This document shows positions 1 through 64,000 of a stretch of 64,000 bases of DNA, piece after piece (position 1 is the stretch's first letter; the number at the start of each line of letters is the position of its first letter). The notes beneath the pieces are model-generated. The model saw nothing but the letters and a program-made list of their open reading frames with translations, ran no database searches and was not told where the DNA came from. A program made the translations under genes and the position numbers. This DNA is from Ruditapes philippinarum. Lineage: Eukaryota. Where the stretch lies: positions 372,001-436,000 of the forward strand of contig NW_026853285.1 in assembly GCF_026571515.1 (NCBI RefSeq), read 5' to 3'.

Positions 1-1347
1 TCAATATTTTAGATATAGTCAATTCAGCTTTTGAATGTAGCATGATGTCACTTTAAGAAAATAATGTTTTCAATGGTATGATATACAGCCATTCATATTT
101 TCTAAAATAGCAATCAGCTTTTCGGTAGATATATGTATACTATTATTATTATTTGACGATTGTTATAACTGTTATATTAAAGCATATTTAAAAAAAAACA
201 AGTGTTATTTATCAATATTTGCATATTTTTGGTATTATGATTCAGCACAGAATGTTTTCGAAAATTTTTCACTAAAAAGTATATAATTTAATACATTAAT
301 GCCATTCTTAACTAAACCACCATCATCATCGTCATAAAATGAATAGCAAAGATGTCGAGCGTTGATCTTGTTTAGTAATAAAAAAAATACTGTATTTGGT
401 GTAACATTACCGATTCTTTAGGTGTAGTACACAGACAAATATTGAAAATTGTCTGATCATTTTGTTTACAATATAGTATTCATACAATATGCACACAAGC
501 TCAAATATTGACATTTTTATATGAACTTTTGGAATATCTTGATTAAATTGAGACTTGATAAATTGTTTTCATGACAGACATTCAATTCATGAACTAAATA
601 ACTGGTTTTAGTTTTTATTTGTTTGGGTCGTCAGACCAAACAAATAATGGTAGCGAAATTTCAGAGTCTAATGCTGTTAATTGCAAATGCCGAAAGTAGT
701 CCACTTTTTTGAAGCGGTTACTTCCCTTTATATGTACACTAACGCCGAAAAATTCAGGGGAGATCACTGCGTAAAGTTGGTCAAAGACAGGCACATTAAT
801 TTTCAAGCAAAATAATTCCCGAATGGTCGATGATTTCTAATATTGTTTAATTGTATGTTCTGATCGAAAATAAGTAAATACAAAGGGGACATTAATCTCT
901 GACACAGAAGTTACGACAAACCTAACAACAAGTAGTTCTCAAAACAGCTTAAAACTAGCGATTTAAAAGAAAGAAATATTTTTATTTTGTTACAAGTATC
1001 CAACAAATTACAACGCATTCAAAGTTTAAAAATAGCGTTGGCTTATAGAATTGTCAATAAATGCACAATCACAATTTACGCGGATGAATATGATTTTATC
1101 AATGAAAATACTATTTATAGCGATGTCGATTACCGAATACTACACAAACCGAGTAGTGGAATATATAGATTCTACATGTCGGACTGTTTGGGCGAGAAGA
1201 TTTTCGCTAAATTATTTACTTCAATTTTAAACAACAGGTTTATCCTGAACAAAATACCTCGAAATTAATAAGGATTACAAACCCGAAATGCAATGGAAGT
1301 TCTAAATTTAGAATCACTTGATGCTATTCGGACATCGATTGAATAAA

Positions 1348-1419
1348 TTCTCCGTGGTACAGGGGTAACGCGCTCGCTTAGTGTGCGAGAGGTCTGGAGT
1401 TCAAATCCCAGTCGAGGAA
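1348..1419 (+). tRNA. tRNA-Pro-derived pseudo-tRNA (anticodon position reads AGT)
   Basis: TGGTACAGGGGTA A box, CTCGC-TT-AGT-GT-GCGAG anticodon arm, GTTCAAATCC B box, imperfect acceptor stem TTCTCCG/CGAGGAA, followed by a T run; body matches the eukaryotic tRNA-Pro pattern (GGGGTA...CTCGCTTAGGGTGCGAGAGGTCC). Confidence 0.65.
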
Positions 1420-1801
1420 TCTTTTTTTTTTAAATTCTTTTTTAAGTGTCTTTGTTAAGGAAGTAGCCATGATATGCAAGGATAAAGTGTAGCTGTCGTA
1501 AAAATGAACATAAATGATATTTTGATGCAACTCTAGTTATGCAGAATTCCGTATGTATCAAACTCTGGTGCCTTGCAAAATGAATTATAATACATAAAAA
1601 TAAACTTATACAGGTAAATACATACAGATATACAGTACGATTTAGATTGCAAAGATCTTGCAGCCCTTTGATTCTTTAAAAATATACGTACATGCTTATA
1701 GTAAGCTCCAGGATTATTTACATCTGTGTTAAAAACAGTTAAAGTCGTTACAAGCCCTAATTTAGAATAATATGGTTTTCTTCAGGCCGTTCACATATAA
1801 A

Positions 1802-1874
1802 TTCGCCGTGGCTGAAGGGTTTTCGCGCTTGCTTAGGAAGCGAGAGGTCTGGAGTTCAAATCCCAGTAAAGCAA
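1802..1874 (+). tRNA. Second tRNA-Pro-derived pseudo-tRNA (anticodon AGG)
   Basis: Shares GCGAGAGGTCTGGAGTTCAAATCCCAGT with 1348-1419; CTTGC-TT-AGG-AA-GCGAG arm; acceptor stem broken; T run downstream. Confidence 0.6.
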
Positions 1875-2149
1875 CTCATTTTTTTTCAAATTGTTTAAGT
1901 CAAATAAACATTGAATTGAATGAATATCAGTGTTGCAATTAGTCTTATAGCCAATTTACTACAATTAAAACGCTGGAAAGCATTGGTGGCACTATACATA
2001 TAATCTCACAACCTTTACCTTTCTTACATTCTGAGACCCAAACAAATTCAGCGCCTTCTGTGCTTTGATTATAGTTGTAGTTATATATTTTAGTTTCCAG
2101 CTTCTTTTCTTTCCTACAATACTTTCTTTTAACTACCTAAAGGAAAATA

Positions 2150-2415
2150 TATGTTGTTAAAACTTGGCCAATAGTGTTGAAACAATACAGGAATTATTAG
2201 GTTGGGGATGGTCCTCACTAAAATTGCGCAAATGGTTCCGGTCTGATGGACAAGATGGCTGAAAAATAAAAAGCTTTAAAATATCTCACCTAAAACACTT
2301 GGTGCATACTGAAAAACTGTTTCAATTTTTTTTTTCAAATAGTTTTGGTCTGTTGAACAAGATGTACGTCAGAGCTGAAAATTGAAATAAGCTTTAGATG
2401 ACATCTCATCTCGGT
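2150..2415 (+). mobile_element. Degenerate HINE/Helentron-like internal tandem units (fragment)
   Basis: Two diverged units of CAAAT..TTcGGTCTG..GAACAAGATGG..AGAGCT.AAAA; the same unit recurs at 3570-3720. Confidence 0.4.
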
Positions 2416-3569
2416 CGATTTGCAAATATGGATGAGTTTTTTTTACAGGAATCAGTCTTTGAAAGTCTTTTACGAAGGATATTTGCCCGAGAAAGAACAG
2501 GACATCAGACCCATTGCATGGAGTAAGACGGCAAGGTCTCATAATTTCTACAATTCGGGTAATGTTTAAGGCGCCATGACTTAGTCTGTATAAAGTTTAC
2601 TACCGATAGTAATTCACCAAACATAATTCACTTGCATGTTGCCATTCTATGCCTTTATTCAATCATCATCAGTGGACTTGATTATAAGCCTATAATTTTT
2701 GAAATGTTTAGATACTACACTTCCTAGAAAAAAATGGAAAAAAAACTCACCAGGTTACTTACTGTCTGAGGTTAAATATTTTTCAAGGAAAAAATTATTG
2801 ATAAGACTATATTCAACGACAAATAAATTTTACTGAAGGAATTCCGATTGGCATAGGACAGTTAAGCTGCTACCTTACCACTTTCAAATTTTCAAGTCAA
2901 CATCTGATAGAGATTTTGATGCGACTAAATACTAATACAGACAAAATTATGGCTGCTGTCTTTCCTAGTAGTGGCATTCACTATTACTTAAGTAACCTTA
3001 ATACTAGCGTATGACTTGTCAAGAAAAAACTTTTAACAATAGTATAATTACAACCAAATTGTATGAACCCTATCGTACATAACTTTTTATTTTTACCATA
3101 CTTTATAGTTATATTTTCCCATTTTTTCCCTAATAATATTTTAATGAGTCCAAAGGTATGTATGTTGATTATCAATTTAACGATTTAACAAAATCAGAGG
3201 ATGTTCAATGCAGTTGATGTATGTGACATTTTTAACAGTTTTATATAATTTGAAATATTTTTGTACCAGCAAGAGTTACCTCTCTTTACCTGCTGCTTTC
3301 GTGAAAATCGTTTACAAATGTTAATCGCGTTAGAATGTAAAAGGTCGCGTGGGAATGTAAAAAGAAAGTGAAAGTGTGGTGTTGTCAATCTAAGAGTGTT
3401 AAGTGATGCAAGTCATGGTGCACAGCATATTAAACGTGTTGTGTACGTTTTATCGTTTACATTTCTATATGCCGCAAATTTGAAAATACTGTTTACAATT
3501 TATCTAAGTTGCATGTTAACAGCTTCCATTTTATCAAATCGATAATAATCATACAATAATCTACAAGTA

Positions 3570-3945
3570 TTGGTCGAATACTTCCGACCTAATAAAAAGA
3601 TTGGTCACAAGAGCTAGAAAAGAGAAAATAAACATTTAAATCTCCTCCTCAAACTGTGCTCCTCAAAATTGTTCAAAGGGTTTCGGTCTAATTAAGAAAC
3701 AAAATGGCCACCAGAGTGTAGTACGAAAACGCACATGATGCAGGTTAAACAGGTTGAACACATCTGCTTGATATATTTGGCATACAGTATTTCTTGCTGA
3801 CTATTACAAATGTTTTTTTTAGTATGCATCTTTTTATGGTAAATATGACAATCATAAACACCCTTAATTACCTCCTTGCAGTGAAGAGGTCCGACCTTTT
3901 TACCTCTCAGATGACCGATTCAAGGTTCACTTGACCCTCTTTTTT
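3570..3945 (+). mobile_element. Degenerate HINE/Helentron-like 3' portion
   Basis: Same internal units as 2150-2415, ending CTCAGATGACCGATTCAAGGTTCACTTGACCCTCTTTTT (subterminal repeat, short hairpin, T run), the usual 3' layout of non-autonomous Helentrons. Confidence 0.45.
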
Positions 3946-4385
3946 ATGAAAATATTAACAGTTAGTTTAACGGAAACTCTGAAACCCTGTCCTTTGATAC
4001 GAACAGCCTATGTATTTCTGAAATGCAATCTCAAATAAATGTACAGACAGAAGTACATGTAATTCTTATGCTTATTTTGGTTTCTTTGAGAAGAAACGCA
4101 TTTTTATTTACCTTGCAAGTTCGACGCAACTATAACATTAGCTATAATGAAATTGATGAGATGAATCAAATATAGCGTAACAATTCTAAAGATGTTGACC
4201 TGGTGATCAGAACCATGGCATGTCGTCCTAAGCAATGTGTCATTTTATGAAATGTTAACAGAGAAATATTTGACAATCTTCATCTAAACAATGAATGTTT
4301 ATCCCTTGGGAATTTTTCGTATTTATCAGTGTCCATTTGGGTAATGTAAGGCAAACTGCTTCATTGTTTTTTGAAGGACGTTACT

Positions 4386-4610
4386 AGCCGGTCGTTGACT
4401 TCAATCCCATTTCCCCTCATCACTAAAGGTTCGAATCCCGCAAGGGACTATGGACTCTTTCATGTCAGGAAGCTATCCGGCTTGCTTTCTGAACGTCGGT
4501 GGTTCTATTCAGGTGCCCGCCTGTGCCTTAAATAATGCTAGGAGGGGACTAATAAAGGTGGAAAGGTCGCCATATGACATAAACTGTGTGGTGCGACGTA
4601 AACCCCAACC
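4386..4610 (+). mobile_element. tRNA-derived SINE
   Basis: B box GGTTCGAATCC at 4428-4438, GC-richer body, 3' tail CGCCATATGAC...GGTGCGACGTAAACCCCAAC. Confidence 0.75.
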
Positions 4611-5574
4611 GCCACATTTGATCGAGCTGTTCATAATGCTCTTTGTTGTTATACATGTACGTAGATATACACGGGTACTATAACTCTTTAATTGTGCTAA
4701 TTATGTCTTGTTTTCAAATTTACGTGCACAATTCATAAAATGAACGAAAATTAGACATGATTTGTTAATAAGCGAAACAATTTATGAATATAAAAATGCC
4801 AGAAAGCATACAAAACAGACAAGATTGAAAAAGTCCTAATTACAAATGACATTTGAAGAGGATCACATTTCTGTGAAGTTCGTTCTCAGTCCAATAAATA
4901 ATTTAGAAGATGTTGTTTAAAGAATGAACGAAGGATACACTGCCATCACAAAAGCTCATCTCACCTCCCCTCAGTCTTTTATATGTTTTTTTTTATGTTT
5001 TTATGATACAATCTTAATTTGTTTATCTATTTTGTAAAAGCATGAACATGAAAAAAAAATTACAGTCAAGCTTTAATGATTCGTTTTGTTTACAAATGAT
5101 ATCTATTCTCATGTTTTAATGAGTGTGTCTAGGTTTAAAACATGTAATTGTTAATAGTAATTTAAGGAAACCAATTAAAGTGTATTTTCTGGTCAGACTA
5201 TATATATCGGCAGGCTATCTTGGTGCAATACTGGTAATATATGCTTGTCATTATCGCCATTAGCGTTCGAAGAGTTTGAGTTCATGCTAACAGCTCGTAT
5301 TATTTAACGTGTACTTAAGATATTTTCTCACTTTCTATGCTTCTCGTTACATATCGCTCAATCTGTGTATGACATAGTGAACCATATAAAAATACTTAAA
5401 AGTCAAGATGTGTTTATAATTATATCAATTCGAATTAAACTTGACAAGAGTATTCCACCTAGTTCATATCAGGAGCATTTTGAATGATTTATATTTCTCA
5501 ATTTCTATGCCCTGACAGTGGCAAAAATATAGAACTAAGAGTTGTTTGAGTATATACAGAATCTAAAACCACAA

Positions 5575-5773
5575 ATGAGCCGTGTCATGACAAAACCAAC
5601 GCATCCGCGCAGTCTGATCAGGATCCATGATGTTCGCTATCAGTTTCTCTACTTGTTATACGGTTTGTAAGCGAACAGCATGGATCCTGATCAGACTGCG
5701 CGGATGCGCAGGCTGGTCTGGATCCATGCTGGTCGCAAACCAATTATGTTGGTTTTGTCGGAACGCGGCTCAT
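5575..5773. mobile_element. Palindromic MITE (about 40 bp missing from left arm)
   Basis: ATGAGCCG...CGGCTCAT termini, arms with CAGCATGGATCC motifs; same family as 17392-17638 and 54616-54850. Confidence 0.9.
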
Positions 5774-6559
5774 ATTTTTTCTGACCTTTGTGAGATCAAT
5801 CATTATCAGAATGATGGTCAGTTTGAAATGTTTTCAGATACGAAACAGATGATAATGTTTGACATTTATGCATGATTAATATGTTTGAAAAGAATTCATG
5901 ATTATCCTATCACAGAGCTTGGTTTAAAAATTCTCTGTTCATTATACAGCATCCATCTTTTATGTTCCTGTTAAGTCATCTTTTTGGTACACTCTGACTT
6001 TTGTACGAGTATCTCAAAATAAATTGGACTATCTATCGTTTAAGCTTAATACGATTTCTTTTGAACAATGTATGCTCCCTAAGGTAGAACCAATTTTACA
6101 TATATATAATTTTACTATAATCAGTCGATCACCATACATGTAGTTTAAGATTGCAAATGTGTGTGAAGCATTGTAAAATCTCTATTTTCCTTAAACATCT
6201 CTACTCGTAGTAATTGTTCGTTTAGATTGTTTTTCGAAATAATAAAAAACTATTCTAAAAATGCTTAGGCTATTTTAAATCATAAGTTGTCTTTGAATTG
6301 TATATACATATATTTTTTCTGTGGCATATCTCGTGTTTAGAGGCTTTATATTGAGAAAAAAAATATTTTTATCAATTTGAAAGCAATAAATGTCATACAA
6401 ATATATTATCAAAACATCATATTTAAAGATGACGACCTTTATATTAATCCAGAACAAACAGTTTTATAATGCATATTAAGCAGATTTGTTCGCCAAACGT
6501 GCTCATAATCATTATTATCAATAATTATAACAATAAAACTTATTGTTGTGTTTTTCTCC

Positions 6560-6815
6560 TCGTGCACGAGGGGTTGCCTTTACTTTGAGTCATCAGCATT
6601 GAATCCATCGTTTATCCCTGCGTGATCATAAGAGTTAGGTAAATGGGTCACAGTACTTGAGTTCATGATTCCCTAACCTGCAGCAAGTGTGGTGGTTAGA
6701 CCCTTGTGGTTGCATAAAGTTTGTAACACCCGAGGATAGCCAAAATAATCTTCCCGTTTTCGGCACCATGGGACCTGAATTGTGTTGGTGAGCCGTAAAA
6801 CCAAATAAAGATAAG
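6560..6815 (+). mobile_element. Degenerate SINE-like repeat (3' part)
   Basis: TTTGTAACACCCGAGG body and tail AATTGTGTTGGTGAGCCGTAAAACCAAATAAA; related pieces at 18447-18700, 37170-37260 and 37860-38125. Confidence 0.55.
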
Positions 6816-7169
6816 AAAACATAATAATAATTATAAAAATAATAATCCTACATTTTTTCTCTAGCCTTATGTTGATGATAGTAAACTAAAAGACGATACA
6901 TTATTCAATAAAGCTTTTCTTTGCTCATGTATTGCAAATGCTAAGAACATTGATTGTAAAATACGATGAAGCTTTGTTTAAAAAATCAACTTAATTGGAA
7001 AATGTTGCAAGTACCAAGATCGCCCCTAATTCATCTTTATCATCACACGAAGATACTAGTACTCTATCGTAACAGATTTTGCAAATTTCGTTTTTTATTC
7101 AAATCAAATTGTTTAATTTCAGAATTGAAATGATGCCATAAGTGATGAAGAATTAATATTTGAACAATT

Positions 7170-7650
7170 TTTAGATTCCAAGTCTTCTTAATAGTGATAT
7201 TATGTATTTGACGTTTTTTGTGAGATCGTAAATTATCATCGTAAATTATCTGAAAATCATATATAAATTTACATTGTCACATATGGAGCTTATTTAATAT
7301 CAGGTTTCATAATTAGTCCGAGGTTTACTATTGAAGTCTCATATATTGTCACACTGATAAATAACAAGTAACAACAAAAGCACAAGGTCGAGCAATATCA
7401 TTTAGCTTAATCAATCAGGCAACAGCTGATCTCTATACCCTTTAAATTCCAAGTTTTAATCATTAGTGATAGTATGCATTATTAAATCGCTAATTATCTA
7501 GAAATCATATATTAATTTACATTGTCACATATGGAGCTAATTTAATAACAGGTTTCATATTTAGTCCATTCAAGTCTCATTGACATAAATAAACAACAAA
7601 TAACATCAAAAGCCTAAGGTCAAACAATATGATGTTGCTTTATCACATCT
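7170..7650 (+). repeat. Old two-unit tandem duplication (~270-bp period)
   Basis: ATTTACATTGTCACATATGGAGCT..TTTAATA.CAGGTTTCATA.TTAGTCC occurs at ~7267 and ~7516; also at 19068-19530 in copy 2. Confidence 0.85.
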
Positions 7651-9702
7651 CTTTGCACGCTAGATTCAATCCTATCCTATAACAATCAATCTTTATAACA
7701 GTATTTAAGTTAAAAGTCACATAGTTATATTATATTCTTGCATGTTTTCAGAATATAAAATCTTTAAACTAAATAGCTTCCGAAGTATCGTCTACTAAAA
7801 TACACTAAATTTCTATGTAAATGCATTTTATTTAGAAACCAACGATAATATGTGTTTATTTCAGAATGTTAGCCAATATCATACAACTAAGAAGCTCTAA
7901 CTGTATATTTCACTTTGATTTCTGATTTCTTAAGGCAATTATTGTCAAAAAAGACTTACTTAAAGTGTACAATGGAAACTGATAATGCATTGTATTTTTT
8001 CTTTCTCACCATGTCTCCGTCTCATTTTAACCTCTGCTTATTTGTGGGGGTATTTTTTTTGGGGGATCTCTTTTCTCCCCTTAAAACCTTTTTTCAATTT
8101 TTAACCCTCTTTCTTTCTTTGGGGCTCTTATTTTAAAGGTTTCATTTTTAAAACCTTTGTTTATTTTGACGAGCCAAAAAAGGGCGGTAAAATCGTTTAA
8201 TTTTCCCTGGGCCCGTATTGTTTTTAACCAAAACGTTTGAAAATTTTACATTTTTAGAGACAAAACAATTAACCGGATAAATTTAAAGGGGAAAAAAACC
8301 AAAAATTTAAATTTTTTCCTTTCGGTCACCCTTTAAAAAGATTTTTTTCTTCCAAAAGGTTTACGTTTTTCTTTGTATTATAAAAAATGAATTTGAAAAT
8401 TTTTGAAATATTTTAAAAGGAGCATACTGCTTTAATCTTTTATTCTGAAACGATATTTGCCCTGAAGGTTAATTCTTAAGAAATCCATAAAATGGGAACG
8501 TCTTTACATATTACTTTTTTGTGTACTTTTTTGCGAGTAAACCTAAATTTTTTCATCTAATCTATTTAAGTTCATTTTTTTACTTAAATGCTTTCCTGTT
8601 TCACTCTCTCAGACTACCAGGAATTGTTCACTCCCGTAATGGCGGACAGTCACGTGATAACAAAATGGCGGCGGTCAAATTATCTTAATTAGCATTGGCT
8701 ATACTCGAGTTCATTAGAAATGCCAATCAGTGATTTCTTTATTGAATAGTACTTTTCCAAGTAGGCTACTTTTCCTTTGAAAGGATTATCTTCTGTCATA
8801 ATTATACACTTTAAAGAGTTTAAATAATGGTAGCAATTTTATATCTTAGGGGTTTGTTTTTAAGGGGAAAATTTTAATTTACAAACTTTGGAAAGGGTCC
8901 TTTTTCCCCAAAACAATTTTTTTTGTAAAAAACTTGTCAACTTTTTGAACTGAAAATTTTTTCCAAAAAACCCCTTGAAAAAATACAAAATTAAAAACGT
9001 CAATTATTTTATGTTTTAATTTTTTTGGGGTTTCCAAAAAGGGAATGGAAAGCCAAAATTTTGATTAAATGACACTTTTTTCTTACACCCTTTTTTGTTA
9101 GAAAAAAAGCACCAAAAAGGAGAACTTAATTTTTTAAAGAGTGTCACAGACGATAATTTTTTAAAAGGTATCTTTTTTACCCAATTTTTTTAAAAATAAG
9201 TTCAAAATTTTACCCTTAAAAGGTAAACAAATCGTGGAAAATTTTTTATTTTATTTTTTAAATACCCTTTTTATTAAAGATTGCCCTTTTTTATTTAAAA
9301 CAGTTTAAAAATTGAAAACCCTTTTAACGACTCAGATAGACAGAGGCTGCAAAAATGTAACAGTTCAGAGCAAACACCCTCATTATTCTTAAAATTAAAC
9401 TAAGAAAATTCAGCAGAGTATAAAGTTATGTCACGCAAATTGTAATAATTATCCTCTGTAGACATTATTATAAATCCGAATGATTAGCTAACATTAAGTG
9501 AAACAAGTCTCTTTTTGATATAATAACGTTCAGAAAGTGCAGCTAAATTGCCACCAAACGTGCTAGACGAATAATTTGTTTTTTTCTAGTGTTTGCTTCT
9601 ACGTCTATTTTCAATTCTTAATAAAGCTCACGAAAGTATACTTTGAGTAAGATTCTCCTGGACAAAAAGAAAATCATTTTTGTAAACATTTTGTAACAAA
9701 TT

Positions 9703-9985
9703 TGGTGGTGGTGGTGTTTCACTCCGGATCACGACAGTAAGCCACATTGAATTCACCAGAGCAAAGTTTCAACTACCGCATCGTTCATGGACAGGTTGTC
9801 AAGCAGTTTCCAGTTCAATTGCCTTCATTTTCGCAAGGAACTCTGAAACTTCTGTACATGCCAGAGCAGAGGTACAGTGCGAAATGACCGTAGAAAGGAT
9901 CAATCACAACGAAAGTGGACCTGCGCTGTTCGGGAATCGGAACCGGTTCGCCGATTCACAGTCCAACGCAGCTAACCGGACGGCT
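9703..9985 (-). mobile_element. tRNA-derived SINE present only in block copy 1
   Basis: Minus strand starts AGCCGTCCGGTTAGCT...GGTTCCGATTCC and ends in (CAC)n; empty site CAAATTTGGCAC at ~21494-21505 in copy 2. Confidence 0.75.
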
Positions 9986-10504
9986 AGAATATGGCACATA
10001 AACTTGAACTTTTATATCTGGACATATGACAACTGTGATGGAAACTAATGATTGCTTTTAAACTGCGTTACCATAGTGACGAAAAATATTTCAAGAAAGA
10101 ACTTTGTTGATGTGTATGGATATTTTAATTAAGTATTTGCCTATCAGGTTCCGGTTTTAAATAAAACAACCTTAAGTTTAAATAATGTTTATACAAAAAT
10201 AATTATTTTATTAAATTACACACAAGACTTGAAAAGATGATTTGACTCTGGTAAAAATTATTGCACTTGCAAAAATGGAGACGAAATCTTCAAGAAAATT
10301 GTTAATTTTCACGACCACATCTCAAAAACTTATTTGAAAATGTAATAAGTGGTCTGTATATGCTCACTGTTGTAATTTAAAGAAATACTCTACTAGATTT
10401 AAAAGTTTGCCTTGAATAAAATAAATATTTACGCAATAAATTGATGTTTTTTTTGTTAATAAATCGCTATTATTTGGTGGCATTGCCCGATGCAGTTACC
10501 CGAT

Positions 10505-11345
10505 TTATAAATTTCTGGTTTTTGAAATTAACCCTTTTTTAAAACCCCTTATGAAAATAATAGAAAAGAGCCCTCGGGAAAAAACCCAAGGTTATTCTGA
10601 TTTTGTTAAAGAGGGGCGTTGCCCCCGAGTTTTAATTTAGATTGCCGGAGTGTTTTTGAAATTTCTTTTTTTCCTTTTTATCATAGTCAAAAATAAAAAA
10701 AAGTTCCCTATTGTCTGGTTTTTCACCCAAAGTGAAAAACCCAGGAAAAAGGGGAACCCAACGAAACGAGCATTTTAATTTTGGGTTTTTTCTTTTCGCT
10801 TTCCCTTTCTTTTCCGGTTTACAATAAGGTTTTAAATTCCCAGAAAAAAAAATGAGGGCCAAATTTAAATTTGGGATGCTTTTTTAGTGGGGGGAAACTA
10901 ATACCTTTCACTCCAGTTAACGAACCTTTTCATGTATAGGGATACGGTTTTTTAAAACCCAAAAGGGAAAAAGGGCCCCAAATTTTTAATTTCAATACTT
11001 TTTCTTTTTAAGATAAAAATCAAAACTACAAAAAATTTTTTTTTAATTTTTCCCAAAAAAAAAGGAAAAAACCCAATTTGGGAAAGAACTGGGAAAATGG
11101 AAAAATTTTTTTGTTTGGGGTTTTTTCCCTTTTTTTCTTTCCGTCACAATAAGTAAATCCCAGCCCTAAAATGGAGGCCAATTTTAAAATGGGCATGCTT
11201 TGGAGGCGGGGTAAAAATTAAATTAAAACCTTTCAAACCCAGTTAAAAAGAAATTTTACTTATATGGGAATTTCTTTAACAACAGAAAAAGGGCCCCAAA
11301 AACTTTTATTTCAAAACTTTATTTCAAAAATTATCAAACTAAATA
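10505..11345 (+). mobile_element. Probable CGAG-hairpin element, garbled, absent from copy 2
   Basis: GAGGGGCGTTGCCCCCGAG at 10611-10629 reads as an inflated CGAG-GGC-nnn-GCC-CGAG core; internal ~310-bp tandem repeat (about 10850 and 11165). Confidence 0.4.
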
Positions 11346-14194
11346 TTTTTATTTTACGTCTTTCTGCCTTCTTAGCATTTGTGGCTACAAAAAATATTTG
11401 AAAACCATGCCTCCTTTACTTATTATCAAAGAAGCTTTTGACTTATTTATCAAAAGAAAATAAGATGGAAATCTCCGTTAAGTTGTTATCTTACATAATC
11501 GGTTTTCAAACTTTCTTTAAGCAGTTAGCACAGCTTTGTTATTTTAGTGAGAATGGATGCTTGAAGAAGATTTTTCAAATTTGATTAAAAAAAACAAGGG
11601 TTTTTAGAATTGATTTTCTATAACCTATTTAAAAATTAGATCTAGGATGCGGGCGTTGTTGCTGAATTGTAACTTTTACTGCCTTATTTAAATGGAACAA
11701 TACAGGACAGGGGATTAAAGAAATAGGAAAATAGTCTGTTATATTCAAAGAGTTTAAGGGTCAATTAGGCATGAGTAAATAAATGAAGAAAGATTAAGCT
11801 TTGTTTGATTTTTTATAGTTATGTATTTAGAGCTACTTAGATACTTAACAACATTGCGATAACAGAGCGATAAATGTAAATGATTTGTCATTAAAAGTTA
11901 GCAAAAACATAAATTCATCTTGGCCTGCTTCTTTAAATTTTGTCTTTGACAGCTTGTCTGTTATATATGCAGGAAAAACCCTCTTTTCTAAAATCCATTT
12001 TGATTAGTTCACGGGTTTAGGGCACATGCATTTTTTTAGCTTTGGAGGACCCTATTGCCTAATTTTCAAGGAATGGCCACCTACGTGGCACTTTGAAGAT
12101 TCCATGATATCCGCCGTATAAACACATCTGCCGATGTTTTCTTAACAATTTACCATTCCACATTGGGAAATTGTTTGACTTTGCCCTTAACTCCGGTGTT
12201 TTGCGGGTTTGTCGCGGTTTGCTTGCCCCCTTTCCGTTCATAAACAAGGGGTTCAAATTTTAAAACCCCGGGGGCTCTTTAAAGGGGTCCTTAGGGGTTT
12301 TTTTCTCTATCTTTTCTTTCCATATTTTTAAAAACTTGGGTCCAAAAAAAATTGCTTTGTGGAAAACCCAAAACAAAAATTTTTTAGGGCCCTTAGACCA
12401 AAAAAAATTAAAAATTTTTAAATTATAATCTGCATTTTTAAATGGGATTTTTTTTATTTAAAATTTTTTATTTTCAACAAGTTTACATATCGTTCAATTT
12501 ATGTATTAAAAGTTTTTTCAAAATTTACTTTACCAAAAAAAAAATTTTTTCTTTTTCGGGTCAATGGGATTTTAAATATTTTTTATTTTAATCCCTTTTT
12601 TTATTTTAAATTAAGGCAATTGGTTTAAAGGAAAATTTTTTGGGAAATTAAAAAAAATAACTTTTCTTGCAAATGCCCAAAAGCTTAAATCTTTTCCCTT
12701 GCTTTGGGGAATTTAATCATTTCAAAACCTACCCAAAATTTTTTTTGGTTAAAATCCCGTATTTGAACTTTGGGAAAAAAGTAAAATTTTCAAAATTAAT
12801 GCACCTTTTTTTTTTAAAAAAAGTTTTAAAATAAATTTTAAAATATTTTATATATTTTTTAATTTTTATATATTTTAAAATAATAAAAAATATATATATA
12901 AAAATTAATTTAAATTTTTATATTTAATTTTTTATATAAAAATTTAAAAATATATATATTTTTTTATCACCTAGAAAATAATTTTTAATGGGCAAGGAAA
13001 GTTTTTGTATAATGATATTTAAAATTTAAAATAATTTGACAAAAAAGGGGGAAAATTTTCCAAAATGGCGGAAATAAATGGACCAAACTTCCCCTTTTTT
13101 TTAAATTTTAAAAACAAAAATTTTAAAAAATCCCGGGTCAGGGTTTAATAGTTTTATATTTTTTTTGAACATTGCCCAAAACAATTCAAAATCAAAAATT
13201 TAAAAATGATATTTTGAGATTTTTTCAGATATAAAACAGATAAAAATGTATGACATTGGTGTACGTACGTGAAAATATCACCAGGCTAATAGTATGATAA
13301 TTTATTCACCACGTGATTTTTATCACATTAATCACATTAAACTGTGCTGTTATAGTTCATTTTTTTTCAGAAATCTTTGATACTGTCTTATGATTTCATA
13401 TGTCATTATTACTTACACAAACATTTAATGTATAAATTTCTTCATGTACGTATTTTGTCACAAAACTCTAGTATACAGAAAACAAAACGGTACTTCAAAG
13501 GGGGATAATACTAAAAAACAAAAACTTCTGCCTTATGAATGTTCAAACTCAAATTGTTTCAGTAATACATAGCTCTGAAACATAACTGCTGGCAGACAAA
13601 AAGAACTTTTTATAAGTAGTATTTGCTTCGAATGCTGAAAGCTTTGGTGGAAACATTACATCGGAAACGGTCTTCAACATTGCGTTTAGCATGCGAATAA
13701 GGAAACTTTAATTTGAGGTCCAAAATGTTATCCGTATAACATTGATGCCAAACATGTTCAGTGTCTCAACGTAATCAATTTAAGTAAATATGACTCTTTA
13801 CTAAAGGCAGCCATTTTAACATCGTTTGTTATGAATAAAAAAACTCATATTTATTTTTAGGACTACTTTCACATATGTTTCTCTGTTGCCGTCAGTAGCC
13901 TCAGCTATTCATTTCATCATCAAAAATTATCTGGTTATGTTTTTCAAAACGGTTCAAGATGGATGAGATAAAATGTAAATTGAATTCGAACCGCGTCACG
14001 CACCTGTAATTAATTAGTGTATTACTGAGCGCTGCACATTTAAAACTGCTTAGCAAATAGGTTTATTCGTAGACAATTTTTTTTCTTAAGGGTAAAATTA
14101 AATTAAAAGGTTATTTTTTTTTGTTTTTCCCCTTTTTTCTTATGTTAAAATTAAATTAAAAGGTTTTTTTTCGTTCTTCCCCCCCCCCCACCCA

Positions 14195-14340
14195 AGAAAT
14201 ATGGAAAACATTTTCACTTGACATATTTTAAAATTCTATATATTTCACTCGCCGTTACGGTTCGTGATAATATGTAAAATTTTATCATATTTCGTAAAAG
14301 TGTATTTCATAATTCACTCAAACGAAAAAATATCCTCAAA
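14195..14340 (-). mobile_element. CGAG-hairpin element terminal fragment
   Basis: TTCACTCG-CCG-TTA-CGG-TTCGTGA core and AATATCCTC end (reverse complement of the GAGGATATT start at 23332). Confidence 0.6.
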
Positions 14341-14434
14341 TTATAAGCATTTACAGTGTTTTTTTTTATCAGATTTAACTCTATTAAGCAAGATGATGAC
14401 CACAATGGCTATCATAAAACAAAATAGATTTTAT

Positions 14435-15563
14435 ACAAAAAAGGGAATGACACAAATTCTAAAATAAAATACTGTTTTTGTTGATAAAAAATGCAATAAT
14501 ATACGCCCTAATTTTCAAATAAGTGATAACAACAAGCTGGATTGTTAAATATTATAACATTAAATGCATCAAGTTACCCATGTACAAAGACAATTTGAAA
14601 GGCTGACCTAACAATTAAATGCACAAATTATTACATATTAATTCATTTGTTATACAACATTATTGTCAGGCTGTTCAACCAGCTTACATCAGGAATATCA
14701 AATATATCAATTAACATTTTAAAATAAGATTTTTGGCCGACCCAACGAATTTCTGAATTTTATTTTAGTTTTAAAATAAAAAGAAAAGTTTCTGTCAAGT
14801 ACGGAATCATTGTTAAGCTTGCCTATAAAAATTTCAAAATTTAAGTTAATATACATGTATATTATAACATTTAGATCTCTCTGGAAAAGATCGGAAGCAT
14901 TCCTCATTATATATATTCAAAATATAATGTTAGACTAGCCTTACAATTTCTGTTTGGCCAGCATAATATAATAACACAAATTTGAATAACCACAGTTAGG
15001 CTAGCTCGGCAAACAGATTTTGTTTTCAAAAATCACAATGAGAACTGTTTACCAAGTATTCATCATTACAAATAAAGTATTCATTATTATAAATATCAGA
15101 AAAATAAGACGTCAGGCTGTCTTAATAAATTTCACAAATTAATGTCTAAAATAACTTTCAAAACTGAGCAACAGAAGCCAAACAAAGAAAAAGTGTACAG
15201 ATAATAAAAAAGAAATTGATAGTGTTCGTAATGCTTTACAAAACATGTACATTCTACATATAATACACAAAAGATTTTTATTTCGCTTAATTTTAGAGTT
15301 TTTTCATTTAAAGATAATTATTATTCTATTGGAAAATAGAAAATATTTCGGCTAGTAATTCTATACAAATTCTTCTAAGTTTGTTGCATTTTATGTATTG
15401 TTACTGTGGTGCATCAAATTATTTATTTGAACCAGTATTACAATATTAGTTCAGTGAGCGTAAACAATATAATAAATATAGGTTGAAAAAATAAGATAAA
15501 GCAATGCAGGAAGTTAGTTGTGCTTTACAAGATTACATAGACTATCTGCTGTACGGTATGACC
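14435..15563 (-). mobile_element. Copy-1-specific segment, possibly decayed LINE ORF2 3' end
   Basis: Not present in copy 2; minus-strand fragments such as ECTCFVKHYEHYQFLFIIC weakly resemble the zinc knuckle of non-LTR ORF2; many stops. Confidence 0.25.
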
Positions 15564-17391
15564 TTTTAAAACAGATCAACTATCATATTGTGACAAACAT
15601 TCATTATTTACAATTTTACACCTACTGTATGATAGTTCTGTAATACCCGTGCGTGACACATGATTTTTGTCTTTTTTCATAACGTTGTTTTTTATAATGA
15701 TCCAGCAGTAATCTTGTTTTTTTAGATTCTCCTCAGATGTGCACGTGATCTTTTTCGTGTGTTTTCTTTAATTTGGCTAATTAGTGAGACGGTTGTTTAA
15801 CTCTTGACTACACGAAACAATCAGTTAATTCACTGGCAAATTTCGGTCAAAACAACATGGACATAGTCTACACCAAAATGATATTAAAAGGATTATTTCG
15901 GACAGTAACACGTCATTCATCCACTGAATTGCGCAAATGATGTCACCGCTCTGTTTCTCTGGCTTGAAACGGATATGAAAAAAGAGAAGAACAAAATCCC
16001 TAAAGAACGCCCACAACGGCAAAATTGAAAATCTGACTAAGCCTGTTCATGGACGGGACTGGACAGTGCAGTTACCGTCCACGCCTCTAGCACCGGCTAA
16101 AGCAGAATTGAATATTTAAACAAGAAAAATGTGAAATTTTGAATTTATAAAGATCCGCAGATATTAAGACTTCGTGACAGAAAAATTGCGAACTTTTCAA
16201 CATTCTATCATGTTAAGCGTCCTTCTGTCTTAACTTTATATGGAAACATTTTGCATTAGCGTTCTTGTCCTTTTTATCTTTGTTGCCGATTTTCACTACC
16301 ATCGTTTCACTACAGCCGTTAAATCGTAATTAGTGGATAAAATTATACATTAAATTGTTGCATTACAATTTTACGCACCTAACATAATTAGCAATATAAA
16401 GCCTGCTATCAAAAGCATTGATAAGAAAATGATTGGTATTAAATTTACTTGATTAAGGAACATTGCTTAGATGAACTTACTGATGGTTATATTTGAACAT
16501 AAGTTTGGAACAACACATGAAAAGTTTAATAAGACCAGCGAAACATATTATCGGATAATAACAATGAAATAAAATGTGAAATTCAAAGCTCGAGTAAAAG
16601 ACCTCGTATGTCTGGTCATATCTGAGAAAAAACTTTTCCTTTGGCACTGCACCTGCACGTCTTGGCAAATCTTCATCACGACATGAGCATATGATTAAAA
16701 CAACCCTTCGTACAATGCCAGGTCGCATATAACTCTTTCCGAGAAATGTCTAGTTTGATTTCTGGTGCAGTCCAGTACTTTTATATGTTTTTATGATACA
16801 ATCTTAATTTTTTTTATCTATTTTGTAAAAGCATGAACATGAAAAAAAAATTACAGTCAAGCTTTAATGATTCGTTTTGTTTACAAATGATATCTATTCT
16901 CATGTTTTAATGAGTTTGTCTAGGTTTAAAACATGTAATTGTTAATAGTAATTTAAGGAAATCAATTAAAGTGTATTTTCTGGTCAGAATATATATATCG
17001 GCAGGCTAATTCTTGGTGCAATACTGGTAATATATGCTTGTCATTATCGCCATTAGCGTTCGAAGAGTTTGAGTTCATGCTAACAGCTCGTATTATTAAT
17101 GTGAACAAAACATTTTTAACGTGTACTTAAGATTATTTTTTTCTCCACTTTCTATGCTTCTCGTTACATATCGCTCAATCTGTGTATGACATAGTGAACC
17201 ATATAAAAATACTTAAAAGTCAAGATGTGTTTATAATTATATCAATTCGAATTAAACTTGACAAAGAGTATTCCACCTAGTTCATATCAGGAGCATTTTG
17301 AATGATTTATATTTCTCAATTTCTATGCCCTGACAGTGGCAAAAATATAGAACTAAGAGTTGTTTGAGTATATACAGAAATCTAAAACCAC

Positions 17392-17638
17392 AAATGAGCC
17401 GTGTCATGACAAAACAAACATAATGGGTTTGCGACCAGCATGGATCCAGATCAGCCTGCGCATCCGCGCAGTCTGATCAGGATCCATGCTGTTCGCTACC
17501 AGTTTCTCTACTTTTTATACGGTTTGTAAGCGAACAGCATGGACCCTGATCAGACTGCGCGGATGCGCAAGGCTGGTCTGGATCCATGCTGGTGCCGCAA
17601 ACCAATTATGTTTGGTTTTGTCGTGACGCGGCTCATTT
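17392..17638. mobile_element. Palindromic MITE, full length
   Basis: About 105-bp inverted arms around a short spacer; AAATGAGCC...GGCTCATTT. Confidence 0.92.
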
Positions 17639-18446
17639 TTCTGACCATTGTGAGATCTATCATTATCAGAATGATGGTCAGTTTGAAATGTTTTCAGATA
17701 CGAAACAGATAATAATGTTTGGCATTAATGCATGATTAATATGTTTGAAAAGAATTCATGATTATCCTATCACAGAGCTTGGTTTGAAAATTCTCTTTTC
17801 ATTATACATCAGTTCGTAGCCAGCATCCATCTTTTATGTTCCTGTAAAGTCATCTTTTTTGGTACACTCTGGCTTTTGTACGAGTATCACAAAATAAATG
17901 GGACTATCTATCGTTTAAGCTTAATACCATTTCTTTTAAACAATGTATGCTCCCTAAGGAAGAACAAATTTTACATATATATAATTTCACTATAATCAGT
18001 CGATCACCATACATGTAGTTTACGATTGCAAATGTGTGTGAAGCACTGAAAAATCTCTATTTTCCTTAAACATTTCTACTCGCAGTAATTGTTCTTTTAC
18101 GGTGTTTTTCGAAATTATAAAAAAACTATTCTGAAAATGCCTAGGCTATTTTAAATCATAAGTTGTCTTTGAATTGTATATACATATATTTTTTCTGCGG
18201 CATATCTCGTGTTTAGAGGCTTTATATTGAGGCAAAGTTTATTTTATCTGTTTCAAAGTAATAATTGTCGCACAAATATGTGATCAAAGCATCATGTTTA
18301 AAGATGGCGAGCTCTATATAAACCCAGGGCCAAACAGTTTTATAATGCATATTAACCAGACAGCAGCTGTGTTTTGTTCGCCAAACGTGCTCATAATTAT
18401 TATTATCAATAGTTAAAACAACAAAACTTATTTTTGTGTTTTTCTC

Positions 18447-18700
18447 CTCGTGTCTGAGGGGTTGCCTTTACTTTGAGTCATCAGCATTGAATCCATCGTT
18501 TATCCCTGCGTGATCATAAAAGTTAGGTTAATGGGTCACAGTACTCGAGTTCATGATTCCCTTACCTGCAGCAAGTGTGGTGGTTTGACCCTTGTGGTTG
18601 CATAAAGTTTGTAACACCCGAGGATAGCCAAAATAATCTGGTTTCGGCACCATGGGACCTGAATTATGTTGGTGAGCCGTAAAACCAAATAAAGATAAGA
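18447..18700 (+). mobile_element. Degenerate SINE-like repeat (duplicate of 6560-6815)
   Basis: Paralogous position in block copy 2. Confidence 0.55.
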
Positions 18701-21700
18701 AAACATAATAATAATTAAAAAAATAATAATCCTACATTTTTCTCTATCCTTATGTTGATAATAGTAAACTAAAAGACGATACATTATTCAATAAAGCTTT
18801 TCTTTGCTAATGTATTGCAAATGCTAAGAACATTGATTGTAAAATACGATGAAGCTTTGTTTAAAAAATCAACTTAATTGGAAAATGTTGCAAGTACCAA
18901 GGTCGCCCCTAATTCATTTACGATTTGTTTCATTTAACATCTCACGGAGATACTAGTACTCTATCGTAACAGATTTTGCAAATTTCGTTTTTTATTCAAA
19001 TCAAATTGTTTAATTTCAAAATTGAAATGATGCCATAAGTGGTAAAGAATACATATTTGAACAATTTTTAGATTCCAAGTCTTCTTATTAGTGATATTAT
19101 GTATTTGACGTTTTTGTTAGATCGTAAATTATCTGAAAATCATACATAAATTTACATTGTCACATATGGAGCTTATTTAATATCAGGTTTCATATTTAGT
19201 CCGAGGTTTATATTGAAGTCTCATATATTGTCACACTGATAAATAACAAGTAACAACAAAAGCACAAGGTCGAGCAATATCATTTAGCTTTATCAATCAG
19301 GCAACAGCTGATCTCTATACCACCTTAAATTCCAAGTATTTTCATTAGTGATAGTATTCATTGATAAATCGCTAATTATCTGGAAATCATATATTAATTT
19401 ACATTGTCACATATGGAGGTAATTTAATAACAGGTTTCATATTTAGTCCATTCAAATCTCATTGACATTAATAAACAACAGATAACATCAAAAGCCTAAG
19501 GTCAAACAATATGATGTTGTTTTATCACATCTCTTTGCACGCCAGATTGAATCATATCCTATAATAATCAATCTTTTGAACAGTATTTTAATTAAGTTGT
19601 CACATATATTATTTAGTTAAGTTGTACCATATATGATATTCTTGCATGTTTTCTGTTCTGAAAATAAAATCTTTAAATTAAATAGCTTCCGAAGTATCGT
19701 CTACAAAAATACACTAAATTTCTATGGAAATGCATTGTATTTAGAAACCAACGAGAAAATGTGTATGTGTTTATTCCAAAGTGTTAGCCAATATCATACA
19801 ACTCAGAACCTCTTACTGTATATTTCACTTTGATTTTCTGATTTTTTAAGGAAATAATTGTCAAACAAGACCTACTTAAAGTTAATACTTTAGTTGTACA
19901 ATGTTAAATGATAATACAAATGTCATGTAAAATGGAATATAGTTTGTATTTTTTCTTTCTCACCATGTCTCCATCTCATTCTAACACTCTCGCTTTCCGT
20001 GATTTTTCGTTATCTCTATCTCCTACCTGTCATTTACATCTCTCTTTCTTTGTCTCTATTTAAGCTTCATTAAATCCTTGTCATTTTGACTGAGCAAAAA
20101 GTCGGTAAGTCTTTAATGCCTGCTGTATTGTTTTTCAATCACACGTTGTAAATTTCACATTCTTAGAGACAAACAATTAACCGAGATAAATTTATGAACC
20201 AACTTTGAATAAAACCATTACCATCTTTCCTACGGTCACTTAAACGATATCTTTCATTGTCACGTTTTTCTTTGTATTGAGATAATGAATTTGATATCGA
20301 ATTTGTAAAAGGAGCATACCGCTTTAATCTGATATTTACCCTGAAGGTTAATTCTAAAGAAATCCATTAAATGGGAACGTCTTTACATATTACATTTTTT
20401 GTGTATTCATAATCGAGTAAACCTAAATTTTTTCATCTAATCTATTTAAGTTCATTTTTTTACTTAAAGGCTTACCTGTTTCACTCTTACAATTTATGTT
20501 CTATCTGTAAACAAGTTAGTGTTGATACTGTGTATCCTAAGCGCTACTCAGCTCGAAAAATGTTCTAACGTACACGCTTTTTACATGCGCTCACATACTG
20601 AGTTCATTAGAAATGCCAATCAATGATTTCTTTATTGAATAGTTATTTTTTTCCAAGTAGGCCACTTTTCCTTTGAAAGGATGTATCTTCTGTCATAATT
20701 ATACACTTTAAAGAGTTTAAATAATGGTAGCAATTTTATATCTTAGCTTTGTTCAAGGAAATCAATTTACATTTGGAAAGGTCCCACTCAACATTGTGCG
20801 ACCAACTTGTCAACTGTGAACAGATTTGTAGTCATAATTTTGAAGAATACAAAAACAATAGCATCAATCTATTGTCTGTTTATCGGTACTAGTGGGAATG
20901 ACACCATTCCGATAGTGACACTTTTCTTACATCATTATGATTGACAACAGCACAACAGGAGACTGATTTTCATGACCTGTCACAGACGATATAAATGTAT
21001 CTTTCACAATTTGTTGATAATAAGTTCATTGTCCGTAAAGGTAAATACGTGTGGAAAATATTTACTATATTTCACTATTTTGTATAAGATTTCTTTTCTA
21101 TCAAAACAGTAAATACGAAAACACCAACGAAAGAGATAAACAGAGGCTGCTAAAATTTAACATTTCACAAGTAAACACCCTTATTATTCTTAAAATTAAA
21201 ATGAGAAAATTCAGCATAATATAAAGTTATGGCACGTAAATTGTAATAAATATCCTTTGTAGACATTATTATAAATCCGAATGATTAGTTAACATAAGGT
21301 GAAACAAGTCTCTTTTGTTTTAATAACTTTCGGACAGTGCAGCTGAATTACCACCAAACGTGCTAGACAAATAATTTGTTTTGTTCTATTGTTTGCTTCT
21401 ACGTCTATTTTCAATTCCAAATAAGCTCACGAAAGTATACTTTTGGAAAGATTTCTCTGGACAAAAAGATATAATTTTGTAAACATCTTGTAACAAATTT
21501 GGCACTTGAACTTTTGTATCTGGACATACGACAACTGTGACGGACACTAATGATTGCTTTTAAACTGCGTTACCATAGTGTGGAATCATATTTCAGAGAA
21601 AGAACTTGTTGGTGTGTATGGACATTTCATTAAGTATTTGCCTTTCAGACGAAATCTTAAAAAGTTTGCCATAAAGAAAACATTTACGATAATTTTATAA

Positions 21701-21713
21701 TTTTGTGTGTGTT

Positions 21714-21745
<32 letters not shown>
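21714..21745 (+). repeat. (GTT)n microsatellite
   Basis: Direct reading. Confidence 0.95.
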
Positions 21746-21944
21746 ATTAACAGGTTGCCATGTATTTCAGTTACGCGATTATACCAATAGCTGTCTAGAA
21801 TACCGTTTAAATTGCATGACTTACTACTTACTTTTAAGATATACTTAATATAGAGAAGAACTTAATAACGAACTTAATAGATTATTTTACGGCTTCCATC
21901 TTCTTACATTTTGTAGTTACAAACATTTTGAAAACCATGCCTTC

Positions 21945-24525
21945 TTTTTATACCCCCACCACAAAATATGGGGGGGGGGGGCTATAATGGATTCGCTTTG
22001 TCGCGTCCGTCCGTCTGTCCGTCCTTCCGTCTCCATTATCGTGTCCGCTCTATAAATCCTATACCAATTGAAGGATTTTCTTCAAACTTGGCTCAAATGT
22101 TCACCTCAACAAGGGAATGTGCAGAACCCATTTTGCCCATGTGTCAGCTCAAGGTCAAGGTCACAATTGAAGGTCAAATATCAAACAATCAAATGTTAGA
22201 CAGTATGTCGTGTCTGCTCTGTAAGTCCTACACTGATTGAAAGATTTTCTTTAAACTTGACTCAAATGTTCACCTCAACAAGGGGATGTGCAGAACTCAT
22301 GTTGCCCATGTGTCAGATCAAGGTCAAGGTCACAATTGAAGGTCAAATATCAAACAATTAAATATAAGACAGTATGTCGTGTCCGCTCTGTAAGTTCTAA
22401 ACTAATTGAAAGATTTTCTTCAATCTTGGCTCAAATGTTCACTTCAACAAGGGGATGTGCAGAACCCATGTTGCCCTTTGCCGGCTTAAGGTCAAGGTCA
22501 CACTTGAAGGTCAAAAATTGACTTAGAAAATATTCTTAAATTTTAACATGAATTTGAATATTTCTGAAACTAGAAAATATATATGAAGTGTCACAATTAA
22601 AATATGCAAGTTATGCCCCTTTTTAAGTCTTCAAATTTACATACAATCAAATATTAGACAATATGTCGTGTCCGCTCTATAAATCCTATACTAATGGAAC
22701 AATTTTCTTCAAACTTTACTCAAGTGTTCACCTTAACAATGTTATGTGCAGAACCCATGTAACCTTTGTGCCAGCTTAAGGTCAAGGTCACACTTGGAGG
22801 TCAAAAATTGACTTAGATAATGTTCTTAAATTTTTTACATGTACTTGAATATTTCTGAAACTAGCACAGGTATATGCTTGAAACTTAAAATATATATGAG
22901 GTGTCACAAGTAAGATATGCAGGTCAAGTTTCATAACTCTGTATTGCATTTTGACAAAGTTATGCCCCTTTTTAACTTTTTAAGTTTTTAAATTTGCATT
23001 CAATCAATACTAGACAATATGCTGTGGCCGCTTTATAAATTCTATACTAATGAAAGGATTTTCTTCAAACTTGACTCAAATGTTCACCCCAACTGGGGTA
23101 TGTGCAGAACCCATCTTACCCTTGTGCCATCTTAAGGTCAAGGCCACACTAGAAGGTCAAAATTGACTTAGAAAATGTTCTGAAATTTTAACATGTTCTT
23201 CAATATTTCTAAAACTAGAACAGATTATCATTTGAAACTTATACGAAGTGTCGCAAGTAAGATATGCAGGTCACGTTTCATAACTAAAAAAGTGGGGGGA
23301 TAACTTTGTATTGTATTTTGACAAAGTTATAGAGGATATTTGTTTGTTTGTGTGTAAGATGAAATAAAAATACATCTTACACAACAAGCAGACAAATTTC
23401 CTTTTTATTTTATGCTTAAAAACAAGTTAAAACGAAATTTCCATCATTTTGACGTTAATATTAAAACTGTTTCCTCCATTGAGAGCCCCATTTAGTCGGA
23501 ATTTCTCATTAAAAACAAGAAGTCTTGAGCTGAAAAATAAGTCCGCCAATCAACGTTAAATTACTGTGATATTAATTCATTTTATTAAAAAAATATGAAT
23601 GATCGCTTGTTTTAATAATAAAAACAAACAATTCTTGTCGGAGAAAAAGTCCAACCATCCATCCATATTTCTGTTACTTACTGCGAATTTATATTAGACC
23701 TGGCTTTGTAAACCATTTCTTAAAGTTGTGTATTTCATGGGAGGAAAATAATTGTGTAAGATTCGGAGGGATATAATTTGGATTTGTTAGTCATACACCT
23801 TTTTAAAAGAAAGAAAACTTATTTCAGGATTGTAACAGACAAAAAATAAGTGTTGACAGATGTGAAAACATTCAGAAAAGGAGCTAGGAAAATGGAAAAC
23901 TTGGAAGCTTGCTCAAGAACGCTGGGTTGTTTTACTTATTCTTCGAGTGATGGCTGTCAATGCTTTTCAATTTTTCATAAAGCAAACGGCAGTTATTGCT
24001 CGTAGGATACTTTAATAAAATTATGCCCAAATGTCATCAAGAGCAGTTTTGCATGGGGAAGGAATGTATTTCTCAGACTGTAAAAATGAAACAAAAAAAT
24101 TTAGAGACGAAATTTGGTGATTGGAATTTGAATGAATAAAAGTAAGTTTTCTTCTTTTTATTACTTTTGACATTTAAGTTGTCTTTTTCTTTAAACAGCC
24201 TGACATTGTCAGCAAAAATAAAATTGAGGTACCACATGGGGAAAATCTTAAAAAAGTATTTTCGTCATTGAAAAGAGTGAAATTATATTTTGATAATTTT
24301 TCACTGTGAAATTACAAAATATAATTTTCACGGATAAATCAGTAATCCACTGAAAAGCATAAAATAATAGTCCATTTTTATGTTTTTAAACTGATTTACT
24401 ATACTATGACGAAAATTATTCAATTCCATTGAATTATGATACAAGTTATGCCCCTTTTAGGCTTAGAAATGTTCTGTCAAGGACATTGGTGGTGGTATGA
24501 ATCGCATTCAGCGATAGTTCTAGTT
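21945..24525 (+). mobile_element. Non-autonomous Helentron (HINE/DINE-1-like) with internal satellite-like array
   Basis: 5' TTTTTATACCCCCACC, (GTCC)n microsatellite, three 169-bp units (22039, 22208, 22377) then longer variants, 3' GGTGGTGGTAT plus ATCGC-ATTCA-GCGAT hairpin and CTAGTT; empty T-rich site at ~11412-11420 in copy 1. Confidence 0.9.
23329..24368 (+). mobile_element. Terminal-hairpin element nested in the HINE
   Basis: Interrupts the HINE unit after GACAAAGTTAT; 5' hairpin 23333-23402, internal TATTTTATGCTT (23406-23417) matched by terminal AAGCATAAAATA (24355-24366); 3' end similar to 49135-49253. Confidence 0.8.
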
Positions 24526-25611
24526 AATTATGAAAAAAGCTGTTTGACATTAAATTTATTAATTAGACAAGAAAATAAGACGGAATCTCCTTAAAATACT
24601 AGGCGTTAAGTTGTTTTCTTACGTAATTATTTCAAACTACTGTTGACACAGCTTTGTATTTAGTAGAATGGACGCCACGAAAAAAAATTTTGATTTATTA
24701 AAAAAAGTGTTTAGATTGATTTTCCTTAACCTATTTAATTAGAGCCTAGAATGCGGGCGTTGTCTGCTGGAATTGTAATTTACTGCCTTACAAATGAACA
24801 AACATGACAGAGGATTAAAGAAATAGGAAATAGTTTGTTATAGTCAAAGTCAAAGAGTTTAAACGTACAATAGGCATGAGAAATAAATGGAGAAATATTA
24901 AACTGTGTTTGATTATTTTATTGTTATGGATTTAGAGCTACTTCGATACTTACAACATTGCGATAACAGCGATGAATGTAAATGATTTGTCATAAAAGTA
25001 GCAAAACTTAAAAAAGTATCTTGCCTTCTTCTTAACTGCGCCTTTTGACTGCTAGTCTGTTATATGCAGGAAACTCCCTTTCTAAATTTCATTTTAATTA
25101 GTACACTTATAGGGCACATGCATTCTTTAGCTTGAAGACCATATGCTAATATTCATGGAATGACACCTACGTGGCACTTTGAAGATTCCATGATATCCGC
25201 CGTTTAAACACATCTGCGATGTTTCTTAATTTAACAATTTACCATTCTATGTTAAATGTTTAACTTTGCTTTACTCGGTGCTAGCGGATGTCGTCGGTAG
25301 CTTGCACTTTCCGTTCATAAACAAGGTCAATCAAACCGACTCTTTAGCGATTTTTAGGGATTTTTTCTCTATCTTATCTTCCATATGTAATCTTGAATCA
25401 CTATTGCTAGTGACCAAAATCAAAAGTTGGTTCAGTCATATGACTAAAAAAATTAAAACAATGATATTTGCATTAAGTGGATTTATTATTAATCTTACGC
25501 ACAATGTTACATATCGTTCAATCTATGTATTACACGCTTTATCATATCACGTTTACAAGGAAAATACTCTTACGCTCAATGCAGTTTTAAATATTTTTTT
25601 ATCAATTCTCT

Positions 25612-25990
25612 ATTTTATTATATACTTATAAATTAAATATTGAGAAATATTGATGAAATAAAATGCGTAATTTAATTTTCCGTATTTTCACTGTTAAAAT
25701 TTATTTTTCACTGCAGTAAAACATATTTTCCGTATTTTCACTGGTGTCTTGCCGGATTACTTTCTTTAAAATTCGACCAGTACACATAATTTAAGGGAAA
25801 GTCTTTCAAACTGCAATTCAAAAGAGAAAAATTTGTATATAATAAACAGAAAATTTAAGTTTTTCCTATAAATACATGATTTTTTTTCATCGAGTGTTAT
25901 GAAAATAAATAGTTCATGATTGGCGGTAGCCACGAGTGAAATATGATACTTTTCATGCCAGAATATTAGCATGTTAGAATGGAAATAAAT
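25612..25990 (-). mobile_element. CGAG-hairpin element, copy-2-specific
   Basis: TTTATTATATAC (~25613) and GTATATAATAAA (~25836) inverted pair followed by a hairpin with core TGGCGGTAGCCACGAGTGAAAT (25921-25942). Confidence 0.6.
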
Positions 25991-27261
25991 AAAAACTTTT
26001 CTTGCAAATGCACGCTTAATCGTTCAAATGCGCTGGAATTAATCATTCAAGCCTAACGACCTTCGTGGTTATATCCCTGTGCATTTGAACTCGAACAGTA
26101 CATTATTCAAAATTAATGCACTTAAAGTTTATATATATATATCACCTAGATATATATTTAATGTCAAGATGTATTTATAATGATATAAATTCAGATAATT
26201 TGACAGGAGTATTCCAACTGACGGATATATGTACCATGTTGAATGATGTATCTTCCTCGGTCATTAAACATACAGAATCAAATCCGTTTAATAGTTTCAT
26301 ATTTTTTCTGAACATTGCTAAATCAATCAAAATCAGTAAGATGATCATTTTGAGATGTTTTCAGATATAAAACAGATACAAATGTATGACATTGGTGTAC
26401 GTACGTGAAAATATCTCCAGGCTAATAGTATGATAATTTATTCATCACGTGATTGTTAACTCGCTTTTTTATCACATTAAACTGTCCTGTTATAGTTCAT
26501 TTTTCAGAAATCTTTGATACTGTCTTATGATTTCATATGTCATTTTTACTTACACAAACATTTAATGTATAAATTTCTTCATGTACGTATTTTGTCACAA
26601 AACTCTAGTATACAGAAAACAAAACGGTACTTCAAAGGGGGATAAAACTAAAAAAAAAACAAAAAAACTTCTGCCTTATAAATGTTCAAACTCAAATTGT
26701 TTCAGTAATACATAGCTCTGAAACATAACTGCTGGCAGAAAATAACAACTTTTTATAAGTAAAATTTGCTTCGAATGCTGAAAGCTTTGGTGGAAACATT
26801 ACATCGGAAACGGTCTTCAACATTGCGTTTAGCATGCGAATAAGGAAACTTTAATCTGAGGTCCAAAACGTTATCCGTATAACATTGATGCCAAACATGT
26901 TCAGTGTCTCATCATAATCAATTTAAGTAAGTATGACTCTTTATCAAAGGCAGCCATTTTAACATCGTTTGTTATGAATAAAAAACTCATATTTATTTTA
27001 GGACCTATTTCACATATGTTTCTCTGTTGCCGTCAGAAGCCTCAGCTATTTATTTCATCATCAAAAATTATCTGGTTATGTTTGTCAAAACGGTTCAATG
27101 ACATGTAAATTGAATTCGAACCGCGTCACGCACCTATAACTAAGTAATGTATTACTAAGCGCTGTGCATTTAAAAACTGCGTAGCAAATAGGTGTATTCG
27201 TAAACAACTTTTATCTTAAGGGTAAAATTAAATAAAAAGGTGTTGTTTTTTTTCGTTTTTT

Positions 27262-27390
27262 TTTTCACTTAACATGATAAAATTCTATATGATTCACTCG
27301 CCGCTTCGGTTCGTGAAAATATATGAAATTTTATCATATTTCGTAAAAATGTATTTCATAGTTCACTCAAACGAAAAAAATATCCTCTAA
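27262..27390 (-). mobile_element. CGAG-hairpin element terminal fragment (duplicate)
   Basis: TTCACTCG-CCG-CTT-CGG-TTCGTGAA core, AATATCCTCTA end. Confidence 0.6.
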
Positions 27391-28397
27391 TTATTAGCAT
27401 TTACAGTGGTTGTCTTATCAGATTTAACTCTAATTGGAAAATACCTTATATAGTTAAACAACAACTTGCATAAAGTGAATTAAGCAAGATGATGACCACA
27501 GTGGTTATCATAAAACAAAAACAATTATACAGTCCATCATTTTGTTATGTTTGTTTGTAAATTTCATGCTTGTTATGACTTCTGTTCGTAATACCAAGAC
27601 ATAGGTTTTAAGTCTCTTCACATAAAAAACGTAAGGCGAATTCATCTGAATTATTTGTTTCTCCTTTGCAAACATAGTAAGAGAGCGGTCAAGATCCGAA
27701 CGCTGTTCACATTTGTATCATTTTTTTTTCATTTTTAAAACAGATCAACTATCATATTGTGACAAACATTCATTATTAACAATTTTACAACTACTGTATG
27801 ATAGTTCTGTAATACCCGTGCGTCACATACGAATTTTTGTCTTTTTTCACAACGTTGTTTTTAAAATGATCCAGCAGCAATAATCTTGTTTTTTCCAGAT
27901 ACTCTCCATGTGCACGTGATCTTTTTCGTGTGTTTTCTTTAATTTGGCTAATTAGTGAGACCATTGTTTAACTCTTGACTACACGAAACAATCAGTTAAT
28001 TCACCGGCAAATTTCGGTCAAAACAGCATGGACATAGTCTACACCAAAATGATATTGAAAGGATTATATCGGGCAGTAACACGTCATTCATTCACTGAAT
28101 TGCGCAAATGATGTCACTGCTCTGTTTCTCTGGCTTGACACGCATATGAAAATAGAGAACAAAATCTCTAAAGAACGCCCACAACGGCAAAATTGAAAAT
28201 CTGATTAAGCCTGTTCATGGTCGGGACTGGACAGTGCAGTTATCGTCCACGCCTCTAGCACCGGCTAATGCAGAATTGAATATTTAAACAAGAAAAATGT
28301 GAAAATTTGAATTTGTAAAGATTCGCAGATATTAAAACTTCGTGACATAAAAATTGCGGACTTTTGAACATTCTATCATGTTAAGCGTCCTTCTGTC

Positions 28398-28809
28398 CGG
28401 AGACCGCAGGGTATTGGTACGCGTTCTACTTTTGAGGCATGGAGGAGCACGTGACCAGTTTTCGGGACATGGAGGAGCATGTGATCTGTAAACCGTACAC
28501 GATTGGTTAATTGACCTTTTCGATAACCTGGCTAAATACCGTTTGTCGTTACTTTACGGAATTACCTCTAAGGAATTAGTCAGAATTAAACCTAATTAAG
28601 AACAAAAACCTATTACGTGATATTCCTAATTTTCTATTTAAGGTGGAAAAACTTGAATGATTTATTTGAAAATTATCATTGTTTCTTTAATATATGTATC
28701 TCAAATTTTACAAACAATAAATTGTTTACACTGAAAATCTACAAAATTAAAATATTCGTAGTGGCATCTGCCATAATAGATAGAATTATTTTCTGCGTAA
28801 ACTTGTGTG

Positions 28810-28849
<40 letters not shown>

Positions 28850-29331
28850 TTTAATTATTCATAATATGGTAGGCCTATTTAATCATTTTCTTAAAAAGAA
28901 ATAATTGTTTTATGTTCGACCTTCTCCGGTTACCAACGGTCACCAGTTTCGAAAGACCTTCTTCTATGTTGATCGATTATTGTCAACTATATTCCTGATA
29001 TAAACGTTTATTTATTCCCCTCTGCCAAAACGGTGTTGAAAATAGTTAAATGAAATATCTTTATATCATGAAAAATGTTCCCCGCAGGAAACCATTTTAC
29101 TTGTTATTGATATTGATAGCCGAGGACAGACGATCAGGCATGGGCTCTTTACTGAGGTAAACTAATTGGAAGACTTAAAACCGAAAAGTGTGTATAAACA
29201 TTCATTATCTGACATGTATTCTAATGGCAACAGTTCTTAAATGAAAAGGTAAAGACTCAAAATGAGTATGAGTATGTAAGGCAGCACCAAATGCTACAGT
29301 AATAGTGGAGTTCAAACTTCAAACTTCAGTT
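28398..29331. mobile_element. Unclassified insertion at the end of block copy 2
   Basis: Begins exactly where homology to 16229 stops; GC-rich start with direct repeat CATGGAGGAGCA(C/T)GTGA; contains a long poly(T) at 28815-28846. Confidence 0.4.
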
Positions 29332-29607
29332 CAAACTTATGTTCAAATATAACGATCAGTAAGTTCATTTAAGCAATGTTCCTTAATCAAGTAAATTTTA
29401 TACTTAGTCTAATCATTTTCTTATCAATGCTTTTGATAGCAGGCTTTATATTGCTAACTATGTTAGGTGCGTAAAATTGTAATAAAAGAGTTTAATGTAA
29501 AATTTTATCCACTAATTACGATTTAACGGCTGAAGTGAAACGATGGTAGCGAAAATCGGCAACAAAGATAAAATGGACAAGAAAGCTAATTCAAAATGTT
29601 TCCATAT
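29332..29607 (-). repeat. Inverted copy of 16238-16507
   Basis: Reverse complement matches throughout (CAAACTTATGTTCAAATATAAC...CAAAATGTTTCCATAT). Confidence 0.92.
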
Positions 29608-31219
29608 TAATTATAAATATGAAAAGTAGCATTATTATAAATTAAATACTGACATGACAAAAATGCAGAAAAACAATTTGCTCATTTCTTAGTTTTGTTC
29701 TAAAACAAATATCAATCATATACTTATATGCAACTTTATAAATTGCGTAATTACATGTAAACTGAAACATATATTTCAAAATTTTTATAAGCAATCACAA
29801 CATAATAATTTTAACAAAAGTTCAAAAACCTTTAGCTGTCAAGTACTTGAAATATCGAGGGATTATTTTTACGTTTATGGATCGGTGATTGTCTGAATTT
29901 AATAAAGATATATTATTTCTGTTGGCATATATGATCTAGTTTGCTGACACAAAGGTTTTATATTTACTCCAACGTTTACAATCAAAGCAAACAGCAGTCC
30001 CTGTGAAAGTGATAAAAGTCCAGATTTGTATACGCCGGCAATGGTTCAAGGTTATACAGTATGATTTATCTCTATCAGTCAGGCAACAGCTGAGCAATTT
30101 GTACGTCACATTCATTCATATCCGATACTTATCAATCTTATTTACAGTGCAACAGATATCTAGCTTATCCTAGCGGATTTCAGAATATGAAATAGTTTCA
30201 TATGTGTTTTTGTTAAGTACTGTCTATTTAGATTCCATGCCCTGATGCCCCCGAGACATATTTACGAATAAACTTTGACACCTCTCCTACACTCACATAG
30301 CTTGATTGAAAATGTCTGTAGAAATTATTACTTTGCCATGTTTTTCTTTGTAAATCTGATTTACCATTAGTAAACGGTCAATGGGACAAACGGTTTTTGA
30401 CAAACGACATATTCTTAAATTAATTTTGAAGAAAAATGTTGTCTTAAATATTTATAAAAACATCGTAATATAGTAATTAAGCAATATTCTAGATGTAAGT
30501 GCGTGGTATGAATCATATTGCAAATGTGATTTTCAGGTATATTAACATTCTTTTCAAATCAAAATGAATCGAGCATTTGTATGTATTTATTTGTATTTAC
30601 CACTCAAATCCTTTTTATATGCTTATATATGTATTAAGTTGTATCTGGCATAGAATATTGAAAGTACTTTATGTGATTGACGTGATAGAAAATAGAATAT
30701 CTTTTATTATGGCATTCCCTGTCAGTTTACCCGATAATTTATACTTATCTGCTCATAAATACTATTTTACTGCTCATTCATAAGCATGTTTCTGTCTTAT
30801 AAGCATGTTTCTGTGATACATTGTACAGACGCATTTTAAAGTGGCTGGCGAGATACTGTGGCCATGTAATGTCAAATTGTCGTAAAATATATTTTCTAAG
30901 TGTACTTTGTGAGCAATACCACATTACTCTAATGTCTTGATCTAAGTTTTGACGCTCGCACAAGTTTTCATGTAGATTAAAATGTATGATTTTTTGTGGA
31001 TGACCAGCACCTTAGGCTGTAGGCCAATTCTTTCATAAAGTGGATGTACCCGTCTGAATATAAACGACGTTAATCAAAATTTCAGTGGGTCTAAAACTTT
31101 ATAACAGTAACACTTCTATTAACCAACATATTTAGTATTAATGATTTGTAACAAGAAAAAGAAATTTTCCATTTAAAAATTTTCAGATCATCAATTAGCC
31201 TTAATCTAAAATGTAAGGC

Positions 31220-33545
31220 AAAATGTAAACTTTGAACAGATAAATTTATTCTATAATTCTGTAGAAGTACACAATACAAGCATTAATTCATTGCGTGTGA
31301 AGCAGTACATTAAGTGCGGATGGCATCTTCTGGATAGTGTAGTGACAATTTTCTTAGATCATTATAATAGACAACAGCGCAACAGGAGATTGAATTCAAT
31401 GACGTTTAACACACGATATAATTGTATCACAGACAATATGTTTACAGGAAGTTTGTTGTTCGAAAAAGTTAATACGTATGAAAAATATTTACTTCACAAA
31501 AATCAGTAAATATGAAAACATCAGGCAAAAAATAACCAATTCACAAGTGATTCACCTCTATATTCAACGGAAATAACTGATAAAAAATCAGTACAATTTT
31601 GATAAGTGGCACATACGCTGAAATAATCATCCACTATGAACTTTATAAAACGATGTACACATGGTTCTCAAAGTATTATTGGTCCATGAAAATAAGTTTG
31701 AAGTTACTTTTGATGAATGGCCATCTGGTGAATACAAGTTATGTTTTGTATTTGATATTTCACAAAATTACTTAGGTCTAAAATTTTATTGACAATGTAA
31801 GCGTTTTGTATAAACCTTATAATCGACGCTGGCACGTTAACTTGATATTTTTGAGTTTGCAAAGTGCACACGCGACAATCGTGACAGACACGCAACCCCT
31901 GTGACAATTGATGACTGTTTGTAAGCAATATTATTTGATGGTCTAATGCTGACAATTGAAATACCAGATTTTGTCTGAAAAGTTCAATTCATAACACTCA
32001 AAGTATATCACTACCGTGCCACTTAAAAAGGTTTGCCGAGCTAGAATTATTTTTTAATTCCATAAATTTTAACTTAATTGTAGTTGCATTTTGTTCCTAC
32101 ATTAAAGTATCATAATTAAAGTAAGGAAAAGTCAGGCCAATATGATGACTAATTGCACAACGTTAACCTATGACGTTATATTCTTTTCTATGCGTCTTTT
32201 TCCCTGCGCTCCAATGAAATTAATTGAAAATAATCGTTTTGCTAAAAAGACACAAAAAATAAAGTTTTTGTTATAGTGAATATACTATTTATCTCACAAA
32301 AAAGTGAAATTGTATGTCTTTATTCTCAGTGTGACAAACAGCATTACTACGAAAAACGTTAAACATTTTTATAATCTATATATCTAGTTCAAAAGTATTT
32401 CAAAGAAAGGAATACAATTGCAGTCCATCTTTATGATAGTTACAGAACTGAATGAGCTTGGACCCATTAGATATTTACTTATGTTTTAAATAAACACTCA
32501 TGTAAAGTGACATCATTCTCATTTTTCTACTTTCAAGATGAGCTATATTTCGAAAGATTGGCTATTATAACAGTTATTCACTAAATTGGACACCGATAAA
32601 AACTGCCTAAAATATAAAAAGCACTGTGCCACTCTTTTTACTGATAAAGTACGTAGGACATCACAACAAATGTTTATGGGTCACGTGAAAAACTGATTAT
32701 TTTTGCGATGCAAAATATACATGCACAATATAAAACAATTATGGCAAAATGTTAAGTTTTTTTTCTTTATTTTATTTTACTTTTACCTGTACACACCCGA
32801 ATTGTCATAATGCCGTTTTAATGTCTTAATGTAACAAAAACAGAATACTTAAAAGATCCTGTATGGTTTAATATCATAAATATGATGCTCAAATTAAGAT
32901 TTATCAATTTTGTAAGTTCCATAAAAGCATTATTTATAAAGAAATTACCGAATTTAACATTTAATGTAAATAAAGAGAGATAAAAAAAATATTTTCTATA
33001 AAGATTCAGTTAAATTTTTCAATAAGAAATGAATGCGTATATTTTAATGATTACAAATAATATGTACAAATATTTTACATATTCTTCGATGTTTGAAAAA
33101 TTGCTTTATAAGAATAATTATAAACATATATATTATTTCATTTAAGTGTGGTATGCAACCTCAATTACAACATACAGGATCTTAATGTTAAACATGAACT
33201 TAACAAGAACTTAAGATATTTTCTCATTTTCTATGCTTATCGTTACATATCGCTCAATCTGTGAATGATAGAGGTAACCATATAATACATACTTTAAGTC
33301 AAGATGTATTTGTGATGATGTGACTAGAAACTAAACTTGACAAGAGTATTTCACTTTGCGAATATGAGGGCTGTATTGAACGATATTTCTCCCGAAGTCA
33401 TTATTCATACAGAATCAAATCTGTTTAATAGTTTGATATTTTTTCTGAACATTGCTTAATCAATCATAATCAGAAAGATGTTCATTAGAAGAAGTTTTCA
33501 GATATGAAACAGATAAAAAGGTATGGCATTAATACATCATGTTTA
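31220..33545 (+). repeat. Older diverged paralogous pieces of the duplicated block
   Basis: 31220-31650 aligns with ~20800-21280; 33205-33545 aligns with 5313-5880, 17125-17740 and 26160-26400. Confidence 0.75.
32854..33181. mobile_element. TTAA-target MITE (Kolobok-like ends)
   Basis: TTAA..AGATCCTGTATG...CATACAGGATC|TTAA; second copy at 56453-56785 with different flanks. Confidence 0.75.
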
Positions 33546-33929
33546 TGCGGAAGAATATCTTTGAATAATTCTATTGTTAAGAACGTAGTCTGAATGAATT
33601 ATTTTTTAAACTGTACAATTATACTTCATTTAAAGAAAAGATTGATATATTTATATTATCTTATAAATTACTGACAATGTGCAATGTATGTTTAAGGTCA
33701 ACTAAAGTAATAAATAAACATCAAAAATATTTGTTTGATAAAGCATTAGTAAACAGACTTAATTAGCAAAACGTTTAATCGTCATATTCAAAGATATACT
33801 ATGCTCAAATTTGATATTCGAAATTATTGATAATTGCTGCACAGTCTCTTTGTATATATAAAATGTTTAAACATGGTTTGTCTTCACACAAAGATGACAT
33901 AGTGTGTTTATATTCTATACACTATATCC

Positions 33930-34500
33930 AGGTACAAGTTTGCGGACGGCAACGGGTACGGCAACGGCAACGCCGCCAGGACTATAACAATACTTCTTGC
34001 ATATCAGACTGGCGTTTCCGTGAGTTTTACCCATGCCGGAAATTTCATCTGGCATGGGGGTGCCAGATGAGTCGCGTGCCAAACAACAACGTCATTTTAG
34101 CGCGCTTTATGAATGAACCGCGTTAAAATGACGTCGTTTTAGAAGGGAAATATGTGCTAAGGATGACGTCATTTCGTCGTTGTTATTTAAGTTGTAAGTT
34201 CATACGCTATTGTTAGAAAATAGTTATGGATGAAATGACTTTAATTTCCATGATCATATATCATATTGAGGTAAACTATTTTAAATATGAAATAATATGG
34301 CAGAATATGCAAGAAAAAATATCTAACATATGTTTGCGGTTCGGATCGGAATATCCGTCCCTCTGGAACCCGCCCATGGGCGGTAACTCGGCAAGCCTCG
34401 TTACGCCCAATGGGCGGGTCCCCTCGGGACGGATATTCCGGTCCGAACTGCAACATATGACAGATATTATTACTCTACTTTAAAAAAAGTCGGGCTAATA
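33930..34500 (-). mobile_element. HINE-like terminal fragment split by a nested element
   Basis: (CGGCAA)n microsatellite then ACTATAACAATACT, resuming at 34471 as TACTCTACTTTAAAAAAAGTCGGGCTAATAA. Confidence 0.55.
33994..34470 (-). mobile_element. CGAG-hairpin element, best-preserved example
   Basis: TTCTTGCATAT (33994-34004) and ATATGCAAGAA (34305-34315) inverted pair, then a ~150-bp GC-rich hairpin 34318-34468 with core CTCG-GC-AA-GC-CTCG (34387-34400). Confidence 0.85.
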
Positions 34501-34943
34501 ATGACGAGTTCTAGACGACCTTCAAACACCTTCGAATTTTTATTTGATTTATCTTTGAAAAATATTCCTATCTGTAGAATGTATTAGATAAATAGAGGAA
34601 ATAATGCTTTTTCTCTGATTTAAATTATATACTAGTTCAAAGACAGTCACATTTAACCACTGGCCAATCATGTTATCCAGTAGTTTATAAGCTGGTTACA
34701 TTTAAGGATTGGATAAAGTATTTTATTCCGCAAATATATCTAATTGGTAAATAGTAATTATCTGGTGGATAGTCAGATTTTAACCATGATTAACTCTATC
34801 CACTGTTTAAAGCAGTATAGATCTATCTGTTGTCTTGATTTCACGTCAGGAAGTCATAATTTTTTACAAATATACTAGTACACAAGAACCAGCCTATTGT
34901 GTGTGTATCAGTACAATTAGTGTACATTACAAATTCCTGATAG

Positions 34944-34988
34944 TATTATTATTATTATTATTGTTATTATTATTATTATTATTATTAT
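34944..34988 (+). repeat. (ATT)n microsatellite
   Basis: Direct reading. Confidence 0.95.
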
Positions 34989-37169
34989 TTCCTCCATAAC
35001 TGAAGAGCATTTACATTATATATATTACAGATAGTACAAAGGATCATAACTTTGATAAGTTTAAGTTTATTTTTCAAATTCCATAAGGCCACATATATAC
35101 AGTAAATATAAATACAAGATTTTTTTAGAATTATATAAATTAGTAAAGAAAAGGCATAATTATAATATGTACAAACATTTAGCTTTAGTTCATCACATTT
35201 GACAGACAAATATAAATATGTAAGAAAAAATTTAATATTAACTATAATTTTGTTTCGGATTACATTGCTATCAAAACAGTAAATGTGTAAGTTCCAACGG
35301 ACAAATTCTGCAATGCCAGACTAAAATTTACTATTGATATATGAAAATCCAGTTTGACATAACTAGGAAAAATATTGTATATGTTAAAGAGTGGTGACGT
35401 AAAAGCATCTTCTCTATACATTATTATAGATCAATGATTGTCAGGCTAACTTAAAGTAAAAGTAAACGATGTTTGGCAACCTTTGATCAGACATGCATAA
35501 GACATAGTGCTGTTAAATACAAGTACCAGCGCTTGTTAACTGGCAGTAGAATTAGCAGTTATGGTACTAAAGTTTTGTTCAGAACTGCTGTTCTATTAAT
35601 TTTCTTGTGGGATTAATTACTAGCAACAGTACTAACAACAGCGTTTTCATATATTTACCATAATATGCAAAAATAAGATACTGACAAACGACAAAACATT
35701 AGCATTCTTTTATTCTTTGTTCTTTTATGTCATACATTTATCAACAAGATATGTTTTGCCAGAATAAGTACATTTATTTGCTGGTCAGCTACTCCCTGTC
35801 CAAGTGTCAGTAATGGCTGTACCGGTAAAAGACAAAATAACTTTAGATTTTATGATAATTGTTTTCAATTTTATAGTCTCGTCTCATGCACGTTATCAAT
35901 AACCCACATGACTCACAGAAAATTCGATTAATAGTTTTCGTAATGGATCGTAAACGTTCAATTAATAAAGAGTGGAACAGCACCATAAAATGACTTAAAG
36001 CAATATTTTATGTTATATCCTCATCATTTTTCATTATCAATCATTGGCCAATGGCCATTATAATAGTCAATCTTTTTAAAAGTCCATTATGCCTCAGAAA
36101 CGGTTTCATATTTAAAAAAAAAAACTTTTTATTTTTGGTATCTTGTTCCAGTTTCCAAATTATTAGTCATTTTACACATATTCGTACATTTGTATGGAAG
36201 TCAAAATAATACTATTCTTTACGACATATGAGCGCTACTTTCTACAGTTGTAAAACATCTAAAATGCTTTTTTTAAAATACGGTTTTCTTAGGCATAATA
36301 CGTATGCCTCTTAACATATAGCTAATTTATCTCAACTCGACAGCGAAAAGTCACTTTTAACCTTTTTCATATTTCTTTCAAAAATATTAACTAATTCATA
36401 AGAAATTAAATATATATGAGATTTAAAAGTTTACTTTTTCGGAAAGAATTTGCATTTATATGAAAACCAAATGCCTCGGTACTGAATTACAATTTGGATC
36501 AAAACCATTGATAGATATAAATACCAATTATGCATATGTGAAACAATGCAGATATACATGACAGCCGAATTGCAAATTGACATGTTCATGAATCGCATTT
36601 TTAATTGTTTTCTAATGTTTTTGCTTTGCTTTTCTCAGTTCAGCTCACGACAATACCTAGCGTTATTATTTCTGGACATTCGTAATAGTTTTGTAAAACA
36701 TTATAAATCAACAGTGGCACGCACAGTTCTGTTTTGTGTCTGGCCACGCGACAACAGTGACGAACACGCAACACCTTTCATAATAATAGATATCTGCTTC
36801 ATAAATATGCAAAGATATAAGTAATAAAAAGTTGCTTTGACATATGTTTTAGACACTGACTTTTTCATTAATCACCATTGCTTCTGCTGTTTGTTTTATA
36901 TATTACATAATTATGCCATCATATGATGGCTAAAGACTTTGAAGATGTGTCACAATTATATTAATAGTTTTAGGTAAAAAAACTGATAACTTTGTTGTCA
37001 TACTGTTGATATTGTCTGTGAATTCATTCTGGAATTTGTACATATATTTCGTTTCAATAAATTGAAATTGAAATCTAGTTAAAGATAAAAAAGAAGATAA
37101 AATACATTGTAACAAATGACATGGGTTCAAATTACTGGAGTCTAATTACTGGAGACTATACATCTCTTA

Positions 37170-37260
37170 ACTGCAGTAGGGGATGTGGTTTAACCCAATG
37201 TGTTGCTTTAAGTTTGTGAAATTGTGTTGGTGCGCCGTAAAACCAAACAAAACCAAACAC
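37170..37260 (+). mobile_element. SINE 3' tail fragment
   Basis: GAAATTGTGTTGGTGCGCCGTAAAACCAAACAAAACC, matching 6777-6810. Confidence 0.55.
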
Positions 37261-37859
37261 TGCTTCAAAGAGGGTAATGACTGTGTTACGAAGGTTAATG
37301 ACTTGTCTCCAGTTCAGGTATAACTATTTTAAACTTCCTCGGAATTGATGCTTCAAAGTGAATTTCATTTGATTGAAACGTAAGGGTTCAGATTGATTTT
37401 TCTGTATCCATTCAATTAGTACCGTAGATGTGGGTGATATCTGATTATCTGTATTGCCTATCTAATGAACAACATGGCAGAGGAGAAAATAATTATATCA
37501 GACAAAAATAGGTAGTTTAATGTGTTTTTAATAAACAAGTGTTAGAAATATATTACTATTATTGAAAGTTAAAGGAACAAAATATGCAATAAAATGCAAA
37601 TTATTATTCAGCCATACATTCTGATGCAATTAAAGTTGATTCTAGTTGAAATGCAATTACAGTAGAAAATTCATGTATGATTAACATCAATTGATCTTAC
37701 ACTACATATTGTAAGTTTTGATTTGTTTACTCTGTTTACAATGTTTTCCTATCTAAAATGGTTAAACATGTGTATTTAAAAGTGCAATCTATAGCTGTTA
37801 CATTGGCTGCTTACATGCTATTTTGAACTCCAGTGTAGTAAGTACACGTTTTCTTCCGA

Positions 37860-38125
37860 GATTGGAAATGGGGCTTTAAGGGTTTATGCATCAGACTTGC
37901 AGCCACCGCTTATCAAGAGGAGACTAAATGGTTTTAATTAATATAGTCTTTGCATTTTTTTGAGCTCCAGCAGGTAAGGTGGTTTTAACCCCAGGCGTTG
38001 TTTTAACTTTGTAACACCCGAGGTTTTGTAACACCCGAGGTTTTGTAACACTCATATTTCATGATTCGGCGCCATATGATCTTAATTTTGTTGTTTCGCC
38101 GTAAAACCAAAACAAACAAAAAAAC
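37860..38125 (+). mobile_element. SINE-like fragment with internal 17-bp tandem expansion
   Basis: (TTTTGTAACACCCGAGG) repeated about 2.6 times at 38008-38052; tail GGCGCCATATGA...CGCCGTAAAACCAAAACAAAC. Confidence 0.55.
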
Positions 38126-38759
38126 TGGATGCTTTGATTGTACATGTATAACATCAGTGTCAATGTTCTATAGAACCTCCTTCAAAAAGACAGAACGTAC
38201 GACAAGTGAATATTCATTGAAAGTATTGTTGAAAACTAAAAGTGCAAACGAATTACTTACAGTGACAATGCCATATACATCTAAAACGCGTCCTTTATTG
38301 GCTAGTAAAGGATTAACGTAAATGCCCGATATTTCCGATTAAGAATTAATTACTTTAACAACATCCGGTAAAAGGAAACCCTCGGACAGTTTATCTAGAG
38401 GTACAAGGCATGTATTTCGCTAATTATTTCTAAGGTTATTTTCATTTTATTTGTAGAAGAAATTACTTTTACACTAATACATCATTGCCTTTCGTGGAAC
38501 AATGATTTTATGCCTCCACTGACTAAAAACATGGGAAGAATACTGCGTTCGTATTGTATGATCAAACGGAGAGAAGTAATAATTCTAAATTTGTGAAATT
38601 TGGTATTGACAATGCACATTTACAAAAAATGACCACTAGCTATTAATTATGAGGTCAGAGAAGAAAAGGTATAGGTAATAGGTGTATTATTGCAATAACC
38701 ATAAAAAAACTTATCCGACCAATAACAAACACAGACTTTTCGCATAACTGAAGTAATTC

Positions 38760-39150
38760 TAAGAATTTATATACATACTAGGTATTATATAACAATGTAT
38801 TTTAACGTATTAAGTACCGATTTCCCGGTACAGATTACAAACAAGTACATTTGTATAAAATTAAATTCGTTTTCAATTTCTTGCGTATTACAAAGCTGAC
38901 ATGTGCGCTCATGTCGTTCAAGTCTGTTTTTACCATATCTACCAAATTCTTTTCTTAAATTATGCGCAGATATTCTAAGACGGGTGGATTTAGTATTTAT
39001 ACAAGATACAAGATACAAGAAACTTTATTTTAAGTCGGTTTAAGACACACATTTAACAATGATATTATTAGAATTAAGCAACATTAACCAATACTTTAGT
39101 ATATTAACATATCTATTTACATAAAGCGGATATCTTCCAAGGTCACTATG
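38760..39150 (-). mobile_element. LINE ORF2 C-terminal remnant (CR1/L2-group like)
   Basis: ORF 38785-39018 gives TRLRISAHNLRKEFGRY...ERTCQLCNTQEIENEFNFI, the RLRxSxHxL..GRY..CxxC..EDEFHF motif of non-LTR ORF2 ends. Confidence 0.85.
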
Positions 39151-39367
39151 AAATGCTGTATTACCAGAGCTTGTTTTCACACCAAGAAATAACTTACAAA
39201 ATTTCAGATGTTATCTCGCGATATCTTTGTAAATCCCCAGACTGGAGAAGCATAATATATGATAGAACTGACAAAAGCAGCATATACTTGCAAGGAAACA
39301 GAAGAAGATATTTTCATACTTATTTATATTACATATTAAGACATTCATTGCCTTCAAAGCTTTACCA

Positions 39368-39597
39368 GTAAGATAGATGAGTGACGCAATGGACGAGTGG
39401 TTAAGGCCTAGGACTAGTAATCTAATGATCGCTAGCCGCATGGGTTCAAACCCCGTCAGGGGCAAGTCGTTGTTTCCTTGAGCAAGAAACTTTACACTCA
39501 TTGTTCAGTACTGGTTGATTCCAGGAACGGATTCGAAAGTGTGTCTATAAGCTTATAGCTTCCTACACAATCGAACTAAAATAAATTCTATATAAAC
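39368..39597 (+). mobile_element. Full-length tRNA-Ser-like SINE with 13-bp TSD (CORE-like centre)
   Basis: TGGACGAGTGGTTAAGG A box, GGTTCAAACC B box, CCTTGAGCAAGAAACTTTA CORE-like motif; CAAAGCTTTACCA duplicated at 39355-39367 and 39598-39610. Confidence 0.9.
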
Positions 39598-39674
39598 CAA
39601 AGCTTTACCAACAAGATATTGGTTGTGGAGAACAAAGGACCCAGGATAATTAAATACTATACATATTACGTTTA

Positions 39675-39795
39675 GCGCGGAGGAAGGTAGTCTAGTACTG
39701 GTGTAACTCTCCAGGAACGATGGTTAGGAAACTACCCGCCTATATGACTGAAATACTGTTGGAAAAATGCGTAAAAGGAAACAAACAAACAAACA
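39675..39795 (+). mobile_element. Truncated SINE 3' fragment
   Basis: TAGTACTGG...TCCAGGAAC...GACTGAAATACTGTTG...(AAAC)n tail. Confidence 0.55.
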
Positions 39796-42700
39796 CCTAA
39801 ATAATTAAAATCGTCCAACTTCCAAAGCTTCGTTATTATTAAAACAACGTTCATGAGGAAGTACCGGTCCTCTATTCCAAAAAAAAAAACCCAACTATTT
39901 TAGTTTTGACTGTATTCACCTCTAAGCCCAATACTCATTTTTACTGTCAAGATTAGATCAATTATTTGGACACTTCAAAAAATTGACTATTTTACTGGTG
40001 TTTGAGAAATAAGTAATAATTACAAATGTTTATAATACAATAAAGAAAAATCCTAAAATATTAACAAAAACTGCCCACTATTTTTATAACCTGAAAATTA
40101 CCGATAATTTCCAAAGGATATTTATAGATATTTTATGTGTTATATAAGTGGGTTATAGATTACTCAGGTTTTATTATAAATTTGGAAACAAATATGACAA
40201 AATGTAAAGTTATTTTAGTTTTACATGAATTTTCCATTTACTTTTGGATGGGCATAGTGTCACTTAAAATTTGGTTTAGATAAAATTATATGTATGCGTT
40301 CTATATAGATACATGTATATTAGACAATATATTTCTGCGTACATAAACGTGAGAACCGTAAATACTAACTTTCTTTACATAATTTTCTTCGCGTGATTTT
40401 CTGCACGCGGTGACGAGAGAAAGTAAGAAACTGCGACTTATATGGAATCGCATGTTACAGAGTTATTGCTTTCTTAGTAATAAAGAACTGCGATCGAAAT
40501 ATTCTAGCAAAGTTGTGATTAACAATTATGTCAAGAAGTCGGACAATTTTACAGGCACTTTTTATCAATAAACATTCTGTTTTCTAATTCCAACGTGATA
40601 TGCTAACCATTACAACTGTTGAGGTCGATTTTATCTTTTAAAACTATGTTTTGAATTAAAAATAATACCACTGTGTTCTAAGGTAAAATCATATAAACAT
40701 ACTCAGCCCTACGTAATTAAAACACCTTAAATAATACAAACAATTAAATTTAGTGTCATTTAAGACGCATTTGGCTTTCAAAAGAGCAGTTTGAGAATTG
40801 ATTAGGTTAAGAGATAACGTAGCTACATTTCATTTAGGATAGGTGATATAATCCTCTTTTAAAGATAACATTACTGTTCTTTTCTAAGACATGAATATAG
40901 CAATGCTAGGGTTATTCCCGTAAATTATGACTTTTTGTGATCGTCAAAGGCGTTTCTTTTCTTTTTTTTTACAATGTACATTGCGGTGTGGTTTCTTTTA
41001 ATTGTGATAGAAAACACGCAATATTGACATATTTGTGAAAATAAATTTGCTCCCAACATTTTCTTAATTTATTGAAAACAAAGCATTTACCTGAGATATT
41101 TCATATGCTGTTTAAATGCTCTGACTCATGAACTTGTAATTCTATTATTTGTACAAAAACACATTGTTAAGTCATAGCTATATTTGCAGTATAGTTCATA
41201 CACGTCTTTGCTAAATATACATTGAAACGTTGTAATAATACTGTATAGACGAATTGTTAAATAATAACTTTAGGTACGTGCGATATAGTTCATACAATAG
41301 TTATTTGCTGTTGTATCTTACTTTCTTATCATATCGAGTATTCATGTTGTCCACAGTCACACATTTTCTTAATTCAATACATTTACCTTTTCCACTGAAT
41401 ATCACTAAACACCCATCATTCAGGAACTTCTTCGATATAGAGTATCAGTAAAGAAGATAAATCATAATTTTTTTATTCCATTGCACTATTTCTTAAGTTT
41501 CATTCGGGCCCACGCCTGCATCGATTAAAATCAATACTAGCACTGACATTTGCAGCAAGAATTCGATTATTTGTCTCCAGTGAAGCTGTCTTTGTAAGAA
41601 CGTGTAAGGAAGTATTCATGAATCAATTTCAAAGCTTTATTTGTCCTGATACATGTACATCTCAGGTGTGTTTCATGTAAGATCGTCGATCGCTATAAAT
41701 TCAACCGCTAAAAAACTATGGGAGTCAGTCTTGCTCATTTATCTAGTATGTTGTATTTAACGGTGTTTATAATATTGAACAATAATTGAACCTGGCGTTT
41801 ATTAAGTGCAACCCGACATATGTGAGTTTTTATCAAACACAACATTTTCATTTTTCTAAAACGTATTTTGACTCTATATTTGTTCTCACCTAAACATTCT
41901 CAAGGTTTGGCGAATTAGTGATTAGTAAAGCAACTATTATTTATTCAGTAAAGTATTACACTGTATAATAAAGTTTTATCATAAAAAACAACAAAAAACA
42001 AAACATCATAGGATTGAAAATTCAAACAAAATAAATAATAAATAAAATAATAGTATGTCCAATACATTATTAAAGTACTAGTATGTCCAATTGGTTTATC
42101 AATTTAAAATGGTATAACAATACGAAAAATTGGAAAAGCATTGTTGATAAATCATATAAACGTTTATCATACCATTATCATATACTCGCCCCACTTTTGC
42201 GTCTCCGTGAAAATGTTATTACGCAACAGTTATTGTGTCGTCGTTATTTGCGTAAAGACGCTCTAAATGTACGCGTTACACTAGAAGTGCGTTATTGTTT
42301 TTCTGTAATCAATTCTTTCATTATATTCTGTTTATATAATTGTAATCTTTTTATAATGACATCATTCCGCATGATAAACAATATTAATCTAGATATTTCT
42401 AGACATCATGTGATTACAAACAGAATATGTTGTTACGTTGCTGCCAGGTGATTAAAGGTTGCCAAAAATGTATTATAACCATTTGTTAAATGAGTGATAT
42501 GTAGATAATTGAGTCGTATTAGCTGTCGGCTATGTCCGTTGAAAAACTTATTTTCTCTGAGATCAACGGGTATTTAACATGTTTAATGAACATATGTTTG
42601 GAATGTACACGATCATAATGTAGATATAGACAGGAAATGTTCGTTATTATATATAAATTGGGCTTTATACGTCAATTTGTCCATTTTATGTCAGTTAATC

Positions 42701-42985
42701 ATGAGAAGAAAAAAAAAACATAACAGGAAGAATATAATTATAATGTATATAATAAAGAGTTATAGTTTTCTTCAAATAATTGACGTCTACAAGAAAAAAA
42801 TATAAAGAGAAAATAAATTTTAAAAATTATAGAAAGATTTTTTCAAAAAAAAAGACAAAACTTGTTTCCTACGTAATATTTTTCTGTACCAGACATGTTA
42901 TCATACAGATAAGAAGAAATTCATCCAAGAAGTCAAGGATTTGTACATCAGTCTTTGAACTTTGAGGCCTAGTAATGCTGGTTCG

Positions 42986-43161
42986 GAAATATAGCCCCGA
43001 GCTCCGATTATTCCATTTGTAGAGCAATAAAAAGTCTTCTGTTAAAGTTGGTGATTTCTGAGTATTCAAACAGAAATATAGCTCAGAGCTTTGATTATTC
43101 CATTGGTAGGACAATAAAGAGTCTTCTATTAGAGATAGTAATTTCTGAGTATTAAAACAGA
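42986..43161. repeat. Two-unit 87-bp tandem repeat downstream of the GPCR
   Basis: GAAATATAGC...GAGTATT(C/A)AAACA starts at 42986 and 43073; single unit at 61322-61410. Confidence 0.9.
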
Positions 43162-43318
43162 TTCGTTGCATCTTTTCACTACCTTGAATCGTTTTGTATG
43201 AATTAAAAATACACTTTTGTGATGGTTATAAAACTCTGTGTTCTATAATATTTAACTTAGTCATGAATACAAATGCTACTGTTATTGCAAAGTGCATACT
43301 TAATGTTTGAACATAACT

Positions 43319-44758
43319 TTAACTGAAGACGCTAGAACTGTATTTTTGTAAATAAAAAGCTCTACTACAGAATAATCGCACAAGACCTTTTCTAAATCGC
43401 TGATCCATAAAACCATACAATATTGGATTAATAAGTGTGTTAATGAAATATAGTCTCCAGAAAAAGAAAAACTGAACTGTCTGTAGTTTTGTCAAAGATT
43501 TTAACACTCCTTCGGTGTTTGCAACAGTACACACTAGTCCGAGGTATAACGACATTGTAACAATAAAAACAACAGATAAGACGAGCATAATAAATGTTTT
43601 CCTGCGCCTGACACTGAGCCGATTTCTTAAACACCTCGTTTGCCACATATTCATACGCCTTGATGATTTGTGTGGATAATCTGCATCCGATTCGGAATAA
43701 AAGTTTCTTCTATGAAATTTAATTCTTCGTTTAGATAACAATTCGGCCTGTGTTTGTTTTTCAGCTGATGCCAGGCCGTCATGATTTTCAGGAATCGCTT
43801 CAAGCTGTCGCCCAGATTTTTTTAAATTCGCTACATGATCGGACAGAAGTTTTCGTCTTATCGTTGATAACCCAGCTGGAAAGCTAAATCTCCGTTTAAG
43901 TGTATAAGGAGTAAACGAGTCATCACTTCCAAGGCAATGAGTGGAAAATTGAAAACTCACTTCGTCCTTTTCTAAAGCAGTTTGACTTTCTCCATTATTT
44001 GTACATTTATTTTCTTGCCTTAGCCCAATTAGTAGATTCTTTCCAGTGCATATATTTAATATAGCAGTTGTTAACATAATAAAGAACATTGGTGTCACAA
44101 ACGCGCATAGCATGTAAACAAAAGGAACTAAATCATACGCGTAAGAGTCTGCTTTTTCACATATTCTTACTCTTATTGAACTATTTCCTTTATTGTAATC
44201 ATATGACTGGATTCCCCAGAATACTGCTGTAGGGGACGATATGAATAAAGCGAACATTACACTGGCAAAACACAATCTAGCAGATGTTCTAACAGGAATC
44301 TGCCGTAATAAAGGATAACATATTTTCCTGTATCTATCGTAAGATAACAGAAATAGAAGTAGTCCTGTCGACCAAACAGTAAATACGTTGAAAAACGACT
44401 TGGCCTTGCACAGAGCGTTGGAAGGATAACTGTACCAGTTAGTCTGGGATACAATCTCTCCCGGGAGCGTCGTTAAGGCACTAGTCAGATCAATAAATGC
44501 CATATACAGCACAAAACATCGAAAACTACAAATCTTATACCACTTGTAGTAAACTATAAGAATAAATATATTTCCAAGCGTTCCAAGCAAAACTTCCACG
44601 GCAATTAATAATGTTACTGGAAGCACAGTTATAGTCATATCCTTTGAGAGGTCTTCAGCAATAACATATTGTTTTAACATACTTTCAGATATATTATAAC
44701 TTTTAATAGAATCGTTGTATTGTTTTAGCAAGTGTTCCACTGCAGAATCCATGTTCAT
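43319..44758 (-). CDS. Intronless class A (rhodopsin-like) orphan GPCR, peptide-receptor (CCK/orexin)-like, 479 aa
   Basis: Seven hydrophobic segments; GN (TM1), MAFID (TM2), Cys atop TM3, DRY, ECL2 Cys, TM5 Pro, NPILY (NPxxY), helix 8 DQRFRKGL; N-terminal glycosylation sequons; long ICL3. Confidence 0.95.
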   Translation of the reverse strand: MNMDSAVEHLLKQYNDSIKSYNISESMLKQYVIAEDLSKDMTITVLPVTLLIAVEVLLGTLGNIFILIVYYKWYKICSFRCFVLYMAFIDLTSALTTLPGEIVSQTNWYSYPSNALCKAKSFFNVFTVWSTGLLLFLLSYDRYRKICYPLLRQIPVRTSARLCFASVMFALFISSPTAVFWGIQSYDYNKGNSSIRVRICEKADSYAYDLVPFVYMLCAFVTPMFFIMLTTAILNICTGKNLLIGLRQENKCTNNGESQTALEKDEVSFQFSTHCLGSDDSFTPYTLKRRFSFPAGLSTIRRKLLSDHVANLKKSGRQLEAIPENHDGLASAEKQTQAELLSKRRIKFHRRNFYSESDADYPHKSSRRMNMWQTRCLRNRLSVRRRKTFIMLVLSVVFIVTMSLYLGLVCTVANTEGVLKSLTKLQTVQFFFFWRLYFINTLINPILYGFMDQRFRKGLVRLFCSRAFYLQKYSSSVFS

Positions 44759-45065
44759 GCTTCGGACAGTTAATCTAATGCATACGTGTGAATAGCCGTT
44801 TTATATTGTTAAATCCATTTTATACTGTAAAATCCATTTCTGTAAGTTTAAAACAATTGTTCACCGCATTTTTCATGAGAATCATTATGTAAATGTATGT
44901 TGACAACACAGACACGTATTTACCACTTTAACCTATTTTTTCGTACACTAGTAAATTATTGTAAAGTGTAATACTCCAGTTAGATGTTGCTTTCTTTTGT
45001 ATCATACAGTACGATATGTTTTGTATATTGTTATGCAAACTAGATCAACCTATTATATGTATTAC

Positions 45066-46921
45066 TCAGTAAACCAAACACCCAAGTCAAATAGCTTCAA
45101 TTTGAAATATTTTTGTATTACATCGGTGTGTCTTTAGTTTGATGTCATGTCTGAGTTAATTCATATCAATAACCAAGTTCTTAAAATCCGTTTAATTTTG
45201 TCATATTTGATCTTATTTAAAACAATTTATAACACGTGAAAATTTCTCCGTTTTATATGAAAACGACAAGGCAAATACTCGTGACCAAATTCCTGCTTAT
45301 TTATCGCTCTAATTTGCAAGTACATCACATAATTTATCCTCAGTAATATATGTTAGTCCGTAACTTGTATTTTGTTGTCTCCATTCTAACACGACATTTA
45401 GTAAGACTATTTAATTGTTATATTATTGTTACCTCAGCTAAAACCGATACTGAATTTCAAACGTAAACTAGCAGCGGTTATACAAATTTATTTTGTAGCT
45501 TACGCAGTAGGTGGTTTTCTTTCTCCAATAAACAAATACATTTGTTGTTTCTTTGTAAGTATTTGCGATACTTTTTCTATTGGATCTTTAATGTTAGTTT
45601 ATTTAGTTAATCTATTTTTAAGAATGTTTAAATCGTAATGTCCTATCGTTCAAAGAAGAAAAAATCATTATAATAATTGATGTTTTTAAATACATACAAT
45701 GGTAGTAGTTTATAAAGTAAAACTTACAAAAGTCGGCTCTTTATTTTTAATGTTTATGCAAACATCTTATATTTAGAAGTACAGACAGAAGCGTCCTGGT
45801 GCCAATTTAACATCTTCTTTAAAAAATTATAACTCCTGTGTAGGAGATAAAAAAGCCTAATTAGGAGATTATAGCTCCTACGTAGGACTTGATAAGTGCT
45901 CTCCTACGTACGAGTGATAAACTTCTTATTAGGCTTTTTTGTGTACTACGTTGGAGTTACAAAGTTCTAAGTAGGGCCTTTTTAAGTTATTAACTCCTAT
46001 TAGGGCTTTTTAAGTCCTACGTAGGAGTTATAGACTCCTAAATTAGGCTTTTATCCCTCCTACGTAGGAATTATTATTTTTATAGAACATGTTTTAAGAA
46101 CACCAGGACGCTTCGTCAACTTTATATGCTTTATTCCTTTGTATTCCTTGTTTTAAAAGCACTCATACTTTGTTGCCAATATTTTTGAGGAGGCTTATCA
46201 TTAAGTTCATATAATAAGTACACAAATGGTTGTCTTTGTTGTTGACATTTTTATTTTAAGAATACTGTGACTATTTTTAACAACTTATAGGCTAGATATA
46301 ACAAAAATAACCGCTTTTGCGTCAAACAATTTTATTATGACGCAAGCTATTAGGGAAAAAAACAATTAGTTCATGCCCTTTATGTGATATTGTGCTAAAG
46401 TCTGCATCTTGGAAAATTCATATATTTTCTGTTTTCTTTAGGAATAAAATCATCTTCAAAATAATTTACTTTTTGAAACGCTTCAATCTCATTTTATCTT
46501 CTTCTTTTATGCTTGACACTAATAAAATGTGAAATTTTGATGATTTTAGTGGTAAATAACTTGTGAGTCAAAACGAACATAAATAATTTTTTAAAAAATC
46601 GTTAGCTAATTATAAGTAGGTTTTCTATCCTCCATCTGTATGCAAGAAAAAGAATATTTGAAATTGATAGCATTCTGAGATTGCAGCTGCCTAAATAATT
46701 ACAATATGCGAAGAACACATTAATGAGAGAAATTTTCACGTGTTATAAATTGTTTTAAATTTGATCAAATATGTCAACATTAAACGGATTTAGGAATTTG
46801 GTTATTGATATGAATTAACTTAGACATGTCATCAAATAAAGACACACTGATGTAATACAAAAATATTTCAAATTGTAGCTATTTGACTTGGATTAACAGA
46901 CTTGAGTGTTTGGTTTCCTGA
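45066..46921. mobile_element. Non-autonomous DNA transposon with ~190-bp TIRs
   Basis: 45066-45248 is the reverse complement of 46727-46921; no ORF inside. Confidence 0.88.
45788..46114. mobile_element. MITE with 14-bp perfect TIR and repeated CTCCTACGTAGGAG palindromes
   Basis: GAAGCGTCCTGGTG / CACCAGGACGCTTC termini; nested in 45066-46921. Confidence 0.88.
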
Positions 46922-48579
46922 TTCTTTTAATCAGTCCAGAAGGTGTCGCATGCTATGTTGCAGCTATAAAAAGTTGCAAAGTACTTCAGTTTGGTGTTAT
47001 TATATTTTTTCTATTGATTCAGGATAATTGATTTAAGTATTTGAAAATTTAAGATTGCTAAAGCTAGAGGGCATCAGAAATGATGTACTTCACTATGTCA
47101 TGAACAGATCCGATCATATATTTTTCTTTTGCTTATAGGAGATAACCCAATCTCAAGAATATTTTAAATATGCACAATGAGATTACTACGCATTTGAAAT
47201 TATTCTGATATCCAACCATTTTCGTTTAGCAATGTTGATTATAGAAAAATCTGTTCATAACATTCTATTTACAAGTTAATTTAGATTTTATTCAATAACG
47301 AAACTGCACTTACAATGTATTTATATCGTATATGTTTATTCTTGGTACTGAATTTGAAAACTGGTTGCATATTACAAGCATTCATACATACCTGTTTTAA
47401 AAGTACAGTATCTGACTGTACAGTCAAAAGTGTCAGGTATGTCTGCACATTTCGATCTGAGGACAAAAAAGGATTCAGCTTTATGTGACAAAAATGCCAA
47501 TGAATGTCAATAAGTTTTACTTCTTCTGGGGAAAAAGCACCCACCACTCGGGCCAAATAACAAACCAAAGTAAATTGAGCATGTTGAAAATAATATTAGG
47601 TTTTCCCCTGATAAAAGCTTAAGAGAGAAATAGTATTAATACCTGAAAACCAGGCCCTACAAACATATTGAATATTTAAATGTGTGAATCATATATTATT
47701 GACATGCGTTTGCTTTGATTGTTCCCTTTTGTTATTGAAGCTGCTGTTCTCGACATATTGAAAAGACATGCTGTTAATTAACGTGAATGGTTACACATTC
47801 CCTTTATATATACTATTATTTTTCTAATACGTATACTTGCCACCATTTCATTTCCATTGAAACTAAGATATTATATTATACATTATATGTTTTGCAATCT
47901 TTCACAAAAGTTATCGATTTCTGTCGCCGTTTTGACAAACAAACACATTAATCGCTTATTTATTCAGTACATATATTACATATATGTTATAAATACTTGT
48001 TCAGGCTAAGGGATTTGATAACTTTTCTCCTGTGGTATAGTGTAATTTAATAAAATTGTCACTTTTGTTTTACAATCAACACCAAATGAGAACATCTGCA
48101 GATGTTTCTAACTTATAAATTTAAAATACCACGGAATTCTTTTATTTCCGACAAAAGCATTTTCAGCAAGAACATAACTAAAAAGTACTTATTGACGGTT
48201 CATCCGATGAGAGATTCTTTGCAATTGCATATTGTTAGGCATAATTGTAGTGCATTTATAAATGTATCAAACATTCATTACTCTTTTTCCCAGTTCCACT
48301 TATCAAAACAATGCCAGACTGTCATTGAGTATATATTCCTTTCTAATCACATCTATATTTTATTTAAGCTGCTTTAAAAGTGTCTTTCACGCAAATTTTC
48401 AATCCTATTTATATCAAAACGAGACGAAAAGACGTACAATTACTACAACTCATTTTTCATTTTCACGTTATTTAAATGATAAATTTGATTTAATATACAA
48501 TGTAGGTTACTCCATTAATAAACTGCATTCATAAATTTACTTTTCAACACGTTTTAAGCGGCTTTTATCTGAAAATTTA

Positions 48580-49120
48580 ACTTGGTGAAATTCGATTATG
48601 CTGAATGGTTTGATGGCAGAGCTTCAGATGGAAAAGTATTAAAAAATGCAGAATATGTCGCAAATTTGAAGGAGGCCCATATAAGCTTCCACCAATGGCT
48701 CTGTTGCCAGAGTCACGCGTATCACAGGCTACGCCATTTACTAGAGTGGGTCTTGATTATCTCGGACCATTATATATAAAAGAAATTAAAAAAGAAAAAG
48801 TATGGGTGTGTCTATTTACATGTCTTGTAACTCGTGCTGTACACCTCGAAGTTGTACGAGATATGACAGCCAATAGTTTTTTGATGTGCTTAAGAAGATT
48901 TATAGCTACAATTGGAACGCCTGTGGAACTTGTAAGTGATAACGCAAAACAATTCAAACTTTCAAGTGATTTTATCAAGCAAGTATGGAAAACAGCAGTG
49001 GAAGACGTAGACGTTCAAAATTATACATCAAATATCGGCATCAAATGGACATACATCGTGGAGTTGGCCCCTTGGAACGAATGCCTTGTTGGCATTGTAA
49101 AACGTGCTTTAAGAAAACTG
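48580..49120 (+). mobile_element. BEL/Pao LTR-retrotransposon integrase fragment
   Basis: KKCRICRKFEGGPYKLPPMALLPESRV..PF..VGLDYLGP..VCLFTC..TRAVHLE..LRRFIA..SDNAKQF..APW..E.LVGIVKRALRK; upstream stops and a short deletion in the APWxGGFYERL motif. Confidence 0.93.
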
Positions 49121-49134
49121 CTATCGCTAAAACA

Positions 49135-49253
49135 AATAGCGAAAGTAGTATCGTCATTGAAAAGTGTGAAATTATATTTTGATAATTTTCTATGTGAAAT
49201 TATCAAATATAATTTTCCCGGGTAATAAGTAATCCACTGAAAAGCATGAAATA
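49135..49253 (+). mobile_element. 3' end of terminal-hairpin element family
   Basis: Closely matches 24250-24366 (TCGTCATTGAAAAG.GTGAAATTATATTTTGATAATTTT...AGTAATCCACTGAAAAGCAT.AAATA). Confidence 0.85.
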
Positions 49254-49255
49254 AA

Positions 49256-50134
49256 TAAAGGATATTTGTTAAGTTCAGTGTAAGATCGGAATATATTTCA
49301 CCGAGTGAGCACTAAAAGGTATATTTCACGAGTGGCGCAGCCACGAGTAAAATATGAACTTTTGGTGTTCTTTTTATCATATGCAAAGAAACGTTTAAAA
49401 AGACATTTTATTTTCTCCCTCACTTACGTTCGTCCGAAAATAAAACAATTATTTGCTATACTTGACAAGGAAAAACAAAGACAGTATCGAGTTAAAAGGC
49501 GGTTTACTACTTTTTATTTCTTAAAGTCGACAATATTTTCTAATAGCAATACATGAATAATAACGTATTTTATCATGTAATAAAGACAATATATATCTCC
49601 AAAGACAAATATCAATCAACATAATTATATAGATAATTGAGCCATTGGACAGTTTTGTTACAACATAAAGCAACAATCTCACTTATTTAGACCTTAAATT
49701 AACTGAACAAAAGTAATGTTACTTGTACAGTAGCAAACCTCGAATGACTATTTAGCCGCGAAATACGCACGAGAAAAACGAGAACTATTCATACCAAATA
49801 CTTTTAAATACCACAAAGCAAAAACTAGAAAGTACCGAAAACAATATTTATTAACCTAGTACTAAATGAAAAGGGCGCCCGATGATAATACAACGTGACG
49901 TCATTTACGACGTCAATTCATAAAGTTTGTTTCCAGTACTGTGAACGCTTGTATTTCACTGAAACAACGTAAAGATCTCAAATATTCAAAACAGTGAATT
50001 ATTAAATTGATAATTTCACTGTTTAAAACAAATATTCAAAACAGTGAATTATCAAATTGATTAAAACAGTGAAATTATCAGTTTTTATTTCACTGATATA
50101 CTTTCTATTATCCACCGAAAACCATGTAATAAAA
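49256..50134 (+). mobile_element. CGAG-hairpin element
   Basis: Starts TAAAGGATATTTG; core TTTCA-CGAG-TGGC-GCA-GCCA-CGAG-TAAAA (49324-49352); internal TTTTATCATATGC partly matched by terminal CCATGTAATAAAA; 3' GTGAATTAT..ATAATTTCAC palindromes. Confidence 0.8.
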
Positions 50135-51818
50135 TAATTTTATACCAGCCAGTGTATATCGCCACAATGATTCTTCTTCTTTTCATTTTCTTTCTTCCAG
50201 AAGTCAATGCTTGTTTCATTGGCGACGCCGGTGAGTGGCGTCGTCTATTATGGAATGATTTTTATTTTGGCCTATGGAAGGAGCTGTTATTATAAGCAGT
50301 TATTGTCATGTTGTGTTAATTAGTTTCATTTCGATTCGTAAAAATCAAGGAAACATATATGTTGTTATACTTGTATTTAATAACTTTATGTAAAAAGCAT
50401 ATGCATTGTGATATTATTTTCACGAAATTGCAGGCTCAGTTTAACAGCTTGTCCCTTAGATACTAAAACCCGGATTTCGAATATCGTTGTGGTCTACATT
50501 GATGCCGTATTCATTCATTCATTCCTTTATATATTTTCAAAAATTTTCTACGAAGAAGAAAGTGCACCTGCAAATGAGTATTAGGATAGGTAATGAACTG
50601 TTGTATGATTTTATCCATTTTACGTTTATTTGTTGCACAGAATGATTGTTTTTACAAAGTGTACCAGTATCCGAATGTTGAAAGCTATCCGATTTTCTGC
50701 AGTTACTGCTGTCACATGGCCATCTATTCTTTAATGAATATTTTACCATCAATTTGCATGGCTTAATAAAACTGAGTCTGCAACATTTCATAATTTTTCT
50801 GTTAAGGGTGTTCTTTTTGGCTTCAGGTTTTCTATTTTTTAAGGGGAGGTAACTCATGTTTACTAAATTATTTGTTCTTTTCTTAGGTATTACTTACTAT
50901 TTTTGTTGTATAATATTTACCAGTTGTAAGGTCATCAAAAGCATGTTAATGTGAATGTTTGGATTTTATATTTATTAATAGAAACTGGGAATTATTAATG
51001 TTATGTGCATACATATATATCTTAGTATATTGATACATGATGAGACTTATAATATTTCTGAATTTAAAGAGTTACAGTTATGTCATTATTATTAAAGGGA
51101 TGAAACTTTCATTAAAAGTTATAAATGATAATACATGTTTTGATTGAAAATGTCCTTCAACTTGGATCAAGCAATATAATTAATAAAGTCTAAAAAAATC
51201 ATATTCTAAATAGTTATTCTAATTTTTTTTCTAACATGTGCATAGTTTGAAAAGGACAGCTTCTGTCTTATCAATTTGTAATGGACGGACACCGGTCTCA
51301 ACATCCAGGTCTCCTGAGTCAACCCGACAACAGGCTTTTCATAGAGTAGATTGTTACTTGCCTGATAAATTTGTGCACTAAATTTTATATTGGATGATTT
51401 GTGCCATATGAAAACCAACATAGTACAAAAAGTAAGCTGGCGCCACATGAAAACATGAATATACAATCTACCACAAAGTGGTTCGTTTGTTGCATTTTCA
51501 TGTTTTCGCCCGGTGACCTTGATGCAAAATACAAATCAGCCTTCATAAAATTTCTTATCATAGAAAAAAAGGTTTGTTTTTTATCTGTACAAAAATATAT
51601 ATTGTACATGTATTAGCACAGTTATGTTCACTTTCAAATTGACCTGTTATAAATAATGGCATACCCAATAACTGTCTAAGCCCTTTTTAGTAAAAATAAT
51701 CATACAATAATATATAAATTGTTAATATTTTAAATAAGACTATGAGTATGTAAGGTTTTTTTCTTTTTTATTAATTAAGAATTAATTATCTGTTAATTTG
51801 AAAAAATCTAAAAGTATC

Positions 51819-52148
51819 TGTCATGGTTTAGAACTGTTCACTACTACAGGGGAGAAAATGTGTAAGCGGCCAGATAGCTTAATCGCTACAGCTGCGGTAC
51901 ATTATTCTGTGGGTCACAGGTTCGAGTTCTGGTCAAGCTAAGCGTTTTTCTCATCCTGTGACTGCATATAAGCATGAGCTCAATTCACTTTGCTCTGTAA
52001 ACATAAGAAATTCAAGGACACAAATCAATATAGTGGGGAAATATGTTGTGGTTTAAAACTGTTTCATTATTAAAGAAAAAAATGTAAAGCCGGCCGGATA
52101 GCTCAGTTGGTCTTCTGAAAGTCATAGGTTCGAGTCATGGTCAGGCAG
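51819..52148 (+). mobile_element. Probable TRIM with tRNA-like sequence inside each LTR (Helenus-like)
   Basis: LTR1 51819-51963 TGTCAT...GTGAC with A box and GGTTCGAGT B box; ~80-bp spacer ending in purine tract AGTGGGGAAATA; LTR2 from 52044 (TGTTGTGGTTTAAAACTG...GGCCGGATAGCTCAG...GGTTCGAGT), truncated. Confidence 0.6.
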
Positions 52149-53010
52149 TTTCAGTCAGGGTTTAGAAGTGGTTTTTCAACTGACACATGTTTGATTTATT
52201 TAACAGATTGTATTAAATTTGAAATGGACATTGAAATTGACAAAGTCAGTATTGCATGATACTTTGAGATCTACAAAGGGCAATTGATACATGTGATCAC
52301 ACTGTACTGCACATGAAGAAGATATTTTTTCTTCTACATGAAACTTCAAGCATCTGCCATATGTAATGACATTCTTACATAGTTTAAGTCTTATCTCAGC
52401 AGCTGGTTGATGTGGCTGGTACTCATTCTACTACTGCTCTGAGTACCTATGGTGTCCCCCTGATGTTCATTTTAGGTCCTCTTTTATGTCTAATAAATGT
52501 CACTTACATGTCTGCAACCCTTAGCAATAAGTTTTTATTATATGCACAAGCACGATTATCAGACCTGGGTAGAAAAAATATGACCAAATTGATAAAAACC
52601 TGTGTTCATCTTAAAAGTGTCAAAAACAAAAAAAGAGTAAATAATGACCCCCCCCCCCTTAAAAATATACTTTAAGTTAATAGTATATTTCTAAAGGGGT
52701 CATTATTAACATTTTTTTTTTGGTTTTTATGAACACAGTCTTTTTATCAATTTGATGACTCAGGTATCCTTGTATTTTGTAAAATAAATCTGAGGAAATT
52801 CTGTCTTATAGCACGAGTCTTATAAGATTGGTAAATTGACTATAAATTGTCTTTGCATCTTGGCAAGACAGAGTCAACCCGACAACAGGCTTTTTAGTTT
52901 AAGTTTCAAGTTAAACTGGGCCTATAGCCTCCAGGTCACATGTAATGGTACTGCTATAAAGTACACATCTTTTGTTAAGCATTTAGGTGCAAACCTGGAT
53001 CAAATTCTTT
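52149..53010 (+). mobile_element. Decayed CR1/L2-group LINE reverse transcriptase
   Basis: Fragments FQSGFRSGFSTDTCLIYLTD, YGVPLMFILGPLL, LLYA|DDSGILV, KLSLHLGKTES, VKHLGANLDQ in shifting frames. Confidence 0.88.
52547..52753. mobile_element. Palindromic MITE-like insertion splitting the RT YADD motif
   Basis: CAAATTGATAAAAA..TGTGTTCAT...ATGAACACA..TTTTTATCAATTTG foldback between TAT GCA (52541-52546) and GAT GAC (52754-52759). Confidence 0.75.
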
Positions 53011-53410
53011 TGGCGTCGCCCTTTGATGCTTTGCATCAATACTTATCTTGTATACATTTGAATTACAAACAATTTGTTATTCATGTTTTAAATTCAGAAT
53101 GCCCTCTTTTTAAAAAAAGTTAAAAAGTGCACTGCATCAGTTTATTTTATTAAGAAATAAGTAAATGGTCATAAGATTATAAGACGTACAATAAAAAGTT
53201 CATTATATAACATTTTGAATCCGGGATCATATTACTACATGATAAGAACAGTTTGTAAAAATGTCATTGTAAATGTTATGTTAGGACAGGTGTAAATTTA
53301 TATTTGGTATATTAAGTTAGAAGAAACACGCATATTACATTCTTTGTGACATAAATATCGTCATAACTAGTAGCTGTTGTACATAAGAAATGTAGACCAT
53401 TTTTCTGTAA

Positions 53411-53606
53411 GTATGGCCTCTTGTAATAAGTGTCTAGACGGTCAACAATAAAGAGGAGGATGTAGTTAGATATACAACTTTATATCATTAAGTTCCTTTG
53501 ATGTGTTTTCTTCTGATATTCATGCAGTTCAGTATTGAAATTTTCTTTCTCAATATCATATTGAAATTTTGTTGACGGTCTAGACACTTATAACAAAAGG
53601 TCGTGC
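53411..53606. repeat. Inverted-repeat (MITE-like) fragment
   Basis: ATAAGTGTCTAGACGGTCAACAA and TTGTTGACGGTCTAGACACTTAT within ~38-bp arms. Confidence 0.65.
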
Positions 53607-54615
53607 AATTTACTTGGCGATAATTATGGACCTTTTATTGTAACACACGTCTATGCCATTCCTTGAAAAGGGGATTTTTGTAAGTAAAATAACTGGCGTG
53701 CCTTAAACAAGAAAACAATGGGTGAAACTTATTCTTCAACCGATGGGATTATAAAACAGACAAACCACAATTTAGTAACACCTAATTTAGGTTACAGACA
53801 GATATATGTTTTATCTTTATAGGCTATTCATGGACATCAAATTCAAGGGATATTGACCCTGTTGGGAATGAATTTTGTCAAGTGTATATGTATTGCGTAT
53901 GTACATGCAGATGTCATCAAAAGCCATAAGAATTTTAAGACTCTCAGACCTTACGAAGATAAATCTGTGCTTAGAAGATCAATTGGTTATAAAAGTTAAT
54001 TTCAATAATATTTTTAAACAGTAGATATATCTGCAAGATAATGTTGCCGTCTTAATACGTTTATTGACAACAAAATGTGAAGAAAACGTGTCGATTTCAC
54101 AATGCTCAAAACAGACTTTATAGTTTATTTATTTTAAACATGTAATACGTCTGTATCTAGTCAGTCTGACATTTAAACAGGAATGTGCGTAAATCTTGAT
54201 AACGTTTGAAGTAGACTTGTTTTCGTACAACATTTCCTTGTGCAATAAATAATTGAGTCTGGACAAATACATTCAGTGCATATTATTGCAACCAATCATA
54301 CAAATAAGTATTACAAATAGCTTTATGATTATCTAGTTTCTTTTTTGTGTGGACTAATTTAAGGTGATTATATGACAAAGCTCACAAAAAAATGTGTCCC
54401 CTGTATCGTAAATGGGTTAACAGTAGCACATAAATAGCCCATACAGTATAGAACAACTAAGTACTCTTTATACACTAAAAATATTATTATTGTTAGAGGT
54501 TTTATATTATAGAAGTGATTTGATTGAACACTGCTTCATTGATATATTGATCTTTGCAAGTATGATGTAGAAGTATTTAAGTAATTTGCAATGTTTGCAG
54601 AGTGATATCTACATA

Positions 54616-54850
54616 TGAGCATATCATGACAAAACAAACATAGTGCGTTTGCGACCAGCATGGATCCAGACCAGCCTGCGCATCCGCGCAGTCTGATCAG
54701 GATCCATGCTGTTCGCTTACAAACCCTATTACATGTAGAGAAACTGATAGCGAACAGCATGGATCCTGATCAGATTGTGCGGATGCGCAGCTGGTCTGGA
54801 TCCATGCTGGTCGCAAACGCATAACGTTGGTTTTGTCATGACGTGGCTCA
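54616..54850. mobile_element. Palindromic MITE, independent insertion
   Basis: TA|TGAGC...GCTCA|TA; spacer is in the opposite orientation to the copies at 5575 and 17392; unrelated flanks. Confidence 0.92.
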
Positions 54851-56452
54851 TATCTATATATTATTGAGATGTATCGACAGACGACAGATACTTCCGTTCA
54901 AAAAATATTCTCTCTCGTTGCAACAGTAATGTCATGTCATTTGACATTATTACAAAAATCAGTAAAACAAATGGAGAATGTCAAAATCTCAGACACTAAT
55001 CAACGTTTCAAATGACAACATTCAAATACCAGGAAACAGCCATTATATACAGAGTAACCTAATAATCTATTGGCTTTATCGAATATATATGTTTGTCATT
55101 TTCTCTTGTAGATATAAACAAAGGTTATAAGCGTATTTCTCGTTATAGAGCAAACAAATGAGTTATATGATTAAATTATTGACTTTGGACGTGCCATCCT
55201 CCTTTAATGAGCAACAATATTTTGTCAAAACAAAACTGTTCCAGTTGATATAAAGTTATGTAAACCATAAAATGATCTTTTCATGTACAATAACTTATTT
55301 GCAATATTCAGATCGTAAGCACTTAATAAACCAGATATAAATTTAAAGCCGGTGCTAGGGGGGGGGAGTGAGAGATGTAAAACTGTTACATTATTTCAAA
55401 TGAACATTCTCTTGTCGTTTGTCATTATTTCTGAGGAATCACTCTTTTTTATATTTATTTTTCAAAGAGGTGTTTTATGTGTCATATTTAATACGATACA
55501 ACATTCTTAAAAAAAAATAAAATATATTAACTTGAACCGACAAAAAAAAATGATTTAGTTTATTCTTTTATATCTACCCTGAATTATACGCGAAAACAAA
55601 ATCTACTTTAGACACATGATCACTTATGTCAACTTATATCGACATATAACTTTCAAAAGGATACGTTCCTCATATTTGCCATCATAGAACTACGTTTGTT
55701 TGATAGATTGAACTGTGACATGATTGTAAATTATTGTCACACCAGAGATACTTGTTGGTCTATGCATATTAATATGACCGCGCATTTACCGGATGGATTT
55801 CGTGATCGCAACACATTTTCTCTCATTTGTTTGAAAATGTCTTTCTTACAGCACCAGAGTAATGAAAAACAGATTGTCATATCTTCACTTAATATCAAGT
55901 ACTAGAGCTGTATTTTTTGAAAAAGGAAATGAGGAATTTTCTTCAATGGTAATCAAAATCGCACGAAAGCGATACATCGAATGTGCCAAGATTACTGCTA
56001 TTAAAAAACATAATTATGCTAATATTCTAAAATTTAATCATTAAGTTTCAATGTCAAATTCCGCTTAAGCTGTAGGCACATGGCATGGAGGTATTTTGTA
56101 TGAACTTAAGTCGTCAATGAACAGGCTCAATCTCCAATCCGACCTGTTAAATTATGTGCTCCTATCCGACCTGTTAATTATGTGCGTATTTGACATTTTG
56201 AAGTAGATTTTTTCCGTTAAAAGCGAACCCGGACAAATAGTGGAGCACTATTCACCACAAATAATTGCAAGCAATCATAAAATAATGATTACGAATGTTT
56301 TTTTGATTAACCGTTATCTATTATCGGCAGCCACATTTTAGAAGATTATTTTAGTCAAAGCTCACAAGCTTGCCAGTATCATGAAATGGTTAGCATTAAC
56401 GCATGCATAAAGCAAATAATTTTGTTTACACTATAAATGACTTCATTCTTAA

Positions 56453-56785
56453 AGATCAAGTAACTCAATTTTTTATGGTTTTGTATCATAAATATAATGC
56501 TCAAATGAAGATTTACCAATACTGTTAGTTCAAAAAGGCATTATTTGTAAAGATATTACCGAATTTACATTTCATGTTAATAAAGAAATAAGAAATTTAT
56601 CAGGTAATTTTTTTCAATTAAAATGAATGCATATATTTAAATGATTGCATATAATGTGGACAAATTTTTGCAGTACATATTTTACATATTCTTCGATGTT
56701 TGTGTTTTAGAAGCATAATAGTTATACACATATATACAATTTCACTAAAGTGTGATAACAATTTTAATTACAACATACAGGATCT
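56453..56785. mobile_element. TTAA-target MITE, second copy
   Basis: TTAA|AGATC...CATACAGGATCT|TTAA; body colinear with 32854-33181. Confidence 0.75.
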
Positions 56786-59429
56786 TTAATATTTTAGTTA
56801 CAATAATTTTAGTTCAGACACATAAAACTGATTCTTTTCCATTGATCTTTACAAATTTGCCGTCATTTATGTTAGATGGGTGATATGTATACGTAATTAC
56901 AGCCGGCAGCTGCTTCCGTCGCTATTGTTATGAAAGTTCTCTCATGTCATTTTGTATTAATATAAACCTTTGTAAACAAATGGAGGATGGCGGAAATCTC
57001 AGACCTTATATAACGTTGCGAAGAAAGCATTTCGAATTTCAGGAAACACTCATTTTATTTTTTACTGTAAATGTATTGCATATAACTGTTAGTTCAAAAA
57101 GGCATTCAAAAGTTATAATATCAGTTCTACTTCCAATTCTTGTGGTTTGTTTACATATTTTTCTAGGTCACGATATGAGTTAACCTTCGCTATTCTAAAA
57201 ATAGATTCTGCTTTCAGACAGGCGATTAGGTATACATATAATAAACCAGCGGATTTCATGCAATACTTTTAGGAATTCTATACAATTTTAAGAAGCAAAC
57301 AAGTTGAAAATGGAATTTAGGGTGAAATTAAAAAGGACAACTAAACACTGTAGTGCTTAAGTGACATTTAAATTAAAATAAAAACGATGTGCTCTGGCCT
57401 CTACATCTTTACCTTGTAAATAAAAAAAATCTAAAAAATACACTATTAATTGCTGATGATTTTAACCCAAAATATTTTTAATGAGACATATCCGAGAGAA
57501 ATAAAAATACAAATGACTTATATTTTATTGTCTATATGCCCACTATAATATAACACGAAGCAATTCTAAATAGCATTTTCACATGTATAATGTATTATGC
57601 TTGAAGTTTATTTGCTTGGTTTTATTTTAGAAATATTTCGTTGACAGCTTTTTGTCTATTTACATATCATTTCTTGGAATAAATCGATAAGGACACTGAT
57701 TTACAAGTTTGACCAGAGTTTTTAGGCATAAATTTCATTCTGTATTTAAATGCTTGAAAGTAGAAAATCTGAATTATATCAGATTGGGACACAAAATATA
57801 TTGCTCTACAAATCTCGAACTTGTATGGAACAAATTTTCTCTGTTATATATTTTGTGTTTTGTTTTTGTTTTGTTTTTCTAAAAAAAGCATTAATGTCTC
57901 TCCGATTGCATGTCCGTCGCATTCAGTGCTGCAGCACTTTGATTATAACTTTAATAACTAATAATATGCGCACGTATTGTTTCTTTTTCATGTAAGCTTC
58001 AAATTCCATAAGCGTAAAGTTTATTAGTCGCTATTACACAAAAGGTGTATCGAGATTAATGCATAAAAATTAAGCTATTACTTACAATGCAAAAGTATAT
58101 GTGTTTTTGAAAACATATATGGAATTTATCGACATATATATACCGATGGCTGAACGCAACACTGGTCTAACTTGATTTTTACAAATTTTCAAGGAGGCTA
58201 TAAAAACTTAATTAATTCTATGAATTGGACATTTTTGTTATTAATTTTAGATTTTAGTTAAAGTTAAAGTTTTAGTTAAAAGGAGTTTCATAGATTAATA
58301 TTGTTAAATAAAAAAGATATTTGAAAAGATTTGAGTTAGATCAGTTTTCCATTTATAAATCACCAAATTTCAATGATAAAATTTCAGCAAAACGGGTCTA
58401 ACTTGACTTAATGTTGCATTTACAAAATGAGCTCAATAACCCAAAAGAATAATCAATAAGTGCTTTGTTTGAAAAAATAGGATAATATAATATAAAAAAG
58501 CTGTAACTATAACCATATTTTAGTATTATTTTAAAAGAAAACAACTTTTCTAAGGAAACCGAAATGTTAATTTATACAAAATTGACAACTTTGCATAACA
58601 TACTAGAAATCAGACAATCTTAAAAGTCTGTCGTTTTATCACATAAAAAATTCTAATTATAAAGTTTTAGTTCGGAATGAATGTTTTTTAGACAAGATAA
58701 AATTTTTTACATTAAGCATTATTCAATTTAACATTAAAATTGAAGCACAAAACTTGCAATTCTAAAAACACAGGCAATATATTATTAAAAACTGAACCTA
58801 ATTTTTGCCTATTGGATCTTCATTTATATTTTCAGGTTTATTTATGTAGTCAGAATTTAAAGAAAAATGTTAACTTTAGGAACATTTTGCATAAACTAAG
58901 GTTATCTCTCCAAGTTGCCAAAGAAAAAAAACTTTCGCCTCACTTTGTAATTAAACTTGGCATGGCACTTGTATCTTTACCTTTGTCCACCTTCCTTTCT
59001 CATCATCCGTTATACTCAATTTTTTGTCAGATTTTTAAACATAATTTTTTTCCCATATTCCTATTACAGTAATTCATAATACATTTCTCTTTTATCTATC
59101 ATCATTCTTACTTTTTTATAAATATTTCCTCATTTAATTACTATTTTCCATATTACATAAACTATCATTTTAACCATTCTCTACTTGCCAGTACTCATCA
59201 CCAGCATAATGTTATAAAAAACCCTAATTTCACCTTCAAAATGATAAACAGCATTTTTATTACCATCACGGCTCTTATATAAATAGCATTGTCTCCACTA
59301 GCCCTTATTAACCAACGTTACTATTCTGAATACGCATCTCACCACCACTACCTTCCTCACCACGTATTTAAGCAGCATTGCCACCAAATTAGACCTCATT
59401 ACATCAGTATTGTCATCAATCACACTTTT

Positions 59430-59962
59430 ATCATCAGCATTCTCATCCTCAGCATATTCCCCTCTAACTATAATTATATCACCAATATTGTCCCCACTAC
59501 CCTTATGATACCAACATTGTCCTCACCATTAACTATAATATCACCAGTAGTGTCCCCACTAACCCTTATAATACCTGTATTGCCCCAACTAACTATAATA
59601 TCACTAACATTGTCCCCACTGAAACAGTCATATTACCAGCATTGTCTCCACTAACTATGATATCACCAGCATTGTCCCCACTAGTTGTAACAGTACTAGA
59701 ATTGTCCCCACTTACAATAATATCATCAGCATTGTCCCCATTTACTATGATATCATCAGCATTGTCCCAACTAATTTAACCCTCATATCATCAGCACTGT
59801 CCCAACTAACCCCTCATATCACCAGCATTGTCCCAATTTATTATGATATCACCAGCATTGTCCCCATTTACTATAATATCATGAGCATTGTCCCAACTAA
59901 CCCTCATTTCATCAGCATTGTTCCAACTAACCCCTCATATCACCACCATTGTCCCAATTTAG
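59430..59962 (+). repeat. ~30-bp minisatellite (TATCACCAGCATTGTCCCCACTAACTATGA-like)
   Basis: Repeated ATATCA(C/T)CAGCATTGTCCC(C/A)A units, increasingly degenerate toward the left. Confidence 0.92.
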
Positions 59963-61555
59963 CATTGCTAAATATATATTGAAACGTTGTAATAATACTG
60001 TATAGACGAATTGTTAAATAATAATTTTAGGTACGTGCGATATAGTTCATACAATAGTTATTTGCTGTTGTATCTTACTTTCTTATCATATCGAGTATTC
60101 ATTTTGTGCACAGTCACACACAACGTGTAAGGAAGTATTCATGAATCAATTTCAAAGCTTTATTTGTCCTGATACATGTACATCTCATGCAAGATAAAAT
60201 GTTTGTGCAATGGAAGCTTGTCGGAAAACTCAACCATGCACGTCACTATGCATTCATTGTGAAAGGGGTGTGTTTCATGTAAAATCGTGTCTTCATCGAT
60301 CGCTATAAATACAACCGCTAAAAAACTATGGCAGTCAGTCTTGCTCATTTATCTAGTATGTTGTCTTTAACGGTGTTTATAATATTGAACAATAATTGAA
60401 CCTGGCGTTTATTAAGTGCAATAATAGTTTGTCCAATACATTATTAAAGTACTAGTATGTCCAATTGGTTTATCAATTTAAAATGGTGTAACAATACGAA
60501 AAATTGGAAAAGCATTGTTGATAAATCAAAATTATGAACGTTTATCATACCATTATCATATACTCGCACTGCTTTTGTGTATCCGTGTTGTCGTCATGTA
60601 CGTTAAAACGCTCTAAATGTTACCATTACACTAGAAGTGCGTTGTTGTTTTTCTGTATTCAATTCTTTCATTATAGTCTGTTTATATAATTGCAATCTTT
60701 TTATAATGACATCATTACGCATGATAAACAATATTAATTTAGATATTTCTAGACATCATGTGATTACAAACAGAATGTGTTGTTACGTTGCTGCCAGGTG
60801 ATTAAAGGTTGCCAAAAATGTATTATAACCATTTGTTAAATGAGTGATATGTAGATAATTGATCCGTATTAGCTGTCGGCTACGTCATATTTTCTCTAAG
60901 ATCAGCGGGTATTTAATGAACATATGTTTGGAATGTACACGATCATAATGTAGATATAGACAGGAAATGTTCATTATTATATATAAATTGGGCTTTATAC
61001 GTCAATTTGTCCATTTTATGTCAGTTAATCATGAGAAGAAGAAAAAAACAAAACAGGGAGAATATAATTATAATATATATTATAAAGAGTTATAGTTTTC
61101 TTCTAATAATTGACGTCTACACGAAAAATATATAAAGAGAAAATAAATTTGAAAAGTATAGAAAGATATTTACAAAAAAGAAGAAAAAAGACAACACTTG
61201 TTTCCTAAGTAATATTTTTCTGTACCAGACATGTTATCATACAGAAAAGAAAAAAATCATCCAAGAAGCCAAGGATTTGTACATCAGTCTTTGAACTTTG
61301 AGGCCTAGTAATGCTGGTTCGGAAATATAGCTCCGAGCTCTGATAATTCCATTTGTAGAGCAATAAAAAGTCTTCTGTTAGAGATAGTAATTTCTGAGTA
61401 TTAAAACAGATTCGTTGCATCTTTTCGCTTTCTTGAATCGTTTTGTATGAATAAAAAATACACTTTTGTGATGGTTATAAAACTATTTAACTCAGTCATG
61501 AATACAAATGCTACTGTTGATTGCAAAAGTACATACTTAATATTTTAACATAACT

Positions 61556-62987
61556 TCAGCTGAAGACACTAGAACTGTATTTTTGTAAATAAAAAGCCCT
61601 ACTACAGAATAATCGCACAAGACCTTTTCTAAATCGCTGATCCATAAAACCATACAATATTGGATTAATAAGTGTGTTAATGAAATATAGTCTCCAGAAA
61701 AAGAAAAACTGAACTGTCTGTAGTTTTGTCAAAGATTTTAACACTCCTTCGGTGTTTGCAACAGTACACACTAGTCCGAGGTATAACGACATTGTAACAA
61801 TAAAAACAGCAGATAAGACGAGCATAATAAATGTTTTCCTGCGCCTGACACTGACCCGATTTCTTAAACACCTCGTTTGCCATATATTTATATGCCTTGA
61901 TGATTGGTGTGGATAATCTGCATCCGATTCGGAATAAAATTTTCTTCTATGAAATTTAATTCTTCGTTTAGATAACAATTCAGTCTGTGTTTGTCTTTCA
62001 GCTGATGGCAGGCCGTCATTATTTTCAGGAATCGCTTCAAGCTGTCGTCCAGAATTTTTTAACGTCGCTTCATGATCAAACAGAAGTTTTCGTCTTATCG
62101 TTGATAACCCAGCTGGAAAGCTAAATCTCCTTTTAAGTGGATAAGGAGTAAACGAGTCATCATGTCCAAGTGGGAAATTGAAAACTCGCTTCGTCCTTTT
62201 CTAAAGCAGTTTGACATTCGCCATTATTTGTAAATTTACTTTCTTGCCTTAGCCCAAATAGTAGATTCTTTCCAGTGCATATATTTAATATCGCAGTTGT
62301 TAACATAATAAAGAACATTGGTGTCACGAACGCGCATAGCATGTAAACAAAAGGAACTAAATCATACGCATAAGAGTCTGCTTTTTCACATATTCTTACT
62401 CTTATTGAATTATTTCCTTTATTGTTATCATACGATTGGATTCCCCAGAATACTGCCGTAGGGGACGATATGAATAAAGCGAACATTACGCTGGCAAAAC
62501 ACAACCTAGCAGATGTTCCAACAGGAATCTGCCATAATAAAGGATAACATATTTTCCTGTATCTATCGTAAGATAACAGAAATAGAAGTAGTCCTGTCGA
62601 CCAAACAGTAAATACGTTGAAAAACGACTTGGCCTTGCACAGAGCGTTGGAAGGATAACTGTACCAGTTAGTCTGGGATACAATCTCTCCCGGGAGCGTC
62701 GTTAAGGCACTAGTCAAATCTATCAATGCCATATACAGCACAAAACATCGAAAACTACAAATCTTATACCACTTGTAGTAGACTATAAGAATAAATATAT
62801 TTCCAAGCGTTCCAAGCAAAACTTCCACGGCAATTAACAACGTTACTGGAAGCACAGTTATAGTCATATCCTTTGAGAGATCTTCAGCAATTACATATTG
62901 TGTTAACATATTTTCAGTAATATTATAACTTTTAACAGAATCGTTGTATTGTTTTAGCAAGTGTTCCACTGCAGAATTCATGTTCAA
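61556..62987 (-). pseudogene. Frameshifted duplicate of the GPCR
   Basis: 1432 bp vs 1440 bp: GCAATGAG (43934-43941) is missing between 62170 and 62171, giving a stop after TM5 (...FQFPTWT*); first ATG is TTG (62985-62987), Met3 retained. Confidence 0.88.
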
Positions 62988-63275
62988 GCTTCGGAAAGGT
63001 AATTTAATGCATACGTGTGAACAGTCGTTTTATACTGTAAAATCCATTTCTGTAAGTTTAAAACAATTGTTCACCGCATTTTTCATGAGAATCATTATGT
63101 AAATGTATGTTGACAACACAGACACGTATTTACCGCTTTAACCTATTTTTTCATACACTAGTAAATTATTGTAAAGTGTAAAACTCCAGTTAGATGTTGC
63201 TTTCTTTTGTATCATACAGTACGATATGTTTTGTATATTGTTATGCTAACTAGATTAACCTAGTATATGTATTAC

Positions 63276-64000
63276 TCAGTAAACCAAACACTCAAGTCTG
63301 TTAATCCATGTCAAATAGCTTCAATTTGAAATATTTTTGTATTACATCAGTGTGTCTTTATATTGATGTCATGTCTGAGTTAATTCATATCAATAACCAA
63401 TTTCCTAAAATCCGTTTAATTTTGTCATATTTGATCTTATTTAAAACAATCTATAACACGTGAAAATTTCTCCGTTTTATATGAAAACGACAAGGCAAAT
63501 ACTCGTGACCATATTCCTGCTTATTTATCGCTCTACATTGCAAGTACATAGCATAATTTATCCGCAGTAATATATGTTAGTCCATACTTTTTATTTTGTT
63601 GTCTCCATTCTAACACGACATTTAGTAAGACTATTTAATTGTTATATTATTGTTACCTCAGCTAATAAGGAATAAAATCAACTTCAAAATAATTTACTTT
63701 TTGAAACGCTTCAATCTCATTTTATCTTCGTCTTTTATGCTTGACACTTATAAAATGTGAAATTTTGATGATCTTAGTGGTATATAACTTGTGAGTCAAA
63801 ACGAACATAAATAATTTTTAAAAAAATCGTTATCTAATTATAAGTAGGTTTTCTATCCTCTATCTGCATGCAAGAAAAAGAATATTTGAAATTGATAACA
63901 TTCTGAGATTGCAGCTGCCTAAATAAATACAATATGCGGAGAACACATTAATGAGAGAAATTTTCACGTGTTACAAATTGTTTTAAATTTGATCAAATAT
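63276..64000. mobile_element. Duplicate of the long-TIR element, internally shorter, right TIR cut by window end
   Basis: Left TIR 63276-63471, right TIR begins ~63954. Confidence 0.85.

What the first reader, a model, noticed from the sequence alone, without database searches (positions are those of the whole stretch)
33994..34470. Family of non-coding elements built on a strand-specific CGAG/CGAG hairpin plus an asymmetric inverted repeat
Seen: elements with dissimilar bodies (33994-34470, 49256-50134, 25612-25990, 14195-14340/27262-27390, probably 10505-11345; 23329-24368 has the layout but no core) share a long hairpin at one end, then an 11-13-bp repeat whose inverted partner forms the far end. 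The hairpin core is not a true palindrome: CGAG occurs as a DIRECT repeat around a variable mini-hairpin (CGAG-GC-TT-GC-CGAG, CGAG-TGGC-GCA-GCCA-CGAG, CGAA-CCG-nnn-CGG-CGAG). The 34.4-kb hairpin has a second such site further out (CCCTCTGG / CCCTCGGG). Established: CGAG opposite CGAG forms stable tandem sheared G.A pairs, whereas the complementary strand gets T.C mismatches; integron attC sites and IS200/IS605 ends are single-strand hairpins recognised strand-specifically. Inference: a conserved ssDNA recognition structure for a trans-acting tyrosine recombinase (Crypton-like) or HUH enzyme. Similar repeats may already be catalogued as non-autonomous Cryptons, but the structural constraint is the point.
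Basis: partly seen in the sequence, partly recalled or inferred. Interest (0 to 1): 0.75.

Follow-up and report, generated by a model that had tools for sequence, protein, structure and literature searches.

The report
Hairpin-ended transposons with recombinase-type targets
These are abundant, non-coding mobile elements of an animal genome that end in a long hairpin with G·A mismatches on one strand and insert without duplicating the target at a short palindromic site, a pattern that likely reflects a tyrosine recombinase moving one folded DNA strand, as bacterial integrons do.

Summary
The elements at 33994-34472, 23329-24367, 49255-50137, 25615-~25958 and the hairpins at 14340/27390 are real mobile repeats; three are shown to be high-copy. 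Each has a long terminal hairpin and an asymmetric inverted repeat. GA/GA loops persist across families with different stems. 10505-11345 is too garbled to judge.

New here, from 120 relatives in metagenome contigs and reads of the window's own species:
- no target duplication;
- a palindromic target, AATA-N^A-N5-N-TATT;
- the element's own 6-bp spacer stays at the hairpin end (102 of 107), the target's at the far end (26 of 26).

Joined ends would fold into the same two boxes, 9 nt apart on one arm and 7 on the other. This fits a tyrosine recombinase exchanging one folded strand better than a Helitron2/HUH enzyme. No enzyme gene was found between such ends, so the Crypton link is inferred. 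Six of 117 relatives and one window copy have the hairpin interior flipped. This scan has noted the same hairpins before in coral, an alga and Euglena; I found no description of them in print.

The parts
33994..34472 (-). E34: complete high-copy non-coding element; hairpin end at 34472, far end at 33994
   Evidence: Loose ends with unrelated flanks at 33994 (1393 reads; 228-282 contigs per run); a flank contig begins at 34473; bin depth ~930-1160 vs ~1-4 in unique bins (the first bin also holds a host repeat)
33994..34004 (+). E34 far-end repeat (11 bp), including the AAGA box on the - strand
   Evidence: sequence
34305..34315 (+). E34 inner partner of the far-end repeat, at the foot of the hairpin
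   Evidence: sequence
34318..34468 (-). E34 long hairpin; GA/GA loops on the - strand at 34387-34400 (core) and 34361-34364/34423-34426
33790..33993 (+). host repeat into which E34 inserted; it resumes at 34473-34500 with a short hairpin
   Evidence: loose ends at 33790 and 33997
23329..24367 (+). E23: complete element with 13-bp asymmetric repeat; hairpin core deleted in this copy
   Evidence: loose end at 24367 (1479 reads); joint 23329->24369 skipping 1039 nt (45 reads, contigs in 3 runs); core in other copies
49255..50137 (+). E49: element with core 49329-49347 and outer CGAG 49302-49305; inner arm largely deleted
49142..49254 (+). far end of an E23-type copy (89% to 24253-24367) abutting the hairpin end of E49; equal to the predicted circle junction
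25615..25958 (-). E25: high-copy family; far end at 25615, inner repeat 25836-25846; hairpin interior flipped, outer arm truncated (right limit approximate)
27222..27390 (-). E27: hairpin end and inner repeat of a decayed copy; core 27297-27313; far end not found
14195..14340 (-). E14: duplicate of E27 in the repeated assembly segment; core 14248-14264

Best explanation
These are non-autonomous DNA transposons that insert without target duplication at a palindromic two-box site and are likely moved in trans by a Crypton-type tyrosine recombinase that would exchange only one strand of a folded, single-stranded circle. SHOWN: sharp ends in hundreds of copies; no TSD; target AATA-N^A-N5-N-TATT (TCTW as right box in E34's family); element spacer fixed at the hairpin end and target spacer wholly at the far end; GA/GA loops and a GNA triloop on one strand. 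COMPUTED: joining far end to hairpin end extends the stem through the asymmetric repeat and presents the same two boxes around a mismatched spacer, 9 nt on the joined arm and 7 nt on the partner arm. INFERRED: (1) one strand is copied out and circularised; (2) it folds, the GNA loop and sheared GA/GA pairs favouring that strand; (3) a recombinase binds the folded junction and the double-stranded target, cuts after AATAN and swaps that strand only; (4) replication resolves the junction, as in integron attC x attI.
For: Left box in 107 hairpin-end flanks: A 85, A 75, T 71, A 90; at least 3 of 4 matches in 77 of 107, against 12-23 in shifted controls. Right box in 26 far-end flanks: T 23, A 19, T 17, T 21 at +8..+11; at least 3 of 4 in 17 of 26, against 0-8 in shifted controls. 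Read consensuses in the window's own species show the box at the same offset for E23 (TAAT/TATT, 3 runs), E25 (TATT, 2 runs) and E34 (TCTT/TCTA, 4 of 4 runs). E34's element box is TCTR, so element and target boxes change together. Spacer ATAGAG within one mismatch at 102 of 107 hairpin ends; 0 of 26 far-end spacers resemble it and all 26 differ; two-strand exchange predicts about half the reverse. No TSD in 22 two-ended loci: mean overlap 1.09 nt vs 0.82+-0.19 shuffled. The 9/7 geometry is read in E34, E23, L040 and the main locus family, and the 7-nt arm in E25. A real head-to-tail junction exists at 49254/49255. Stems differ between families with pairing kept (7 of 7, 9 of 12, 9 of 11 changed left-arm bases) while GA/GA stays. 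Cryptons use a short donor motif matching the target and gain copies (PMC9977147, passages). One-strand exchange with an unpaired spacer is established for attC (PMC3458562, passages).
Against: No recombinase or HUH gene in 213 ORFs scanned (99 window, 114 locus ORFs of 175 listed). No long copy in viral or prokaryote collections. A single-nick HUH strand transfer also gives the fixed/variable spacer pattern. The hairpin interior is flipped in 6 of 117 oriented loci and in E25. Only 18 reads show the opposite orientation at E25's best-supported joint, so E25's whole family may be flipped, which would uncouple the GA strand from the transferred strand. ViennaRNA shows little or no GA-strand advantage. 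Compensatory stem changes can arise by arm-to-arm conversion. 76 of the 80 listed loci come from one short-read assembly, and only 26 far ends were available. E34's empty site is inferred from a host-repeat consensus, and E23's is uncertain by 1 nt. E49's far flank lacks the right box.
Confidence: 0.58

Rival explanations
1. Non-autonomous Helitron2/Helentron-like or IS200/IS605-like elements: an HUH enzyme peels off one strand, circularises it and inserts it at a single nick next to a short motif.
For: The layout (repeat at one terminus, partner just inside a terminal hairpin, no TSD) is that of Helitron2 (PMC3627910, passages). A single nick explains the fixed element start, the intact target and the likeness of flank AATAN to the element's last bases. 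Head-to-tail junction at 49254/49255.
Against: T|T target in only 5 of 22 loci. The inner repeat is ~150 nt from the end, not 20-30. The far-end repeat is unpaired in the folds of E34 and E23. A second, inverted box 8 bp downstream implies a two-fold symmetric binder of double-stranded target; the boxes show no per-site complementarity (2.41 vs 2.44 shuffled), so it is not a target hairpin.
Confidence: 0.2
2. Crypton-type elements that recombine as ordinary double-stranded DNA or from an extruded cruciform; the hairpin only steers strand choice or serves priming, and repair fixes the spacer.
For: The palindromic two-box target with 6-bp spacer is a classical tyrosine-recombinase site (general knowledge). 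Clean Crypton excisions occur (PMC9977147). Bacterial SE elements show top-strand-only exchange (PMC9345347, passages). Flipped interiors exist in 6 of 117 loci.
Against: The boxes are 9 bp apart in the double-stranded junction but 8 in targets; only the folded form averages 8 (9/7). The inner repeat completes the stem only after the ends are joined. No reverse-spacer products in 26 far ends.
Confidence: 0.17
3. The ends are functional, but the GA/GA loops are a neutral inherited feature of one ancestral hairpin.
For: All locus families descend from one start motif. Two copies have the outer site converted to full pairing. The energy model shows little strand preference.
Against: GA/GA survives at two sites in families whose stems were rewritten, and in E34, which shares no sequence with them. 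Arm conversion that erases it occurs but is not fixed in any family seen.
Confidence: 0.05

Closest known systems
Crypton DNA transposons, animal CryptonA/V and non-autonomous derivatives (Kojima & Jurka 2011, PMC3212892: parts 1-2 of 7 and supplement 1 read; PMC13465315 and PMC9977147: passages)
   Same: No TSD, no symmetric TIR, short terminal motif resembling the target; abundant non-autonomous copies; Cryptons are known from a mollusc.
   Different: For animal Cryptons the 2011 paper found no terminal repeats (n.d. for all 8 CryptonA rows). The passages read mention no long hairpin, asymmetric repeat, GA/GA loops, palindromic target or one-strand exchange. The enzyme is not shown here. These families may already be in Repbase/Dfam, which I could not search.
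Helitron2 / Helentron HINE elements (PMC3627910, PMC7492417: passages)
   Same: Asymmetric terminal inverted repeats, terminal hairpin, no TSD, single-strand logic.
   Different: Hairpin ~150 nt rather than short; target is a two-box palindrome rather than TT; no 5' hairpin through the repeat in the two intact copies.
Integron attC x attI recombination (PMC3458562: passages)
   Same: Folded single strand with two boxes and an unpaired central spacer, double-stranded partner, only one strand inherited (predicted here).
   Different: Bacterial; attC is formed by one local palindrome, whereas here the site would be completed only by joining the two element ends; many dispersed targets.
SE strand-biased circularising elements of Vibrio (PMC9345347: passages)
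   Same: Tyrosine recombinase, 6-bp spacer, top-strand-only exchange.
   Different: In SEs the carried 6 bp come from the donor flank and attB has no inverted repeat; here the spacer is fixed and the target is palindromic.
Eulor5/Eulor6 and salmon Crypton-N1_SSa / CryptonA-N2_SSa (PMC5753468: passages)
   Same: Short non-autonomous Cryptons recognised by conserved termini; that they carry a similar mismatched core is my recall and comes from no call.
   Different: Their sequences (Fig. 1c) were not available, so no comparison was made.

Membership tests
Crypton (non-autonomous) | mobilised by a Crypton tyrosine recombinase (autonomous partner with the same ends) | tested here: inconclusive
   No recombinase in 213 ORFs; no genome held; no long copy found. 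Earlier scan notes report such partners in coral; not checked by me.
Crypton (non-autonomous) | no target-site duplication | tested here: met
   22 two-ended loci, overlap at shuffled level; E23 skip of 1039 nt equals its length, +-1
Crypton (non-autonomous) | no symmetric terminal inverted repeats | tested here: met
   the repeat partner is ~150 nt inside the other end
Crypton (non-autonomous) | short terminal motif matching the target (4-6-bp direct repeat / microhomology) | tested here: met
   far end ...AAGAA or ...AATAA against flank AATAN; first base after the cut A in 102 of 107 element starts and 22 of 26 targets
Crypton (non-autonomous) | sequence likeness to catalogued Crypton consensuses | not testable with these tools
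   no Repbase or Dfam available
Helitron2 / HINE | asymmetric terminal inverted repeats, 8-15 bp | tested here: met
   11-13-bp repeats
Helitron2 / HINE | 3' repeat 20-30 bp from the end, before a short hairpin | tested here: not met
   about 70-170 nt in E23 (core deleted), E34 and the loci
Helitron2 / HINE | 5' hairpin that includes the 5' repeat | tested here: inconclusive
   absent in E34 and E23, weak (about -3 kcal/mol) in E25 and E49
Helitron2 / HINE | insertion at TT / T-rich target | tested here: not met
   T|T in 5 of 22; palindromic two-box target instead
Helitron2 / HINE | RepHel partner | tested here: inconclusive
   none in the ORFs scanned
DDE MITE | symmetric TIRs and fixed-length TSD | tested here: not met

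The most novel reading that the evidence does not exclude
Animal Crypton recombinases are eukaryotic integron-like enzymes: they transfer a single folded DNA strand, marked by GA/GA loops and completed only on circularisation, into a double-stranded AATA-N8-TATT-type site and leave resolution to replication.
Probability: 0.5. Interest if true: 0.82.

Novelty: new variant of a known kind. Interest (0 to 1): 0.62.

Why it matters
How animal Cryptons move is open: their ends were reported as undetermined, and the excision model does not explain copy gain. This analysis gives exact ends, a cut position, a target consensus, a predicted folded substrate with 9/7 geometry and a one-strand inheritance rule, all of which can be tested with oligonucleotides and a purified enzyme. 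If right, single-strand tyrosine recombination, known from bacterial integrons and CTX phage, also operates in animals at hundreds of copies per family. The same ends would also let annotators tell these elements from Helitron2/HINE repeats.

Tried and rejected
No whole genome was held, and metagenome loci could not be searched as genomes, so long copies in the same assembly could not be sought.

Core patterns found nothing in viral or prokaryote genome contigs. A start-motif scan gave 69 viral and 9 prokaryote matches; none of the 78 continues into the hairpin. A related short core gave 13 viral matches without long stems. DUF3504 in three viral records: none. Pfam on 213 ORFs: no recombinase or HUH. 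Rfam: no match in the window, so this is not a known RNA.

The duplicated segment 5000-16300 vs 16800-28400 was tried for empty sites but is too noisy at the relevant places. A generic scan for further GA/GA families in the 120 loci found none. Per-site pairing of the two target boxes is not above shuffle, so a target hairpin was rejected. TSDs with boundaries shifted up to 3 nt: no excess. Four loci (L006, L058, L060, L071) were left out of the far-end set beforehand as truncated or rearranged, and 11 of 81 outer sites could not be parsed.

Literature searches for Crypton plus hairpin, palindrome, integron or Eulor5A gave no description of these ends; Kojima 2020 (Genes Genet Syst), Goodwin 2003 and Repbase Reports were not seen. 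A search for sheared-GA and GNA stability gave 0 papers, so that point is recalled knowledge. Earlier-findings look-ups by sequence or place found nothing.

Full report
SETTING. The window is AT-rich animal DNA (about 31% GC), with a rhodopsin-type GPCR ORF and a retrotransposon integrase fragment. It is probably molluscan, an inference from its HINE-like repeats. No whole genome is held. It contains two near-duplicated segments, one partly garbled.

OBSERVATION. The three core sequences quoted are present at the stated places. Four cores with paired flanks occur in the window and none in 100 Markov resamples; two of the four are duplicates of one insertion. The 34.3-34.5-kb hairpin has the second mismatch site, and the 11-bp repeat at 33994-34004 pairs with 34305-34315. 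10505-11345 cannot be judged.

MOBILE AND HIGH-COPY. Reads and contigs of four other runs of the same species label were laid on 23200-34930. Depth in the raw-read run is about 930-1160 over E34, 1630-1750 over E23 and 2390 over E25, against about 1-4 in unique bins: roughly several hundred copies each. Flanks become unrelated at 33994, 24367 and 25614. E34 sits inside another repeat; a loose end at 33997 and a contig starting at 34473 put its hairpin end at 34472 and suggest an insertion with no gain or loss (indirect). A joint skipping 1039 nt matches E23's length, uncertain by 1 nt. Other E23 copies carry the CGAG core that this copy lost.

RELATIVES. One metagenome scan with the E49-type core gave 120 loci of animal host DNA (76 of the 80 listed come from one assembly). 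They share the start ATAGAGGATATTTG with E23, E49 and E27 and form several families of about 370-790 bp. The outer site was not in the search pattern and is GA/GA in 59 of 70 parsed loci; 11 of 81 were unparsed, 2 were fully paired and 1 inverted. The loop begins with G in 109 of 120 (its last A was fixed by the pattern). Stems differ between families with pairing kept. Such changes can come from arm-to-arm conversion, so the informative point is that GA/GA resists it. That tandem GA and GNA loops are unusually stable in DNA is recalled knowledge (search 61 found no paper). ViennaRNA favours the GA strand by 1-2 kcal/mol in two families and the other strand by 3 in E34.

TARGET SITE. In 107 hairpin-end flanks the bases at -5..-2 are A 85, A 75, T 71, A 90 (background 0.35). 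In 26 far-end flanks, +1 is A in 22 and +8..+11 are T 23, A 19, T 17, T 21 (four rearranged loci left out). The target is therefore AATA-N^A-N5-N-TATT: two inverted boxes 8 bp apart with a 6-bp central spacer. There is no TSD (22 loci; 1.09 vs 0.82+-0.19 nt), T|T occurs in 5 of 22, and the two boxes do not co-vary per site. Flank consensuses in the window's own species show the right box at the same offset: TAAT/TATT for E23, TATT for E25, TCTT/TCTA for E34 in 4 of 4 runs. E34's own hairpin-side box is TCTR, so element and target boxes have changed together.

ONE STRAND. The six bases after the cut at the hairpin end are ATAGAG, within one mismatch, in 102 of 107 copies (anchor chosen downstream of them). 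All 26 far-end spacers differ from one another and none resembles ATAGAG. A recombinase exchanging both strands across unlike spacers would leave about half of the products reversed; none is seen. A single-nick HUH transfer gives the same pattern but does not explain the second, inverted box.

THE FOLDED JUNCTION. Joining far end to hairpin end in silico extends the stem through the asymmetric repeat. The folded junction shows the same two boxes, 9 nt apart on the joined arm and 7 on the partner arm, in E34, E23, L040 and the main locus family; the 7-nt arm is also present in E25 (read). This resembles the unpaired central spacer of attC, where only one strand is exchanged and replication resolves the junction (PMC3458562, passages). 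Position 49254/49255 is a natural instance: an E23-type far end directly joined to E49's start.

AGAINST. No enzyme gene lies in or between these ends in 99 window ORFs and 114 of 175 listed locus ORFs, and no long copy was found in the collections. The Crypton assignment therefore rests on target anatomy, on published Crypton behaviour, and on unchecked earlier notes from coral. The hairpin interior is flipped in 6 of 117 oriented loci; 4 of these also have damaged arms, which suggests later rearrangement or misassembly. E25 is flipped too, and the read joints (18 reads in the other orientation) leave open that its whole family is.

COMPARISON. Cryptons lack TIRs and TSDs and have short terminal motifs matching the target (PMC3212892, parts 1-2 and supplement 1; PMC13465315, passages). 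An active algal Crypton both excises cleanly and gains copies (PMC9977147, passages). No terminal repeats were found for animal Cryptons in 2011. Helitron2/HINE share the asymmetric layout but differ in hairpin length and target (PMC3627910; PMC7492417; passages). Vibrio SE elements are a precedent for one-strand tyrosine recombination (PMC9345347, passages). Searches showed no account of these ends. Repbase, Dfam, figures and subscription papers were not visible and may hold the families; PMC5753468 had no readable supplement.

VERDICT. A real family group that works most like a one-strand tyrosine-recombinase system (0.58; tyrosine recombinase of any mode about 0.75; HUH 0.2). Membership in Crypton is likely but not shown. 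New variant of a known kind; interest 0.62.

Noticed in passing
window 4989-16229 vs 16779-28397; 41208-46772 vs 59965-64000: Near-duplicated segments (83-96%), probably uncollapsed haplotypes; about 10150-13140 is noisy with inflated homopolymers. The GPCR ORF 43319-44800 has a copy split into two frames at 61556-63029.
   Followed up: partly
window 21918-23328 and 24368-24527: HINE/Helentron-like element with a GTCC-type microsatellite and 169-bp tandem repeats; E23 is inserted in it. E34 is likewise inserted in a repeat (33790-34500).
   Followed up: partly
window 34085-34170, 49895-49915; loci L001, L040, L042: Bodies of unrelated families carry TGACGTCA-like palindromes, and TTTCAC/GTGAAA repeats occur both near the far end and inside the hairpin; possible extra binding sites.
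   Followed up: no
L121-L133: Phage contigs hold isolated CGAG/3-bp stem/triloop/CGAG mini-hairpins without long stems; 7 of 13 loops start with G. The number is near chance, but they could mark single-strand origins.
   Followed up: partly
window 5600-5775, 17390-17638, 54605-54861: A separate family of near-perfect 250-bp foldback elements without GA/GA loops.
   Followed up: no
window 45788-46114 and 52585-52754: Two further long imperfect palindromes (MITE-like).
   Followed up: no
window 48614-49141: Retrotransposon integrase fragment (rve, E 1.4e-7) directly abutting the E23-type far end at 49142.
   Followed up: no
window 27391-27410: The flank before E27's hairpin end resembles the subterminal motif near the far end of the locus families; possibly a relic of another head-to-tail junction.
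   Followed up: no
L004, L016, L050: Copies in which the outer GA/GA site is converted to full pairing, or only the inner core is inverted: arm-to-arm exchange or misassembly.
   Followed up: partly
window 59450-59961: C-skewed 30-bp tandem array with an open Thr/Pro/Ile-rich frame.
   Followed up: no
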